A DNA stretch of 64,000 nucleotides from Candidatus Nomurabacteria bacterium (GTDB lineage Bacteria > Patescibacteriota > Saccharimonadia > JAGOAT01), in NCBI GenBank assembly GCA_020639315.1, contig JACKGM010000001.1:374767-438766 (forward strand), given 5' to 3'. Position 1 is the first letter of the stretch, and every line of letters begins with the position of its first letter. Positions 1 to 64,000 of the stretch are shown here, piece by piece. The translations under genes were made by a program, and so were the position numbers. Under the pieces are notes generated by a model. The model saw only the letters and a list, made by a program, of their open reading frames with translations. It was not told the DNA's origin and made no database searches.

Positions 1-66
1 CGAGGTTTTCGTAACTATCTCCTAAGTAAGCCACTAGTTCTACTGGTGTGACTAGACAAGGTTTGA

Positions 67-399
67 CCTTTACTAGCTTTTAGGCTAACTGGTTTTCGGA
101 GTTTACACAATATTTTGTATAGTCTCAGTCATAGGTACTCTCGTCCCTACAAGAAGAATGAACAATCACATATTGAGAATTTCAATAAGTCTCTAAGAAG
201 TGAATGCTTTAAACTAGGTAGCTATGATCCTAGTGATCTAGATACCCTACAGCTACAAGCAGACCAGTATACCAAACATTATATCAATAGACGCTGGCAT
301 ATGGGTCTACCCAACATGATGACTCCTGCTCAGTTTATTGAGTACTATAAACTAGATCCAGATACTGCTAGAATGAAGGTAGCAGAGATATACTGTTAG
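67..399 (+). pseudogene. DDE transposase (rve/integrase-core type), C-terminal remnant
   Basis: ORF 115-399 reads ...SRPYKKNEQSHIENFNKSLRSECF...HMGLPNMMTPAQF, which matches the C-terminal third of an rve-type DDE transposase. The frame is open only back to a TGA at 64-66, and all frames upstream carry stops, so the catalytic part is missing. Confidence 0.5.
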
Positions 400-456
400 T
401 CGCATTTGGGGTGGTACTTTACGTCCTTTTGTTCGAAATCTGATACAATAGTAGGC

Positions 457-1179
457 ATGAAGCAGCAGTCAACAGGCAGAGTTCTTGTAACAGGAGCCCA
501 GGGCGAGCTTGGCGTTCATCTCGTCCAAGCATACAAGGACGCAGGTTGGTCCGTCGTGCAACACGCTCGGTCTGGATCGGACATCAATGGTGATCTCGCG
601 GCACCCACGACTGTTGATCAAATAGCCAGCTTCGTGAAGACGGGACAGTTACACTGCATAGTCTTCAACGCATCCCATTTGGGGCGAGGGAGGCTGTGTG
701 AATATGAAGACAACGATATTACTGATCTAGTCCAATCTAATGTGACCGCCATCGCACTGTTCGCCATTCGTGTATCTAAAGTCCATCTAGCTCAACCGAT
801 CCATCTGATTCTCGTGTCTTCCATCGCTGTGATGACGGAGTATTCGCCAAACAGTCTTTACGCCCTGTCCAAGCAAGCGCAAGAAAAGGCTCTTATAGGA
901 CTCGCCGAAGAGAATCGACTGGTACGGCTTTCCATTGTTAGGCCCGGTCCTTTTGGACAAACAGCACTACTTGACCCATATTACGCCGCAAGACCTTCAC
1001 TAGTCAGCAGCACGGAGTCCATAGCTCAGCACGTAGTCGACCTGTCCAGCAGGAAGGTCGCCGGGCAAGTATCGACGATCGGTTGGCGTTACAAAATTCT
1101 CCTTTTTCTCGAAAGTTGGCTTCCACGAAGAATCTGGAAATATGCGACCATTTTGGCGAATCGCAACCGAGATACGTGA
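457..1179 (+). CDS. short-chain dehydrogenase/reductase (SDR) family oxidoreductase
   Basis: N-terminal Rossmann motif VLVTGAQGELG and catalytic YALSK (YxxxK). Start chosen at the internal Met (MKQQSTGRVLVTG); the ORF opens at 406. It lies in visibly G+C-richer DNA than the rest of the window. Confidence 0.65.
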   Translation: MKQQSTGRVLVTGAQGELGVHLVQAYKDAGWSVVQHARSGSDINGDLAAPTTVDQIASFVKTGQLHCIVFNASHLGRGRLCEYEDNDITDLVQSNVTAIALFAIRVSKVHLAQPIHLILVSSIAVMTEYSPNSLYALSKQAQEKALIGLAEENRLVRLSIVRPGPFGQTALLDPYYAARPSLVSSTESIAQHVVDLSSRKVAGQVSTIGWRYKILLFLESWLPRRIWKYATILANRNRDT

Positions 1180-1814
1180 TAGTTTCTTATGGCTCGCTAG
1201 AGCCAGGCGCAACGAGCAACTGGGGTAGCCCGTTGAGCCCCTCGGGGTTGATTCGGTGTTCGTCAGGTTGGCGGCGGCTGGCGCGATCGCTCGTCATGGA
1301 TCTCTCTCAACAGCGAGACCAGGACGAAGAGAGGGACAAGCACTTTCCTTCGTTTGCTGGGTGCACCGACTTGTCGGCAAAGTTACGAGCAGGTGCCATC
1401 TTGCAGGACGAGCGATCTGGCCGGCACACATCGTGGAATTGGGCATCGACCTACCGGTTTGCAATCCTGGGGAGTTCGAAGGAGCACGAATATGCTTAAA
1501 TCGGGTCATCTGTCCGAACCCTCTTGCACACCTTGATGTACAGATTTCGAAGCTAGGGAAGGCTCGATTTTTCTTGTCAAGTATCCACGACCAATATGTA
1601 GTATATGTGTGCAAGGACCGGCACCAAACCAATGATCAAGATCGGGGCTGTAGCGGTCGAGAAAGCGCCCGTAGCTGCAACAAGTAACGCTGCCGATTGA
1701 ATGCCGTTTGACCAACGAGCGATCGGAGGAATGTCGGAGCGCCTACCTTGTACTCCTAGACGAATATAACCAGCGATCAACAGCGTTGCATAGGTCGCCC
1801 CATAGAAAACCAGC

Positions 1815-2690
1815 ATGGTCACTGTTGAGACGTCGACACGGGTCAACCACACCAGCATGGCCGAAGCCCTTGATAAGCAAGGCTTCAAAACCAAGAAAGG
1901 ATCAAGAACCAACACCCCACCATCACGAGCCTGGGTAGCGGCAGCCCTCAAGAATCGTTACTACATCGGCAAACTGATCTACAAAGGTGCCGAATACCAA
2001 GGAAACCATCCACCGATCATCGACCCCGACACCTTCGACCGTGTTCAACAAGTACTTGCCACCAAAAGGCAGGGGGAGAAACAACGCAAACATCCCCACT
2101 ACCTCAAATCCACCATCAACTGCGGACGATGCAACGGCAGGCTCTGCTACGGCCGAAGCAAATCACGTAACGGCGACTACTACCAATACTTCTTCTGCAT
2201 CAACAGGCAAAAGAAACGCAACAACTGCGACCTCCCCTACCTACCCGTCATCGAAGTCGAACAAGCCGTCGAAGACCACTATCGCAACCTCTACCTACCC
2301 AAAACCACCCGAGACGAAATCATTGCTCTTTTTGGTCAAGCTCTGATCAAACGCAACCAGACCATCCAGACCGACATCGAACGTCAACAGGCCCGACTCC
2401 GCACCCTCGCAGACCAAAGAAAGAAGCTGCTCGCCCTCCACTACCAAGAAGCCAACCCCACCGCCCGCAGACACCTCAACCAAGCGTTCTACGACCAGAT
2501 CACCCTCGACACCGAAGGCATCACCTACCACCGCCTGACCCAGCCCTGCCAGCTGATCCTCCAACCAGACTTCATCAAGAAACTACGCACAGAAACAAAA
2601 AACCACTCCCCTCACACAGAGAGAAGTGGTTCTAGAGAGACCGTCATGGTGGGTCTGGCTGGGATTGAACCAGCGACCAATCGGTTATGA
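1815..2690 (+). pseudogene. large serine recombinase, C-terminal part only (recombinase and zinc-ribbon domains; catalytic resolvase domain absent)
   Basis: RYYIGKLIYKGAEYQGNHPPIIDPDTFDRVQ is a recombinase-domain motif, and CGRCNGRLCY...YYQYFFC...C is a zinc ribbon followed by a coiled-coil-like tail. There is no YxRxS catalytic N-terminus. The last ~15 codons (..GLAGIEPATNRL) are the antisense of the adjacent tRNA. Confidence 0.7.
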
Positions 2691-2722
2691 GCCGACTGCT
2701 CTAACCACTGAGCTACAGACCC
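2647..2722 (-). tRNA. tRNA with CAU anticodon (elongator Met or lysidine-dependent Ile2)
   Basis: The reverse complement folds as a cloverleaf: GGGTCTG TA GCTC AGTGGTTA GAGC A GTCGG CTCATAA CCGAT ... GGTTCAATCC ... CAGACCC A CCA. CCA is encoded. Confidence 0.85.
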
Positions 2723-2763
2723 TCGGGGTTTATTTTATCTCAAAAAGCTAGTTTTTGCCAATC

Positions 2764-2789
2764 AAAAACCCCTCAGGTGAGGGGTTTTT
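2764..2789. terminator. bidirectional rho-independent terminator hairpin
   Basis: aaaaacccctc-aggt-gaggggttttt is an 11-bp stem flanked by A/T runs on both strands. It sits between the tRNA and the stop of the 2808-3005 gene. Confidence 0.65.
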
Positions 2790-2807
2790 GAAATTAGCCT
2801 AAGCTAT

Positions 2808-3005
2808 CTAGGCTTTTTTGAGGATCAAAAGACCAGTCTTTTGGTTTTCAATTACTTGATAACCTTCAGGTACTGCGTCGATTGCACCATCTTTGGGTTC
2901 TTTAGCAAAGAAGTAGATAGTTTGTTTTCTACCACCCTTGAGGGTTACTTCTCTACGGTGCAAGTAGTAAGTTTGACCTCTTGAATTAGTTTGTGAATAA
3001 GCCAT
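2808..3005 (-). CDS. small conserved-looking hypothetical protein (65 aa)
   Basis: ORF with GGAGGA Shine-Dalgarno (tcctcc at 3011-3016 on the + strand) and a terminator just downstream. I recognise no family. Confidence 0.45.
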   Translation of the reverse strand: MAYSQTNSRGQTYYLHRREVTLKGGRKQTIYFFAKEPKDGAIDAVPEGYQVIENQKTGLLILKKA

Positions 3006-3101
3006 ATTTATCCTCCTTGTTAATTAATTGGCTTTTTACAGAGTGAACACTTCTGTATATGACTAGCATAGGTATCAGTCAGGTTATTGTCAAGTAAAAC
3101 C

Positions 3102-3130
3102 TTGTCAATTCGCTTAATGTTCGCTATAAT
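3102..3130 (+). promoter_or_regulatory. sigma70-type promoter of lexA (TTGTCA-17-TATAAT)
   Basis: TTGTCA at 3102-3107, a 17-nt spacer, and TATAAT at 3125-3130. The spacer carries a direct repeat, TTCGC-N6-TTCGC (3109-3113 and 3120-3124). Confidence 0.6.
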
Positions 3131-3172
3131 TAGTATGTATTATCCAATTAATTATCAAATATGGAGGGAGAC

Positions 3173-3790
3173 ATGAAAGTAGCATTAACCAAAAAACAGC
3201 GTAAGGTTCTAGATTTTATCAATAAGTTTATAGAAAAAAATGGTTATTCTCCGTCTTTTCGGGAGATCGGTAGAGGTCTCAAGCTGAGTTCGGTTGCTAC
3301 AGTCGCTCAGCATATTAGAGCGCTTGAGAAGAAGGGAATGATCAGCAAAGACAACAATGCTGCCCGTTCTATCTTGCCAGTCGAAGATGATCAATTGCTC
3401 GAGAGTGGGATTTTCTTACCAATCATGGGTAGCATTGCTGCCGGTACACCGATTGCAGCAGTAGCTGATGGGAGTGAGACACTCGAGGTGCCATCATTTA
3501 TGATTAGCGGTAATAACAACTATGTCTTAAGGGTCAAGGGTCAAAGTATGATTGAGGATGGGATATTTGATGGAGATTATGTGGTGATCAAGGAAAATCA
3601 AGCACCCAGAGATGGTGAAGTAGTAGTAGCCCTGATTGACGGAGGGGAAGTAACTCTCAAAAGGATTTATCATGAGGCGAATAGGATTAGGTTGCAACCA
3701 GCCAATAGTACGATGGAGCCAATCTATGTCGACAAGCAGACCAGTCTAGATATTCAGGGTGTAGTAGTCGGGGTAATCCGTAAGTATTAG
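3173..3790 (+). CDS. lexA: LexA repressor (S24 self-cleaving peptidase)
   Basis: N-terminal winged HTH (FREIGRGLKLSSVATVAQHIRALEKKGMI), the cleavage region IAAGTPI, and the S24 catalytic motifs VKGQSM and a later K (EVTLKRIY). Start at 3173 is preferred because GGAGG at 3163-3167 lies 5 nt upstream; the ORF opens at 3161. Confidence 0.9.
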   Translation: MKVALTKKQRKVLDFINKFIEKNGYSPSFREIGRGLKLSSVATVAQHIRALEKKGMISKDNNAARSILPVEDDQLLESGIFLPIMGSIAAGTPIAAVADGSETLEVPSFMISGNNNYVLRVKGQSMIEDGIFDGDYVVIKENQAPRDGEVVVALIDGGEVTLKRIYHEANRIRLQPANSTMEPIYVDKQTSLDIQGVVVGVIRKY

Positions 3791-3842
3791 GGTCAAATTA
3801 CAACCTTTTGCGTAGCCTTTTGGCGTGTTATAATACCTCTTG

Positions 3843-6533
3843 ATGAAACTTAAGAGGTTTGGTAGTCTCCTGGCCAGGAGTGGCTTAATATCCTTGGTGC
3901 TTTTGATGGTGATCAATTTGGCTTTGCCATTGGTGACTAGTCAGGTCAGATTAGATCAGGATGTCATCAGTGATAATCATGCGATCATTCTAGGAAAAGT
4001 GATACCCCGGGTGGATGCGGCCTGTGTGATTGACGGAGAAAATACTGATCAAGAAAGTGAAGAGGCTTGTCAAGATGCTGGAGGTCAGTGGCTATCAAGC
4101 TTAGAGGATCAAGAAGGCGGGGAAATAGACACCTGTTACCAAGGGGGACTATCACTGGGTTGGATTATCTGTCCTATTATTGAAGGGTTTACAGGGGTAT
4201 TAAATTTTGTAGAGGATCAACTAGTAGATGCCCTGGAGAATGACCCAAAGGGTATAGAGGGTACCTATGATGCATGGGTCGTTTTTCGTGATATTTCGAT
4301 AGGGGGCTTAGCTATCGTGGTAGTTTTTATGATTATTAGTAGCATATTAAGGCCAAGTGGAGATGCTGGTAAGTCTTATGATCTTAAAAGGACACTGCCT
4401 AGATTGTTTATAGCATTTGTGGCAATCTATCTATCTTTTACCATTAGCAATCTTATTTTGGATGTAGGCAATGTATTAGCGGAAATAATTAGAACTGTAA
4501 TGTTGAGGTTGCCAGGATTTGGTGGCGATGCCGGCAGGGTGAAAATATTTGATTATAGTGGTGCTGGACTGGGCTTGATACGGTCAATTGTAGATAGCGC
4601 AGCTTTATTAATAGGAATGTATTTCTTGATGACAGGTTTGCTTGGTACCGCGGTAATCGGAGTCTTGTTACTATTTTTTACAGTTGCAATAAGGAAGATA
4701 TTGGTTATACTTCTCGTCTTGTTTTCACCAGTTGCACTTTTACTTTTTGTGTTACCGCAAACCAATAGTATGTATAAAAAATGGTTTGAGAATATCTGGA
4801 GATTAAGTTTAATGTACCCCATGGTGATTGGGATTATCTATGGCTCTGAGTATGTTGCATTTTTGATTGCGAGCCAAAAAAATAGTGCTGATCAGGGAGC
4901 CGTCACGGATTTGAGCTCCTATGTAGCATTTGTTGTTAAGATTGCTCCACTATTTTTGATACCAGCTACATTTAAGATGGCGGGATCATTGGTCAACCTT
5001 GCTACCAATAAGGTGAGCGGTTTACAGAATGCAGGTAAAAACAAGTTAAATTCAGCTATTAATAGAACACCTTATATTGGTTCTGATAGTCTACAGAGGA
5101 AAGCTAGGAAGGCCAATAAGGATAAATATCGACAGGAAAAGTTTCAGAGAGCTGTATCTGGCAACTTAAATCCAGAGGAATCAAGTAGATTAAAACGAAG
5201 ACTGGGAATGTGGTCGGCTGGTGTTGGCATTAAGGATCTTGCTCGTGGTGAGGTTAAAGAAAATACACCTGAGGCCGCAGCAATTACGAGATTTGTAAGC
5301 GAATCGGATGAGATTAAGAGACGAGAGAGAAAAGAACAATATCAAGTACACACTAATAATCTAGTTGGCGACGATCTAGAGGTTTATCAGAATCTAATCG
5401 TGATGCAGCAACTATTTCGTGATATGCATGGTATTGAAGATGGTAGGAAGTTTACAGATGCTGAGCAGAGAGGTTTTATAGATTTCTATAATGGCGCAGT
5501 AGATCCTAGGCATCAGGTTGATGAAGATAGAATTCGTAGAGTTAGCAAGGCTGCGAGAATCAAATTTGATGATTTCATGTCACTAGATGGAAATCTCTCG
5601 ATCGAGGTTCTTGATAAAATGTTTGAAGGTAAGAAAGTTGACTCTATTAAGGCGCTGAACAATGCTATGATTCAGGATCCTAGTGCTGGGGGTATTGGAT
5701 TTAATATCAAGCATCCTCCAAGTTTATCCGAAAATCAGGTAGGTGCTTTATTTGCCGATATGTCTCTGGGAAAATATCGGGGATGGGCTAAGGAAAATAT
5801 GGGTCAAATGATTGGGTATGGTGCTGATAAATTGACTGCTACAGAATTCTTGGAACAAAAGAAGCAAGGATATGATATGATGGCTGAAAGGATTGAGGCA
5901 GAAACAGATCCTGCCAAGAAAGCTAAGCTTGTGAATGACTTTGTAAAAGCAGCAGAAAAAGCAGCATCTGATCCGAAGGCTGTATCAGCGGGTTATACAG
6001 ATGAAAAAGGACAACATATTATTGCTACCCTTGGGCGGATACATGCATCGCCAGCAGATATAGACTCTTTTAAGACTAAATTAGAAAACACACAACAAGG
6101 ATTGCCTCAATCATCTAGCCCTGTATCACCTTCATCATATATGACTTTAGACATTCAAGAAAGAATTTCCCGGGGAGAAGGAGGGATGTATAGTGCTGTT
6201 GGAACACCCGGAATTACTATGCAGGAGCGGGTTAATACTGTTGTTTCAACTGCTCAAGCTATCAATAATCCATACTTGAGAGATAGTGCCAATGCTACAC
6301 AACTAAGTAAGGGTGTTGCTAGACAAGCGGCAGCATTGATAGAAACCACCAGTCCAGCTGGGATTAAAGGTCAGATGACACAGGCTGAGTTTGTTACTAG
6401 GCATGGAGGGGCATTTAGTACTCCTGCAGAGGCTATAGATGCCTACGATCAATTGAGCAGTGTGATAGCAAGCATGGATGTAGATAGGAGTAGGACTACG
6501 GGTGATATTGTAGATGCAAAGTTTAGGGTTTAG
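3843..6533 (+). CDS. large polytopic membrane protein with a ~480-aa C-terminal soluble domain (function unknown; topology resembles TrbL/VirB6, unproven)
   Basis: N-terminal signal/anchor, a Cys-containing acidic segment, then about 7 hydrophobic spans and a long charged C-terminal half. TGtTATAAT at 3826-3834 lies 8 nt before the ATG. Confidence 0.55.
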   Translation: MKLKRFGSLLARSGLISLVLLMVINLALPLVTSQVRLDQDVISDNHAIILGKVIPRVDAACVIDGENTDQESEEACQDAGGQWLSSLEDQEGGEIDTCYQGGLSLGWIICPIIEGFTGVLNFVEDQLVDALENDPKGIEGTYDAWVVFRDISIGGLAIVVVFMIISSILRPSGDAGKSYDLKRTLPRLFIAFVAIYLSFTISNLILDVGNVLAEIIRTVMLRLPGFGGDAGRVKIFDYSGAGLGLIRSIVDSAALLIGMYFLMTGLLGTAVIGVLLLFFTVAIRKILVILLVLFSPVALLLFVLPQTNSMYKKWFENIWRLSLMYPMVIGIIYGSEYVAFLIASQKNSADQGAVTDLSSYVAFVVKIAPLFLIPATFKMAGSLVNLATNKVSGLQNAGKNKLNSAINRTPYIGSDSLQRKARKANKDKYRQEKFQRAVSGNLNPEESSRLKRRLGMWSAGVGIKDLARGEVKENTPEAAAITRFVSESDEIKRRERKEQYQVHTNNLVGDDLEVYQNLIVMQQLFRDMHGIEDGRKFTDAEQRGFIDFYNGAVDPRHQVDEDRIRRVSKAARIKFDDFMSLDGNLSIEVLDKMFEGKKVDSIKALNNAMIQDPSAGGIGFNIKHPPSLSENQVGALFADMSLGKYRGWAKENMGQMIGYGADKLTATEFLEQKKQGYDMMAERIEAETDPAKKAKLVNDFVKAAEKAASDPKAVSAGYTDEKGQHIIATLGRIHASPADIDSFKTKLENTQQGLPQSSSPVSPSSYMTLDIQERISRGEGGMYSAVGTPGITMQERVNTVVSTAQAINNPYLRDSANATQLSKGVARQAAALIETTSPAGIKGQMTQAEFVTRHGGAFSTPAEAIDAYDQLSSVIASMDVDRSRTTGDIVDAKFRV

Positions 6534-6626
6534 TTGACTTACGACTGTTTGATATATTATCGGAGTTTGCTACAATAAAGACATAAGGGCTATGGGTTAT
6601 TAAAATAAAATCATCATAGGAGGATT

Positions 6627-7769
6627 ATGCCAACGACCAAGAAACCAAGTGCAAGTAAGACTATTAAGACTCGGAAAGTAGCAAGTACGACTAGGGCAAC
6701 CAAACCAGTGGCTAGGACAGAGCCTAGCCAAGCCCAGCCGATGCAGACTATTGCAAACCAAACCGCCAATAGCCAACCAGACCCCGTCAGATCAAAGACC
6801 AACAAAACAGGCAATAAAAAAGTAACTTGGATTGTTTCGGTGATCATCTTGATCCTAATAGCAATCTTGGCCTACTTCCTGGTGAGGAATTTTAGGACTC
6901 AGAGATTTATTGAGAAATCTTGGCATCAAGTAGTAATAGGTGCTGATCGGTTGTCTGCGGAATTACCAGTGGACCTTAGAGATAATCAAATAGATCAAAC
7001 CATTACTTTAGCTAATGATTTGAGACTAGTAATCAAAGATCAGAGTTTTGCTAGTGGTAATAAGACGGCGATCTTCAATAATTCTACTGAGCTCAAGCGT
7101 TATCAAGAGGTTTTAGGTCGAGTCGATCAGTACAATAATCAAATCATTGAAAACATCGAATCCGATAGTCTTGATCGTGATAATCTGGAAGCTTTATCTA
7201 GTGCTGGAGAAGACCTCAAGAGCTACCTAGACTCCAAACTTTCTGAGTTTAAGTTTATCAGTGAGAAGATCAATAATGATTATTACATGGTCGATCAAGA
7301 TTTATTGCTCAAGCTAGATCAAGAGGATTTGATTGCTAGTGAAGAACAAGCCAATCAGGAAGCTGAAGCTCAGGTAGCAGCTCAGAGTCAAGCTGATCAA
7401 GAGCAAGCTCAGACTAACACTTTAGCCTTCCTCGAGGCGATGAAAAATCGTAACATCTCTGATACTCCAGCTGGGATGAAGTACTATATGACCAATGCCT
7501 ATATTCAAGAGTTCGGTCAGTCTGAGTTTGATCGGATTGCTAATCCCGACCAAGCCTATTCCAAGAATGATATTAGTAGCTATCGAATAGTCGGTACAGA
7601 GGCTCTGGATGATGGGACTGGTTATAGAGTATCAGCGAGCGTTGGCTATCATGTCGAGTATACTGATAACAACTCAGTCTATGACTATACCAGTACGATT
7701 GTTTATCGCGTAATCAAGAGCGGTTACAATAACCGTTGGGAGATAGACGGTATCATCCCTGTCAATTAG
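6627..7769 (+). CDS. single-pass membrane protein with basic N-terminus and coiled-coil/acidic ectodomain (hypothetical)
   Basis: AGGAGG Shine-Dalgarno upstream, a TM segment (WIVSVIILILIAILAYFLV), and a Q/E/A-rich coiled segment. Confidence 0.55.
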   Translation: MPTTKKPSASKTIKTRKVASTTRATKPVARTEPSQAQPMQTIANQTANSQPDPVRSKTNKTGNKKVTWIVSVIILILIAILAYFLVRNFRTQRFIEKSWHQVVIGADRLSAELPVDLRDNQIDQTITLANDLRLVIKDQSFASGNKTAIFNNSTELKRYQEVLGRVDQYNNQIIENIESDSLDRDNLEALSSAGEDLKSYLDSKLSEFKFISEKINNDYYMVDQDLLLKLDQEDLIASEEQANQEAEAQVAAQSQADQEQAQTNTLAFLEAMKNRNISDTPAGMKYYMTNAYIQEFGQSEFDRIANPDQAYSKNDISSYRIVGTEALDDGTGYRVSASVGYHVEYTDNNSVYDYTSTIVYRVIKSGYNNRWEIDGIIPVN

Positions 7770-7782
7770 CTTGTCAGTAAGC

Positions 7783-8970
7783 TTAGAGCCACTCAGGATT
7801 TGGCTGAGACCAGCCAAGATATTGACCGAGGCCACCCATATTGAGATCAGTCAACATGATGACTGGCCCGGTACTAACAAACTGGCCATTGCCAATCGAA
7901 ATCATTACGTGGCCAGCCGGCACATTGTTGGTAGGCCCGAAAAAAGCTAGTCCACCTGCTGGTACTTCTCGGCTGGCATTGATCATTTTTCTTCGATTCA
8001 TTTCCAAGAAATGGTCATAGGCTGTATGGTAGCCACTAAAAGCTCGACCATAAGCAAGGGCGACAAAACGGTCACACCAACCGTTCCAAGGCCTACCACT
8101 GTCAGGTTGGTAAGCTTTGCCTAGCTGAGCTTTGGCCCAATCTACGGCTATTAGGTTTTTGGGGTGGGCATTGGTCGAGCTAGGGGCTTTGGTAGCTGTA
8201 TCTTGCTTGGCTTGCTTTTCTCTTGGGTCAATCCCTGTATAGACACCACTAGCAATTGCTTCATCAATCTTGGATTGAGTGATTTGGTCATTGGTTGCAG
8301 CGTACTGAGCCTGTCGTTGTTCAAAGCTGGGTAGGGAGCTAGATTTGGCCAGGTTCTGATCACTATTTTGGTTGATTGGAGTAGTATCAGCTTGGTTTTC
8401 AGCTTCGATTTTTGGACAAGAGACCTTGCCAGTAATCTGATATTTTGCGAGGTCATGGTACTCGGTTGACTTGGGTTTGGATCTATTGAGTCTGGAGGTA
8501 CAGTTGAGACCCGCTTGATCGATTAAGAGTAATTGATCTTGATAGACCAAGTAATCTTGATTATTAATCGTAATTGCATCAAGTTCTTCGGTCTTTTTGT
8601 CTCTTTCACCTTTCTTACGATTGACTCTAGCTAGGCGAAACTCGGCGTCTTCTTCCGTAAGCTGGTGAGGGTCAAGCTGGTCTTGGCAATCCGGTATTTG
8701 ATTAGTAGTCTGATCTGGATCGATTAGTCCACCGTCTTCAAGTAGAATCCAGCCTGTCTGATCAAGCTTGCAACTTGCTAGTACAGTGAGGTTGGCAGGG
8801 ATGGTATAGCTGACTGCCAGCTGTTTGTCCGGACCGCGAAATACCATTTGATCTTTACTAGAACTGACTTCTGTTAGCTTAGTTTGCTCGCTACCTAGCT
8901 GAGTTGCGATTGTCCTACTGGTACCGATTGCTAGACTAAATCCCAAAAGGATTAAAATATTTTTAACCAT
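7783..8970 (-). CDS. secreted NlpC/P60-like (C40/CHAP-type) cell-wall hydrolase
   Basis: N-terminal signal peptide. The C-terminal domain has a Cys (NGWCDRFV) and a His (PAGHVMISIG), as in papain-like peptidoglycan peptidases. GGAGG Shine-Dalgarno upstream. Confidence 0.65.
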   Translation of the reverse strand: MVKNILILLGFSLAIGTSRTIATQLGSEQTKLTEVSSSKDQMVFRGPDKQLAVSYTIPANLTVLASCKLDQTGWILLEDGGLIDPDQTTNQIPDCQDQLDPHQLTEEDAEFRLARVNRKKGERDKKTEELDAITINNQDYLVYQDQLLLIDQAGLNCTSRLNRSKPKSTEYHDLAKYQITGKVSCPKIEAENQADTTPINQNSDQNLAKSSSLPSFEQRQAQYAATNDQITQSKIDEAIASGVYTGIDPREKQAKQDTATKAPSSTNAHPKNLIAVDWAKAQLGKAYQPDSGRPWNGWCDRFVALAYGRAFSGYHTAYDHFLEMNRRKMINASREVPAGGLAFFGPTNNVPAGHVMISIGNGQFVSTGPVIMLTDLNMGGLGQYLGWSQPNPEWL

Positions 8971-9089
8971 ATTACCTCCATGGCCAACAATATAGAAATA
9001 CCATTGGCGTATTAATGATTAGTGATTAGAATTGATAAAACCTTATTAATTTCATCATAGTGGGGCATAGGGATAATTGCAAGCACAGG

Positions 9090-9668
9090 CGGGATACTGG
9101 ATCCCCCGTAAGTTCTCCGAACTTCGGAGGATGACAATGCTCCTCCTGTCATATTCCAAAATCCTGTAAGGATTTATGGGATATCCAGTATTTGAGTTGA
9201 ATCCCCGGAAATGCAAAATACTGGATCCCCCGTAAGTTCTCCGAACTTCGGAGGATGACAAGAGAAAGGCGGAGTTTCGGAGGATGACAATGCCCTCTGT
9301 GTGTCATCTTCCAAATTTCCGTAGGAAATTATGGGAGATCCACCTCCCGTGTCATCTTCGGATTACCCGGAGGGTAATACCGGAGATCCAGTATTTGAAT
9401 TAGTTGCCCAGTAATACAGAAATACTGGATCCCCCGTAAGTTCTATAACCCTGTTGCCATATAACCTCACGGCTTCAAAACTGCCATTTTTGCCCCAGAC
9501 TAGCAAAACACTTCGCAGCGTAACTCCTGTTATGCTTTGTCGTGTTTTGGTATTCTGGAATAAAAATCATCAGCTTTGACCTCGCAAGTTTATATGGCAA
9601 CAGGGTTTATGAACTTCGGAGGATGACAATGCACAATGCCAGAATACAAGGGAGTTTCGGAGGATGGC
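9090..9668. repeat. REP/BIME-like hairpin-repeat cluster 1 (about 8 units, both orientations)
   Basis: Contains units of the form GTCATC[CT]TC..-hairpin-..GATCCAGTAT and their complements, for example 9148-9186, 9303-9342 and 9351-9391. Confidence 0.9.
9447..9607 (+). mobile_element. MITE-A copy 1 (161 bp, 18-bp terminal inverted repeats)
   Basis: Terminal repeats AACCCTGTTGCCATATAA ... TTATATGGCAACAGGGTT, flanked by TAT (9444-9446) and TAT (9608-9610). It is inserted in the loop of a hairpin-repeat unit (gtaagttc|TAT..TAT|gaacttcgg). Confidence 0.85.
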
Positions 9669-9705
9669 TATATCATCAAATACGAAAGTCGGATAAAATA
9701 AGGGC

Positions 9706-10830
9706 ATGAAGATATTGATAGACGGGAGAATGATCAAAGGGACAGGGATTGGTCGCTATATCGAAGAGTTGGTCAAAGAATTGGTCAGACAAGATAAGGA
9801 CAATAAATATCTATTATTGATCTTATCTAAGGATCGAGAGTCGGTAAATATCCAAGCTGACAATCTAGAAATCATCGAATGTGATATCAGCTGGTATAGT
9901 GTTGGTGAGCAAAGAGAGCTACTAAGAGTTATCAATACCTACAGGCCCGATCTAGTCCATTTTACCAATTTCAATTTTCCTATACGCTATAAGGGGAAGT
10001 TTGTCATGATGATTCACGATTTGACACTTTGGCGGTATCGCAACCAAAAATCAGGCTTCAAGCGCTTGGTTGACCCAGCCAGACTTATCATAATGCGCTT
10101 GATGGTTAAGCGTGGGGTCAAACGAGCTGAGGCAGTATTTTGTCCTAGCGATTTTGTCAAATCAGACCTAATCGATACCCTAGGAGTCGAGCCAGACAAG
10201 ATAGTGGTAACCAAGCTAGCAAGCTTTGGTAGGCAAGATCTCAAGCCTGAAAAACAAATCGATCTCAAGCAGTTTGGGATTAATAAGCCTTATCTACTAT
10301 ATGTTGGCACAGTCTACCGCAACAAGAATATCGAGCGACTAATCGTGGTACTAGCTAGACTAGTAATTGAAGCCAAGCTAGATATTCAGCTGGTACTTGT
10401 CGGTAAAAAGACAATCTATCATCAGAAGCTTGAGCAAGTAGTGCTAGAAGCTGAACTGCATGAGAGGGTAATCTTTACCGACTATGTCGATGATCAGACT
10501 TTGCTTGCTTTATATAAACAAGCAGCTTGCTATGTATTCCCTTCCTTATCAGAAGGTTTCGGTCTACCGATTCTTGAAGCCATGGACCAAGATTTGCCAG
10601 TGGTCTGTTCTTCTACTACTTCAGTCGGTGAAGTAGGGGGCTATGCGGTAGAAAGTTTTGATCCGACAGACTTAGAGGATATGTATCAAAAAATCCTAGC
10701 AGTACTAGAGTCTCCAGATCGTAGGGAAGAGCTGATTTTGCTGGGTCGCAAGCGAGTTAAGCAGTTTTCTTGGCAGGATACTGCCAAGAAAACTTTAGAA
10801 GTCTATCATAGACTTACTCCGAAATCTTGA
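9706..10830 (+). CDS. glycosyltransferase family 4 (GT-B, GT1-type)
   Basis: The C-terminal motif PSLSEGFGLPILEAMD (EX7E region) is typical of GT4 enzymes. TAAAAT at 9694-9699 lies 6 nt before the ATG. Confidence 0.8.
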   Translation: MKILIDGRMIKGTGIGRYIEELVKELVRQDKDNKYLLLILSKDRESVNIQADNLEIIECDISWYSVGEQRELLRVINTYRPDLVHFTNFNFPIRYKGKFVMMIHDLTLWRYRNQKSGFKRLVDPARLIIMRLMVKRGVKRAEAVFCPSDFVKSDLIDTLGVEPDKIVVTKLASFGRQDLKPEKQIDLKQFGINKPYLLYVGTVYRNKNIERLIVVLARLVIEAKLDIQLVLVGKKTIYHQKLEQVVLEAELHERVIFTDYVDDQTLLALYKQAACYVFPSLSEGFGLPILEAMDQDLPVVCSSTTSVGEVGGYAVESFDPTDLEDMYQKILAVLESPDRREELILLGRKRVKQFSWQDTAKKTLEVYHRLTPKS

Positions 10831-10901
10831 TTTTTTTGGGGTATGCTATAATCTAGCTATCAGTTATGATACTAGTATAAACTAACAATTTAGGAGGTAA
10901 A

Positions 10902-11321
10902 ATGGAAGTAGAGATCAACTATTTAGCAGTACTAGTAGCTAGTATAGCTCAGTTTGTGATTGGAGCTATCTGGTATATGCCGATTTTTGGCAATTTGTGG
11001 GGTAAGATCCACGGATTTGAAAAGCTTGAAAAGGCCGTCCAGCAGGAAATGCAAAAGAAGATGATGCCGATGCTAGTGATCCAGTTTGGCTTAAATTTTA
11101 TCTTGGCTACCGTCCTGGCACACTTTATTGGCCAGATTGATCAAGAGTGGTACAAGGTCGCTGTCTGGATTTGGTTTGGATTTGTTATGACCACCCAAGC
11201 TTCATCTGTCATTTTTGGGGGCACCCCAAAGCAGTGGCAGCTCAAGCAGTTTCTAGTAATGACTGGTGCTTCATTGGTCGAGATTTTGGCCGCTGCCTGG
11301 ATCATTAACCTTTTTTCCTAA
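10902..11321 (+). CDS. DUF1761-like small membrane protein
   Basis: N-terminus INYLAVLVASIAQFVIGAIWYMPIFG matches my recollection of the DUF1761 signature. Four hydrophobic spans. AGGAGG Shine-Dalgarno, with TGcTATAAT at 10844-10852. Confidence 0.5.
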   Translation: MEVEINYLAVLVASIAQFVIGAIWYMPIFGNLWGKIHGFEKLEKAVQQEMQKKMMPMLVIQFGLNFILATVLAHFIGQIDQEWYKVAVWIWFGFVMTTQASSVIFGGTPKQWQLKQFLVMTGASLVEILAAAWIINLFS

Positions 11322-11338
11322 AAGTAAGGCTATAATCA

Positions 11339-11848
11339 GTGCTGAATGAGGTAAAAGTCAGGTTGACCTGGCTAGTGATTGGATTATTCGCTAGCTTATT
11401 AACTGCTGGGCTAATCAATAATTTTGATCAAGTCTTAGATCGCAATTTAGTATTAGCATCTTTTATTCCTTTGATCGTCTATATGAGTGATGCCGTGGGG
11501 ACACAGATGGAAGCGATGATTATCCGTGAGCTTAATAATAAGAAGAAATTTAATTTTCGTGGTTTTTTTCAGAGACAGCTGATAGTAGTAACTATAATTG
11601 GGATGATTATAGCCAGTATTGCTACAGGGGTAGTCGGCATCTGGAAGTCCGACTTCAATCTAGCAATAGTAGTCGGGGCATCGCTTTTGTCGGGTATTTT
11701 GACTTCTCTTGTGACTGGAGCAGTCATGCCATACTTTTTTTGGAAGCTTCATCAGGACCCAGCCGAAGCTAGTGGGCCGATTGCTACAGTGATCCAGGAT
11801 TTTCTTAGTGTTTTGGTATTTTTCTTAGTTGCTTCTGTTTTGCTATAA
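11339..11848 (+). CDS. MgtE-like divalent-cation transporter, membrane domain only
   Basis: FIPLIVYMSDAVGTQMEAMIIR and GPIATVIQDFLSVLVFF resemble MgtE transmembrane-domain motifs. No N-terminal or CBS domains are present. The start codon is uncertain. Confidence 0.55.
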   Translation: MLNEVKVRLTWLVIGLFASLLTAGLINNFDQVLDRNLVLASFIPLIVYMSDAVGTQMEAMIIRELNNKKKFNFRGFFQRQLIVVTIIGMIIASIATGVVGIWKSDFNLAIVVGASLLSGILTSLVTGAVMPYFFWKLHQDPAEASGPIATVIQDFLSVLVFFLVASVLL

Positions 11849-11855
11849 TTAGAGT

Positions 11856-13634
11856 ATGACTACATCACAAATTCGCCAATCGTTTCTAGATTACTTTGCT
11901 AGTAAGGGGTGTCATATTATTCCTTCGGCACCTTTGGTGCCAAAGGATGACCCGACAGTATTATTCAACATTGCGGGGATGCAACCAATTGTCCCATACC
12001 TCAAAGGTCGACCTCATCCAGCTGGTACACGTTTGGCCAATTCCCAAAAGTGTGTTAGAACATCAGATCTTGAAGAAGTTGGTGATAGCTCGCATTTGAC
12101 TTTTTTTGAAATGCTGGGGCACTGGAGTCTGGGAGATTACTATAAGAAGGAGGCATTGGAGTGGATTTGGGAGTGGTTGACCGCACCTGAGTATTTGGGT
12201 CTAGAAAGCTCCAAGCTCTACGCTACTGTTTATCAGGGAGACAAACAAATTCCAAGAGATGATCAGAGCATCGGCATTTGGCAAGAAATTTTTAACGATC
12301 AAGGTCTTTCAAGCGAGGTAGGTAAGAGGATCCTGACGCTAGGTCGAGAGGATAATTGGTGGGAGATACCTGGAGCAGAGCAGAGTCCAGCTGGTCCCGA
12401 TAGTGAAATTTTTTATTACTTAGGTGAACAAGCTAATCCGGTTTTTGATCCCGAGGATCCAGACTTTATCGAGATTTGCAATTCAGTCTTTATGGCCTAC
12501 CAAAAGACTCCAGATGGGTATCAAGACTTGGTTAAGAAAAATGTTGACTTTGGTGGAGGGTTAGAAAGAATTGCCATGGTCAAGCAAGGAAAAGACTCGG
12601 TCTACGGAATAGATATATTTGTTGAGATTGATCGGGCGATTCAAGCGATAGCGACCAAAGATGATTTGAGAGCAAGAAGAATTATCTCAGATCATATTAG
12701 GACTGCTACGATGATGGTCGGTGATGGGGTGGTACCCGACAATAATGGGGCAGGTTATGTCTTAAGGCGCTTAGTCAGGAGGGCTCTTAGAGAGGCAGAT
12801 CGGATCGGGATCGATAGCCAGCTAATCGACCAATTGGTTCCAGTGGTAATTCATCTTTATCAGGATGCTTATCAAAATCTTGCCCAAGACAAAGACCAGA
12901 TTATCAAGGTGCTAAGCAAGGAAGAGCGTCTTTTTAGGGCTACATTGAAGAAAGGGATTAGATTGTTTCACAAGGAAGTCCAGCAGAAGTTGACCGGTGA
13001 ACAAGCTTTTAAGCTATTTGATACCTACGGTTTTCCTTTAGAACTTAGCCTGGAAGAGGCCAAAAGATTAGGCCTTAGTATTAGCAAAGATTTGGATCAA
13101 GAATTTGCTCAATCTATGTCCGAGCAGAGGGAACGATCTCGGACTGCCAATAAGGGGGTTTTTAAGGGTGGTCTGATTGATCACTCACCCAAGGTGATTC
13201 GTTATCATACTGCTACTCATATCCTTTATCGAGCACTTCGTAACATCCTTGGTGATCATGTAGTGCAAAGGGGAAGTAATATCACAGCCGAACGGACTCG
13301 GTTTGATTTTTCTCACCAGGGTAAGCTGACAGATCGTCAGATCAGCCAGATTGAGCAGATGGTCAACCAGACGATTGAGGCTGGCTTGCCTGTCAGCTAT
13401 CAAGTAATGCCGACCGAACAGGCGTTTGAGCAAGGGGCACTGGGAGCTTTTGGTGATCGTTATGATGATCAGGTAAAAGTCTATCAGATAGGAGAAGACA
13501 GTAACCCGTATTCTTTAGAGATATGCGGAGGCCCTCATGTCGAGAATACTATTGAGGTCGGTAAGTTTAAGATTGTTAAGGAACAAGCATCTTCTGCTGG
13601 GGTTAGGCGGATCAAGGCAGTGATTGAGGATTAA
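11856..13634 (+). CDS. alaS: alanine--tRNA ligase (short form, 592 aa)
   Basis: N-terminus IRQSFLDYFASKGCHIIPSAPLVPKDDPTVLFNIAGMQ, and the editing-domain motifs HTATHIL and CGGPHV. The protein ends right after the editing domain. Confidence 0.9.
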   Translation: MTTSQIRQSFLDYFASKGCHIIPSAPLVPKDDPTVLFNIAGMQPIVPYLKGRPHPAGTRLANSQKCVRTSDLEEVGDSSHLTFFEMLGHWSLGDYYKKEALEWIWEWLTAPEYLGLESSKLYATVYQGDKQIPRDDQSIGIWQEIFNDQGLSSEVGKRILTLGREDNWWEIPGAEQSPAGPDSEIFYYLGEQANPVFDPEDPDFIEICNSVFMAYQKTPDGYQDLVKKNVDFGGGLERIAMVKQGKDSVYGIDIFVEIDRAIQAIATKDDLRARRIISDHIRTATMMVGDGVVPDNNGAGYVLRRLVRRALREADRIGIDSQLIDQLVPVVIHLYQDAYQNLAQDKDQIIKVLSKEERLFRATLKKGIRLFHKEVQQKLTGEQAFKLFDTYGFPLELSLEEAKRLGLSISKDLDQEFAQSMSEQRERSRTANKGVFKGGLIDHSPKVIRYHTATHILYRALRNILGDHVVQRGSNITAERTRFDFSHQGKLTDRQISQIEQMVNQTIEAGLPVSYQVMPTEQAFEQGALGAFGDRYDDQVKVYQIGEDSNPYSLEICGGPHVENTIEVGKFKIVKEQASSAGVRRIKAVIED

Positions 13635-13636
13635 AC

Positions 13637-14845
13637 TCAAACTAGTGAAAGTACCCTGGATACTGCATTAAATACTTGATTAACATTGATGGTACTCATG
13701 CAGTATCCAGTAAAATCTTGTGTACATTTGTTATAACATGGTCCACATGCCAAGTTTGGAGTTATCTGTGTATCTCCAGGTTGTATTTCCATCTCTTGTG
13801 GTGGCAACGGATTGTCAAAGGTTACAACGGGTATACTCTGAGATTTTGCAGCATGGAATGCGAAAGAGTTTGATGTTACCATAATATCAAGATTACTGAC
13901 CAAACCAAGGAAGTCTCCAATCTCTAGATTACTAGGCAGTAGTGCTAAATTTGGTCTTTTGAAGTTTCCTAGAAATGCCCTAACTTCATTTAGGATTTTA
14001 TAGTCATCTGGCCCATATAGTACGATAATGCCTAGATTAGGATATTCTTGAGATAGTTTTATTGCAAGTTCTGCATAATATTGCGCAGGCCAGCGCCTAA
14101 CTCGTCCGTTTTCACTTGTCCCGATATTTAAACCTACAATATTAGATGGTTCACTATTAGACAGTAGCTCGGATAGAAGTTGTCTTGAATAAAGCATTTT
14201 TTCTTCTGGCACAATGACGCTGTATTGACTTGGCATGTGGCCAAGTCCAACACAGGTTAGTAGCACTTGTTGAAAAGTTAGTCTGTTCTCAGATCTAAAT
14301 TCGTTATCTACTTGAAGTCGTTGTAGGTATTTGAAATTAAGGTTATTGGTGAAGAAATTACCTTGTCTATTGATATTGAATCCATATACCCTGATTGCCT
14401 TTAATATTACTTGCTTAGCTAGCTCTGACATTTCAAAATTAATTATTAAGTCTTGTTTCTTGGCATACAACTCTACTTTAGAGTTAGAAGGTTTGATATT
14501 GATAGGATCAACTTCAGGTACATAGCCCAATAACTCAACTCCGCGCTGATGTGTAAACCAGTTTATTTGTGCATGAGGGTTAATAGATTTGATAGCTTTA
14601 GTGACAGCAGTGGTTCTAAGTATACTTCCTAGCCCACCCATTTCAACTATGCCTATTTTGCCAGCAGTAACTATTAAATCCCTATCGGAACATTCTGTCG
14701 TTGCCGGTTTGTTACATTCAGGGGCTGGTTCATATTGGTCACAGCCTAAGCAGTTTGGTCTATTGACTTGTCTTTGAATTTCACAAGGTTTAGATCCTTC
14801 CCAACGTTTACAATCAGCCTGAAATATTTCTGATGATAAGTTCAT
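13637..14845 (-). CDS. glycosyltransferase family 9 (heptosyltransferase-like) with Cys-rich N- and C-terminal segments
   Basis: IGIVEMGGLGSILRTTAVTKAIKSINPHAQINWFT resembles the GT9 N-terminal motif. The C-terminal CGPCYNKC...GYCM cluster is seen in many GT9 members. Confidence 0.6.
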   Translation of the reverse strand: MNLSSEIFQADCKRWEGSKPCEIQRQVNRPNCLGCDQYEPAPECNKPATTECSDRDLIVTAGKIGIVEMGGLGSILRTTAVTKAIKSINPHAQINWFTHQRGVELLGYVPEVDPINIKPSNSKVELYAKKQDLIINFEMSELAKQVILKAIRVYGFNINRQGNFFTNNLNFKYLQRLQVDNEFRSENRLTFQQVLLTCVGLGHMPSQYSVIVPEEKMLYSRQLLSELLSNSEPSNIVGLNIGTSENGRVRRWPAQYYAELAIKLSQEYPNLGIIVLYGPDDYKILNEVRAFLGNFKRPNLALLPSNLEIGDFLGLVSNLDIMVTSNSFAFHAAKSQSIPVVTFDNPLPPQEMEIQPGDTQITPNLACGPCYNKCTQDFTGYCMSTINVNQVFNAVSRVLSLV

Positions 14846-15428
14846 TACCGTATTTAGAGATAATATATTTGACTGGATAGATTAAGTTTCTTTGGGCTGC
14901 CTGATCTAGAGTCAACCATACTGGGTTGCTTCCCTCGTCCCTTACTTGTATATCTAAAGTGGTTTTAAGTTCTAACAAAAAGGCATGCCAACGGTGTATA
15001 TCAGCACCTCTGCGACAAGAGTCCCCGACAATGTTCTCGGTCGTAATACTAGTTAAGTTTTTTGGTTTTATCCCAACTTCTTCCTCTGTTTCTCTCTTGG
15101 CAGAATCTAGAGGATTTTCATTGGTGTCAAGGTGACCAGATGGTACAGTAAGGGCAAACGGAAATATATTTCTTTCAAAGAATAAAAATTTATCATCTGG
15201 GTTACGGATAAAAACACCTGCACTTTCATGCCAGTATTCCAGATCATTATCTATCCACCATTTGATGCCAGGGTCAATCACGATAGACCTTTCATATTGT
15301 TTTTTGCAGTAGCTACAAAAATAGTAAGTTTTATCTTCTTTGTAAATACGCTCAACTTCTTCTGCGTTGCAGCCTATACAATATTGGTGGTAGGTTCCGT
15401 CGTCTTTCCATTTAAAATTAAGTTTCAT
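14814..15428 (-). CDS. NUDIX hydrolase with N-terminal C4 zinc ribbon (NudC-like architecture)
   Basis: Nudix box GHLDTNENPLDSAKRETEEEVGI, and CIGC...CSYC upstream of it. TGcTATAAT lies 6 nt before the ATG (15426-15443 on the + strand). Confidence 0.8.
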   Translation of the reverse strand: MKLNFKWKDDGTYHQYCIGCNAEEVERIYKEDKTYYFCSYCKKQYERSIVIDPGIKWWIDNDLEYWHESAGVFIRNPDDKFLFFERNIFPFALTVPSGHLDTNENPLDSAKRETEEEVGIKPKNLTSITTENIVGDSCRRGADIHRWHAFLLELKTTLDIQVRDEGSNPVWLTLDQAAQRNLIYPVKYIISKYGNELIIRNISG

Positions 15429-15510
15429 ATTGCAATTATAGCACTACACTCGTTCTTTTGCGCCCGCCCCGGGTAATACAAAATAGCAAATTTCATGATA
15501 AGATATTCTT

Positions 15511-16827
15511 ATGCTTAAAGTTGGCAATTTGATAAACCTAGAGCAGGTAAAAAATAGCCTTAGTACTAACCTTCAAAGTTTTAGGGGCATGATCTCTAGC
15601 AAGAATCCAGATATCTTTTTGGGTCTAGATATCGGGACCGAGCAGGTCAAGGCAGTGCTTGCCAAGTATATTCCAGATAACGGCAAGCTAGAAGTAATAG
15701 CTACTGGTCAGGCCAAGCAGGGTCTTAGTGATATGCAGTCTGGGACGATCACTGATATCTCAGGAGTAATTACAAATTGTGATCAAGCTATTAGGGAAGC
15801 AGAATCGAAGTCAGATCAGATAGCTAAGCGAGTAGTGATCGGAATTGCAGGGGAACTAGTTCAAGGCAATAGCTTTGAGTTGCGTTACCAGCGTAAAGAT
15901 CCAGAGATAGAGATAGGCAAGCTTGAGACTCAAGATGTCCTGTCAAAACTGCAAGCAAAAGGCTTAGATAAGGCTAGAGAAGACATTAGTTGGGAAACTG
16001 GCCAAAAAAACCTCGATATTCGTTTGCTCAATTCTGCAATTACCCAGATTATTATAGATGGATATCAAATCACGAACCCAATCGGGTTCAAAGGTGAACA
16101 TGTGACTTTGAGAGCTTTTAATGCCTTTGCCCCGATGATTCATATTGCAGCAGTCGAGACCATTGCCAAGAACTTAGATCTAAGCCTAGTGGCAATTGCG
16201 GCTGAACCATTTGCGATAGCTAAGAGTGTCCAGGAGCTTGGTAAGGAAGCTACTAGTGCTGTTTTTATTGATATTGGAGGTGGCACTACTGATATCGCGA
16301 TAGTCAGTGAAGGTGGAGTAGCTGGTACCAAGATGTTTGCATTGGGGGGTCGAAGTTTTACTAGGGCTCTAGCTAATATTTTTTCACTAAGTTTTGATCG
16401 GGCAGAAGAGCTAAAGCTTGCCTATAGTGAGGGAAGGCTTAGTCCTGATAAGACAAAAAAGGTCAAGAAGGCTCTCTCTAGCGTGGTAGAGCTCTGGCTT
16501 GAGGGGGTTAAGCTTTCCTTGGAAGAGTTTGAAAATCTTGATCAGTTGCCCAATCGAATCTTGCTCTGTGGAGGGGGATCAAAATTGGCTGATTTGACTA
16601 CAGTACTTGATGATAAGGCCTGGCATAAAGAAGTAGGCTTTAGCAGGAGCCCAGTCATCAAGCATATTAAAAAAGCTCAGATACCTAGGGTCAACGATCC
16701 ACTAGATCTTGCCAAGGGACCAGAATATATTACACCACTTGCATTACTAAGCCTTTCACTAGATACTGTTACTAGTGACCCTAACTCAAATATTCTTAGT
16801 AGGTTCAATCAGGTAATCAAAAAATAA
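15511..16827 (+). CDS. ftsA: FtsA-like actin-family ATPase (cell division protein FtsA or PilM relative)
   Basis: Phosphate-1 motif LGLDIGTEQVKAV and phosphate-2 motif FIDIGGGTTDIAIV. Size is 438 aa, with an amphipathic C-terminal tail. Confidence 0.6.
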   Translation: MLKVGNLINLEQVKNSLSTNLQSFRGMISSKNPDIFLGLDIGTEQVKAVLAKYIPDNGKLEVIATGQAKQGLSDMQSGTITDISGVITNCDQAIREAESKSDQIAKRVVIGIAGELVQGNSFELRYQRKDPEIEIGKLETQDVLSKLQAKGLDKAREDISWETGQKNLDIRLLNSAITQIIIDGYQITNPIGFKGEHVTLRAFNAFAPMIHIAAVETIAKNLDLSLVAIAAEPFAIAKSVQELGKEATSAVFIDIGGGTTDIAIVSEGGVAGTKMFALGGRSFTRALANIFSLSFDRAEELKLAYSEGRLSPDKTKKVKKALSSVVELWLEGVKLSLEEFENLDQLPNRILLCGGGSKLADLTTVLDDKAWHKEVGFSRSPVIKHIKKAQIPRVNDPLDLAKGPEYITPLALLSLSLDTVTSDPNSNILSRFNQVIKK

Positions 16828-18476
16828 TGGAAGATAATAGCCAAATAATTTATTTAGAAATTGATACAGATATCACAGAAGTATCAAGACTGCTCAGTCA
16901 AACCAAAGCAAAGCAAATCCGGTTGGTTGTGCCAGCCAAATCTGGTTTGCTGAGAAGTTCGATCAACCTTAAGCTACTCAAAAAACAGATCGCTAGTAGT
17001 AAAAAAGAGGTTATTTTAGTCTGTCCTGATCAGGATATCCAGAAACTAATTCTTCGTAGTGGCTTACAGGTTGCTAGTACTGTAAAGTCAAAGGTGATTG
17101 AAATGACTTCATTAGCGACATCAGACCTAGATCCAGCCTCTGGCAACCAAGTTTCTAAAGAAGAGCCAGTAGTCTCAGATATGGTAACAGAAGATTTAAC
17201 TAAAGAGTCCGATTTAAAGGAGGAAGATGAGGAACCTTCGGGTCAGTCTACACTAGTGGTCAAACAATTTGACCCTGAGTCTAGTAAGCAGACTCCATCG
17301 AGTAGTAAGGCTGATCTTGATGCCAGCACAAAAACTGCTGTCGCTACTGACAGTGAACAGCTGAAGATCCCGGATTTTGACCACTTTAGAAGAAAATTCC
17401 TGATTATCGGTGGTTTGGGAGTGGTGGCAGTCAGCTTAATTTTAGTAGGAGTATTAACCCCAAAGGCCAAGGTCACAGTTAGCTTGCAGGCTGAGCAAGT
17501 ACCGATCAATCTCAGCCTAGACCAGTCGGAGTTTGAACAGGCTGGTTACGGCCAGATAACGGACCAAGAGACCTTGACTACTACGGTGGTCGCTAGTGAA
17601 CAAAAGGATCTAGGTAGTGTTGCCCAGGGTAATGTCGTGATTCAAAATTGCGAAGATAGTGATGCTCATAGTCTCAAGAAAGGGACCAAGCTGATCTCGG
17701 GTGGCCTGAGTTTTGAGCTTGATCAAGCAATTACTATCCCTGCTGGCATTTTTAGCGCTGGGGGGACTGTTTGCTCCACGCCACTAGTCGAGGCAGGGAT
17801 CAAGGCTAGTGAAAAAGGGTCAGATTACAATCTGACTCAAGCTAGTTTCGGCTTTACTGAACTCAGTGCCAACTTTAAGGCGACCGGGACTACTAGTGGT
17901 GGGGAGAGTAAAATAGTCAAGGTGATCGCCCAGTCTGATATCGATCAAGCTAGAGCGGCTTTGATCGCTACCAATACGCTTGAGGAAGCTGATCTGGTCA
18001 GCCAGATTGATCAGAATCAGAGCAGACTAGTCAAGGGGAGCTATAGTGAGGTCGTAGATCAAGAGTCATTGGCTGACCCTGTGGGGAGCCAGGTCGATCA
18101 GACAGAACTCAAGCTGGTAATCAAATCTAGCCTGGACTACCTTGAACTTAAAGGTATTGGAGTGGTATTAGATCAATATCTTCAGGAAAACTCGGATGGT
18201 AGCAAGCAGATTTTTGATAATGGGGCAGAGTCAGTAGAGCCAAGTTATCAAGATGGTCAGATCACTATCACTACCACTGGATATCTTGGACCAAAATTTG
18301 ATCAAGAAAGAATTATTAGTGAGCTAAGATTTGTCAGTAAGAAGCAAGTGCGTGAGGTGGTCAAGGAATATATAGATTACCAGGACTTGCAGGTCGATGG
18401 AGGGATTACACTCTTATCGAGGATGCCAATCTTTGGCTCAAAGATTGGCCTAGAACTTGAAGTGACCAATATCTAG
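16827..18476 (+). CDS. hypothetical bitopic membrane protein (549 aa)
   Basis: ATGA-type overlap with the upstream ftsA-like gene, an acidic linker, a single TM (FLIIGGLGVVAVSLILVGVL), and a large C-terminal ectodomain. Confidence 0.55.
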   Translation: MEDNSQIIYLEIDTDITEVSRLLSQTKAKQIRLVVPAKSGLLRSSINLKLLKKQIASSKKEVILVCPDQDIQKLILRSGLQVASTVKSKVIEMTSLATSDLDPASGNQVSKEEPVVSDMVTEDLTKESDLKEEDEEPSGQSTLVVKQFDPESSKQTPSSSKADLDASTKTAVATDSEQLKIPDFDHFRRKFLIIGGLGVVAVSLILVGVLTPKAKVTVSLQAEQVPINLSLDQSEFEQAGYGQITDQETLTTTVVASEQKDLGSVAQGNVVIQNCEDSDAHSLKKGTKLISGGLSFELDQAITIPAGIFSAGGTVCSTPLVEAGIKASEKGSDYNLTQASFGFTELSANFKATGTTSGGESKIVKVIAQSDIDQARAALIATNTLEEADLVSQIDQNQSRLVKGSYSEVVDQESLADPVGSQVDQTELKLVIKSSLDYLELKGIGVVLDQYLQENSDGSKQIFDNGAESVEPSYQDGQITITTTGYLGPKFDQERIISELRFVSKKQVREVVKEYIDYQDLQVDGGITLLSRMPIFGSKIGLELEVTNI

Positions 18477-18581
18477 GATTCTTGGTTTATACCTGCAAGG
18501 TGTCACCTTGATTACCAGGAATTGCAGGTCGATGGAGGGATTACATTCTTATCGAGGATGCCGAAACCCTACCCCTCTCTT

Positions 18582-18928
18582 GTCATCCTCCGAAACCCCG
18601 CCCTCTCCTGTCATCCTCCGAAACCCCGCCCTCTCCTGTCATCCTCCGAAACCCGAAGGGTTTACGGGGGATCCAGCATTTTGCATTTCCAGGATTCAAT
18701 TCAAATACTGGATATCCCATAAATCCTTACAGGATTTTGGAATATGACAGGGAGAGGATTGTCATCCTCCGAAACCCGAAGGGTTTACGGGGGATCCAGC
18801 ATTCCTGCATTGTGCACGGTCATCCTCCGAAACCCGAAGGGTTTACGGGGGATCCAGCATTTTGCATTTACGGGATTCAACTCAAGTACTGGATCTCATA
18901 AATCCCTGCGGGATTTTGCTATATGATA
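18582..18928. repeat. REP/BIME-like hairpin-repeat cluster 2
   Basis: Two 28-nt half units (GTC at 18582 and 18610), then full hairpin units at 18638-18676, about 18761-18800 and about 18819-18858, with inverted partner units between them. Confidence 0.9.
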
Positions 18929-18962
18929 GAACAGGGTTGGATATTCAGTACTATCTTCCATT

Positions 18963-19123
18963 AACCCTGTTGCCATATAACCTCACGGCTTCAAAACTGC
19001 CATTTTTGCCCCAGACTAGCAAAACACTTCGCAGCGTAACTCCTGTTATGCTTTGTCGTGTTTTGCTATTCTGGAATAAAAATCATCAGCTTTGACCTCG
19101 CAAGTTTATATGGCAACAGGGTT
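18963..19123 (+). mobile_element. MITE-A copy 2 (161 bp)
   Basis: Nearly identical to 9447-9607, with the same terminal repeats. Flanks are ATT and ATA. Confidence 0.85.
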
Positions 19124-19228
19124 ATAGAAATTCGAAGGTTACGGGGAGGCGAGAGCGGAAGATGGAAAAAGGGACAGAAATTTGAGTTAGTGATAGGGAA
19201 GTGAGGTATAGTTACGGGTTTTGTTTGG

Positions 19229-19257
19229 TTGACACTAATTATGTGGTTTGTTAGAAT
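19229..19257 (+). promoter_or_regulatory. sigma70-type promoter (TTGACA-17-TAGAAT) upstream of the LysM/CHAP gene
   Basis: TTGACA at 19229-19234 and TAGAAT at 19252-19257, with exact 17-nt spacing. Confidence 0.55.
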
Positions 19258-19356
19258 TCTATTCGGTATCTACTGTTGTATTCTTGTTAAGTAAGTGAGG
19301 TACTAAGTCAATTAATATGGAGTATTGCTATTAGTAAGTTTACTAGTGTCTCTACT

Positions 19357-20481
19357 GTGCTAATTCGTCGAAATAAATCCCAGAATCCAAAATCTACTGC
19401 TAGTTATCAAAATCAAAGTAAATCCAGACAATTCCGATTGTTTTTGCCGATGCTTTATCTAATGCTTATTGTATTTAGTCTCAACTTCCAATTACTTCCT
19501 AGTATAATTTCCACTACTGAGCACAGTCAGGCTCAGAGTTTCTCAAAGTCAGTAGATAATTATGGGTTTTTAGAGGTTACCTCTGATCTTTCTAGGTTGG
19601 CACCAGTAGCAGAGCTTTCTACTCAAGTCAATAACGAAGAGCAATCACTTGATCAAAATGATTCTACCAGCCTAGATACGACTGGTGGGGATTTTATTAC
19701 CAAGCCCAAGCCAGTCTTGACCGAAGGTAAAGCCACACGGGATGTTGTAGACTATCAGGTCAAAGAAGGGGACACCGTTTCGACAATTGCGAGTCAGTTT
19801 GGCCTGACTACAGACACTGTCAGATGGGCTAATCAGCTTGAATTGGACCAAGTGCTAGAAGTCGGAGAGACTCTCAAGATTCTGCCGATTGATGGTGTTT
19901 TGCACTGGGTTGAACCCGGGTCTGGTGATACTCTAGATCAGATTTCAGCCTTGTATAAGGTAGATAAAAAAGTGATCGTTAGCTATAACCAGATTCTTGA
20001 TAATAAACTTGAAGATGATATGGTACTAGTAGTTCCTGGAGGTCAGATTGAAGAAGTGGAGGCTAGTCAAGAGACTACCCAAAACCAAGTAGCTCTTGAT
20101 CAGCCCGCAACCACTCAGACATATAACCAGCCAGTACAGGCCAATAGTACTGCTCCAGAAGCTTTGACTAGCTATAGCGGTGGATATAATAACTATGCCT
20201 ATGGGTATTGCACCTGGTATGTGGCTAATCGTCGAGCTGTACCGGCTAGTATGGGCAATGCAGCCAATTGGTATTATGCGGCTCAAGCAGCTGGGTTCGG
20301 AGTAGGCAGTCAGCCAGTAGTAGGGGCAGTGGCTTGGACTCCAGCTGGTTATTATGGACATGTTGCCTATGTCGAAGCAGTTGAAGGAAGCCAAGTGTAC
20401 ATCTCGGAGATGAATTATGCAGGCTGGGGAGTAGTGTCTTATCGCTGGGTACCAGCTAACGCTTTCAGCTATATTTATTAA
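19357..20481 (+). CDS. secreted peptidoglycan hydrolase with two LysM domains and a C-terminal CHAP domain
   Basis: LysM domains: YQVKEGDTVSTIASQFGLTTDTVRWAN and HWVEPGSGDTLDQISALYKV. CHAP domain: YGYCTWYVANRR...GHVAYVE. N-terminal anchor/signal present. Confidence 0.8.
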   Translation: MLIRRNKSQNPKSTASYQNQSKSRQFRLFLPMLYLMLIVFSLNFQLLPSIISTTEHSQAQSFSKSVDNYGFLEVTSDLSRLAPVAELSTQVNNEEQSLDQNDSTSLDTTGGDFITKPKPVLTEGKATRDVVDYQVKEGDTVSTIASQFGLTTDTVRWANQLELDQVLEVGETLKILPIDGVLHWVEPGSGDTLDQISALYKVDKKVIVSYNQILDNKLEDDMVLVVPGGQIEEVEASQETTQNQVALDQPATTQTYNQPVQANSTAPEALTSYSGGYNNYAYGYCTWYVANRRAVPASMGNAANWYYAAQAAGFGVGSQPVVGAVAWTPAGYYGHVAYVEAVEGSQVYISEMNYAGWGVVSYRWVPANAFSYIY

Positions 20482-20486
20482 TCGCA

Positions 20487-21788
20487 ATGTTTATTGATCA
20501 GGTCAAAATCACTGTCCAAGCTGGACGGGGTGGAGATGGTCGGGTCAGTCTACTTAGCAATCGGAGCCAAGTCAAGGGTGGTCCAGATGGTGGTGACGGT
20601 GGTGACGGTGGTGATGTGATTCTGCAAGCTAGTCATAATTATAGTACACTAAGTCACTTTCGGGGCAAGAAACGTTTTGCCGCGGAAAATGGTCAAATGG
20701 GCGATAAGTTTCATAAGCACGGCAAGAGGGGACATAGTCTTAGATTGGAAGTTCCAATTGGTACTGTAATCAAGCGTGACGGGGAGGTGATTGCGGATTT
20801 GACAGAAAACCGCCAGGCTGTAATTATCGCCCGTGGTGGAGAAGGCGGTTATGGCAATGCCCATTTTACTTCTTCCAGGCGTCAGACTCCGCGGTTTGCC
20901 GAGTTGGGTTTGCCTGGAGAAGGATTTGAATTAGAGTTGGAGCTAAGGTTGCTGGCCGATGTCGGCCTAATCGGGTTGCCAAATGCCGGTAAGTCTAGTT
21001 TGATCTCGGTTTTGACAAGTCTCAAGCCTAAGATAGCAAACTATCCTTTTACGACCATTACACCAAAAATCGGAATTGCCACTTACTATCAGCACAGTTT
21101 TGTGGTTGCCGACTTGCCAGGACTAATTGCTGGGGCTAGTGAAGGCAAGGGTCTGGGACAGCAGTTTTTGAGACATATTGAAAGATGTCGGGTGCTAGTA
21201 GAACTAATTAGTGTGGAGAGTGAAGATTATACTAAAGATATAGAGACTGTTTTATTAGAACTTAAAAATTACAAACGAGGCAGTCTACTAGATCGCAAGA
21301 TAATATTTGTGGTCAGTAAGATTGATTTATTAGGCAACGATCAAGGGTTGGTAGACCAATACATTTCGGAGGTAAGGCAGGCTACTAGAAAACTGATTGC
21401 CAAATATCAGCTTGACGCTGATCCAGGTGTGATTGGAGTTTCTGCTGTGACACTGCAAAATTTGGATCAATTAAAGGCTAAGCTAGCCTTGCAGCTTGAG
21501 GCACTTGATCAGGAGATTGAGGTTGATCAGGAGATTGAGGTTGTGCCAGTTATTCGAGCTGAGGATGACCCCAATCTTTACTCGGTTGACAAACTTGAGG
21601 AAGGTAAGTATCTGGTCAGGGGACAAAAGATCGAGCGGTTTGCGATGAAGACCAATTTTGATCAAGATCAAGGACTGGCTAGGCTGAGGGATATCTTGGG
21701 CAAACTAGGAATAGAACGTGAGTTGATCCGCCAGGGGGCAAAAGTTGGAGATCGGGTGGAGATTGCGGGTAAAAGCCTGGAGATTTAG
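20487..21788 (+). CDS. obg: GTPase Obg/CgtA
   Basis: Obg fold (GGDGRVSL, GGPDGGDGGDGGDV), G1 motif GLPNAGKSS, DLPGLI, and a C-terminal extra domain. Confidence 0.9.
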   Translation: MFIDQVKITVQAGRGGDGRVSLLSNRSQVKGGPDGGDGGDGGDVILQASHNYSTLSHFRGKKRFAAENGQMGDKFHKHGKRGHSLRLEVPIGTVIKRDGEVIADLTENRQAVIIARGGEGGYGNAHFTSSRRQTPRFAELGLPGEGFELELELRLLADVGLIGLPNAGKSSLISVLTSLKPKIANYPFTTITPKIGIATYYQHSFVVADLPGLIAGASEGKGLGQQFLRHIERCRVLVELISVESEDYTKDIETVLLELKNYKRGSLLDRKIIFVVSKIDLLGNDQGLVDQYISEVRQATRKLIAKYQLDADPGVIGVSAVTLQNLDQLKAKLALQLEALDQEIEVDQEIEVVPVIRAEDDPNLYSVDKLEEGKYLVRGQKIERFAMKTNFDQDQGLARLRDILGKLGIERELIRQGAKVGDRVEIAGKSLEI

Positions 21789-21792
21789 TGGT

Positions 21793-22017
21793 TTAAAATT
21801 TTATTGACCGCCTTGGTGTAGTTTTCATTGTTAAATTTGTACAATCCAAAATTTCTAATTTTTCCACTTTTTTAGCTTTTTTCCAAAGGGATGCCTTAAT
21901 GGGCTGGTTGGGGTTTTTTTTGTCGGGTATAGAGTAGTTAAAGGTAAAAACACGACTTTTTGATTCTTTTATCGTCTTATCTAATAAATCTTTTTGGTAA
22001 GCCGTATCGTTGCTCAT
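21793..22017 (-). CDS. hypothetical protein (74 aa)
   Basis: ORF only; lysine-rich, with no motif recognised. Confidence 0.3.
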   Translation of the reverse strand: MSNDTAYQKDLLDKTIKESKSRVFTFNYSIPDKKNPNQPIKASLWKKAKKVEKLEILDCTNLTMKTTPRRSIKF

Positions 22018-22076
22018 GCTAGTATCATATCATATAATCCCAACAAAAGATGGAGAATAATTTAGAAACTAGTATC

Positions 22077-22153
22077 TGGTGGAGTATGGCGGATTCGAAC
22101 CGCCGACCTCTTGCATGCCATGCAAGCGCTCTAACCAACTGAGCTAATACCCC
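22077..22153 (-). tRNA. tRNA-Ala (GGC)
   Basis: The reverse complement reads GGGGTAT TA GCTC AGTTGGTTA GAGC G CTTGC ATGGCAT GCAAG ... GGTTCGAATCC ... ATACTCC A CCA, including the G3:U70 Ala identity pair. Confidence 0.9.
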
Positions 22154-22224
22154 TATGAAATGTCGCATAGATATTATAGCATAATAGAATATCTATACGA
22201 GATTACTCCGATTTTGGCTTTGGG

Positions 22225-22271
22225 TTGAGGGGTCTATAGCTGAAGTAACTCCAGTTTTAACTTTGGGCTAA
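22225..22271 (+). repeat. 47-nt conserved element, copy 1 (second copy at 32520-32566)
   Basis: ttgaggggtctatagctgaagtaactccagttttaactttgggctaa matches 32520-32566 at 45 of 47 positions. Both copies lie just upstream of a sigma70-like promoter. Confidence 0.8.
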
Positions 22272-22289
22272 CAAAGCAGAACATTGATA

Positions 22290-22318
22290 TTGACTTTTAG
22301 GGATTGGCGGGGGATAAT
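22290..22318 (+). promoter_or_regulatory. sigma70-type promoter (TTGACT-17-GATAAT) of the LPSTG-sortase-GT2 operon
   Basis: TTGACT at 22290-22295 and GATAAT at 22313-22318. Confidence 0.5.
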
Positions 22319-22373
22319 AGGAAAGTAAATAAAAAATTTAATTGTAAAGTAATAAGGTAGAAGGAGATTATCA

Positions 22374-22601
22374 ATGTCAGGTAAAGATAATGGAACAGTT
22401 TTGGGTGTAGCGACAACAGTAGGGGGAGCTGGTACAGTATTGGGTGCATCTACCTCTGGGGAAGGCCTCGGTGCAATTACTAGTTTACCGAGTACTGGCG
22501 GTGAGATCGCATTGCATCTTGCTGTGCTAGTTGCTTTGGGCTGTGGTTTGATCATTTTGACTAGTAATTTGATTACTTATCTAGCAAAAAAGTATCAATA
22601 G
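22374..22601 (+). CDS. Gly/Thr-rich LPSTG micro-protein (75 aa), putative sortase substrate without a recognisable signal peptide
   Basis: AAGGAG Shine-Dalgarno. The C-terminus has SLPSTGGE, a hydrophobic span (IALHLAVLVALGCGLIIL) and a basic tail (KKYQ), which is a classical cell-wall sorting signal. The N-terminus MSGKDNGTVLGVATTVGGAGTVLG is not hydrophobic. Confidence 0.7.
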   Translation: MSGKDNGTVLGVATTVGGAGTVLGASTSGEGLGAITSLPSTGGEIALHLAVLVALGCGLIILTSNLITYLAKKYQ

Positions 22602-22610
22602 GCTAGATCT

Positions 22611-23198
22611 ATGAATAGGCTAATCTTTAGCCTAAAACTCGTATTAGTTTACCTAGTAGTGACTGCTTTGTTTTTTGGTGATGAAATTTATACAAAGTAT
22701 CAAGAGTATAAGGTTACTGGTGAGAATCAAGAGCAGTTGGCACAGCTCGAACAAGACGCTTCATTCGAACAAGAATATATTCCTGCTAAGCCAGCCCAGA
22801 TTAGAATCGAGAGATTAGGCGTAGACCTGAAAGTATTGGATGGTGAGTATGATGTCACTAATAGTACTTGGACACTTAGTCAAGATAGCGCTCATTATGC
22901 TTTACAAACCAGTCTACCAAATTTTGATTATGGCAATACCTTGATCTATGGTCACAATCTAGATAATATTTTTGGGAGCCTCAAAGATCTAATTATAGGT
23001 GATATTTTGATTTTAAGCGATTCATCTGGAGTAGAGATCACTTATAAGTTTGTGGGATTTGATTTACTTACACCAAATGACACTTCAATATTTTATTATC
23101 AGGGTGACCCCCAATTGTCACTTTTGACCTGTCATGGATTATTTGATAGCGAGAGATTATTATCAAAATTTCAACCTGTAGGCATTGTATCGAGATGA
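22611..23198 (+). CDS. sortase (transpeptidase)
   Basis: N-terminal TM, IRIERLGVDLKVLDG, catalytic His in GNTLIYGHN, catalytic Cys in LSLLTCHG (TLxTC-type), and a downstream Arg. Confidence 0.85.
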   Translation: MNRLIFSLKLVLVYLVVTALFFGDEIYTKYQEYKVTGENQEQLAQLEQDASFEQEYIPAKPAQIRIERLGVDLKVLDGEYDVTNSTWTLSQDSAHYALQTSLPNFDYGNTLIYGHNLDNIFGSLKDLIIGDILILSDSSGVEITYKFVGFDLLTPNDTSIFYYQGDPQLSLLTCHGLFDSERLLSKFQPVGIVSR

Positions 23199-24460
23199 TA
23201 GATTTTATATTTGGTTTTCTTTCTATACTTGGAATAGTTACACTTTTGAGGGTGACATTATTTTTTATAGGTAGTGATATTTATGAAATTAAGCGAATTT
23301 TTAAACGCCGAAAATTAAGTAAAGTGATTAATTTTCATCCAAGAAATTATCAAGTAACAGTCTTAATCCCTGCACATAACGAAGAGGCAGTGATTATTCG
23401 TTGCCTAGAGTCAGTATTTAAAAGTGAATACAAAAGGATCAAGGTAGTAGTAGTCAATGATGGATCAACTGACCAGACTAAGACTCTAGTCAACAACTAT
23501 AAAGCCTTAAATAAACTTAGTAATCTTAAGCTAATCAATAAGGAGAATTCAGGTAAAGCTGATTCATTAAATTTAGCCCTAGGCAATGTTCGCTCAGCAT
23601 TAGTAATGGTTCTGGATGCAGATTCAATTGTCCAACCAGATACAATCTCGATTGCTGTTCGTCATTTTGATAACACCAAAGTAGTTGCAGCTGCTACCAA
23701 TGTCAGGATTACTCATAATCTAAATAGTATAGTAGGTGCAGTTCAACTTTTAGAGTTTAGCTCATCTTTTCGTTTCAAGCGAGCACTCACAACATTTAAT
23801 ATGGAGTATATTATTGGGGGTATGAGTTTTTTTCGCTATAAGACTCTTAAAAAAGTTGGTTTTTTTGATACTGATACTGTGACTGAGGATATTGATTTGA
23901 CCCTCAAGCTGGTTAGTCTTGGCAATAAGCAGAATCGGATTATTTTTGCGGGAGATTCAATAACCTACACAGAAGGAGCGGGGAGTTTCCGGGCATTACT
24001 CAAACAGAGGTATCGTTGGAAGTATGGAAGGTTTCAGACTTTTGTAAAAAATCGCAAACTATTTTTTAATCGAGATCCGAAATACAGTAGGAGTTTGGCT
24101 TTTTTCTATTTGCCATGGTCACTTGTGCAGGAGTTAATATCCTTACTCGATCCTTTTATTATAATTTTTTGGTTAGTAGTATCAATTTATTTGGGCAACT
24201 ACGGAACCTTTAGGTTTATTATTATTTTTTATACAGTCTTTGTGTTGTTGATTACGATGACTGAGGAAAGGCTGAATTTAGCTGCAAGATTTAGGTTGGT
24301 GGTCTACGCCCCATTGGGCTATTTGTTTTTTTTGACCGTAGGGCTGGTAGAGTACTTAGCATTGATTAGATGTATATTGAACTATCGTAAGATTGTTCAA
24401 CTGGAGCAAGAGATTGGTGGCTGGGATCATATCCAGCGTGATGGTGGTAGTTTAGGGTGA
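23195..24460 (+). CDS. membrane-embedded family-2 glycosyltransferase, processive-synthase type (PgaC/IcaA/NodC/BcsA-like)
   Basis: VNDGSTDQT, LDADS, TEDIDLTLKL and QRYRWKYG (QxxRW), with N- and C-terminal TM spans. The start ATG overlaps the sortase stop (ATGA at 23195-23198). Confidence 0.8.
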   Translation: MIDFIFGFLSILGIVTLLRVTLFFIGSDIYEIKRIFKRRKLSKVINFHPRNYQVTVLIPAHNEEAVIIRCLESVFKSEYKRIKVVVVNDGSTDQTKTLVNNYKALNKLSNLKLINKENSGKADSLNLALGNVRSALVMVLDADSIVQPDTISIAVRHFDNTKVVAAATNVRITHNLNSIVGAVQLLEFSSSFRFKRALTTFNMEYIIGGMSFFRYKTLKKVGFFDTDTVTEDIDLTLKLVSLGNKQNRIIFAGDSITYTEGAGSFRALLKQRYRWKYGRFQTFVKNRKLFFNRDPKYSRSLAFFYLPWSLVQELISLLDPFIIIFWLVVSIYLGNYGTFRFIIIFYTVFVLLITMTEERLNLAARFRLVVYAPLGYLFFLTVGLVEYLALIRCILNYRKIVQLEQEIGGWDHIQRDGGSLG

Positions 24461-25267
24461 TTAGTTAGACTGGATTAGGCTAATAGGTGTATCAAGACTA
24501 ATCAGGGCTCCTAAGAAGTTCTCCAGAAGCCGGGTGTCTTGGCTATCTCCAGGAATTTGATCCCAAAATGAATAGTCAGTCAACCAAACAGTTTGCAAAC
24601 GATTCTCTAGATCCAGCACTATCTCAAGACTTAGTCCTTGATTGTCCAGTAAGTAGGCAAGGTTAAGTATTTGATTGAGCGACTTGAAACGTTGATCTAG
24701 GCTAACACTTATTAGCCGCCTCTGATGATAATAGACTTTTGCAATGCCTAGCTGAAGGATTACCTCAAATCTATCAGTTCTTAGCACTTTTATTAAGTCA
24801 TAGACCTCTTGTAATTGGCGGCTAGTGATTGGGCTAGTTATTTCTAAATCTAGGGTGACTGACTGGTTTGGATTTAAATCTAAGGCCAAATCTTGGAGAT
24901 TCTTTGACCAATTTTGAGTTTCAAGCTGGATAGTTTGAGGATTGATCGATCCCAAGTAGTTGGTATTAGATAGATGATAGGTATTGTTTAGTTTAAGCTT
25001 AGGACAGATTAGAGAGGTCAGGTCTTCGATTTTGTAGGTTGCAATTTGGCTGATTTCATATTCGGGGGTGGACTTAATAGCTAGTGGTTGCTCAGAACAG
25101 TATTTGCTATAAGAGTCATCTATCTGGTATTGGCTGGATTTCTTATCAATTCTGAGCTGGTTACTAAAGTGGTGATAGGTAATAATGACCGATATAGTAC
25201 CGACTGCAAAACCAAACGCGATCAAGCTGGGTAGTAATATATCAGCCCTAAACCTAGGTAATCGCAT
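24461..25267 (-). CDS. N-terminally anchored hypothetical protein (268 aa)
   Basis: TM span LLPSLIAFGFAVGTISVIITY. The start ATG directly follows the stop of the upstream GT2 gene (TAAATG). Confidence 0.5.
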   Translation of the reverse strand: MRLPRFRADILLPSLIAFGFAVGTISVIITYHHFSNQLRIDKKSSQYQIDDSYSKYCSEQPLAIKSTPEYEISQIATYKIEDLTSLICPKLKLNNTYHLSNTNYLGSINPQTIQLETQNWSKNLQDLALDLNPNQSVTLDLEITSPITSRQLQEVYDLIKVLRTDRFEVILQLGIAKVYYHQRRLISVSLDQRFKSLNQILNLAYLLDNQGLSLEIVLDLENRLQTVWLTDYSFWDQIPGDSQDTRLLENFLGALISLDTPISLIQSN

Positions 25268-26500
25268 TTATATCCCTTTCCTCTCCCATTTTTGCCATTG
25301 TAGTTGTCGCTTTCTGATACTCAGATAAACACTTTGCATTAATGCTAGATATTCAACCCAAACCAAAATATAAATCAGTGGCCAGAGATAGATCCAAGAT
25401 AGGCCAAACCTGAGTTTATGTCTAGGTACCTCAAAGATTGCTAGAATAATAAAACCTATCGCAAAGAAACTAATACTAAGAGCTAGCCCCAAAGGATTAC
25501 GCTTGATTACATTATCTATAAAAAAATAACTCAGCGAGATTGGCTCGATCAATAGCTGAAACTCTAGAAGAACTGAACTGGGTAATAGTCCCCAGGTCAA
25601 GAGTTTGTTGTGTTGGGGTTTTCTTGAGAAGAACATTTCACGATATTTGTCAAAAGTTTCAAATCGACCCTTTTTCCAACGAATTCTTTGTTTGACTAGA
25701 CCATAGATACTACTTGCTCCTTCGGTATAGCAAACTACATCACTAGCATACTTACTTCTTAGGCCATGAAATTGTGTTCGAAGTGACATTTCTATGTCCT
25801 CAGTAAGATTTGCGGTGTCAAACTCTCCAAATTGATCAAAAGTCAATGATTTACGGAAGGCTGCACAGGCTCCACCAAAGATATATTCGATACCTAGAAG
25901 TGAATTAGCCTTCTTGGCATAAAAGCCAAAACTGTATTCAAAGTATTGGAGGTAACCAATCAGGCTTTGGTAGTTGGCAATCTCTACTCGTCCTACCAAG
26001 CCTGCCAGCTCAGGGTCTTGGAAATGGATAGAGAGATGATATAAAGCTTGGTCGTCTAGAATTGAGTCCGCATCCATTGTCATAATTATCTCGGAGGTTG
26101 CCAGCTTGAGCCCTTGATTCAGGGCATGACCTTTACCAGCATTGGCTTGATAGTGATAAATAATTTTTTCATCTGGATGCTTTTTGATAAAAGTTTTGAT
26201 AATTTTATCTGAGTCGTCAGTCGATCCGTCATTGATGACTATTATTTCTAGGTTTGGGTAATGGTTGTCGATTACAGACTGAATAGTTTTGGTGATCCCG
26301 ACCGCTTCATTCCAGGCTGGGATGATTACACTGATTGAGACGGGAGGGGAATTGATCTGTTGATAACGTTTTGCTTTCAAGATTTCTTTGAGGTCATAGA
26401 TAGGTGCAATCAGCATTACAAACAAATAGCGGATTAATAGGCTGGCAGTGCCAACAATCACGATTAGTCGGAGGGACTGATAAAGAAAATCAATAATCAA
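25268..26500 (-). CDS. membrane-embedded family-2 glycosyltransferase, processive-synthase type
   Basis: INDGSTDDS, MDADS, TEDIEMSLR and QRIRWKKG (QxxRW), with flanking TM spans. It overlaps the upstream gene by 4 nt. Confidence 0.8.
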   Translation of the reverse strand: MIIDFLYQSLRLIVIVGTASLLIRYLFVMLIAPIYDLKEILKAKRYQQINSPPVSISVIIPAWNEAVGITKTIQSVIDNHYPNLEIIVINDGSTDDSDKIIKTFIKKHPDEKIIYHYQANAGKGHALNQGLKLATSEIIMTMDADSILDDQALYHLSIHFQDPELAGLVGRVEIANYQSLIGYLQYFEYSFGFYAKKANSLLGIEYIFGGACAAFRKSLTFDQFGEFDTANLTEDIEMSLRTQFHGLRSKYASDVVCYTEGASSIYGLVKQRIRWKKGRFETFDKYREMFFSRKPQHNKLLTWGLLPSSVLLEFQLLIEPISLSYFFIDNVIKRNPLGLALSISFFAIGFIILAIFEVPRHKLRFGLSWIYLWPLIYILVWVEYLALMQSVYLSIRKRQLQWQKWERKGI

Positions 26501-27318
26501 GTTGCTTCTCCTGAACCAAACTGGTAGATTTGGATTGGGTTTGAGTCAATAATGATAGATAGGCTGTAGGATTGAGGATTAGTTGAGGGTTGATAAAGAG
26601 TATCAATACGGGTTAGATTGTAGACTTGACGATTTATTTGCTCCGATTGGCCATTCTCTAGAATCAAGGGTGAGCCAAGCTCTAGATTTGTAATCGAATC
26701 TATTGATTCTTGCTCAGCCAAAGTAATAATGGTTTGGTCAGGAGTATGCCAGTAAAGATTTTGCCCATAGTCTAGATAGATTTTATCAAGGGTCACTGGG
26801 TAGGTAACTTTCTCCACAGATAAGGCTAAGGGGTTAATCAAATAAATGCTCGGTCGGCTTTGATCGAAAGTTAGAGTTAGGTTGGGGTTTTTATCAATAA
26901 TCTTTACCCCCTGACTGATTGGTAGATCGATTGCCAAGCTCTTTTCAATACTTGATCCGAAGATCATCAGTGTGACCCCACTAATCAATAGGTAGAAACC
27001 GAGTTGGATTAGTCGCCCAAGACTTAAATGTTGAGTGAAGTTTGTTTTTATTTTTTTTGGCTTATTCTTGTTACTAAAGCCAAGTTTTGGCTTTAGTAGT
27101 CTGGTAAAAGTTTTTACGAAGATATTAAGGATTAGACTAAGCAAGATAAAGCTTAGTAAAATGTCAAGCAATACGCCATGGCTAAGTCTAAGAGTATGGT
27201 AGGTGGAAATCAGATCAGATAACATCAAGGGTGCAGCGGCAACTAATATTAAAAATAGTGCTTGGAGCAAGAATCTCCAGACTAGAGTTACCAAGGATAT
27301 TATAACGTCCTCCTTCAA
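26497..27318 (-). CDS. polytopic/bitopic membrane protein (hypothetical)
   Basis: Three hydrophobic spans, then a ~150-aa soluble part. The start is uncertain: TTG at 27318 has no Shine-Dalgarno, and the ORF overlaps the upstream ORF by 104 nt. Confidence 0.45.
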   Translation of the reverse strand: MKEDVIISLVTLVWRFLLQALFLILVAAAPLMLSDLISTYHTLRLSHGVLLDILLSFILLSLILNIFVKTFTRLLKPKLGFSNKNKPKKIKTNFTQHLSLGRLIQLGFYLLISGVTLMIFGSSIEKSLAIDLPISQGVKIIDKNPNLTLTFDQSRPSIYLINPLALSVEKVTYPVTLDKIYLDYGQNLYWHTPDQTIITLAEQESIDSITNLELGSPLILENGQSEQINRQVYNLTRIDTLYQPSTNPQSYSLSIIIDSNPIQIYQFGSGEAT

Positions 27319-27874
27319 TATCTAGACTCAAGCTACGATTGCTAAGGTTATTTATAGTAAAGCTAGACTGGTTGGGAGCTAGTTGGATTTGGTAAACATT
27401 TAGCATTTGGTTATTTGGGCTAAGGTTCGAAATGTTAAATATGTTCGGCATAGCTTGAGTAGTAGGCAATACTGGCCCAAGAGGATCAACAGTGGTAATA
27501 GGCTCAAGGGGAGGTAAAGGCTGCTCTTCATCAAAGCTAGTCTGGTCGGTAATTGAGGATGTTGACTGGGTAGAGTCATTACTTGGGACACTGGAAGTAG
27601 ATTGGGGATTTGAGCTTGAGCTAGGGTTGGAGTTTTCTGCCGGTTGACTATTAATGATACTAGCCTGGTCGGAATTCGCAGCTTGGGCATTTTGATTGGA
27701 TGGTTTCTGATTATTTGAAGTCTCGATTTTAACAAAGTTTGGCAAATCGGCTAGATCAAAGCGTAACTTGACTGGGCTTCTGATCGCTAGATCTAAGCCA
27801 ATCCCCAATGTGAATAGTAATACCATATGCAGGATTAATTTTCGCTTTTTAAATGTTTTGCTTGGCAACTTCAA
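27215..27874 (-). CDS. secreted/anchored Ser-Pro-Gln-Asn-rich low-complexity protein (hypothetical)
   Basis: AAGGAGG Shine-Dalgarno 5 nt before the TTG start, an N-terminal anchor (LILHMVLLFTLGIGL), and a long S/P/N/Q-rich region. Confidence 0.5.
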   Translation of the reverse strand: MKLPSKTFKKRKLILHMVLLFTLGIGLDLAIRSPVKLRFDLADLPNFVKIETSNNQKPSNQNAQAANSDQASIINSQPAENSNPSSSSNPQSTSSVPSNDSTQSTSSITDQTSFDEEQPLPPLEPITTVDPLGPVLPTTQAMPNIFNISNLSPNNQMLNVYQIQLAPNQSSFTINNLSNRSLSLDIEGGRYNILGNSSLEILAPSTIFNISCRCTLDVI

Positions 27875-27992
27875 TTTGACCTCCTTTGTCCCTCAATTCT
27901 CTTAAGTTTATTATATATGATCCTGTAAGTTTATTATATATGATCCTGGGTTGGTTGGCTAGTGATTATATACCTATAGATTGTGTGAAGTT

Positions 27993-28009
27993 TCGCGAAC
28001 AGTTCGCGA
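27993..28009. promoter_or_regulatory. 17-bp perfect palindrome TCGCGAAC-A-GTTCGCGA (candidate operator), copy 1
   Basis: Exact inverted repeat in the divergent control region between 27874 (-) and 28097 (+). Identical copies occur at 42297-42313 and 42342-42358. Confidence 0.6.
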
Positions 28010-28096
28010 CAACTTGGGGATTATAAATACTGGGCTTGCTATTTTCCCTCAGTAGTTTACAATTAGGTTTGTATCAGTAAAAATAGGAGGGAGAAA

Positions 28097-28333
28097 GTGT
28101 CAGATATTACAACAGGTCAGGTTTTGGGTGTGTCAACAGTATTGGGTGGAGCCGGGGCAGTAGCGATCAACCTAGGAGATAGTGGTTCAGTCCTAGGGGA
28201 TAGTATTACCAGTGGAGTGGGAGTATTGCCTAGTACCGGTGTTGCGATCGGGATTTTGATTGCAGTAGCCGTGGGTTTAATCTTAGCTTTATTGACTGTT
28301 ACTCGCTTGCGCACTAAATCATCAGAGAAGTAA
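28097..28333 (+). CDS. Gly/Ser-rich LPSTG micro-protein (78 aa), paralog of 22374-22601
   Basis: AGGAGGG Shine-Dalgarno with a GTG start. The N-terminus MSDITTGQVLGVSTVLGGAGAV parallels the first micro-protein. The C-terminus has VLPSTG, a TM span and the basic tail RLRTKSSEK. Confidence 0.7.
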   Translation: MSDITTGQVLGVSTVLGGAGAVAINLGDSGSVLGDSITSGVGVLPSTGVAIGILIAVAVGLILALLTVTRLRTKSSEK

Positions 28334-28351
28334 TCAATCGACTGAATTATT

Positions 28352-29713
28352 TTGAGTCTAAATGGGGTATTCGATCTGATTGCTATGATCAACTTCGTGT
28401 TGGTCTTGTTGGGTATTAGCGTATACAGTTATATATTTTTTGCAGCAATTTACTACAACCGATTATATAAAAGTTTGATTAAGGGCCATGATAGATTGGA
28501 TCAGGACAAACAAATTGAGAGTACCAATCAGGTAGAAGCTAGTCCATTTTTATCTGATATAAGGATTAGTACTAATTATCTACCTAGTATTACAATTATC
28601 ATACCTGCCTACAATGAAGAGCAGGTTATTATTCAGTGCCTAAATAGTATTGCCAAGCTAGAATATCAGAAGCTCAAAGTAGTAGTCGTGGATGATGGTT
28701 CGATAGACCAGACGGCAGAACTAGTCCGAGGGTTTATTGATCAGCATCGGCTCAGTCCAAATCCATACCAGATCGACTTTTACTTACTTTGTCAGGCCAA
28801 TCAAGGTAAGGGCGCAGCACTCAATAATGCGATTTTTGATTATACCGATAGTGAGATAGTCGGATGCCTGGATGCTGATAGTGAGATTGATCCTCAAGCT
28901 ATTGCCAATGCCATCAAACACTTCAATCTAGACAATTCAATTATTGCGGTTTCTAGCTATATAGATGTGATCAAGAAGCCAAGTTTGTTTTATTGGCTCC
29001 AAAAGATTGAATATCTGATTGCTTTTGGCCTCAAGAAAGGTGTGACTAGGGCAAACATGGATTATTTATTGCCTGGTCCGGGGTCATTTTTTCTCAGAGA
29101 AAGTATTCTTGAAATCGGAGGCTATGATCATGATACAATTACTGAAGACCTTGGCTTGTCGCTCAAGATCGTAGATTCTGAACTGGAAAATAAAAAGCTG
29201 TATTTTGCCAGTGATGTGATTACTCGGACTGAGCCAGTCTCAAGCTGGCAAGACTTGTATCGCCAAAGAAAACGCTGGATTAGAGGGTGGTTTCAGAACC
29301 TCTTGAGATATCGCAATCTGCTTTTAAGCACCGACAAAAAGCATAGCTGGCAACTGACAGTATTCTACCTTCCCTATCTAGTGATCAGTCAATTTTTTGG
29401 TGTATTTCAGATCAGTATTCTAGTAGTAACGATGGTGATTGGTCTGATTGCTGGTAACCCTTGGATTTTGGTCATCCAGATAGTCTCAATCCAGGCCTTG
29501 GTGCTATATTTTATCTTTAGCGATGTTAATCTTGGGCCCAAATCAGAACGCTGGAAATTAAGCCTTGGATCATTCTCTGTGATCGGGATGCTAGTGGGGC
29601 TGAATCTTTTGCAGGCTGGGATTACGGTCGGAGAATATGGGAGGATGCTCTGGGGAATAGTCAGGCCAGATATCAAAGATTCTGGCAGATGGCAACATGT
29701 CTCCCGGGGGTGA
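28352..29713 (+). CDS. membrane-embedded family-2 glycosyltransferase, processive-synthase type
   Basis: VDDGSIDQT, LDADS, TEDLGLSLK and QRKRWIRGW (QxxRW), with N- and C-terminal TM spans. Confidence 0.8.
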   Translation: MSLNGVFDLIAMINFVLVLLGISVYSYIFFAAIYYNRLYKSLIKGHDRLDQDKQIESTNQVEASPFLSDIRISTNYLPSITIIIPAYNEEQVIIQCLNSIAKLEYQKLKVVVVDDGSIDQTAELVRGFIDQHRLSPNPYQIDFYLLCQANQGKGAALNNAIFDYTDSEIVGCLDADSEIDPQAIANAIKHFNLDNSIIAVSSYIDVIKKPSLFYWLQKIEYLIAFGLKKGVTRANMDYLLPGPGSFFLRESILEIGGYDHDTITEDLGLSLKIVDSELENKKLYFASDVITRTEPVSSWQDLYRQRKRWIRGWFQNLLRYRNLLLSTDKKHSWQLTVFYLPYLVISQFFGVFQISILVVTMVIGLIAGNPWILVIQIVSIQALVLYFIFSDVNLGPKSERWKLSLGSFSVIGMLVGLNLLQAGITVGEYGRMLWGIVRPDIKDSGRWQHVSRG

Positions 29714-29734
29714 GTATGCTATACTAGAGGTAGC

Positions 29735-29811
29735 GGCTGAGTAGCTCAGGTGGTTAGAGCACCAGATTCATAAACTGGAGGTCACAGGTTCAAATCCCGT
29801 CTCAGCTACCA
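29735..29811 (+). tRNA. tRNA with CAU anticodon (Met or Ile2)
   Basis: GGCTGAG TA GCTC AGGTGGTTA GAGC A CCAGA TTCATAA ACTGG ... GGTTCAAATCC ... CTCAGCT A CCA. The fold has a G1:U72 pair and single mismatches in the anticodon and T stems. TGcTATACT at 29717-29725 lies 9 nt upstream. Confidence 0.75.
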
Positions 29812-29851
29812 TTTATCAGTTATTAGTATAGTATATAGCACAAGGAGCAAG

Positions 29852-32278
29852 ATGCAGAAGTATAGTCCGATTGAGCTTGAGAAGAAGTGGCAAAAGATTT
29901 GGGAAGAAACTGAGATCTATCAGACTCCAGTTGATCCCAAAAATCCTTACTATTGCTTGGTGATGTTTCCGTACCCCAGTGGAAACTTACATGTTGGACA
30001 TTGGTATAATTTTGCCTTGGCTGATAGCCTGGCAAGATACAAAAAAATGCAAGGGTATGATTTACTGAGTCCGATTGGATTTGATTCTTTTGGTCTTCCT
30101 GCTGAGAATGCTGCTATCAAACGGGGTCTAGCAGCTGATCAATGGACTGCCGATAATATCTCCCAGATGAAGGTTCAGCTTAAGTCGATCGGAGCTATCT
30201 ATGACTGGGATCGAACTCTATCTACCTCAGACCCCGAATACTACCACTGGACCCAATGGCTATTTTTACAGTTTTATCAATCAGGTCAAGCTTACCAGTC
30301 AGAAGCCTTGGTCAACTGGGATCCGGTCGATCAAACTGTACTTGCCAACGAGCAAGTTGTAGACGGTAGAGGTGAACGCTCGGGGGCATTGGTCGAGAAG
30401 AAAAGACTCAAACAATGGTTTTTTAGAATTACTGATTATGCCGATGAGCTACTCGATCAGCTAGACAATCTAGATTGGCATGACAATATCAAGCAGATGC
30501 AGCGTAACTGGATTGGTAAGAGTCAGGGTAGTCAACTTGGTTTTGCCGTCAAGGGTAAGGATCTAATGATTGAAGTGTTTACTACTCGAATCGATACCTT
30601 GGCTGGGGCAACATTTTTGGTCTTAGCTCCCGAGCATGATTTGGTTGAAAAGATAGTGGAAGATCAGTATCGGGCAAAGGTCAAAGATTATCAGAAACAA
30701 GTAGCCAGTATGACCAATCTCGATCGAATTCAATCGGATAATAAAGATGGAGTATTTACCGGGGCTTATGCAGTCAATCCCTTGACCAATCAAAGGATGC
30801 CAGTCTATATTGCTGAGTATGTTTTACCCGAATATGGCACAGGCGCGATTATGGCAGTACCTGCCCATGATCAGAGAGATCACCAGTTTGCTACTAAGCA
30901 CGGATTAGAGATTATTGAAGTGATTGATTCGGGCGGGGCTGGGGTAGAGGAGCAGGCCTATGAGGATGAGGGTTTGCTGATTAACTCTGAGCGATTTAAC
31001 GGTCTTGCTAAAGAGGAAGCCAAACGAGCCATTACTCAGTATCTGGCTGATACCAATCGTGCAAAGCTGGTTACTAACTATCGCTTGAAAGATTGGCTAA
31101 TTTCTCGCCAAAGATATTGGGGTTGCCCGATTCCGATCATCTACTGTGACAAATGTGGGGTAGTGCCAGTACCAGAAGAGGATTTGCCAGTGATTTTACC
31201 ACTTGAGCAAGAATTTGATAATGCTGCCGATTCACCGTTGAAGCGCCACCCAGATTATCTTAAACTTAACTGTCCAGCCTGTGGCGACAGTAATGCTAGG
31301 CGAGAAACTGACACTCTGGATACTTTTGTCGATTCGAGTTGGTATTTCTTAAGATATACTGACAACCATAACTCTCAGCAACCGTTCAATCAAGATAAAG
31401 TCAATCAGTGGATGCCAGTTGGGCATTATATCGGGGGGATTGAACATGCGGTAATGCACCTACTTTATGCTCGGTATTTCACTAAGGCATTGGCAGACCT
31501 AGGTCTTTTAGAATTTCGTGAGCCATTTAAGAGATTGACCAATCAAGGAACTATTCTTGGCCCCGATGGTCAAAAGATGAGCAAATCCAAAGGCAATGTA
31601 GTTGATCCCGATCAATATGTCAGCCAGTATGGGTCAGATAGCGTTCGTACTTACTTGATGTTCTTGGGGCCATTTAGCCAAGGTGGTCCTTGGGATGATT
31701 CGAGATTTGAGGGTATTACTAGATTTTTGACTAGACTTTATAGTCTGGTAGTCGATCCCTATGAACCAGGTGATTTTGAAGCTGATCAAGAGATGGAAAT
31801 GGTTCAGAAGCTACATGCTACGATTAAAAAACTAGGTCAAGATCTAGAGGAACTGAAATTTAATACAGCTGTAGCTAGCTTGATGGAGCTGGTTAGCTTG
31901 ATGCAGGACAAGAAGAATCAAGGGGTAATCTCGAATGATGTTTGGCATCAGAGTCTCAAGTATCTGAGCCTAATCTTGGCGCCAATCACTCCACACTTGG
32001 CTGAAGAGTTTTGGCAACACTTAGGAGAAGAGCAGAGCGTCCATCTCCAGGGTTGGCCAGCCTATGACCCTGAAGTGATTGAGCAAACAGAGCTAACCAT
32101 TCCGATTCAAATCAATGGCAAGAAGCGCTCAGAGATTTTGGTTGCCCAGGGGCTAGATCGTGAAGAGGTGACGAGGTTGGTACTCGATAATGCTCGAGTC
32201 CAGCAATTGCTTGAGGGGAGAGAACCGGATAAAATTATTGTCGTACCGGATAGGATTGTAAATATTGTGTTGGATTAA
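29852..32278 (+). CDS. leuS: leucine--tRNA ligase
   Basis: HIGH-type motif PSGNLHVGH, KMSKS, a CP1 editing region and zinc-finger cysteines. 808 aa. Confidence 0.95.
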   Translation: MQKYSPIELEKKWQKIWEETEIYQTPVDPKNPYYCLVMFPYPSGNLHVGHWYNFALADSLARYKKMQGYDLLSPIGFDSFGLPAENAAIKRGLAADQWTADNISQMKVQLKSIGAIYDWDRTLSTSDPEYYHWTQWLFLQFYQSGQAYQSEALVNWDPVDQTVLANEQVVDGRGERSGALVEKKRLKQWFFRITDYADELLDQLDNLDWHDNIKQMQRNWIGKSQGSQLGFAVKGKDLMIEVFTTRIDTLAGATFLVLAPEHDLVEKIVEDQYRAKVKDYQKQVASMTNLDRIQSDNKDGVFTGAYAVNPLTNQRMPVYIAEYVLPEYGTGAIMAVPAHDQRDHQFATKHGLEIIEVIDSGGAGVEEQAYEDEGLLINSERFNGLAKEEAKRAITQYLADTNRAKLVTNYRLKDWLISRQRYWGCPIPIIYCDKCGVVPVPEEDLPVILPLEQEFDNAADSPLKRHPDYLKLNCPACGDSNARRETDTLDTFVDSSWYFLRYTDNHNSQQPFNQDKVNQWMPVGHYIGGIEHAVMHLLYARYFTKALADLGLLEFREPFKRLTNQGTILGPDGQKMSKSKGNVVDPDQYVSQYGSDSVRTYLMFLGPFSQGGPWDDSRFEGITRFLTRLYSLVVDPYEPGDFEADQEMEMVQKLHATIKKLGQDLEELKFNTAVASLMELVSLMQDKKNQGVISNDVWHQSLKYLSLILAPITPHLAEEFWQHLGEEQSVHLQGWPAYDPEVIEQTELTIPIQINGKKRSEILVAQGLDREEVTRLVLDNARVQQLLEGREPDKIIVVPDRIVNIVLD

Positions 32279-32285
32279 GTGACTT

Positions 32286-32510
32286 GTCATCCTCCGAAAC
32301 CCCGCCCTCTCCTGTCATCCTCCGAAACCCGTCCCTTGTCTTGTCACCCTCCGAAACCCGAAGGGTTTACGGGGGATCCAGTATCCCTGTATTTACAGGT
32401 ATCCAATTCAAATATTGGATCTCCGGTATTACCCTCCGGGTAATCCAAAGATGACCCAACTCCTGTCATCCTCCGAATCCTCATAGAGGATTACGGGGGA
32501 TCCAGTATTC
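32286..32510. repeat. REP/BIME-like hairpin-repeat cluster 3
   Basis: Begins 8 nt after the leuS stop. Half units have GTC at 32286 and 32314. Full units are at 32343-32381 and 32465-32505, with an inverted unit at about 32415-32455. Confidence 0.9.
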
Positions 32511-32519
32511 GGTATTGTA

Positions 32520-32566
32520 TTGAGGGGTCTATAGCTGAAGGAACTCCAGTTTTAATTTTGGGCTAA
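32520..32566 (+). repeat. 47-nt conserved element, copy 2
   Basis: 45 of 47 positions identical to 22225-22271. Confidence 0.8.
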
Positions 32567-32583
32567 GATTGCAGGGCATTTGA

Positions 32584-32612
32584 TTGAAAAAATAATAAAT
32601 CAGTGTTAGAAT
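32584..32612 (+). promoter_or_regulatory. sigma70-type promoter (TTGAAA-17-TAGAAT) of the rpmF-nusB operon
   Basis: TTGAAA at 32584-32589 and TAGAAT at 32607-32612. Confidence 0.55.
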
Positions 32613-32649
32613 AGATAAAAGGTTATAAAACAGGAAAGAAAGGTAGGAT

Positions 32650-32814
32650 ATGGCTGTACCAAAAAAACAATCATCTAGATCAAAAGTTCGCAGAAGGCGT
32701 TCACATCAGGCGATCAAGCCTGAAGGACTAATTGTCGAGCCAAGAACAGGTCAAGCTGTGCCAAGACGGTTATTTCGAGCAATCAATCTGGGTCTTGTCA
32801 AACTCAAAAAATAG
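32650..32814 (+). CDS. rpmF: 50S ribosomal protein L32 (54 aa; below the ORF-track size cutoff)
   Basis: My own translation is MAVPKKQSSRSKVRRRRSHQAIKPEGL..., the typical L32 N-terminus (MAVPKxKxSxSxxxxRRSH). An AGGTAGG-like Shine-Dalgarno lies upstream. Confidence 0.85.
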   Translation: MAVPKKQSSRSKVRRRRSHQAIKPEGLIVEPRTGQAVPRRLFRAINLGLVKLKK

Positions 32815-32827
32815 AGCATTATAGTAG

Positions 32828-33304
32828 ATGGCTTCAAATCGACATCTAGCAAGGATAGTAGCAATGCAAGCTTTGTTTGAGTTATCTTTTAATATTGAGA
32901 TTGGCATAACAAGTCCAGAGGACAAACTAGCAAAAGAAGCTATCATAGATAGGTCGATAGAAATCTACGGGATGTCAGTCAAGGACCAAGAGTTTTGTCG
33001 AGAGCTTTACTATGGTAGTATTGAAAACCTCGATGCATTAGACCAGATCATCGCGCCAGCCGCCCCAGAGTGGCCGATTGCTCAGATCTCCAAGGTAGAT
33101 TTGGCAGTTTTGAGGCTCAGCGTATTTGAGTTAACCATTTATGATCAGGTTACGCCATACAAAGTAATCATCAATGAGGCAGTGGAAGTGGCAAAATCTT
33201 TTGGGGGAGATAATTCATCCAAGTTTGTCAACGGAGTACTGGCCACAGTATATAAAGAACAAGTAGAATCAAGGGGAGAAGAAAACAATGTCAAGACCAA
33301 TTAA
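32828..33304 (+). CDS. nusB: transcription antitermination factor NusB
   Basis: RHLARIVAMQALFE, ..DLAVLRLSVFEL.., and INEAVEVAKSFGG..SSKFVNGVL. Confidence 0.85.
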   Translation: MASNRHLARIVAMQALFELSFNIEIGITSPEDKLAKEAIIDRSIEIYGMSVKDQEFCRELYYGSIENLDALDQIIAPAAPEWPIAQISKVDLAVLRLSVFELTIYDQVTPYKVIINEAVEVAKSFGGDNSSKFVNGVLATVYKEQVESRGEENNVKTN

Positions 33305-33800
33305 AGCAAGGAGACAGATAGGAAGACGCTTAGCTAAGCGTTTCAAAATCACAGCGATTAGGGAATATAGTGCCGGAGGTTTTGTCTTTCGTCAAAGTCC
33401 AGAGGGCGAGATTGAATTCTTACTGATTGAAGACAAAAGAGGTCGTTGGAGTATTGCCAAAGGGCATATTGATCCTGGCGAGACCTCTCAGGAGACAGCA
33501 CTGCGTGAAATCAACGAGGAGACCAATCTAGAAAGCCTTAGGCTAATCGAACTGATGGATGAGATCTATTTCTTTTATAAGATTGAGGGTAGGTTTGTCC
33601 ATATGACAGTATTTGTCTATCTAGTAGAAGCAATCAAGGGTTTCCAAGAAAAGATCCAAGTCGAAGATCTTGAATGGATTACGGGGGTCAAATGGTTTAG
33701 TGCAGTTGAAGCCTACAGACTGATAGAGTATCCAGATCTCAAACGCTTGACCAAGCACGCTTATCAACGGATTACAGGGAAGGAGTTAATCATCCCATGA
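33288..33800 (+). CDS. NUDIX hydrolase
   Basis: Nudix box GHIDPGETSQETALREINEETNL. Confidence 0.8.
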   Translation: MSRPIKARRQIGRRLAKRFKITAIREYSAGGFVFRQSPEGEIEFLLIEDKRGRWSIAKGHIDPGETSQETALREINEETNLESLRLIELMDEIYFFYKIEGRFVHMTVFVYLVEAIKGFQEKIQVEDLEWITGVKWFSAVEAYRLIEYPDLKRLTKHAYQRITGKELIIP

Positions 33801-34504
33801 TTGACAAATTAAGGCGGGATTTGCATCAGCTATTTGCAGGTTTTGGAGTCAAAGTCGATAACCCCGATCTAATGATCAGAGCATTTATCCACCGAAGCTA
33901 CCTCAATGAGAATCGAGGGATTGACAGTGAACACAATGAACGCTTGGAGTTTTTGGGTGATGCAGTCTTGGAATTGGTTACCACAGAGTATCTTTATCGG
34001 AGGTTTTCGCGTGATGAGGGAGTGCTGACCAATTTGCGGTCGGCTCTAGTTAAGACGGAGACTTTGTCTGAAACTATTAAAGATCTAGGGTTGTCGGATT
34101 ATTTACTAGTATCAAGAGGAGAGCTCAAATCAGGTGGTAGAGAGCGAACAAGTCTGCAGGCCAATTTATACGAAGCGATTATCGGAGCAATTTATTTGGA
34201 TCAGGGGATAGAACAGGCAAGGGCTTTTATTACTACTACCTTACTTAGCAGGCTTGATCAGATTGTATCAAGCAAGGCTTATCTAGATCCCAAGAGTCAC
34301 TTTCAAGAGCTCAGCCAACAATACTATAATCTTACCCCCACCTATCAAGTATTGGAGGAGACTGGACCTGATCATGATAAAGTCTTTACGGTAGGAGTAT
34401 TTATTGGCGAGAAGAGACTTGGCGTCGGCAAGGGTACTAGTAAGCAGTCGGCTCAGCAGACAGCAGCTGAAGATGGCTTAAATAACTTGCCAAATTTGAA
34501 GTAA
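33797..34504 (+). CDS. rnc: ribonuclease III
   Basis: Signature ERLEFLGDAVLELV, with a C-terminal dsRBD (GPDHDKVFTV...GKGTSKQSAQQTAA). Confidence 0.9.
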   Translation: MIDKLRRDLHQLFAGFGVKVDNPDLMIRAFIHRSYLNENRGIDSEHNERLEFLGDAVLELVTTEYLYRRFSRDEGVLTNLRSALVKTETLSETIKDLGLSDYLLVSRGELKSGGRERTSLQANLYEAIIGAIYLDQGIEQARAFITTTLLSRLDQIVSSKAYLDPKSHFQELSQQYYNLTPTYQVLEETGPDHDKVFTVGVFIGEKRLGVGKGTSKQSAQQTAAEDGLNNLPNLK

Positions 34505-34564
34505 TGCTTTAGATTATTAGATAGTGTCTAGATGGTCTAGACAGATAAATATAAGGAGAACTAA

Positions 34565-35197
34565 ATGAGTGAAAAGAAATTAGACCCAAGAATCCAGGCG
34601 ATCAAGACCCAACATACTTTTTGTATGATTAAGCCCGATGGAGTTAAGCGAGGGTTGGTCGGAGAGATTATCAGGAGAATTGAGACTGCTGGCCTGAAGG
34701 TAGTTGCACTCAAGATGATGACTGCAGATGAAGAGCAAATCCGCAAACATTATCCGATGAGTGATCAAGCTTGGGTCGATCGGCTTGGCGATAAGGGTCT
34801 TGGTACTTTTGAAGAATATGATTTGGACCCAGTCGAATTTCTTGGGACTTCAGATAGAAGCCAAATCGGGAGACAGGTGGCTGAAACTCTGGTCGGCTAT
34901 ATGACTTCAGGACCAGTGGTCTGTATGGTGATAGAAGGTGTTCAGGCGATTGATATGATTCGGAAGTTGGCTGGTCACACTTTGCCATTTAAAGCTGAGA
35001 TGGGGACGATCAGAGGAGACTTTTCCGTAGATAGCCCTGGGGTGGCCAATGTCGAAGGGCGAGCTATTCACAATCTTTTTCACGCTAGTGAAAACCCTGT
35101 CGAGGCTGCCAACGAAGTAGCCTTGTGGTTTAGCGAAGCTGACAAGCAGAAGTATTTTCGGATAGATGAAACCTTGATGTATTCAAAGCATTATTAA
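34565..35197 (+). CDS. ndk: nucleoside-diphosphate kinase (long form with internal insertion)
   Basis: TFCMIKPDGVKRGLVGEIIRRIE, TIRGDF, and the catalytic His in NLFHASE. At 210 aa it has a ~50-aa insertion after ..KHY. Confidence 0.8.
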   Translation: MSEKKLDPRIQAIKTQHTFCMIKPDGVKRGLVGEIIRRIETAGLKVVALKMMTADEEQIRKHYPMSDQAWVDRLGDKGLGTFEEYDLDPVEFLGTSDRSQIGRQVAETLVGYMTSGPVVCMVIEGVQAIDMIRKLAGHTLPFKAEMGTIRGDFSVDSPGVANVEGRAIHNLFHASENPVEAANEVALWFSEADKQKYFRIDETLMYSKHY

Positions 35198-35210
35198 GAG
35201 TAAGTATTAG

Positions 35211-35687
35211 ATGCAGATCTGGGCCAGTCAAGTCTCCAAGATGCCGATTTTTGATATCTCTCTTGGTAAATACATCGCTTGGACTAATGGTCTAGTTTTT
35301 GACCCTCAGAGCTTGAGGATCAAGCTCTTTAAGGTTCAGTCTCGCAAAGATCAGTATTATATTCGAGTGGAGGATATCTCTGAGATCATTGCCAAGAGAA
35401 TTTTGATCAAGAGCCAATCTGAAATATCAGAGGCGGACGATTTGATCCGTTATCAGCCTTTAATCGAAAGAAACTTGACGATGATCGGACTCCCGGTGGT
35501 CGATGATACTGGTAAAAAACTCGGAGTTTGTAAGGACTTACTACTTGATAGCTGGGGACTTGATCTCAGTGCGATTAGTATTAGACCTAGCCTACTTCAT
35601 CGGTTGCTATATAAAGAGCAAAGGATTGATGCCTTGCAAATCAAGCAAGTCCTTAATGACAAAATCATCATTCAAACCCCTAATTAA
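35211..35687 (+). CDS. hypothetical protein, possibly tandem PRC-barrel-like
   Basis: Two segments resemble the PRC-barrel pattern (G..V.D..GKKLG.CKDLLLD). The assignment is weak. Confidence 0.35.
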   Translation: MQIWASQVSKMPIFDISLGKYIAWTNGLVFDPQSLRIKLFKVQSRKDQYYIRVEDISEIIAKRILIKSQSEISEADDLIRYQPLIERNLTMIGLPVVDDTGKKLGVCKDLLLDSWGLDLSAISIRPSLLHRLLYKEQRIDALQIKQVLNDKIIIQTPN

Positions 35688-35721
35688 TCTCTGAGTCCTC
35701 GCTCCTGTCTTCTTATAATAC

Positions 35722-35823
35722 CAATGCCATTAACTTAAGACCTTGTAAGCTTTATTCAATGTACAAATCAAGCATGAATAGAACTCCAAAATATACTGAC
35801 CTTCCCTTAAGTTGATGGCATTG
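35722..35823 (+). mobile_element. MITE-C copy A (102 bp)
   Basis: Terminal repeats CAATGCCATTAACTTAAG ... CTTAAGTTGATGGCATTG. A second copy in inverted orientation lies at 63184-63285. Confidence 0.75.
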
Positions 35824-36218
35824 TCCCGTCATCCTCCGAAACTCGCCCCTTGTCTTGTCATCCTCCGAAACCCGTCCCTTGTCTTGTCATCCTCCGAAGT
35901 TCGGAGAACTTACGGGGGATCCAGTATTCGGGCATTTGCATTGTCATCCTCCGAATTATCCTTAAGAGAATTACGGGGGATCCAGTATTTCGCATTGTCC
36001 TGACTCCTAATACAAATACTGGATCTCCGGTATTTCCCCAAGGGGAAATCCGAAGATGACAAGAGGGGATGGATCTCCCATAAATCCTTACAGGATTTTG
36101 GAAAATGACCCACCTCCTGTCATCCTCCGAAACTCCGCCTTTCTCCTGTCATCCCCGAAACCTGTCCCTCCCCTGTCATCCTCCGAAACCCGAAGGGTTT
36201 ACGGGGGATCCAGTATTC
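35824..36218. repeat. REP/BIME-like hairpin-repeat cluster 4
   Basis: Phased half units, then full units (for example 35885-35925, 35943-35985 and 36174-36215) with inverted partners. Confidence 0.9.
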
Positions 36219-36286
36219 GGGATTTTGATTTATGTAAAAGTTAGGTATATAATCATAACTAGTTTAATAAAATAAAATGGAGGAAG

Positions 36287-36361
36287 ATGGGACTAATTAT
36301 GATTTTAATTGTTTGGGGATTAGTTGGATTAATCGGTTGGCGAGCTGTTTTCGAACGCTGA
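36287..36361 (+). CDS. candidate 24-aa hydrophobic peptide (MGLIMILIVWGLVGLIGWRAVFER), antisense to the recX 3' end
   Basis: The canonical promoter TTGATT-17-TATAAT (36225-36253) and GGAGG lie just upstream. The ORF overlaps recX by 33 nt on the opposite strand. It is not in the ORF track because it is under 60 aa. Confidence 0.3.
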   Translation: MGLIMILIVWGLVGLIGWRAVFER

Positions 36362-36766
36362 TTTGATCGATTGATAGTCGTAGCCTCGACGAGATAACTT
36401 TTGGAAATTTTTTGGAGTATTCTTTAGACTTCTTAGATTGATTTGAGTGATCAGGCTTTGTTTGACCCAGTCTGATTCGATTGAATCGATTGCTAGGCTG
36501 ATTAGATCTGGGCTAAGGCGTTTTTTGGCTAGGGCTTGTTTGAGCTGCAAAGGTGAACGATGTCTAATCCGGATCGCTTCTTCTGTCCAGGCAAGGGCTA
36601 GAGAGTTATCATCGATTAGCTTTGATGAGACAAGCGCACTTCGCACTGTTGGGGTATAGTTGAGCTGGTTTTTCTGACAATAGTTGATAATCTCTGATTC
36701 AAACCTAGGTCCGTAATTAATCCAGGTGACGATTCGATCAAGTGTTTTATTTTCTTCCGGGGTCAT
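36329..36766 (-). CDS. recX: RecX-family regulatory protein
   Basis: Helical-repeat protein whose C-terminus LSRRGYDYQSIKSAFE is typical of RecX. TGcTATGAT lies 6 nt before the ATG (36764-36781 on the + strand). Confidence 0.55.
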   Translation of the reverse strand: MTPEENKTLDRIVTWINYGPRFESEIINYCQKNQLNYTPTVRSALVSSKLIDDNSLALAWTEEAIRIRHRSPLQLKQALAKKRLSPDLISLAIDSIESDWVKQSLITQINLRSLKNTPKNFQKLSRRGYDYQSIKSAFENSSPTD

Positions 36767-36773
36767 AATTTGA

Positions 36774-38446
36774 TCATAGCACAGATTGCCTACTCTTATC
36801 AGATGTGATAGGGTAGAAACTGGGAAACTCAGGTTGCCCTGGTAGCTCAGTGGAAGAGCGTCTCCGTCCTAAGGAGAGCGTCGGGGGTTCGATTCCCTCC
36901 CAGGGTACCAAAGACGAACTTTTCGGGAAATTGTGGCGCGAATGCGCCGCTTTTTCTTTGGCTGCGCGCAGCGCAGACCAAAGGTTTTCAGAGGGGGGAG
37001 CAATTGCAGGGGCAGCCGTAGGCTGCGCCGTTTTGTTTTTTAGAAATAGGTTCAATCCTTCAATTTTTAGCAAAGCGTCCTTTTTCGCCTCAAGACTTCC
37101 ACTTTTTGCGGTTTCACAGATAGAATTAGCGAATTTTAGCCAATTGCGCATAGGTTCAACCCACGCATTGGCGGCAAGCGTTAGCTTGCCGATTTGTTCC
37201 TCTAGCGTTTTCTTGGCAGACATCAACTCGGCTTGTTTTGCCTTGTAGGTTGGCTTGTCAATGTCTTGGTCAAGGTAGCTATCAAGCAGGCGTTGTAGCT
37301 TGCCCTCTAGGTCGTCAATTTTGTTTCTCGCATCAGCGATAAACACGTCTGATGTTTCGCTGGCTTTTTGTTCGTCCTCGTCCAGCATACGCCCCAGCTC
37401 CGCCGCCCAGCTTTCAGGCAGGGCGTAGCCCTGCAATATGTTCGTGAGTTGCGCCGCTAACACTGGTTCGGTAGTCGGCGGCTCGGTACACCGCACCGCC
37501 TTATTTTTTCGGGTACACCTGTAATACACATATTCGTGTATATTGCCGTTTTTCTGGTACTTTATCTTTTTCTCGGCGGTAATCGCCATATTGCACATAC
37601 CGCAGGTCAACAAGCCGCAAAAGATTTGCGGCGCAGTTACACCCTTTTGCGGGTGGCAACGCTTGGCTATGGCGGCTTGCACGCGGTCAAACAATCGTTT
37701 TTCCATAATCGGCTTGTGCTTGCCCTCGTACACCTCGCCGTAATACCTGAAATGTCCGTAGTAAAACGGATTTACCAGCATATACTTGATTTGGTCTTTG
37801 CTCAAAGGCTTTTTACCTTTGGTCATAATGCCTTTTGTTTTCAAAAAGCCGGCAATATCTTGCAAGGTTTTGCCGCCCTCGGCGTACATCTCAAATGATT
37901 GTATGACAAGCGGTGCGCGCCGCTTGTCTACCACAATACTTTTGTGCCGTACATCGTTGATATACCCCAGAGGCGCAAGCCCTGGGTATTCTTTGCGCCG
38001 TACCTTTTGGCGCAAGCCTCGTTTTACGTTTTCGCTCAAGTTGTCCACATAATATTTGCCCTGGCTGAACGCCATAGACAACATAAACTTACCTTGCGAT
38101 GTGTTCTCAAACCAAAATGTCGGGAACTTCAACGCCACGAGTAACATTAGATCGAGAAAGTAAATGATATGCCCGCCGTCTACCGTATTTCTGGCTAGTC
38201 GGTCGGGGTGCCACGATAGCAAGCCGTTCGCCTCGCCAGCCTCAACACGCTTGAGCGTGTTGTTGAACTTTTTGCGCTCTGGCACTTTGGCGGACTTTTT
38301 TCTATAACCGTATCAACAATATACAAGTTATTGTCGGCTGCGTATTTACGCAGTTCGACTATCTGCGCCTCAACAGATAACACTTGCTTGTCCTCTACGT
38401 CGGTGCTTTTGCGCACATAGATGATGTATTTTTCTTGGTTTTGCAT
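36774..38446 (-). pseudogene. large serine recombinase, disrupted by a -1 frameshift in a homopolymer run
   Basis: The N-terminal ORF (38446-38195) has the catalytic motif YIIYVRKSTDVEDKQVLSVEAQ. The second ORF (38285-36774) has WHPDRLARN, a recombinase domain (YYGHFRYYGEVYEGKHKPI), a zinc ribbon (CGMC...YYRC...C) and a coiled coil. Adding one A to the A6 run (T6 at 38296-38301 on the + strand) restores ..VIEKKSAKVPERKKF.. in frame. The C-terminal ~45 codons are antisense to tRNA-Arg and the recX promoter. Confidence 0.8.
36836..36910 (+). tRNA. tRNA-Arg (CCU)
   Basis: GCCCTGG TA GCTC AGTGGAA GAGC G TCTCC GTCCTAA GGAGA GCGTC GGGGG TTCGATT CCCTC CCAGGGT A CCA. Pair 1:72 is G:U. A GC hairpin plus T-run at 36933-36955 follows. 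Confidence 0.8.
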
Positions 38447-38611
38447 ACCCGTACCCCTTTCTTAAACTCAAATAGCCGCCCTGTTGCACACAACTTCTGA
38501 GAAAACTCAAAAATTGTACAGGACGGCTATTCAAGCCAATGAAAAAGCTTTCTCGTACTAAAGTTGTGTGCAAGGTCTATTATACCAGAAACAAAGCCGC
38601 CAGCGGCGGCC

Positions 38612-39619
38612 CTAGATTCTATTTCCAAATGCAACCTTAGCTAAGTCTAACTCACTATTAGGGTTAGAAGCAAGCCAATCGTAAACCTCTTGAGGTGTAT
38701 GCCACCCTAGTCTTTTTCTAGGCTTGTTATTAAGCTCCCAGGCTATATCATCTAGCTCTTGTTGGGTTAGTCCCCTAATATCACTACGCTTAGGGAGATA
38801 CGCCCTAAGTTGTCCGTTGATATTCTCGTTAGCTCCTCTCTGCCAAGAGCTATATGGATCAGCAAAGTATACCTCTATACCAATAGCTTCTGTGATTCTC
38901 TCGTGTTTAGTGAATTCAGTACCATTATCAAAGGTGATGGTATGGGCAACAAGACCTCTAAGCCCGTCTATTACTGCATTGGCTGTCTCCTCTGCTGTCT
39001 TACGGTCTAGTTTAGTAAATACTACTAAACTACTAATTCTCTCGTTTACAGTGTTAATAGCTTGTTTATGTAGGTATAAGACACTATCACCCTCCCAATC
39101 TCCTAGTCTGGTTCTTTGATTTACAACTTCTGGTCTTTTATGGATAGATACTCGATTTGGTATCTTAGACCTATGAGATGACCTACCTTGATTCTTGGTT
39201 CTCTTTTTCTTGCCTTGTCTAAGATATTGATAGAGCTTTTCCTCTTTAGCCCAAGAGCTAGTATATATCCAGTTATAGATAGTTTCAGCAGAGACTGATG
39301 GGTGTCCTTCTTTCTTTAATCTACCTGAGATAGTTACTGGATTCCAGCCCTTCTGTAGGCAGTCTACTACTCGACTGCGTAAACGATGATTAACTGGGTT
39401 ATCTAAGATTGGTATCTGTCTAGATTCTTGTCGGTTCTCTTCATAGCTAGATTGAGCTATCCAGGTATGATAGATACCTTTACCATCAAGCCCTCTTTTG
39501 ATCTCTCTACCTATAGTAGATTTATCTTTACCAATTCGCTTTGCTATTTGATTATTTGTATAATTGTCTTGGAGTAAGACTTCTATCTTACCCCGTTCTG
39601 CAGCCGTTAGGTGACTCAT
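38612..39619 (-). CDS. IS30-family DDE transposase
   Basis: N-terminal HTH (LTAAERGKIEVLLQDNYTNNQIAKRIGKDKSTIGREIKRG) and a DDE core with the C-terminal signature SWQRGANENINGQLRAYLPK. Start taken at MSHLTAAERG (39619), which is inside the right inverted repeat. Confidence 0.85.
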   Translation of the reverse strand: MSHLTAAERGKIEVLLQDNYTNNQIAKRIGKDKSTIGREIKRGLDGKGIYHTWIAQSSYEENRQESRQIPILDNPVNHRLRSRVVDCLQKGWNPVTISGRLKKEGHPSVSAETIYNWIYTSSWAKEEKLYQYLRQGKKKRTKNQGRSSHRSKIPNRVSIHKRPEVVNQRTRLGDWEGDSVLYLHKQAINTVNERISSLVVFTKLDRKTAEETANAVIDGLRGLVAHTITFDNGTEFTKHERITEAIGIEVYFADPYSSWQRGANENINGQLRAYLPKRSDIRGLTQQELDDIAWELNNKPRKRLGWHTPQEVYDWLASNPNSELDLAKVAFGNRI

Positions 39620-39678
39620 GCAATCCTTTCGTTTAATTGTATGTATTATTCTAACGGTTGCATTTGATATTGGAACTA
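38613..39678 (-). mobile_element. IS30-family insertion sequence (about 1.07 kb) nested in the G+C-rich element
   Basis: Imperfect inverted repeats: TAGATTCTATTTCCAAATGCAACC (38613-38636) against the reverse complement of 39656-39678 (TAGTTCCAATATCAAATGCAACC). The G+C content is low, like the host, while both flanks are G+C-rich. Confidence 0.7.
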
Positions 39679-39762
39679 TGGAGCATTTCATTACAGGGGT
39701 AAATATGATACAACATAAACTTGCACGGAAGAAGCAATATAACGAAGGAGATTTTTGTAATT

Positions 39763-40311
39763 ATGGCTAGCTCTATGGAATTTGAAAAAACCTACCTGTG
39801 TCTAGAGGTACCCACGCGGTACATATCTGGTGAACCGACACGCATGATTGATGTGTATATACCAGAGGTGTCAAGCCACCCAAAGTTACGCTTGCGTCAA
39901 AAGGAGGGCGATACATATGAAATCACCAAAAAAACACCCGTTGATAATGACCCATCTCAGCAGCTTGAAGAAACTATTGGGCTGACAAAAGAAGAATTTG
40001 ATGCGCTCTTGGGTGCTTCTACGCGTAGGATTGAAAAATTGCGTGTACCATTGGCGTATGAGGGCTTTGAAGGTGAGCTGGACGTATTCGGCGGGGAGCA
40101 CATTGGTCTTGTATTAGTAGACTTTGAGTTTGCGAACACAGACGACCAAGAAAAATTTGGTCAGCCTAGCTTCTGTTCGGCTGATGTTACGCTGGAGGAT
40201 GCAATTGCTGGTGGTGTTCTTTCGGGTCTGAAGCATGAGGAGCTATTCGCCATATTACGTGATAAATATGGCTACGAACCGGTAGACGTCGCTAGTTTTA
40301 ATGAGTCGTAA
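39763..40311 (+). CDS. CYTH-domain protein (triphosphate tunnel metalloenzyme family)
   Basis: EFEKTYL at the N-terminus (ExExK-like), LRLRQKEGDTYEITKK, and LVLVDFEFANTDDQEKF..P.. with a C-terminal ..DVT.. pattern, all typical of CYTH/CYTH-like proteins. G+C-rich cargo of the integrated element. Confidence 0.6.
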   Translation: MASSMEFEKTYLCLEVPTRYISGEPTRMIDVYIPEVSSHPKLRLRQKEGDTYEITKKTPVDNDPSQQLEETIGLTKEEFDALLGASTRRIEKLRVPLAYEGFEGELDVFGGEHIGLVLVDFEFANTDDQEKFGQPSFCSADVTLEDAIAGGVLSGLKHEELFAILRDKYGYEPVDVASFNES

Positions 40312-40548
40312 AACCCCCAACCCTAAAAACTCCTTTCCTCCCACTGATTGCAGCACACGAACCACCAGCCAACCCCTTTTCAGCTAAAAAAAGAAATTCG
40401 GCGGGGGGAAATCTCAGAAAAAAGGCAAAGGGGGCGGCTGGTGGGGCGCGTCCGCCTTTGGGCGGACAGGCGGCGCGGCTCAGAGTTACACTTTTGTGCT
40501 AAAATGGGTTCTAGCGAGATTGTAAAAATCTACCAATTCCTAGTGCCA

Positions 40549-40577
40549 TTGATGAAATCATTTTAAGCTGGTATAAT
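40549..40577 (+). promoter_or_regulatory. promoter of the rpsF operon (TTGATG-17-TGgTATAAT)
   Basis: TTGATG at 40549-40554, TG at 40569-40570, TATAAT at 40572-40577, and the likely start ATG at 40585, 7 nt downstream. Confidence 0.6.
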
Positions 40578-40584
40578 GGAGAGC

Positions 40585-40878
40585 ATGCAAAGAAAATATG
40601 AAGTAGCAATCGTCCTTAGCCCGGATCTAGAAGCAGTAGTCGCTAATAGCAAATCTAAGGTTGAGTCTAGCATCACAGAATTAGGTGGTAAAATCGTAGA
40701 TGTCGATGAGTGGGGCAAGCGTCGCTTGGCTTATCCAATCAAGAAGCATGAGTGGGGAATATATTATTTCTTCTATGTCAAATTCGATCCAAAAGATGTT
40801 AAAGAACTCGAGACCAAGTTTCGATACAATCAAGAAATCCTAAGGTTTTTAGTGACCAAGCAAGAGGAGAATAAATAG
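40585..40878 (+). CDS. rpsF: 30S ribosomal protein S6
   Basis: MQRKYEVAIVLSPDL...WGKRRLAYPIKK. The ORF opens at 40576, but that ATG lies inside the -10 hexamer. Confidence 0.85.
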   Translation: MQRKYEVAIVLSPDLEAVVANSKSKVESSITELGGKIVDVDEWGKRRLAYPIKKHEWGIYYFFYVKFDPKDVKELETKFRYNQEILRFLVTKQEENK

Positions 40879-41321
40879 TGGCTAAGAGTTTCAATCAAGC
40901 AATCGTAGTCGGTAATCTGACTCGGGATCCTGAGCTCAGGACTACTCCATCGGGTAAGACTGTAGTAGGATTTGGTATTGCTACTAATCGTAGCTGGAAG
41001 ACTGAGACTGGCGAACAGCGAGATGAAGTAGAGTATCATGATATTGTCGTCTGGGGCAAGCTAGGAGAGATCTGTAATCAATATTTGGCCAAAGGGCGCA
41101 AAGCTATGGTGATCGGTAGGCTCCAAACTAGAAACTGGGAAGACAAGGAAGGCAATAAGCGTCAAAAAACCGAAATCATTGCTAGTGACGTTACATTTAT
41201 GGATGGTGGGGGTAGTCAGTCGTCTAGCTCTGGTGCTTCCAGTCAGCCCAGTCAATCTTCCAGCGTAGTTCAGGATATTGATGAAGGTTCTGAAGTCAAT
41301 CTAGATGATATTCCATTTTAG
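40878..41321 (+). CDS. ssb: single-stranded DNA-binding protein
   Basis: OB-fold motif NQAIVVGNLTRDPELRTTPSGKTVVGFGIATNR, and an acidic tail ending DDIPF. Confidence 0.9.
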   Translation: MAKSFNQAIVVGNLTRDPELRTTPSGKTVVGFGIATNRSWKTETGEQRDEVEYHDIVVWGKLGEICNQYLAKGRKAMVIGRLQTRNWEDKEGNKRQKTEIIASDVTFMDGGGSQSSSSGASSQPSQSSSVVQDIDEGSEVNLDDIPF

Positions 41322-41343
41322 CTAATAAGATATAGGAGAAGAT

Positions 41344-41601
41344 ATGAGTGATCCAGTAGACAACACCCAGCCAACCCAAGCACAAGCTGATGACCAAGCA
41401 ACTGACCAATCTCAGACCCCAAGACAATCAGGTGACAAGGTTGATTACAAAGATATCAAAAATTTGCAAAGATATATTACCCCGACAGGCAAGATTGATA
41501 GCCGTCGTCGCGGGGTGACTTCTAAGCAACAAAAAAAGATAGCCGATGCAATCAAGCGTGCCAGACACTTGGCGCTTTTGCCATATGTAGTAAACCAATA
41601 G
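41344..41601 (+). CDS. rpsR: 30S ribosomal protein S18
   Basis: [46 protein letters not shown]. Confidence 0.9.
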
Positions 41602-41608
41602 GGCTTAA

Positions 41609-42166
41609 ATGTACTCGATTACTGATCTTAGGAAAGATACTCTAATAGATTTGGATGGAGTTCCTCACCGAGTCGTTGAGTATCATCATGCTCAGCTCGG
41701 AAGAGGCGGGGCAACAGTCAGGATTAAGGTCAAGAATCTTGCTACGGGTCAGCTACTAGACAAGACCTATAAGAATGATGAGAAGATTGCTCCAGCTGAT
41801 GTAATGCGCAAAAAGATTCAATATTTATACAGTGATCAAGACAAAGCAAATTTTATGGATATTGAGAGCTTCGATCAGTATCAAGTGGATTTATCGGAGT
41901 CTGAAGATGTGCTCAAGTATTTTCCGGAGGGCGCAGAGCTAGAGGCTTATATCTACAATCAAGCAATTGTTAGCTTTGAATTACCCAATAATACTATCCT
42001 AGAAGTGGTTGAAGCTCCAGGGGCGGACAAGGGCAACTCTGCCAGTGGTGCGACCAAGGTGGTCAAGATGGAGACTGGGATCAGTGTCAATGCACCATTA
42101 TTTATCAAGGTGGGGGACAAGCTCAAGGTTGATACTCGCTCTGGCGATTACCTCCAGCGCGCCTAA
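41609..42166 (+). CDS. efp: elongation factor P (Arg at the modified-loop position)
   Basis: Three-domain EF-P, 185 aa. The loop reads HAQLGRGGATVRIKVKNL, where E. coli has KPGKGQAFARVKLRRL. Confidence 0.85.
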   Translation: MYSITDLRKDTLIDLDGVPHRVVEYHHAQLGRGGATVRIKVKNLATGQLLDKTYKNDEKIAPADVMRKKIQYLYSDQDKANFMDIESFDQYQVDLSESEDVLKYFPEGAELEAYIYNQAIVSFELPNNTILEVVEAPGADKGNSASGATKVVKMETGISVNAPLFIKVGDKLKVDTRSGDYLQRA

Positions 42167-42296
42167 CTCTACTAGCTTTAGTCTTATTAAGAGCTAAGAG
42201 CTACCTTAAAAGACCACTACGGCCTCAAACTAGACAATTTAGACTCAAACATTACTCAAAAAAGTGCCTATTGACAAAAACAATAATCATCAAATA

Positions 42297-42358
42297 TCGC
42301 GAACAGTTCGCGACAATCTCAATCTGGCGATATTGTAAAAGTCGCGAACAGTTCGCGA
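42297..42358. promoter_or_regulatory. two copies of the 17-bp palindrome TCGCGAAC-A-GTTCGCGA (candidate operators) upstream of the DUF389 gene
   Basis: Exact copies at 42297-42313 and 42342-42358, 45 bp centre to centre. The second ends 9 nt before TGtTATAAT (42368-42376). The start ATG is at 42386. Confidence 0.6.
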
Positions 42359-42385
42359 CAATATTCATGTTATAATAATGGCAAT

Positions 42386-43912
42386 ATGCTTAAGCTTGGA
42401 ATAATCAATGACATCTCTGATGCCAGAAATAATGCTCGTCAGAGGATCAATGAGAATCTTGTCTCTCGTGCCAAGTTGCGTAGCTCGTTTTTGATAGAAC
42501 TAATTAGTGCTACAGTTGTCTGTAGTCTGGGGCTAATCATCAACTCCACAGCAGTGATTATTGGGGGTATGATTATCGCTCCTTTGATGTGGCCGATCTT
42601 GCGTGTATCCTTCCATCTTGCTAGTCGTCGTACTAGGACTAGCTTTGAAGCTTGGTTTAATCTATTGTTTTCGATTGGAGTTATCTTGTTAGTTTCGGCC
42701 TTGGTAGCGCTAATCACGCCATATAAAGAGGTTACTTCAGAGATGCTACTTAGGACATCACCGACTTCGCTTGAGATTTTTATCGCACTAGCGGCGGCTC
42801 TGATTGCTGCTTTAGCTTTGGCACTACCGAAGATTAGTGACTCAGTGGCTGGAGTAGCAGTAGCTACCTCACTCGTACCACCTTTGGCGGTCAGTGGAAT
42901 TGGCTTGGCTTATTTGAATTTTGATATATTTTATGGGGCATTTTTGCTCTTTATGACCAATGCTTTGGTGATAGTCTTGGTCGCTACTATCGTCTTTTCA
43001 TATTTTTTGTATGGTAAAGATTTTCATAACCTGAGGCGCAAAGAGTTGATTGCTATTGTGGTGGGTTTATTGGCGATCTCGATCCCGCTTTATCGGGGCT
43101 TGGAACATTCGATTCTCGATATATCAACTAGTGCCTCTGCTAAGTCAATTATCGAGGAGCGGATTGATCAATATGCACCAAATGCCGAGCTAGAGAACTA
43201 CCAGGTAACTTTATCTGAAGACAATCAAAGTATTGCAATTCGGGCGGTAGTCTTACTCTCTCCTTCACAAACGATTAGCTTCGAGCAAGAGCAAGAGTTG
43301 ACTAGGCTATTAAGAGAAAAGCTTGGAAAGGAAGTGGATTTGAGACTAGTAAGACAAGATTCGATTAGGCCTGTAACAGAGAAAGAACTTGCAGAAATCA
43401 ACCAACGATCCTTGGTCGAAACAATCTTTAAGCAGTCGTTGGAGATTATCGAACCAGCCGCGCAGATCAATAGCTTTTCGGCTGAGTTGTCCAGTGATAA
43501 TATCTGGGGTGTCGAGGCTAGCTTGCGTGTGCCCGATCAGGCCAGTTTGAGTATTGATAAGCTAAGGCAGATCGAAGACGCGATCAGGGAAGAGATAGGT
43601 CAGCAAGTAGTGATTACTTTAGAGGTGATTAATAGTAAGCTGATTGGAGGGGAAGAACTAAGGCGAGATGATTTATCGAAGACAATTCGGACGATTTTGG
43701 AGGATCGGTCGGAGTTTATTGAAATCATCAGTCTCAATCTAGAGGGTCTAGACCAGGTAAATCAGCTCAAAGTTCGGGCGGTTGTTTTGGTAGAGCCTGA
43801 GTCTGAACTGGATACAAACCTCAAGACTGAGCTGATTCGATCTATCCAGAGACAGATTGGGCAGGATATTCAGCTTGAGATTACTCTCGTGGAAAGTAGT
43901 AATCGACTCTGA
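42386..43912 (+). CDS. DUF389-family integral membrane protein with a C-terminal soluble repeat region
   Basis: LIELISATVVCSLGLIINSTAVIIGGMIIAPLMWPI resembles the DUF389 (TIGR00341-like) signature. About 6 TM spans. Confidence 0.55.
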   Translation: MLKLGIINDISDARNNARQRINENLVSRAKLRSSFLIELISATVVCSLGLIINSTAVIIGGMIIAPLMWPILRVSFHLASRRTRTSFEAWFNLLFSIGVILLVSALVALITPYKEVTSEMLLRTSPTSLEIFIALAAALIAALALALPKISDSVAGVAVATSLVPPLAVSGIGLAYLNFDIFYGAFLLFMTNALVIVLVATIVFSYFLYGKDFHNLRRKELIAIVVGLLAISIPLYRGLEHSILDISTSASAKSIIEERIDQYAPNAELENYQVTLSEDNQSIAIRAVVLLSPSQTISFEQEQELTRLLREKLGKEVDLRLVRQDSIRPVTEKELAEINQRSLVETIFKQSLEIIEPAAQINSFSAELSSDNIWGVEASLRVPDQASLSIDKLRQIEDAIREEIGQQVVITLEVINSKLIGGEELRRDDLSKTIRTILEDRSEFIEIISLNLEGLDQVNQLKVRAVVLVEPESELDTNLKTELIRSIQRQIGQDIQLEITLVESSNRL

Positions 43913-43917
43913 CAGAC

Positions 43918-43995
43918 TATAGCCCCCGAAAACAAACCCTGTACTTCTGACTGTATTTTATGGTCTATATAGCAAGTTAAAAACAAAACCAGACT
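43918..43995. repeat. mosaic of MITE-B terminal modules
   Basis: TATAGCCCCCGAAAACAAACCCTGTACTT... resembles the left end of 58740-58906. It is followed by TATAGCAAGTTAAAAACAAAACCAGACTTTT, which resembles the end of 50672-50764. It starts 6 nt after the stop codon. Confidence 0.7.
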
Positions 43996-44042
43996 TTTCT
44001 ATCTATCACGATTCCTGACTAGATCTTGAAAATCAGTTACTC

Positions 44043-44119
44043 TGGCGGGCTCGACCGGATTCGAACCGGCGATCTCCTCCGTGACAGGGAGGCATGTTAG
44101 GCCTCTACACCACGAGCCC
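44043..44119 (-). tRNA. tRNA-Asp (GUC)
   Basis: The reverse complement reads GGGCTCG TG GTGT AGAGGCCTA ACAT G CCTCC CTGTCAC GGAGG AGATC GCCGG TTCGAAT CCGGT CGAGCCC G CCA. Confidence 0.9.
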
Positions 44120-44214
44120 AGACCTAGATTTGACAATCAAGCTTTACAACTTTGATTGCATAGTAATTTTAACATGGATTAGTGAACAAGTCTATTTGAA
44201 TTTAGTGATTGAAT

Positions 44215-44715
44215 ACAGAATACTGGATCCCCCGTAAGTTCTCCGAACTTCGGAGGATGACAATGCCTCCTCTCTTGTCATCTTCGGATTTCTCTAAGGG
44301 AGAAATACCGGAGATCCAGTATTTGAGTTGAACCCCAGAAATACAGAATACTAGATCACCCGTAAACCCTCTGGGTTTCGGAGGATGACAGAATAGGGGT
44401 GGAACTTCGGAGGATGACAGGAGTTGAGTCATCCTCGACAATTCCCGCCCTTCATTTGAAGGGAATTATCGGGGATCCAGAACTCTAGATTATGCACTGG
44501 ATTAACTCAGTTACTTTTAATGTTTATTATTTGTTTTCTGGATACCCAGAGCAAGCTCTGAGTATGACGGATGCAAATACGGGATACTGGATCACTCGTA
44601 AACCCTCTGGGTTTCGGAGGATGACAATGCCCTCTGTCGCCAAATCAAATTTCCACCCCCTCTTCGCGTCATCTTCCAAATTTCCGTAGGAAATTATGGG
44701 AGATCTAGTATTTGG
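44215..44715. repeat. REP/BIME-like hairpin-repeat cluster 5
   Basis: Multiple units. The ~107-nt composite at 44221-44327 recurs at 50333-50437, and the ~85-nt segment at 44508-44595 recurs at 58972-59056. Confidence 0.9.
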
Positions 44716-44799
44716 GTTGTTATTGGGGATTATTAAGTAGGTGTTACATTTATCGTGAGACTGCGTTATACTATAGTTGGATAAATAATGGAGGACTTT

Positions 44800-45927
44800 A
44801 TGAGAAAAAGTTTCAAAAAGTATTTTGGGGTAGGTGTACTTGGTATAGCTATCTTACTAGTTGGGATTATGATGTCACCTAGGATAGTCCAAGCAGAGGA
44901 GCAGGCTGATAATTTGACTAGCTCAGAGACAGTTGTTTTGGAGGGTCCAGTAGTCAAAGTAGAACAAAAGGTAGTAATCGATCAGTATATCAAAGGTGAT
45001 TTGATAGTGATGGCTAGAAAGCTTAAGATTACCGGCGTAGTCGAGGGCAGTGTCTATGGGATGGCAGAGTCAGTGGAGCTAGAAGGTCAGGTCAAGGGGA
45101 ATATTCATTTGCTTGCTAGAAATATTGGTTATAAAGCAGGAGAGATAGATGGCAGTAGCTATACTGTCGGTCAGAATATTGTAGTACTCAATGAATCAGT
45201 TATTCAAGGTTCTCTTATCGGCCTTGCGCAAAACTTTGACTTGGCAGGTGAAATCAAAAATATATTTGCAGCTGGCTTGAGACTACGCTTATCAGGCAAG
45301 AGTGATCAAGCTAGTATGCGAGTCAAGACTCTGGAGGTAGATCAAGATGCGGAAGTAGCAAAGCTAAGTGGGCAGTACGGTGACGGGACGATTTCTGAGG
45401 TAGCAAAAATAGGTGACAATCAGCTCGAGCTAGCCAAATACTCTGATCATCGTCCAAGTCCTGCCAAGATGATAGTGATTAAACTATCTAGTATTTTGGG
45501 ATGGGCGATTGGTTTTTTCATTTTGTTTTGCTTTGTTAGGAGATATGTATCAGGAGTATATTCTAGACTAGGAGAGGTAAACCAAAGGATAGGTATCAAT
45601 CTAGGAATTGGTCTAGGGCTAAGTGTGGGTTCAATCTTGCTTGGTGTCTTATTGCTCATACCCTATGTTGGTTGGTCGCTTATTATGCCAGTAGTTGCTA
45701 TTTGGGTAGTATCAATTGGCCTAATCCCAGTAATAGCAATACAGCTCTTGATCGACCGATTTGCAGAGAGGGAGCTTAAGCCGTGGGAGATATTTGGACT
45801 ATCATTACTAGTCAGCATGGTTTTTTTTCTACCAATCATCGGTATGATAGCTAGATTTCTAATGGGCTTGATAAGTTTGGGAGTGATAATTCGAGCAATG
45901 TTTGCTAAACCCCTTGCCAAATCCTAA
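44800..45927 (+). CDS. membrane protein with a bactofilin-like (polymer-forming, beta-helical repeat) domain and a C-terminal multi-TM region
   Basis: Repetitive pattern ITGVVEGSVYGMAESVELEGQVKGNIHLLARNIG...VIQGSLIGLAQNFDLAGEIK. GGAGG lies 5 nt before the ATG at 44800; the ORF opens at 44788. Confidence 0.45.
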   Translation: MRKSFKKYFGVGVLGIAILLVGIMMSPRIVQAEEQADNLTSSETVVLEGPVVKVEQKVVIDQYIKGDLIVMARKLKITGVVEGSVYGMAESVELEGQVKGNIHLLARNIGYKAGEIDGSSYTVGQNIVVLNESVIQGSLIGLAQNFDLAGEIKNIFAAGLRLRLSGKSDQASMRVKTLEVDQDAEVAKLSGQYGDGTISEVAKIGDNQLELAKYSDHRPSPAKMIVIKLSSILGWAIGFFILFCFVRRYVSGVYSRLGEVNQRIGINLGIGLGLSVGSILLGVLLLIPYVGWSLIMPVVAIWVVSIGLIPVIAIQLLIDRFAERELKPWEIFGLSLLVSMVFFLPIIGMIARFLMGLISLGVIIRAMFAKPLAKS

Positions 45928-46033
45928 AAGCTTATGATAATCTAAGATTAACTATCGTGAGGGTAGCGTTCACAAAGCAATGCGTGAAAATAAAAACTAA
46001 AAAGTAAAGCTATTATTAAATAGAGGTGGAGGA

Positions 46034-49000
46034 ATGAGACAAAAGTTGAATTTGTTTGGTAAATTAGGGGCAAGAAAGTCAATAATTACTTTGACCGGGT
46101 TAGGACTGGTCATAGCCGGAGTGGCCAATATTGCTTCAGTCAGCGGTCTTAATACCCAGACTAGCAATAATCAGACTCTGAGCAAGGATGTCAACCCGAT
46201 AGTCAGCGGTAACCCTGACTATACTGCCACCACTGTAGATGCTGGGGGCGAACTCCAGTGGATTATAGAATACGGTAATGATACGGGTAGTATAGTAGAC
46301 CCGGTCACAATCACTGATGATATTACTGGTGGTCAACAGTATGTAGCTGGTAGCTTAGATGTCCCAATTGGCTGGGAAGAAGGGTATTCAACTGATGCTG
46401 GCAATACGTATAGCCCAGTCGAGCCGGCTGCGAGTAGTGTCAACTCAATTCAAGCCACAGGCAATCGAATTACCTCTCCTGCTACAGGTATCAATGGTCT
46501 AATACCTGCCCCAGTGGCTTCGGTCAATCAGGATAAATCAGTCACCCATGGCGATGGTTTTGTCCCAATTGTTTACCGTAATGGAGATATCTATCGAGTT
46601 TACAATATTTATCATCACAATTCCTGGGAAGATGGGGACGCTACAGGTCTAATCAATTGTTTTGATGTCAATGTCGGTGACTATTGTGCTGATACTAGTT
46701 TTGATTATACTGGTGGCCTTTACACTCCCTTGACAGGAGTGGATGTCCAGACTTCTTGGTTCCCCGAGGGGCAACAGGCAGTGATAGATGGCAAGTTTTA
46801 TTATGCAGTTCATCAAGAGAATACCAGCAATGTCGGGGTAGGTTGTCTGGATTTGGCGACTGGTGTGGACTGTGCTACCAACCCATATACTCAGATCAGT
46901 AATAATGCTCCTTGGTATACCTATGCAGACGCAAGTAAGAATCACCATGCTGGTATTGAGGGGCCAGCGGTTGTCGGGGATGTGATTTATTTCTTTGTCC
47001 GTCATAGCGATGGTAAGCTCTATATGCATAGCTACAATACTACTACTGGAGTAGCAAACACGACAGGAGTTCAAATTGTTACCACTGGTACTTATGCTAA
47101 TAATGTTGCTGGGAATGAAGGCGAAATGTATGTACCGTATGAAGTCGTGGGAACAAAAATATACTTTACTATTAACTTCCAGATAAGTGATGATACTAAC
47201 GGTATCCAATATGCCGAATTTGGATGTTTTGATACAGCTAGCAATACTGCTTGTTCTGGTTTTTCTAGCACTAAACTATTACAGTTTTCTAACCAGAAAT
47301 CTAATGTGGGTACACAGACCTGGGTTTATTATTCAGTATTTGGACTCTATGATACATCTGGTAGTGTAGTGGCCGTATGTACTACTGCAAACCTAGAATT
47401 GATGCTTACTGGGTATATTAACTCGACCTTTACAGGATATCCAAAATCAGAATGTTATAGCCAATCAGGATCTAAATATAATGGATCAGAAATAGCTCCT
47501 TTTGCAACATTTTGGGAGAATGATGTCAACCCAAGTCTGCCAGCAACAGAAGGTACAAGTATAGGTGTCGATGGAGATGTCTTGGTGGAAGAGTTATATA
47601 TTGCTAATGGTACCCAAGGTATATCAGGTAATCGTACATATTTTTCAATTCGTACTACTGATCAATATGATAATGTTAATCCGTATGGAGCAGTAGCTTG
47701 TTATGACTTTACAACTCAGTCTGGTTGTGCCAACTTTGGTAATGGTGGACTGGCACAATTCCCATCAATCAATGGAGGTGCTACCAAAGACTATGGCTAT
47801 GACTATGATCAAGTCAGTGGCTGCATGTGGGGGCTAGGTGATGAAGGTTATCTCTGGAGTTTTGACGCTGAGACTGGTGCTAGCCCATGTAGCTCAATCT
47901 CAGAAACTATTCAGCTGGACCTCACCCCTGACAATTTCTACTGTGATGGACAAAGTGACAATTATATCCAAGGTTGGGATAGTCTGACTATCTTGGAGCC
48001 TGGAACTGGTGTTCCTAGTACAGTCAGCTACACAGTGACTGTCTATGATGTCAACAATAACCCCATATCTGGGTATCAAAATGTAGCGCCAGATGCCAAC
48101 AATCAGCTAGACCTCAGCGCGATTGATAGTACGACCTACTCGAGCTTGAGAGTAGAAGTGACAGCTAGCGATAGCAATAATGGTACCAGCTGGACCAATA
48201 CTATACCAGTGATGCTGACATTTAGCGCTACTCACAATCCACAGATTTGTTATAGCACAATCGTGCCTGATAATTGTGATATTTCTTCAGCTGATAATAC
48301 TGCAGTAGTTGATGCCGATGGGACTATCATCAGTGTCAGTGATAGTATTGAGATAGTCAATCAGTCCAATTGTGATCCTGGTAGAATCGGCAATCAGGTC
48401 TGGAATGATCTTGATCATGACGGGGTATTTGACCCAGGCGAGCCCGGGATACCTGGAGTGACGATCAAGCTCTACCAAGGTATTTGTGCAGATCACACCA
48501 CTTCTTCTACCTCTATGGCTACCACCACTACCGCTTCAGATGGCACTTATTACTTCAATAGTCTACCAGTCGACCAGAATTATTATGTGGTAGTAGACAG
48601 ATCTAGTAGCAGTGTATTGACCAATTATACCAATTCTACTGGTCCCGATCATACTGCTGATGGCAACTCCAAGTCTGAAGATTGTTACGAGGTCAGTTTG
48701 ACTACCGCTAGTCCCAGCAACCTGACCGCAGATTTTGGTTACTATGCTGGACGGATTGGTAATCAAGTCTGGGTAGATTCAGACCGAGATGGTATTTTCG
48801 ATGCTGGAATTGAGAATGGAGTCGCTGGAGTATCAATCGATCTTTATCAAGGTACTTGTGACCAACACACTACTAGTTCAACAATTCTTGCCACAGAGGC
48901 AACGGCTTCAGACGGTACATATTACTTTGATGGTTTAGCTTTGGATCAATCGTACTATGTGATTGTAGATCGGTCTGGAAGCAGTATTGCTAACTATCAA

Positions 49001-50056
49001 CACATTATGGGTACAGATCAGACAGCAGATAATTATTCCAAGGATGAGACTTGCTATGAAGTCAATCTGACTACTGCAAACCCAGAGAACTTGACTGCAG
49101 ACTTCGGCTATTATGCTTCTGGGATCGATATCGCAGTAACCAAGGAGATTGTAGGACAGACTGATGGAGTGACTCTGAGTAGAGGGCAGGAGTTTACTTA
49201 TCGCATTACTGTGACCAATCTTGGCCCAGATGAAGCTAAGAATATATTCGTTAAGGATACCTTCCCAGATGGAATTACTGTCGCTCAAGCTGCTATTAGC
49301 TGTGCCAAGCAAAATCCAGTAGATACTTGTACCATTGCTGATGCTCCTGCGGATGGGTATTCAGGGATTAATATTGAAAATCAAAATCTTGCACTACTGG
49401 TCAATCAAAAGATTGTAATAGATGTAGTAGCTACTGTTGATCAGGAAGCATTTGGCACTGTTACTAATAGCGTAGAGGTCGGAGAGACAGGCAGGGAAGA
49501 GGTGACCCTAGTCAACAATAAAGATGATGTCAGCTTCGTAGTGCCAAAAGAGATTGATCTAGCGATCACCAAGACTCATGACCCAGCACAACCAACTGCT
49601 GGAGGTATTGTGACCTATACTATTGTAGTAGTCAACAATGGTCCAGATGCTGTCGAAGGGGCTGTGATGAATGATAGTGTGCCTGAGGTAGTCACTGCAG
49701 TCAGTTGGACTTGTACTGCCAGCGCTGACGCGGTCTGTATCGATACTAGCGGCAGTGGCAATCAGATCAATGCTACTAGCAATATGCTTAGTGGTGCTTC
49801 GGTCAACTATTCAGTAGTAGGAACATTGTCTGCTAGCGCTAGCGGGGAGATAGTCAATCAGGCTTCGGTCACAGCACCCGAAGGATATATCGAGACTACC
49901 TTAGAGAACAATACTGATTCGACCGCTTTTAGTATTGCTCCTCCAGCTAGTCTGCCTCAGACTGGTATTTCTAAAAACTTGAGTGTAGTCGGCTTATTTA
50001 GTCTCTTGCTCGGTCTAGCAATCGTCTATAGGCAGCTTAGACCATTGGCTGCTTAG
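46034..50056 (+). CDS. large LPXTG-anchored surface protein/adhesin (1340 aa)
   Basis: N-terminal signal/anchor. Two SdrD-B/Cna-B-like repeats start GRIGNQVW.D.D.DG.FD (about 48380 and 48750). Two DUF11-like modules follow (D[IL]A[IV]TK...GPD). The C-terminus is LPQTG, a hydrophobic span and RQLR. Confidence 0.85.
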   Translation: MRQKLNLFGKLGARKSIITLTGLGLVIAGVANIASVSGLNTQTSNNQTLSKDVNPIVSGNPDYTATTVDAGGELQWIIEYGNDTGSIVDPVTITDDITGGQQYVAGSLDVPIGWEEGYSTDAGNTYSPVEPAASSVNSIQATGNRITSPATGINGLIPAPVASVNQDKSVTHGDGFVPIVYRNGDIYRVYNIYHHNSWEDGDATGLINCFDVNVGDYCADTSFDYTGGLYTPLTGVDVQTSWFPEGQQAVIDGKFYYAVHQENTSNVGVGCLDLATGVDCATNPYTQISNNAPWYTYADASKNHHAGIEGPAVVGDVIYFFVRHSDGKLYMHSYNTTTGVANTTGVQIVTTGTYANNVAGNEGEMYVPYEVVGTKIYFTINFQISDDTNGIQYAEFGCFDTASNTACSGFSSTKLLQFSNQKSNVGTQTWVYYSVFGLYDTSGSVVAVCTTANLELMLTGYINSTFTGYPKSECYSQSGSKYNGSEIAPFATFWENDVNPSLPATEGTSIGVDGDVLVEELYIANGTQGISGNRTYFSIRTTDQYDNVNPYGAVACYDFTTQSGCANFGNGGLAQFPSINGGATKDYGYDYDQVSGCMWGLGDEGYLWSFDAETGASPCSSISETIQLDLTPDNFYCDGQSDNYIQGWDSLTILEPGTGVPSTVSYTVTVYDVNNNPISGYQNVAPDANNQLDLSAIDSTTYSSLRVEVTASDSNNGTSWTNTIPVMLTFSATHNPQICYSTIVPDNCDISSADNTAVVDADGTIISVSDSIEIVNQSNCDPGRIGNQVWNDLDHDGVFDPGEPGIPGVTIKLYQGICADHTTSSTSMATTTTASDGTYYFNSLPVDQNYYVVVDRSSSSVLTNYTNSTGPDHTADGNSKSEDCYEVSLTTASPSNLTADFGYYAGRIGNQVWVDSDRDGIFDAGIENGVAGVSIDLYQGTCDQHTTSSTILATEATASDGTYYFDGLALDQSYYVIVDRSGSSIANYQHIMGTDQTADNYSKDETCYEVNLTTANPENLTADFGYYASGIDIAVTKEIVGQTDGVTLSRGQEFTYRITVTNLGPDEAKNIFVKDTFPDGITVAQAAISCAKQNPVDTCTIADAPADGYSGINIENQNLALLVNQKIVIDVVATVDQEAFGTVTNSVEVGETGREEVTLVNNKDDVSFVVPKEIDLAITKTHDPAQPTAGGIVTYTIVVVNNGPDAVEGAVMNDSVPEVVTAVSWTCTASADAVCIDTSGSGNQINATSNMLSGASVNYSVVGTLSASASGEIVNQASVTAPEGYIETTLENNTDSTAFSIAPPASLPQTGISKNLSVVGLFSLLLGLAIVYRQLRPLAA

Positions 50057-50063
50057 AGGCACG

Positions 50064-50321
50064 ATGTCCAAGCGTTCTATTCGTGATTCTGACCTAGATA
50101 TGATAGTCAAGATTGCCCTCTATCAGATCTTGGGGTTGGTGTGGATAGTCAATAGTGGTGGGTATCGAATATTCCCTATAGGACTAATTGTCGGCTACTT
50201 TTTGACCAAACATGAAAAGCTTCGTCTCAACCAAAGGCTGGAGTTTGCTCCTCTAGTAATGGGGGCTACCTTGGGGCTGATTGGGATTGGTGGGATTTAC
50301 CTGACTTTGCCTTGGTTTTAA
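50064..50321 (+). CDS. small two-TM membrane protein (hypothetical)
   Basis: ORF 7 nt after the adhesin stop, with two hydrophobic spans. Confidence 0.4.
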   Translation: MSKRSIRDSDLDMIVKIALYQILGLVWIVNSGGYRIFPIGLIVGYFLTKHEKLRLNQRLEFAPLVMGATLGLIGIGGIYLTLPWF

Positions 50322-50326
50322 AAAAT

Positions 50327-50645
50327 GCGGGATACTGGATCCCCCGTAAGTTCTCCGAACTTCGGAGGATGACAATGCCTCCTCTTGTCATCTTCGGATT
50401 TCTCCAAGGGAGAAATACCGGAGATCCAGTATTTGAATTTAATACCTGTAAATGCAGAGATACTGGATCCCCCGTAAACCCTCTGGGTTTCGGAGGATGA
50501 CAACTCACAATGCGGGATACTGGATCCCCCGTAAGTTCTCCGAACTTCGGAGGATGACAGGAGAGGGGTGGAGTTTCGGAGGATGACAATGCAGTGGCAG
50601 TTTTGGAGGATGACAGGGCAAGGGACAGGTTTCGGAGGATGACAA
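50327..50645. repeat. REP/BIME-like hairpin-repeat cluster 6
   Basis: Starts 6 nt after the stop codon. It ends with four roughly 28-nt phased ..TTCGGAGGATGACA.. half units at 50553-50645. Confidence 0.9.
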
Positions 50646-50671
50646 GCCTTGCTACCACTAGATAGTTTTGA

Positions 50672-50764
50672 TATAGCAAGCCCAAACCAAAACCAGACAA
50701 TTTGAGCTGTACTATAGACTCTAGAGTTGGGTCAAAAGTCTGGTTTTGTTTTTAACTTGCTATA
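50672..50764 (-). mobile_element. short MITE-B-related element (93 bp)
   Basis: TATAGCAAGCCCAAACCAAAACCAGAC ... GTCTGGTTTTGTTTTTAACTTGCTATA. This is the inverted counterpart of 60435-60540. Confidence 0.7.
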
Positions 50765-50790
50765 CGCTGGGAGGGTGCTAATTAAGCTCG

Positions 50791-52155
50791 CTAGAGCTTG
50801 AATTGGTTGGCCAGGTAGGCAATCAGTTGATCTAGTTTGACTCTAGTCTGCTCCATACTATCACGATCCCGAACCGTAACCGCCTGGTCCTCAAGCGACT
50901 CAAAGTCAACGGTTACACAAAGGGGTGTGCCGATCTCATCTTGCCTACGATACCTTTTGCCTATACTTTGGGTCTCATCGTATTCAGACATTAGCCCGGC
51001 TTTGGTAATTTCATTAAATAGTTGTTTGGCGAGGTCTATTAATGGTTGCTTTTTGCTGAGGGGGAGAACTGCCACCTTGATTGGGGCAATCACCTTGGCA
51101 AGCTTTAGGACAACCCTAGTCTCGCTATTGACCTCCTCTTCTGTGTAGGCATTGGTCAAGGCGGCCATCATTAGCCTACCGACTCCGACTGAGCTCTCGA
51201 TCACATTGGGGACAAAACGGCTGGAGTCAGTTGGGTCAAAGTAGCTCAGATCTTGGCCACTCTCCTTAATATGGCTACTGAGGTCGAAGTCTGTTCGATT
51301 GTGAGTACCCCAGAGCTCCTTCTTGCCATGAGGGAAATGAAAATAGATATCATGGGCAGCAGCTGCATAGTGGGCTCTCTCGTCATCTCCATGTTCATGC
51401 CAACTCAGACGTTCGGGGTCAATCCCCATCCTGGAAACCAGAAAGTCCCAGGCAAATTCTCGCCATTCTTGGTAGCTGTCAGCTTGAGTGTCGGGATGGA
51501 TGAAGTATTGCATTTCCATCTGTTCGAGCTCACGCACTCGGAAGATAAAATCACGCGGATTAATCTCATTGCGAAAAGCTTTACCGACCTGGGCGATACC
51601 AAATGGTAGCTTGGAGCGAGTAGTTTCTCTGACCAGCTCATAGTTGGTAAAGATTGACCCAGCTGTTTCTGGACGCAGGTAGACAGTACTCTCACGATCT
51701 TCAAGAGGACCTAGGTAGCTCTTCATCATCATATTAAATAATCTCGGCTCAGTTAGGGCATCAGCCTGACAGCTAGGGCAGACTTTACCATTGAGTAAAG
51801 TGGTCAATTGTTCAATATCACTAGAATCAACCTCAGCTAGATGATCAGCACGAAATCTCAGCTTGCAATTCTTGCAATCGACCAAGGGGTCATTGAACCC
51901 TTCGATGTGTCCACTGGCCTTCCAGAGTCGCGGATGTTGGATGATAGCTCCATCGATCCCATAAACATTAATCCTTTCTCGCACCATGGCTTGCCACCAG
52001 AGAGCTTTGATATTGTTGACTAGCTCTACTCCATAGGGACCATAGTCCCAAAATCCACTCAGACCTCCATAAATCTGACTAGATTGAAAGACAAAACCTC
52101 GGCGTTTAGCAAGGTTGGTAATAGTGGCTAGGTCGATGGTAGTGTAGTTGCTCAT
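50791..52155 (-). CDS. glyQS: glycine--tRNA ligase (class II, dimeric GlyQS type)
   Basis: LAKRRGFVFQSSQIYGGLSGFWDYGPYG, FRNEI.PR..IFRVREF.QME and the other class II motifs. Start set at MSNYTT (52155). The 59-codon upstream extension of the ORF overlaps the divergent gene and the promoter. Confidence 0.9.
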   Translation of the reverse strand: MSNYTTIDLATITNLAKRRGFVFQSSQIYGGLSGFWDYGPYGVELVNNIKALWWQAMVRERINVYGIDGAIIQHPRLWKASGHIEGFNDPLVDCKNCKLRFRADHLAEVDSSDIEQLTTLLNGKVCPSCQADALTEPRLFNMMMKSYLGPLEDRESTVYLRPETAGSIFTNYELVRETTRSKLPFGIAQVGKAFRNEINPRDFIFRVRELEQMEMQYFIHPDTQADSYQEWREFAWDFLVSRMGIDPERLSWHEHGDDERAHYAAAAHDIYFHFPHGKKELWGTHNRTDFDLSSHIKESGQDLSYFDPTDSSRFVPNVIESSVGVGRLMMAALTNAYTEEEVNSETRVVLKLAKVIAPIKVAVLPLSKKQPLIDLAKQLFNEITKAGLMSEYDETQSIGKRYRRQDEIGTPLCVTVDFESLEDQAVTVRDRDSMEQTRVKLDQLIAYLANQFKL

Positions 52156-52188
52156 AGAGTAATTATAACATGCTATAATTACTCTATG
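52153..52188. promoter_or_regulatory. palindromic bidirectional extended -10 promoter serving two divergent leaderless genes
   Basis: CATAGAGTAATTATA-acatgc-TATAATTACTCTATG has perfect 15-nt arms. Each strand reads TGnTATAAT-tactct-ATG. Confidence 0.65.
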
Positions 52189-52707
52189 AGCAAAAATAAT
52201 ACTACCAGCCAGGTTTTTCCAGACTATTATCAATTGTTTGGCATAGACCCTGGTTCTAGTAAGGGTCAGATCAAGGATCGGTATAAAGAATTGAAAAGTC
52301 AGTATGGGATTGAAGGTGATAAGTCCGAGCAATCAGTAGAGAAAGTAATCGAAATCAATCAAGGATTTAGAGTATTGGGAAATCAAAAGCTTAGACCACT
52401 TTACGATCAATACTATCAAAAGTATCGAGGATTGTCTGGTAGTGTCAAATATAATGAACAAATTCAGAATTTGACTTATGAGATGAATCTGGCACTCGCT
52501 ACTAAAGCGGTCAAGGAAAAGATTGCTTTAGGCGCTGTATTTTTAGTCATAGGACTGGGAGTATTGATTGGTGGGTATCTCAACGCTTCGAGTAATGATG
52601 GAAACTATATCTTACCTTATGGCTCAATTATTTGGGGTGGTTGGCAGATGATAGCTGGTATTCGTCAGTATCGCAATATAAGGTCGGGCACTAGAGCAAC
52701 TGAATAA
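52186..52707 (+). CDS. J-domain-like membrane protein lacking the HPD motif
   Basis: DYYQLFGIDPGSSKGQIKDRYKELKSQY, followed by GIE where HPD is expected, then ..FRVLGNQKLRPLYDQ. Two C-terminal TM spans. Confidence 0.5.
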   Translation: MSKNNTTSQVFPDYYQLFGIDPGSSKGQIKDRYKELKSQYGIEGDKSEQSVEKVIEINQGFRVLGNQKLRPLYDQYYQKYRGLSGSVKYNEQIQNLTYEMNLALATKAVKEKIALGAVFLVIGLGVLIGGYLNASSNDGNYILPYGSIIWGGWQMIAGIRQYRNIRSGTRATE

Positions 52708-53290
52708 TTAGCTGGTCGAGCCAGTTTTCAAACCTGTGATCAAGGTTAGTTAGAGATTCGGGATTGAGGGTTTGTATTTGATTCAGGGAATCTAGATTGA
52801 CTAGCTCGGATAGTAAGAGTTGGGGTAATTTAGTTTGGTCAAGTCTGGGTAAGCTTCCACTTTGAGCAAGTAACTGTGATTTGAAGAAAATTCTGATCAG
52901 ATCCAGCTCGATTAGGTCAAAATCTCGATAGATAGTACTGAGGCTTTGCCATAGCTCGGCTTGGGGGTAGTTGTGGATAGTATGCTTACCTATAAGTAAT
53001 ACAATCTGGCTGAGGGTCTCAATCTGTTCTAGGTTACGCAAATTGATTGATTGGTTTGAGTCAAGAGCAGTGACAATCGGTATCTTGCCTCTAGCTGTCA
53101 ATTCAATTGACAAAATAAAGTTTGGCTCAAGATAACCTCGCAATTTGGCCTGGGGTCTAAGTACCCCCTTGGCAATGGCAGTCACCTTGCCTTGCTCTTC
53201 TGTAAAAAAGTCGATAAACTGATCGGCTTCTTTGAAGCTAGATTTTCTCAGCACTATCCCAGTCAGTTTGACGATATTGGAATCAGGCAT
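52691..53290 (-). CDS. recO: DNA repair protein RecO (short form)
   Basis: N-terminal OB-fold pattern GIVLRKSSFKEADQFIDFFTEEQGKVTAIAKGV. 199 aa. Confidence 0.6.
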   Translation of the reverse strand: MPDSNIVKLTGIVLRKSSFKEADQFIDFFTEEQGKVTAIAKGVLRPQAKLRGYLEPNFILSIELTARGKIPIVTALDSNQSINLRNLEQIETLSQIVLLIGKHTIHNYPQAELWQSLSTIYRDFDLIELDLIRIFFKSQLLAQSGSLPRLDQTKLPQLLLSELVNLDSLNQIQTLNPESLTNLDHRFENWLDQLIIQLL

Positions 53291-53613
53291 TAAGCTTGCT
53301 TTCTAATAAAATCAGATTTTTTGATAACCTCTACTTGGAGTAGTTGGGTTAAGCGAAGGCTTAGATCATCTAGGGGTTGGTTGGTTAGTAAAAGCTTGCT
53401 TGCGACCCGGATCTCTCGCTGGGACAAATCAATCAAGACAGAGATTGCATTATTTGGGCCCTTGCCCAGCTCTAGGATTAATTGATCAATAGGACTGGAT
53501 CTCAAGAAGTCAATTAGCCTAGTTTGATCGTCAAAGGTTGTCATATCTGGGAATTTACTTTTAAAGGCCTTGATTGATTCCGGATTTTCACTGTAGAATA
53601 CTTGCTTAATCAT
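53290..53613 (-). CDS. hypothetical protein, possibly a degenerate receiver-like domain
   Basis: 107 aa. The pattern ..IDQLILELGKGPNNAISVL.. resembles the REC beta3 region, but with Glu where the phospho-acceptor Asp is expected. The assignment is weak. Confidence 0.3.
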   Translation of the reverse strand: MIKQVFYSENPESIKAFKSKFPDMTTFDDQTRLIDFLRSSPIDQLILELGKGPNNAISVLIDLSQREIRVASKLLLTNQPLDDLSLRLTQLLQVEVIKKSDFIRKQA

Positions 53614-54298
53614 TACTTTTGACTAATTTAGCTTGAGTCTGAGTGGGTAATTTGATATTGAGATAATTTTTGTGATCAAATCTTGTCAGTCGGATTTGGC
53701 CGCCATTGAGCCTGATGATCTCCAGAGCTAAAGCCAGCTCAAAGTCGAGTCTGAAATAATGGGGACTAGACAAAACCCTTCTAGTAGTCTTAGTATAAGG
53801 ATTACCTTGGTCAATCAATCTGATTAGAATATGATTTGACTTTTTTGAGCTATCAATTGTGATTCTCTTGTCTGAAGCATTATCGATCACCCTTTTGGCT
53901 ATGGTCAGTAGAGCCTGATAAAGCTTGAGGTAATTTCCGGCAATACTTGGCAAGGCCTGTTTCCTCTGATACTGCACTTTGCCAAATTGCCCGAGGTCAC
54001 TGATTAGTTGGTCAATCAGAAGTCTAGTCTGAATCGCATTGTTGATTAGCTTGTAATTTTCATCAAGCCCGCTTAGGGAAAGGATGATATCAAAGGTTCG
54101 ATCGAGCTTAGTGGTCAGGTTGGTAATATCAGATACCAATTCAGTCTGATTGGGGTCGAGCTTGGTCTTAGCTAGTTCTGAGAGGTAAATCTGAGAGTTG
54201 GTAATGGGGTCTTTGATTTGCTGGACTAGGCTGGCTAAAGTCTTAAAATCCTCACTAGGTAGTAACATTCTCAATAATCTGATTAAACTGATCTTCAA
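53606..54298 (-). CDS. histidine-kinase-like protein with a degenerate H-box and ATP-binding motifs
   Basis: A DHp-like helix pair (..KDPITNSQIYLSELAK...LDRTFDIILSLSGL) without the conserved His, then an N-box-like VIDNASDK and G-box remnants (IDQGNPY, ..NGGQIRL). Confidence 0.35.
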   Translation of the reverse strand: MKISLIRLLRMLLPSEDFKTLASLVQQIKDPITNSQIYLSELAKTKLDPNQTELVSDITNLTTKLDRTFDIILSLSGLDENYKLINNAIQTRLLIDQLISDLGQFGKVQYQRKQALPSIAGNYLKLYQALLTIAKRVIDNASDKRITIDSSKKSNHILIRLIDQGNPYTKTTRRVLSSPHYFRLDFELALALEIIRLNGGQIRLTRFDHKNYLNIKLPTQTQAKLVKSND

Positions 54299-54959
54299 AT
54301 AATTGTAGGCTGTCAGTTCTAATCAGTAAGGTTTTGTCTTGGATTGGGATTAGGACATAGGCCCCTTGACTTTCAATGTCTTTGAAATACTCAGAACGAT
54401 AATAGGCTTCCTTGCCTGCCACTTTTATCAGATATCCTTGCTTGCCTTTGTCTAGCTTGGAGTCTTGATCAAGAGCTTTGGCTTTTTCCTGGGAGTAGGG
54501 AGATTCGATTAGCTCAATACGCAGAGCAAACCGATCGGTATTAAGATCTACTTTGTCTGGGTGGGCGATAATCGACACAGGGTTGCTGGTATTGTTATTA
54601 TAGACTGTACTATAGTTTTTGGGATAGCTGATCTTAAAACCCCCGTAGATATCTGGTGCTTGATAGACAGTGTATGGAGTAGCAAGCTGTTCTTTGAAGG
54701 CGACTCGATCAATATCTCTTTGGTTAATAATCCCAGTATTGTAGGCTTCCTGATAGACCTTGTCTCGTTCAAAATGATTGCGAACTAGCAAGAAGATTAG
54801 GATTATTACCAGGACAAGAAGCACAGTACTGACTATCATCGCAGCCAAGGCAGTGGTCTTGTGCTTGGCTAGGACAGTGCTAGTGCTAGCTTGTTGATCA
54901 TCCAGCTCACTAGCTTCAAAATCAAGGTCAGGATTGGTTTGGGGGTCTATCTTATTCAT
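54255..54959 (-). CDS. single-pass membrane protein (hypothetical)
   Basis: Acidic N-terminus, TM span (ALAAMIVSTVLLVLVIILIFLLV), and a ~150-aa ectodomain. Confidence 0.45.
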   Translation of the reverse strand: MNKIDPQTNPDLDFEASELDDQQASTSTVLAKHKTTALAAMIVSTVLLVLVIILIFLLVRNHFERDKVYQEAYNTGIINQRDIDRVAFKEQLATPYTVYQAPDIYGGFKISYPKNYSTVYNNNTSNPVSIIAHPDKVDLNTDRFALRIELIESPYSQEKAKALDQDSKLDKGKQGYLIKVAGKEAYYRSEYFKDIESQGAYVLIPIQDKTLLIRTDSLQLFEDQFNQIIENVTT

Positions 54960-56127
54960 CTTCTAGCCTTTTTGCTAATCCAGCTTGGTTAAGCCTTTTA
55001 TAATACAAGTCAAGAGTTTGTCTAGCCACAGTATCAGTCGAGTATCTCTTGACCAGCTCTAGCTGATCATTAATCGCTTTTTGATACTGTTTTGAGGTAA
55101 GTGTGGCATAGTGCCTGATTAGTTTAGCTAGATTGGGGTAGTCATAGGGGTCGAAGACCTGGGCAGTGAGATTGTCCATCACGCTAGCATAGCCCGGATT
55201 GTCTCCAGCTAGGACAATCGGTCTAGCTGTTGCCATTGCTTCTGTCAGCACTATGCCAAAGCTTTCACCGCCAGTCGCAGGATAGACAGCCAGATCAATC
55301 GACTTGAGAAACTGGATCTTGGCTTTTTCGTGAAGATGCCCGTGCCAGGTCGCAATTTTGTCTAGTCCTAGCTCCTTTGCTAGGGCAAGAAGTTTCTCCT
55401 TGTCCTTGCCGTCACCGGCAATCTCGAGACGGAAATCAAATCCTTGATCGAGTAGGATTTTGCTTGCCTGAAGTAAATGCTCCAAACCTTTACGCTTGAC
55501 TAGCCTGCCCAAAAAGCCGATTCGAATTGGCTTCTGGGGCCAGGGAAGAGGTTGTCGTGACTTCTTAAAATATTTAGAGAAATCTACTGGATTTGGAATT
55601 ACTACACTATCCAGGCCAAGGTATCTTTTGGCAAAGCCTTGGGCAGGCTTGGAGACAGCAATCACTTGAGTCAAGTGTCTTTGGGAACGGCGGTTGAGTA
55701 GCCCAATCACATAAGAGCCGATCACACTAGTCAGTCCCGAGGGGACAATATGGACTGTGCCAAAGGCCAGAGTATCGTCTGGACAAAGGTTGAGAACGCG
55801 ACCAGCCAAAAGCGGACTATAGGGCATCTGGATATGGATGATATCGTATTGATTTTTGCGCAGAATCTCTTCGATCAGACCCCTAGGGGCGGGCATCGGC
55901 ATCTTGAGAGTATTCTGATTGAAATTGACTTGGATATTATCGGCTAAACTGTAGACTGTCCCTAGCTTAGAAGTCTTACTTTTACTGACTAGAAAGTCTA
56001 CAGAATGACCTTTGGTATTGTAGTATTTGGCGAGGGATTTGATGTGTTGCTGGATGCCGTCATCACGATCAAGGCTATCGTCGAAGACGAAGGCAATTTT
56101 GAGCTTAGGTTTTGAGGATTTTTTCAT
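54952..56127 (-). CDS. glycosyltransferase family 4
   Basis: GGESFGIVLTEAMA (EX7E region), GT-B size. Confidence 0.8.
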   Translation of the reverse strand: MKKSSKPKLKIAFVFDDSLDRDDGIQQHIKSLAKYYNTKGHSVDFLVSKSKTSKLGTVYSLADNIQVNFNQNTLKMPMPAPRGLIEEILRKNQYDIIHIQMPYSPLLAGRVLNLCPDDTLAFGTVHIVPSGLTSVIGSYVIGLLNRRSQRHLTQVIAVSKPAQGFAKRYLGLDSVVIPNPVDFSKYFKKSRQPLPWPQKPIRIGFLGRLVKRKGLEHLLQASKILLDQGFDFRLEIAGDGKDKEKLLALAKELGLDKIATWHGHLHEKAKIQFLKSIDLAVYPATGGESFGIVLTEAMATARPIVLAGDNPGYASVMDNLTAQVFDPYDYPNLAKLIRHYATLTSKQYQKAINDQLELVKRYSTDTVARQTLDLYYKRLNQAGLAKRLEDE

Positions 56128-57232
56128 ACAAATTTAAGTAACTATTGATTATTATATCAAAATCATACTTCAAAATCTCTAGCCTTGACCAGTCAGTAAA
56201 AACCTGTGATATTTCAGGGTTGTTGATAAACAAGGCAAGTCTTCTCGCAAATTCCTCAGGGTTTTTTGGGTTGATCAGTCCTAGCTCGCCAACCCCAGTC
56301 AAGACAGAACTATATCCAGGATTGTTACCAGCGACGATTGGTCTATTGCAAGCCATTGCTTCAAGCAAAACAATACCGAAGCTCTCACCATAGATCGCGG
56401 GTGAGCAAAATACATCTGCTGACTTGAGCCAAGTACGCTTATCTTGATCACTAATCTGACCCAGCCATTTAACCTTGTGCGTTAACTGGTAGCGTTCAGT
56501 ATAGTTGACAAGGCTTTTAAATTTTGGTCCAGTTCCTGCCAGCACCAATTCTGCATCAATCCCCATTTCTTGAGTTAAAACTCGAAAGGCCTTGAGTAAA
56601 TAATCCAGCCCTTTGCGTTTTTCGAGCCGTCCGACATAAAAGATTGTTGGTCTTGGCAGACGAAAATTCTTGGTCGGTTGCTTGTAGATATTGACATTGA
56701 TAGCATTGGGAATTATGTGAAACTTTTTATCTGTTAGGTTGCTCAGGTACTCAGCAGCTACCTCACTAACTGCTGTAAAATAGTCAAAGTCTCCAAGAAT
56801 AGAGCGAGCATAGGGTGTTATAGCCTTTTCGATTGGTCTAGAAATGAAATTGTCTGGTAGTTTTGCATGGAAGGTAGCTAAAGTTTTTTGATCTTTTGGT
56901 AAGAGATCAATGATTTGTTTGGAAAGTCTGGGGATCCAGGGCTCGTGAAAATGCCAGAGGTCAAACTGATGGTTGTTTAGTAGAGAGGTTATTTCAGATT
57001 TGTCAGTTGAGAAAGTCCATTCAGTACTAGTAGCAAAAGGGGTTCTAATCTTGCTAGCTCGACCAAGCATCTTGACTCTAGGGTCAGGGGTATAGTGTTT
57101 TTGCAAGGTAGTGGGGGCAACGATACTGATATCATGGCCACGGGATTCTAACTGGCTTGCTAGATCTCTGATGCATTCTTGGACTCCACCAGGTCGATAA
57201 AAGTCATAGGGGCAGACTAGAGCAATATTCAT
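56105..57232 (-). CDS. glycosyltransferase family 4
   Basis: YGESFGIVLLEAMA. The N-terminus MNIALVCPYDFYRPGGVQ is typical of PimA/MshA-like GT4 enzymes. Confidence 0.8.
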   Translation of the reverse strand: MNIALVCPYDFYRPGGVQECIRDLASQLESRGHDISIVAPTTLQKHYTPDPRVKMLGRASKIRTPFATSTEWTFSTDKSEITSLLNNHQFDLWHFHEPWIPRLSKQIIDLLPKDQKTLATFHAKLPDNFISRPIEKAITPYARSILGDFDYFTAVSEVAAEYLSNLTDKKFHIIPNAINVNIYKQPTKNFRLPRPTIFYVGRLEKRKGLDYLLKAFRVLTQEMGIDAELVLAGTGPKFKSLVNYTERYQLTHKVKWLGQISDQDKRTWLKSADVFCSPAIYGESFGIVLLEAMACNRPIVAGNNPGYSSVLTGVGELGLINPKNPEEFARRLALFINNPEISQVFTDWSRLEILKYDFDIIINSYLNLYEKILKT

Positions 57233-58119
57233 TCTGCTATTATATCAATAATTTCTTTACTTAGGGTTGATTTTATTTCTTGCTTGGTTGCAATCAGGCT
57301 CGGGGCATGGTTGGAAATCTTTAGTTGCTTGGTCTGATAGTCTTGATAGTATTGGTTAAATACCTGGTTGGCTTTATCCCAGTCTATGTACTGATCACTA
57401 GTAGTAATCATATTGATAAATTCTAAATCAATCTTTGATCCAGCAGGAGTTGAAAACGGTTGAGTCAGTAATTGGTAGCCAATAGTGCTATGAGTCTTGA
57501 TGTCTTGTTGCCAGAGCTGGTATTCGAGCTCAATCAATTCATCTGGGTTGTTGGAGTCACTGTATTTCTTAATACCAAATTTGTAGAGGTATTTGATTCG
57601 GGGAGAGGAGACAGCCTTTTTAGCTAGATGGATCAAAGGCCAATAGCGAAATATTAGTAAGGATTTGAAGAATAACAATTCTGGGTTTTTGAGGCCGAAG
57701 GGGCGGAAACTGTCTGATCCTAGTGGGCAACCTAACCCAAGGATTTTGTCAAGCTTATTTTCTAGCTCTGGACTGATCAGTAGGGCAGAGGTGATTAGCT
57801 GACCACCAAGCGAGATTGCTAGGACAAAGAGATTATTGGCTTCAAGTCTAGAAAGTAGCTTGGCAAGGTAGCTAGCAAGATTATCCAGGCTAATATCTTG
57901 GCCGATTGAGCTTAAGGGGGCGGTTTCGCCCATCCCCGGTAAATCAAAACTGATTACTTGTCCATAATCTTGTAAAAATTCAATCACACCACGCATCCGG
58001 GTTTGGTTGGAGTGCATACCTTGGATTAGGATGAAGGTTTTATCAGAATCTGGATTGCTTGGGGGGTGAAAATAGATGGTTTGTTTGATGCCATCAATAT
58101 CATATTGTTTACTAGACAT
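57229..58119 (-). CDS. alpha/beta-fold hydrolase
   Basis: FILIQGMHSN, the nucleophile elbow AISLGG, and a C-terminal His region. TGgTAAAAT lies 6 nt before the ATG (58117-58134 on the + strand). Confidence 0.65.
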   Translation of the reverse strand: MSSKQYDIDGIKQTIYFHPPSNPDSDKTFILIQGMHSNQTRMRGVIEFLQDYGQVISFDLPGMGETAPLSSIGQDISLDNLASYLAKLLSRLEANNLFVLAISLGGQLITSALLISPELENKLDKILGLGCPLGSDSFRPFGLKNPELLFFKSLLIFRYWPLIHLAKKAVSSPRIKYLYKFGIKKYSDSNNPDELIELEYQLWQQDIKTHSTIGYQLLTQPFSTPAGSKIDLEFINMITTSDQYIDWDKANQVFNQYYQDYQTKQLKISNHAPSLIATKQEIKSTLSKEIIDIIAE

Positions 58120-58148
58120 AGGGCTATTTTACCATTATTGTATTAAGT

Positions 58149-58724
58149 ATGAATTTAAAACAATTTTTTCAGGGTAGGGTTACAGGGGTAGTATTGAGTG
58201 TATCTGGGGGGCTTGGGATACTAGCAGCAATGCAGTTGGCTCTCGATCAATTGCATTTGCTTGAAGACCCAGGCTTTGTCCCGGTCTGTTCAATCAATCA
58301 GACTGTTAGTTGTACACCCGTGATCGAATCTTGGCAGTCCTCAGTCTTTGGCTTTCCAAACTCATACTTGGGGCTAGTTAGTTTTGCGATGATACTAGCA
58401 GTCGGGGTGGCCTTGATCGGCAAAGTCAAATTCCCTAGATGGTATATGCTGATATTTAATCTAGGTACTCTTGGTGGATTCATCATGGTTCACTGGTTGG
58501 CTGGGAGTGTGATGTTTGACATTGGCAAGCTCTGCTTGTGGTGCGTACTAGTTTGGATTTGTACTGGCGCTAGCTTTGTCTATACTTTGGCTTACAATTT
58601 TGCCGAGGATAATCTAAGGCTCGGTAGTCAAAAGTTTCGAGACGCCTTTGTCGAGAATCAACTTTCAATTCTTCTAGCCTGGTATTTATTGATGGCCGGG
58701 CTGATAGCCTGGAAGCTGTTCTAG
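58149..58724 (+). CDS. vitamin K epoxide reductase (VKOR) family protein
   Basis: Loop cysteines CSINQTVSC, the active-site CLWC (CxxC) in a TM helix, and 4-5 TM spans. Confidence 0.75.
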   Translation: MNLKQFFQGRVTGVVLSVSGGLGILAAMQLALDQLHLLEDPGFVPVCSINQTVSCTPVIESWQSSVFGFPNSYLGLVSFAMILAVGVALIGKVKFPRWYMLIFNLGTLGGFIMVHWLAGSVMFDIGKLCLWCVLVWICTGASFVYTLAYNFAEDNLRLGSQKFRDAFVENQLSILLAWYLLMAGLIAWKLF

Positions 58725-58739
58725 ATTGGATTTGTTACC

Positions 58740-58906
58740 TATAGCCCCCGAAAAACAAAACCTGTACTTTTGACTGTATCTTATAGTCTATAACTGCCAC
58801 TATTGCTCCTCACCATATCTACGGATATGATTTGTCACAATAGCGACAATTCTAGATCGATAATCTATCACCCAAAACAAACAGGTTTTGTTTTACTGGG
58901 GCTATA
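58740..58906 (+). mobile_element. MITE-B (167 bp, about 26-bp imperfect terminal inverted repeats)
   Basis: TATAGCCCCCGAAAAACAAAACCTGT ... ACAGGTTTTGTTTTACTGGGGCTATA, matching at 23 of 26 positions. Internal palindromes include CATATC-tacg-GATATG. The right ~119 bp recur at 60539-60657. Confidence 0.8.
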
Positions 58907-58971
58907 TAGCCCTAACACTTTGTCTTGCTATAAGTCAGGGTGTTGGGTCTATGGATAATTGGTTAGGTAAC

Positions 58972-59435
58972 CCAGTTACTTTTAATATTTATTGTTAGTT
59001 TTCTGGATACCCAGAGCAAGCTCTGAGTATGACGGATGCAAATACGGGATACTGGATCCCCCGTAAGTTCTCCGAACTTCGGAGGATGACAAGACAAGGG
59101 ACGGGTTTCGGAGGATGACAATAACCCTGTTGCCATATAAACTTGCGAGGTCAAAGCTGATGATTTTTATTCCAGAATACCAAAACACGACAAAGCATAA
59201 CAGGAGTTACGCTGCGAAGTGTTTTGCTAGTCTGGGGCAAAAATGGCAGTTTTGAAGCCGTGAGGTTATATGGTAACAGGGTTAATGCCCTCCTCCTGTC
59301 ATCTTCCAAATTTCCGCCCACTTCGCGTCATCTTCCAAATTTCTGTAGGAAATTATGGGAGATCCACCCTCTCCTCTGTCATCTTCGGATTACCCGAAGG
59401 GTAATACCGGAGATCCAGTATTTGAATTAGACTCA
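58972..59435. repeat. REP/BIME-like hairpin-repeat cluster 7 (interrupted by MITE-A copy 3)
   Basis: Units at 59005-59035 and 59050-59089, half units up to 59120, then units at 59298-59435. Confidence 0.9.
59123..59283 (-). mobile_element. MITE-A copy 3 (161 bp, inverted relative to copies 1 and 2)
   Basis: Same sequence in reverse orientation, with one mismatch in one terminal repeat (GGTAAC). Flanked by AAT (59120-59122) and AAT (59284-59286). Confidence 0.85.
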
Positions 59436-59462
59436 GGAAATGCAGGAATACTAGAAATTAGG

Positions 59463-60392
59463 CTAGACAGGTCGTAAAGTGCCAAAGAAAATTTGCCAGG
59501 CTAGGGCAGATTTGGCTAGCAAGCTTAGTAAGATAAAGACCTTCTCACCATAGATATAATCATTCCAACGACCTATTTTCTTATACTGAAGATACATATT
59601 AAGTGCAAAACAATTGAAGAAAATAAAGATCGAAAGATAGATATAGTAGACAAAAGTCGGGATCATCCCATTGCCACTGGAGCTTGAACCCCAGAAATAA
59701 ACCCCGATTACAACCCAAGGTACAATCCCTGCTAGGATACCAATCTTGAAGCTTAGCCAATCGACTACCCTCTTGCCTTGATTGATTTTTTCCATAGATA
59801 GACCGAGCAAATTCATGATCATGGTCAGGATAAAGACCATTAGAAGAGTAGAGAGATCTTCTATGCCAGCAAGCATAGCGATCGCTAGCATCATCGTCGA
59901 AGCACTGAGGCTATACTCAATAAATCTTGTTGGATTGGTAGAAAGTCTAAGATTGGCTTGATACGGATCGGGTCTTATTAGTCCGAGGTAGAAGTGGAAT
60001 CCACTTGAAAGTAAGAGGAATATTATAATTAGTCCGACTAGGGGTATTTCAAATAAGGTTTTAGAGTCGATTACTAGTGAGCTAGTCGCGAGATCAAAAG
60101 TCTGATAAGAGGTGGTGACAGGTAGGCTAAAGTCTGTAGCTAGCACAATCATGACAATGGCCTGCAGAAGATGGATTGTCCCCATAATGATATTAAAAGC
60201 TACTAATTTGTCTAGACTCGACTTACGCAAAATCCCTGCATCTCCAGGATCGCCTCCGAAGTCCAGAACTACTTTTTCTGCTATCAACGATGCATCAGCA
60301 TCGCTTCCATCAGATAAAAGAATTTCTGAATCTTCGGAAGGCAAGCCTGGAGTATCCGAGGTTTTGCGTAAGTCGAGTAAAAGTTTTTGCAT
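59463..60392 (-). CDS. heliorhodopsin with an N-terminal acidic extension
   Basis: The motifs align with the prototype heliorhodopsin 48C12 as I recall it: FN..G..HLLQ...M..L...DF.LP.T..Y; R..EYSLS.S.M; GI.AGIVPW; FVY.I..S.F.FFN.FAL..YLQYK..G.W..Y..GE....LSL.AKSALAWQIF.GTL.P. The retinal-binding Lys lies in SLLAKSALAWQ (about K294). Confidence 0.85.
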   Translation of the reverse strand: MQKLLLDLRKTSDTPGLPSEDSEILLSDGSDADASLIAEKVVLDFGGDPGDAGILRKSSLDKLVAFNIIMGTIHLLQAIVMIVLATDFSLPVTTSYQTFDLATSSLVIDSKTLFEIPLVGLIIIFLLLSSGFHFYLGLIRPDPYQANLRLSTNPTRFIEYSLSASTMMLAIAMLAGIEDLSTLLMVFILTMIMNLLGLSMEKINQGKRVVDWLSFKIGILAGIVPWVVIGVYFWGSSSSGNGMIPTFVYYIYLSIFIFFNCFALNMYLQYKKIGRWNDYIYGEKVFILLSLLAKSALAWQIFFGTLRPV

Positions 60393-60434
60393 ATTATTAC
60401 CTTTGTTTTAATTAAAATTTTCTATTGTAAATAT

Positions 60435-60657
60435 TATAGCATACCCCAAACAAAACCAGACTTTTGACCCAACCCTAGAGTCTATCAAGCTAGTTTTCTA
60501 TAGTACAGCTCAAATTGTCCGGTTTTGTTTTGAGCTTGCTATAACTGCCACTATTGCTCCTCACTATATCTACGGATATGATTTGTCACAATAGCGACAA
60601 TTCTAGATCCATAATCTATCACCCAAAACAAACAGGTTTTGTTTTATGGGGGCTATA
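60435..60657 (+). mobile_element. composite of a short MITE-B-related element (60435-60540) and the right ~119 bp of MITE-B (60539-60657)
   Basis: TATAGCATACCCCAAACAAAACCAGAC...GTCCGGTTTTGTTTTGAGCTTGCTATA, then ATAACTGCCACTATTGCTCC...ACAGGTTTTGTTTTATGGGGGCTATA. The latter matches 58788-58906 closely. Confidence 0.75.
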
Positions 60658-60805
60658 TCACTTTTTACTTTACATTTGGATCAATAAAGTGTAAGATTAT
60701 TTGCGAAACAGTGAAGTATCTGACTCCTTGGTACCAAAAGTGTCAAAAGTGTCCAGTAACAAACGGTTTTATAAGTAATAAATTAATAAGAAAGGTTTTA
60801 GTCAG

Positions 60806-61078
60806 ATGGTTACTAAATTATATGTTGGTGGTATTCCTTACTCTGCTACAGAGCAAGAATTAGAAGAGTTCTTTAGTGTAGCAGGTAGCGTAGTCAGTGC
60901 GAGAATTATTACAGATCGTGAAACAAATCGTTCAAAAGGATTTGGTTTTGTCGAAATGTCCACCCAAGAAGAGGCTCAACAAGCAATCACAATGCTTCAT
61001 GACAAAGATATGGGTGGTCGTAAGATTACTGTTAACGAAGCTCGACCCAAAGAAGATCGACCAGCTAGACGTTTCTAG
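60806..61078 (+). CDS. RRM-type RNA-binding protein
   Basis: RNP-2 motif LYVGGI and RNP-1 motif KGFGFVEM. 90 aa. A possible hairpin terminator lies at 61105-61130. Confidence 0.85.
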   Translation: MVTKLYVGGIPYSATEQELEEFFSVAGSVVSARIITDRETNRSKGFGFVEMSTQEEAQQAITMLHDKDMGGRKITVNEARPKEDRPARRF

Positions 61079-61154
61079 GGTTGGATCGGTAGAGTTACAC
61101 TGATAGTACTCCCTGCAATGGGAGTACTTTAGTATTAAAGACTAGTAAATAATT

Positions 61155-62966
61155 ATGGTAGAAAACAAGATTCGTAATATAGCAGTAATCGCCCATGTCG
61201 ATCATGGTAAGACTACTTTGGTCGATGCTTTTTTGAAGCAGACCAAAGTCTTTCGTGATAATCAGGCCGAGATGGGTCAGGCTTTGATTATGGATTCTAG
61301 TGATCAAGAGCGTGAGCGAGGGATTACTATCACAGCCAAGATTACGGCAGTAAAGTTTGATGACACCCAGATAAATATTATCGACACGCCCGGACACGCT
61401 GATTTTGGTGGAGAGGTAGAGCGAACACTCCATATGGCTGATGGCTGCCTCCTAATCGTAGATGCTCAAGAGGGTCCGATGCCTCAGACCAAGTTTGTGC
61501 TCGAGAAAGCTTTTGTGGCTGGACTTCGTCCAATCGTCGTAATTAACAAGATCGATAAACCGGCCGCTAGGGTGTCTGAAATAGTAGATGAGATCGGGGA
61601 CTTATTTTTGGAGCTTGCTACTGATGATAGTCAGCTCGATTATCCGGTCTATTATGCAATTGGTCGCGATGGTAAGGCTTGGAAAGAATTACCAAATGAT
61701 CCGAGTGAGCCAGCCGATATTCAGCCAATCTTACGAGCAATTATTGAGCATATTCCTGCTCCACAAACTTCCGAAGGCGGATTTCAGTTGTTGGCTACCT
61801 CACTTGAGTGGGATGATTATCAAGGCAAGTATGTGATCGGCAAAGTAGAGCGAGGTCAGCTCAAGGCTGGTGAAATCTTAAGCTTGGTAGACCAATCTGG
61901 AGTAGTGGGTAGTGGCTATCGAGTCGATAAGATTTATGGATATCAAGGTCTAGATAAGGTGATCAAGGATCAGGCTAGTGCAGGTGAGATCGTTGCGGTC
62001 ACTGGTATCAAGGATGCCAAGATTGGCCAGACCCTGACTACGCCAGATCAACCGGAAGCCTTGGAAGCAATCGACTTGGAGCCACCGACTTTGAGTATTT
62101 ATCTCGGACCCAATACCTCTCCCTTTAAAGGCCTAGAAGGCGAATTTACTACTTCGAGACAAATTGGGGATCGATTGAAGCGAGAATTGGAGACTAATAT
62201 CGGCTTGATAGTAGAGGATGATGGGGTTGGCTTCACCGTTAAGGGTAGGGGTGAATTGCACTTGAGTGTACTGATGGAGACAATGCGTCGAGAAGGGTTT
62301 GAGTTTGAGATCGGCAGACCCAAGGTAGTGTATAAAGTGCAGGATGGTCAGAGTCTGGAGCCAGTAGAGCTAGTGACTGTCGAGGTACCAGTCGAACATA
62401 TTGGAGTAATCCAGTCTGAGTTTGGTAGTCGTAAGGCTGAACTTCTAGAACAGGTCAACCTTCGTGATAATTTGGTCAGGCTAGTCTACAGGATTAGTAC
62501 TCGTAATCTAATCGGCCTAAGGAGTCAATTGATTACAGCTACCAAAGGTACCTTGGTAATGAATAGTTTGATGGATGGTTATCAGCCTAAGACAGCTGAG
62601 CTGGCATCAAAACGCAACGGAGTCTTGATCGCTTGGGAGCAGGGGGAGAGTCGGGCTTATGCTCTGAGTAATGCTGAGGCTAGAGGTGTATTGTTCGTCG
62701 GGCCAGGGGTCAAGCTATATCAGGGGCAGATTATTGGACTTGCCAATCAGTCGGGGGATTTGGATATCAATGCTTCTAAGTCCAAGCAACTGACCAATAT
62801 GCGGAGCAAGAGTAGTGATGGTACGATCAAGTTGACTCCAGCGATTGAGATGAGCCTCGAACAGTCAATGGACTTTTTAAACGATGATGAGCTCTTGGAA
62901 ATCACACCTAGCTCACTGAGGCTGAGAAAACGAATTTTGGATAAAGGGCTTCGTAAGAAGAAGTAG
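61155..62966 (+). CDS. typA: translational GTPase TypA/BipA
   Basis: IRNIAVIAHVDHGKTTLVD, DTPGHADFGGEVER, NKIDK. 603 aa with the BipA-type C-terminal domain. Confidence 0.9.
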   Translation: MVENKIRNIAVIAHVDHGKTTLVDAFLKQTKVFRDNQAEMGQALIMDSSDQERERGITITAKITAVKFDDTQINIIDTPGHADFGGEVERTLHMADGCLLIVDAQEGPMPQTKFVLEKAFVAGLRPIVVINKIDKPAARVSEIVDEIGDLFLELATDDSQLDYPVYYAIGRDGKAWKELPNDPSEPADIQPILRAIIEHIPAPQTSEGGFQLLATSLEWDDYQGKYVIGKVERGQLKAGEILSLVDQSGVVGSGYRVDKIYGYQGLDKVIKDQASAGEIVAVTGIKDAKIGQTLTTPDQPEALEAIDLEPPTLSIYLGPNTSPFKGLEGEFTTSRQIGDRLKRELETNIGLIVEDDGVGFTVKGRGELHLSVLMETMRREGFEFEIGRPKVVYKVQDGQSLEPVELVTVEVPVEHIGVIQSEFGSRKAELLEQVNLRDNLVRLVYRISTRNLIGLRSQLITATKGTLVMNSLMDGYQPKTAELASKRNGVLIAWEQGESRAYALSNAEARGVLFVGPGVKLYQGQIIGLANQSGDLDINASKSKQLTNMRSKSSDGTIKLTPAIEMSLEQSMDFLNDDELLEITPSSLRLRKRILDKGLRKKK

Positions 62967-63335
62967 CTATAGCCCCCGTAAGCTCTTTGAGCTTCGGAGG
63001 ATGACAATGCCCTTTTTGTGTCATCTTCCAAATTTCCTTTAGGAAATTATGGGAGATCCAGTATTTGGATTTGACATCAGGGCAATACGGTAATACTGGA
63101 TCCCCCGTAAGTTCTCTGAACTTCGGAGGATGACAGAAGAGTAGTAGGTTTCGGAGGATGACAATGTCCTCCGCCTGTCATCTCAATACCATTAACTTAA
63201 GGAAAGGCCAGTATCTTTTGACATCCTGTTAAAGCTTGATTTGTACATTGAATAAAACTTGCAAAAGCTTAAGTTAATGGCATTGGCCTGTCATCTTCGG
63301 ATTACCCGGAGGGTAATACCGGAGATCCAGTATTT
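62967..63335. repeat. REP/BIME-like hairpin-repeat cluster 8 (interrupted by MITE-C copy B)
   Basis: Starts at the base after the typA stop with CTATAGCCCCCGTAAG.... Units at 62972-63005, 63019-63060, 63093-63135 and 63289-63330. Confidence 0.9.
63184..63285 (-). mobile_element. MITE-C copy B (102 bp)
   Basis: CAATACCATTAACTTAAG ... CTTAAGTTAATGGCATTG, inverted relative to 35722-35823. It is flanked by an 11-nt direct repeat, GCCTGTCATCT (63173-63183 and 63286-63296). Confidence 0.75.
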
Positions 63336-63391
63336 AAATTATTAGGCAAATGATGTAAGCTAAAGAGGTATTATATAGCTGGAGGGATAGA

Positions 63392-64000
63392 TTGAAGAAG
63401 CATTTTGGGCGAATTGTAATAGTCGGGGGAGGCTTTGCCGGGGTTAAGCTGGCCCTGAGTCTAGCAAAACATCGACACTTTGATGTCTGCTTGATTTCGG
63501 ACACAGACTTCTTTGAATATCATGCGGCACTATATCGTTCTGCCACAGGTGGTTCACCCAAGGAGGTTAAGATACCCCTTGGGGAGATCTTTGCCAGCTA
63601 TTTGGCAGTCAAGGTAGTCAAGGATAAAATAGTAGAGATTGATTATTCTGACAAGAAAATTATCGGTAGGTCTGGGCATAAGTACTACTTTGATAAGCTT
63701 GTGATGGCACCAGGTCAGGTGGCTTGTTTCTATGGTATAGCTGGGATGGAGGAAAGTGCCTTTGCCCTTGACTCTATTGGCAATGCGGATAAGCTGAGAA
63801 AACATTTAGAGAGGTTGGTTCAGAGCAAATCTGAGGAAAATAAGCTAGAGTTTGTGGTGATTGGTGGAGGGGCTACTGGAGTTGAGTTGGCATCTGAATT
63901 GCAATTTTATCTGCAAGATCTTGCCAGTGGCTCAAAGGCAAAGGGGCATATTATTCAGGTGGATCTGATTGAAGCTGCACCAAGGTTACTCGGGCTCTTG
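63392..64000 (+). CDS. ndh: type II NADH dehydrogenase-like FAD-dependent oxidoreductase (5' part; continues past the window end)
   Basis: My own translation from TTG 63392 (GGAGG 6 nt upstream) is MKKHFGRIVIVGGGFAGVKLA...KLVMAPG...FVVIGGGATGVELASEL..., with two dinucleotide-binding GxGxxG motifs spaced as in NDH-2. The frame stays open to base 64000. It is absent from the ORF track because no stop falls within the window. Confidence 0.7.
   Translation, partial: MKKHFGRIVIVGGGFAGVKLALSLAKHRHFDVCLISDTDFFEYHAALYRSATGGSPKEVKIPLGEIFASYLAVKVVKDKIVEIDYSDKKIIGRSGHKYYFDKLVMAPGQVACFYGIAGMEESAFALDSIGNADKLRKHLERLVQSKSEENKLEFVVIGGGATGVELASELQFYLQDLASGSKAKGHIIQVDLIEAAPRLLGLL

Follow-up and report, generated by a model that had tools for sequence, protein, structure and literature searches.

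Gene content of the locus

A heliorhodopsin (HeR) gene lies on the reverse strand of a 64,000-nt stretch of a Candidatus Nomurabacteria contig, referred to here as the window. The open reading frame (ORF) runs from ATG to stop at 59463–60392 and encodes 309 aa. An identical 309-aa protein is deposited at NCBI as MCB9834759.1 ("heliorhodopsin HeR [Candidatus Nomurabacteria bacterium]"). The neighbors are those named in a first-pass annotation made from the sequence alone, and the NDH-2-like gene is truncated. About ten window ORFs have no assigned family.

58149–58724: VKOR
59463–60392, reverse strand: heliorhodopsin coding sequence as it stands today, 309 aa with the insertion described below included
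60806–61078: RRM protein
61155–62966: TypA/BipA
from 63392: truncated Pyr_redox_2 (NDH-2-like) gene

Heliorhodopsin core

The protein had been recognized by heliorhodopsin hallmarks along its whole length, and family searches bear this out. Pfam PF18761 matches residues 64–306 over model positions 2–242 of 242 with an E-value of 2.5e-86 (289 bits, cut-off 26.7), and the NCBIfam equivalog NF038020, "heliorhodopsin HeR," scores 300 bits (cut-off 100). The motifs AFNIIMGTIHLLQ, EYSLS, GIVPW, FFNCFALNMYLQYK, and SLLAKSALAWQ, quoted in the first-pass annotation, are all present in the ORF. Residues 61–309 align with the solved Thermoplasmatales HeR (8e-69) and with 48C12 (1e-51); identity to TaHeR is ~48%.

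The counter-ion Glu and Schiff-base Lys named earlier proved homologous to those of solved HeRs. Glu159 occupies the column of TaHeR residue 108, where the mutant chain 7clj (E108D) shows Asp; the single TM3 counter-ion Glu is E107 in 48C12, E108 in TaHeR, and E159 here. Lys294 occupies the column of the Schiff-base Lys of TaHeR and 48C12, within the TM7 SxxxK motif S290-L-L-A-K294. In an alignment of 47 sequences (the ORF and 46 relatives), E159, H133, S290, K294, and Q269 are invariant and H74 is nearly invariant. The ORF keeps the consensus residue at 55/55 invariant and 29/29 nearly invariant columns of the family alignment.

The AF2 model of the core consists of helices plus a long ECL1 beta-hairpin at pLDDT 93–98 (strands 89–100 and 105–117, pLDDT >93). 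Foldseek comparison of the model with 6is6, 7u55, and 6su3 gave TM-scores of 0.90–0.92 and an rmsd of 2.1–2.6 Å. The SxxxK motif, counter-ion Glu, conserved His, seven helices, and ECL1 hairpin are common to the ORF and the solved HeRs (TaHeR 6is6 and 48C12 6su3). The ORF is a member of the heliorhodopsin family, with every testable defining feature present. Inverted topology with a cytoplasmic N-terminus, retinal binding, and a slow photocycle would be expected by homology. Between its positions 5 and 6 the ORF has 55 added residues, which no other heliorhodopsin of the collections searched carries.

Anatomy of the insertion

The extra acidic N-terminal segment noticed in the first-pass annotation is real; it comprises residues 6–60, with 12 Asp/Glu and 5 Lys/Arg. 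The DNA that encodes it is bracketed by a 40-nt inverted repeat and can be divided as follows.

60380..60392, reverse strand: putative 5′ end of the ancestral coding sequence, ATG CAA AAA CTT T (Met1-Gln-Lys-Leu and the first base of Leu5)
60378..60379, reverse strand: 5′ copy of the putative TA target-site duplication (codon 5, positions 2–3)
60215..60377, reverse strand: putative 163-nt palindromic mobile element, CTCGACTTACGCAAAA...TTTTGCGTAAGTCGAGTC (codons 6–59 and the first base of codon 60)
60213..60214, reverse strand: 3′ copy of the putative TA target-site duplication (codon 60, positions 2–3)
59463..60212, reverse strand: remainder of the putative ancestral heliorhodopsin coding sequence, from Asp61 (ancestral residue 6) to stop, with seven TM helices and the ECL1 beta-hairpin

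The element and one copy of the duplication together measure 163 + 2 = 165 nt, or 55 codons per insertion. Translation of the insert would yield a tryptic peptide such as TSDTPGLPSEDSEILLSDGSDADASLIAEK. In all seven DNA copies of the element (see below), the sequence ends are CTCGAC...GTCGAGT(C/A). The flanking dinucleotides match in 7/7 copies, being TA..TA in five and AA..AA in two, and the element's last base, next to the 3′ flank, changes along with that flank (C-TA versus A-AA). A 2-nt target-site duplication is well supported by these flanks, though not proven.

Four of the copies lie in genes: HeR, glutamate racemase, sortase, and a P-loop NTPase. In all four, the element is exactly 163 nt long, starts at codon position 1, has matching 2-nt flanks, and is read in the same frame. 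Removing the element and one flank in silico left an open frame with a canonical N-terminus in 4/4 genes. The restored HeR begins ATG CAA AAA CTT TTA GAC AAA TTA GTA GCT TTT AAT (MQKLLDKLVAFN), is 254 aa long, and aligns gap-free to relatives (MNKKLQKLLRFN and MSKKIEKLLSFN). Its first 12 residues, Met1 to the invariant Asn, match the modal length among 46 relatives; such empty sites are reconstructed from insert-bearing genes, and the nearest natural HeR is only 59% identical. Because removal of the insert restores a canonical 254-aa protein, ATG 60392 appears to be the ancestral start, and the earlier choice of the upstream Met as the right start holds. Read at the DNA level, the "extension" is an insertion of residues 6–60, not an N-terminal domain.

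Distribution of the element

Six further DNA loci with unrelated flanks carry the element, at 71–92% identity where measured. Three copies are intergenic and three are in frame in the racemase, sortase, and NTPase genes named above. All seven DNA copies align gap-free over exactly 163 nt. Among the intergenic copies, one is found after the stop codon of ychF, another directly adjoins that of rpiB, and the third has unrelated ORFs on either side. Window positions 60213–60384 are 92% identical to positions 589–760 of locus L014, and the window element is 92% identical to the copy at L022 and 71% identical to that at L023. Identity falls to background directly outside these blocks, and no heliorhodopsin was found at the three loci. 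L014 is likely to come from a related organism, since the commonest short repeat of the window is also present there.

Searching with a 62-aa peptide recovered a 72-aa ORF in another assembly (86% identity) and H6792_00430, a 72-aa hypothetical protein on the same 445,775-bp contig (62% identity). Searching with the opposite-strand peptide recovered two more copies. A module profile was built from three peptides and scored against 1.84 billion representative proteins. It matched glutamate racemase MCA9349896.1 (Ca. Saccharibacteria), in which the module splits the N-terminal GG...PYG segment. It also matched the sortase, with the module immediately before the membrane anchor; the P-loop NTPase, with the module directly after codon 3; and a 547-aa protein of unknown family. 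Profile matches P0125, P0129, and P0131 were rejected as false positives; they are repeat proteins (DUF11/DUF7507, ankyrin, etc.) that match over a short acidic stretch only. A 20-mer of the element, searched against metagenomes, matched only the 20-mer itself. The most abundant 18-mer of the window, searched against genome contigs, gave 7 single hits, in unrelated taxa only.

Hairpin and encoded peptide

Positions −38 to +203 of the mRNA are predicted to fold as one long hairpin of −97.3 kcal/mol (z = −10.5; 0/200 shuffles as stable). The element hairpin measures about −95 kcal/mol, with z from −10 to −13. The arms are 75–80% complementary, and the terminal ~16–19 nt pair near-perfectly in all copies. 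Standard pairs fill 92.4% of the consensus-hairpin cells over the seven copies. Changes on both sides occur in 25/66 pairs, compared with 10.4 ± 2.1 in column shuffles (0/500 reach 25) and 2–9 in slid-partner controls. The conserved feature is a nucleic-acid hairpin, kept by compensatory changes.

The arms pair in a fixed codon register, with position 3 opposite position 3 and position 1 opposite position 2. GAN (Asp/Glu) is thereby mirrored by TCN (Ser), AAN (Lys) by TTN (Leu), and CGN by CGN. This mirroring gives rise to the near-repeat LDLRKTS / ILRKSSL at the ends of the insert, and the D/E/S-rich composition of the tail can likewise be attributed to the codon register of the palindrome.

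The window copy and L014 differ at 14 positions, 5 synonymous and 9 non-synonymous by manual count from the alignment, for a rough dN/dS of about 0.6. Of the 10 differences at paired positions, 7 still pair via G-U. Diverged copies differ freely in the central part of the peptide; three copies share the segment LLSDGSDADAS without change. Codon usage in the insert scores as gene-like, a score equaled in only 0.9% of intergenic windows, and the same reading frame is open in all copies, including one of 71% identity. Because of the gene-like codon usage and the frame open in every copy, the element may be under some selection to remain translatable.

Comparison with known mobile elements

The element resembles a miniature inverted-repeat transposable element (MITE) in its behavior. 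It is 163 nt long in 7/7 DNA copies with no transposase ORF, and it has terminal inverted repeats. All seven copies have matching flanking dinucleotides, with the last element base co-varying with the flank. The contexts are multiple and unrelated: seven DNA loci, another copy seen at the protein level on this contig, and additional short ORFs. Small size, lack of a transposase ORF, terminal inverted repeats, and a TA/AA duplication are features in common with TA-targeting Tc1/IS630-type MITEs. Occurrence as several copies in differing contexts, with occasional translational fusions, is seen in bacterial MITEs generally; ERIC, BOX, and Anabaena MITEs create in-frame fusions (PMC10969869). Unlike MITEs with merely two terminal repeats, the whole element is one hairpin.

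In function, the closest resemblance is to the Rickettsia palindromic elements (RPEs), which insert in frame into unrelated genes according to Ogata (2000, 2002) as cited in PMC10969869. Both are palindromes of ~150–165 nt dispersed in reduced, host-dependent bacteria. Both recur as in-frame insertions within unrelated genes (HeR, racemase, sortase, and NTPase here), with a conserved peptide and at apparently tolerated insertion sites. The 163-nt element differs from RPEs in its clear 2-nt flanking duplication and its fixed length of 163 nt, or 55 codons with the duplication. It also belongs to another phylum (CPR; assemblies labeled Nomurabacteria and Saccharibacteria), and the likeness is functional, not sequence-based. 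No paper on such elements in CPR bacteria was found in the literature searched. A family analogous to the Rickettsia palindromes in CPR/Patescibacteria is apparently undescribed.

Comparison with other heliorhodopsins

The best non-self match among 2376 HeR hits is 59% identical and covers the core only. None of the best 120 of these hits covers the tail, and the tail peptide searched alone found no other HeR. The extension is thus not conserved in relatives, a point the first-pass annotation had left to be checked. The closest relatives are 251–258 aa long at 57–59% identity, and the three closest have in-frame stops 4–13 codons upstream of their starts. The closest relatives lack a 5′ hairpin (z of −0.4 to −2.8, against −10.2 here). 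The closest HeRs show no conserved synteny with the window; their neighbors are UvrB, UvrD, or unrelated genes.

Long N-termini of other kinds occur in some HeRs, among them the K/T/S-rich basic tails of P0115 and P0116, and at least 10 N-terminal extension variants have been published (PMC8612252). These variants (MORN-HeR, Znf-HeR, ntv1–ntv10) and the ORF carry extra sequence on the cytoplasmic N-terminal side of the core. As described in that paper, they are folded domains or lineage-conserved extensions and are proposed to be signaling modules. By that description they stand apart from the extra residues here, which appear to be a disordered mobile-element passenger located after residue 5 and not upstream of Met1. 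Residues 11–56 are predicted to be disordered (AF2 pLDDT 44–50).

Expression context

Three sequence features bear on where translation starts.

60433..60441, reverse strand: extended −10-like box TGCTATAAT, whose end lies 40 nt before the ATG
60399..60403, reverse strand: weak Shine-Dalgarno-like AAGGT, 6 nt upstream of ATG 60392
60228..60230, reverse strand: TTG in frame at codon 55; it falls within the mobile element and the hairpin stem and is not ancestral

The TGCTATAAT box overlaps the terminus of a small palindromic element, I9 (60434–60544), and is separated from ATG 60392 by an A/U-rich leader. The same box precedes many window genes. In several genes it stands ~7 nt before the ATG, and these therefore look leaderless. 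A sigma-70 scan of the window gave no more sites than shuffles give; it did not list the TGCTATAAT box, which has no −35 match, and it found no promoter-like site between ATG 60392 and TTG55. The anti-SD duplex of AAGGT is −3.9 kcal/mol (window median, −2.8). The hairpin starts at +15, just beyond the ribosome initiation footprint. Initiation at the ATG would therefore be possible, and elongation would have to unwind the stem.

Origin and interpretation of the acidic tail

The acidic "extension" is very probably the translation of a 163-nt mobile palindrome inserted in frame after codon 5. A canonical 254-aa CPR heliorhodopsin gene would have been hit by a small non-autonomous transposable element, an imperfect palindrome that inserted into codon 5 (TTA) at its TA, which was duplicated in the process. 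The gene would have stayed open because the insertion amounts to 55 codons and one frame of the element is free of stops. The present product would read MQKLL, the 55 added residues, then DKLVAFN..., still translated from the ancestral ATG at 60392. The 55 residues would form a disordered, acidic, cytoplasmic passenger loop at a permissive site just before TM1, with the D/E/S/G-rich composition a by-product of the palindrome. The mRNA hairpin of −95 kcal/mol, 15 nt after the ATG, probably lowers translation and does not abolish it. The core would act as other HeRs do, sensing light with a slow photocycle and with all-trans retinal obtained from outside.

The first-pass annotation had instead proposed that the acidic tail is a cytoplasmic module for partner binding or regulation. 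Such a module, whether evolved in place or exapted from a mobile element, would lie on the proposed partner-binding side of HeRs and would have parallels in the N-terminal fusions on other HeRs (PMC8612252). Its open frame, gene-like codon usage, and the LLSDGSDADAS segment could also be taken as signs of function. However, intergenic copies and the racemase, sortase, and NTPase insertions all encode this peptide; since it is encoded outside HeR genes, its conservation would reflect the element and not HeR function. Its absence from the best 120 of 2376 HeR hits, the ratio of non-synonymous to synonymous differences, the predicted disorder, and covariation that belongs to a nucleic-acid hairpin also weigh against a module, which we consider unlikely. 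A little more room, though still not much, is left for the idea that the insertion inactivated the gene, with the post-start hairpin blocking translation and a pseudogene in the making. MITE insertion is a common cause of inactivation of dispensable genes in reduced genomes (PMC10969869), the hairpin is strong (z = −10.5) and begins at +15, and no retinal genes are nearby. Yet the 309-codon frame is intact, the consensus is kept at all 55 invariant and 29 nearly invariant columns, and the core is modeled with high confidence. Three other hosts, including essential-type genes such as glutamate racemase, also carry the element in frame and are still open.

Initiation at the TTG of codon 55 (60230) would give a 255-aa HeR of canonical length and turn the upstream 54 codons into a structured 5′ leader. 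GGAGA lies 10 nt upstream of this TTG, and its anti-SD duplex is −6.4 kcal/mol, against −3.9 for ATG1. This start is nevertheless very improbable and was rejected as the true or ancestral one: TTG and GGAGA are parts of the mobile element, the surrounding sequence GGGATTTTGCGT recurs in intergenic copies, and the codon is buried in the −95 kcal/mol stem. The ancestral N-terminus would moreover be split, its first five codons being at ATG 60392. ATG 60392 has the TGCTATAAT box, an unstructured A/U-rich leader, and AAGGT, and no promoter-like site separates the two starts. A local origin of the palindrome, by inverted duplication of the 5′ end of the gene or as an amplification or assembly chimera, has a negligible chance of being correct. 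Whole-genome amplification is known to produce inverted chimeras, and at first the only match found in the window was a self-match. Six other DNA copies in independent assemblies, with the same imperfect arms, rule out both a local inverted duplication and an amplification chimera, and the palindrome is not a fresh chimera because its arms are only 75–80% complementary.

The heliorhodopsin itself is ordinary and already annotated; the interest rests with the element family. If the tail is a mobile-element insertion, an eye-catching "new N-terminal module" on a HeR would be selfish DNA, a caution for rhodopsin biology. HeR extension variants would for this reason need a DNA-level check before they are read as signaling domains. 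The insertion would also serve as a natural experiment on the tolerance of a HeR's cytoplasmic N-terminus. The element occurs in at least four unrelated genes from MAGs labeled Nomurabacteria and Saccharibacteria, is frame-neutral at 163 + 2 nt, and has a strongly covarying hairpin; its family could serve as a handle on mobile-element reshaping of proteins in ultra-small genomes. We speculate, with considerable doubt, that the element is adapted to genic life through its 55-codon length, stop-free frames in both orientations, and gene-like codons. It might then supply CPR proteomes generally with disordered acidic loops and tails and be an independent second invention of the Rickettsia strategy in another reduced, host-dependent lineage, with the HeR tail or hairpin co-opted for expression or partner binding.

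Retinal genes and window repeats

The window had been said to lack retinal-synthesis genes, and this was borne out: none of about 50 ORFs from the 64 kb matched SQS_PSY, phytoene desaturase, lycopene cyclase, or Blh. A sub-threshold Lycopene_cycl hit to the NDH-2 fragment is limited to its Rossmann motif. Freshwater CPR bacteria are known to carry heliorhodopsins (PMC9166423). Rhodopsin-bearing Saccharibacteria without blh bind external retinal within seconds, and TaHeR likewise takes external retinal, in organisms without a retinal pathway (PMC9296517). The published CPR HeR cases and the ORF share the organism type (CPR, monoderm-like) and, for the window, the lack of retinal-synthesis genes. 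Because CPR retinal dependence is already published, the missing genes are expected, not novel.

A scan of the window at Rfam gathering thresholds found 5 tRNAs only. Other palindromic repeat families are present in the window and show that mobile palindromes are active in this genome. A relationship of the insert to MITE-A, the TATAGCCCCC element, I9, or I10 was rejected, as global alignments scored like shuffles (z from −1.2 to +1.3). MITE-A is a 163-nt palindrome with three window copies that are 98.8–99.4% identical. Eight intergenic clusters of short repeat units also occur in the window. The TATAGCCCCC element is a 167-nt palindrome, and 120-nt portions of it, 97% identical, bracket the heliorhodopsin gene.

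The 163-nt palindromic element that forms the acidic insert of the heliorhodopsin is also found in other assemblies, with copies at the following loci.

L024, 660–822
L025, 1211–1373
L027, 447–609

The element is carried in frame by a glutamate racemase (Ca. Saccharibacteria, MCA9349896.1), a P-loop NTPase, a sortase and a 547-aa protein (host proteins P0127, P0138, P0132 and P0134, from the element-peptide profile search). At a further locus, L022, its end provides the TAG stop codon of rpiB. Two other heliorhodopsins, P0115 and P0116, have N-terminal tails of ~65 aa that are strongly basic, K/T/S/A-rich, of low complexity and histone-H1-like, and are unrelated to the acidic insert.

The heliorhodopsin gene is flanked on both sides by 120-nt direct repeats, 97% identical and 1751 nt apart. 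They are portions of a palindromic element 167 nt long, whose ends of 26 nt are TATAGCCCCCGAAAAACAAAACCTGT, and may mark either a mobile cassette or a hotspot for recombination. An element related to this palindrome has its terminus within the stretch that overlaps the gene's -10-like box. A separate palindromic family, MITE-A, is 163 nt long, palindromic throughout (TAACCCTGTTGCC...GGCAACAGGGTTA, ~-79 kcal/mol), and matches the insert in length but has no sequence similarity to it. Its three copies in the window are 98.8–99.4% identical to one another and were therefore probably mobile recently.

58740–58906 and 60539–60658, bracketing repeats, 167-nt element
43917–43969, 50672–50764 and 60434–60544, further sites listed with the 167-nt element
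9446–9607, 18959–19125 and 59121–59287, MITE-A

Short interspersed repeats form eight clusters in the window, all intergenic.

9080–9670, 18560–19125, 32280–32520 and 35820–36225, clusters 1–4
44200–44714, 50320–50650, 58960–59462 and 62964–63344, clusters 5–8

TTCGGAGGATGACA is present in 30 copies and ATACTGGATCCCCCGTAA in 14 across the 64 kb, frequently spaced 28–29 nt apart, and many of the short repeats form small hairpins. The repeat 18-mer had no matches above chance in 185,579 species-representative genomes.

Many genes in the window have TGCTATAAT or a close variant ~7 nt 5′ of the ATG and lack a Shine-Dalgarno sequence, a sequence pattern that suggests widespread leaderless mRNAs in the source organism. 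Genes with this box are at 11856, 15428 (-), 36766 (-), 42386, 52186 and 57232 (-). For the DnaJ-domain gene (52186), the box is overlapped by a palindrome that may be an operator.

52139–52202, spacer-less palindrome, 32+32 nt, arms 84% complementary

Two ORFs for serine recombinases lie directly beside tRNA genes or overlap them; together with an IS30-like ORF, they may be remnants of integrated elements. The window also encodes a predicted surface protein and a sortase.

1815–2722 and 36774–39691, regions of the serine-recombinase ORFs
2647–2722, tRNA-Met, beside or overlapped by a serine-recombinase ORF
36836–36910, tRNA-Arg, likewise
38612–39691, IS30-like ORF (HTH_38/rve)
22611–23198, sortase
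46034–50056, predicted surface protein, 1340 aa, with SdrD_B, DUF11 and SpaA-like domains
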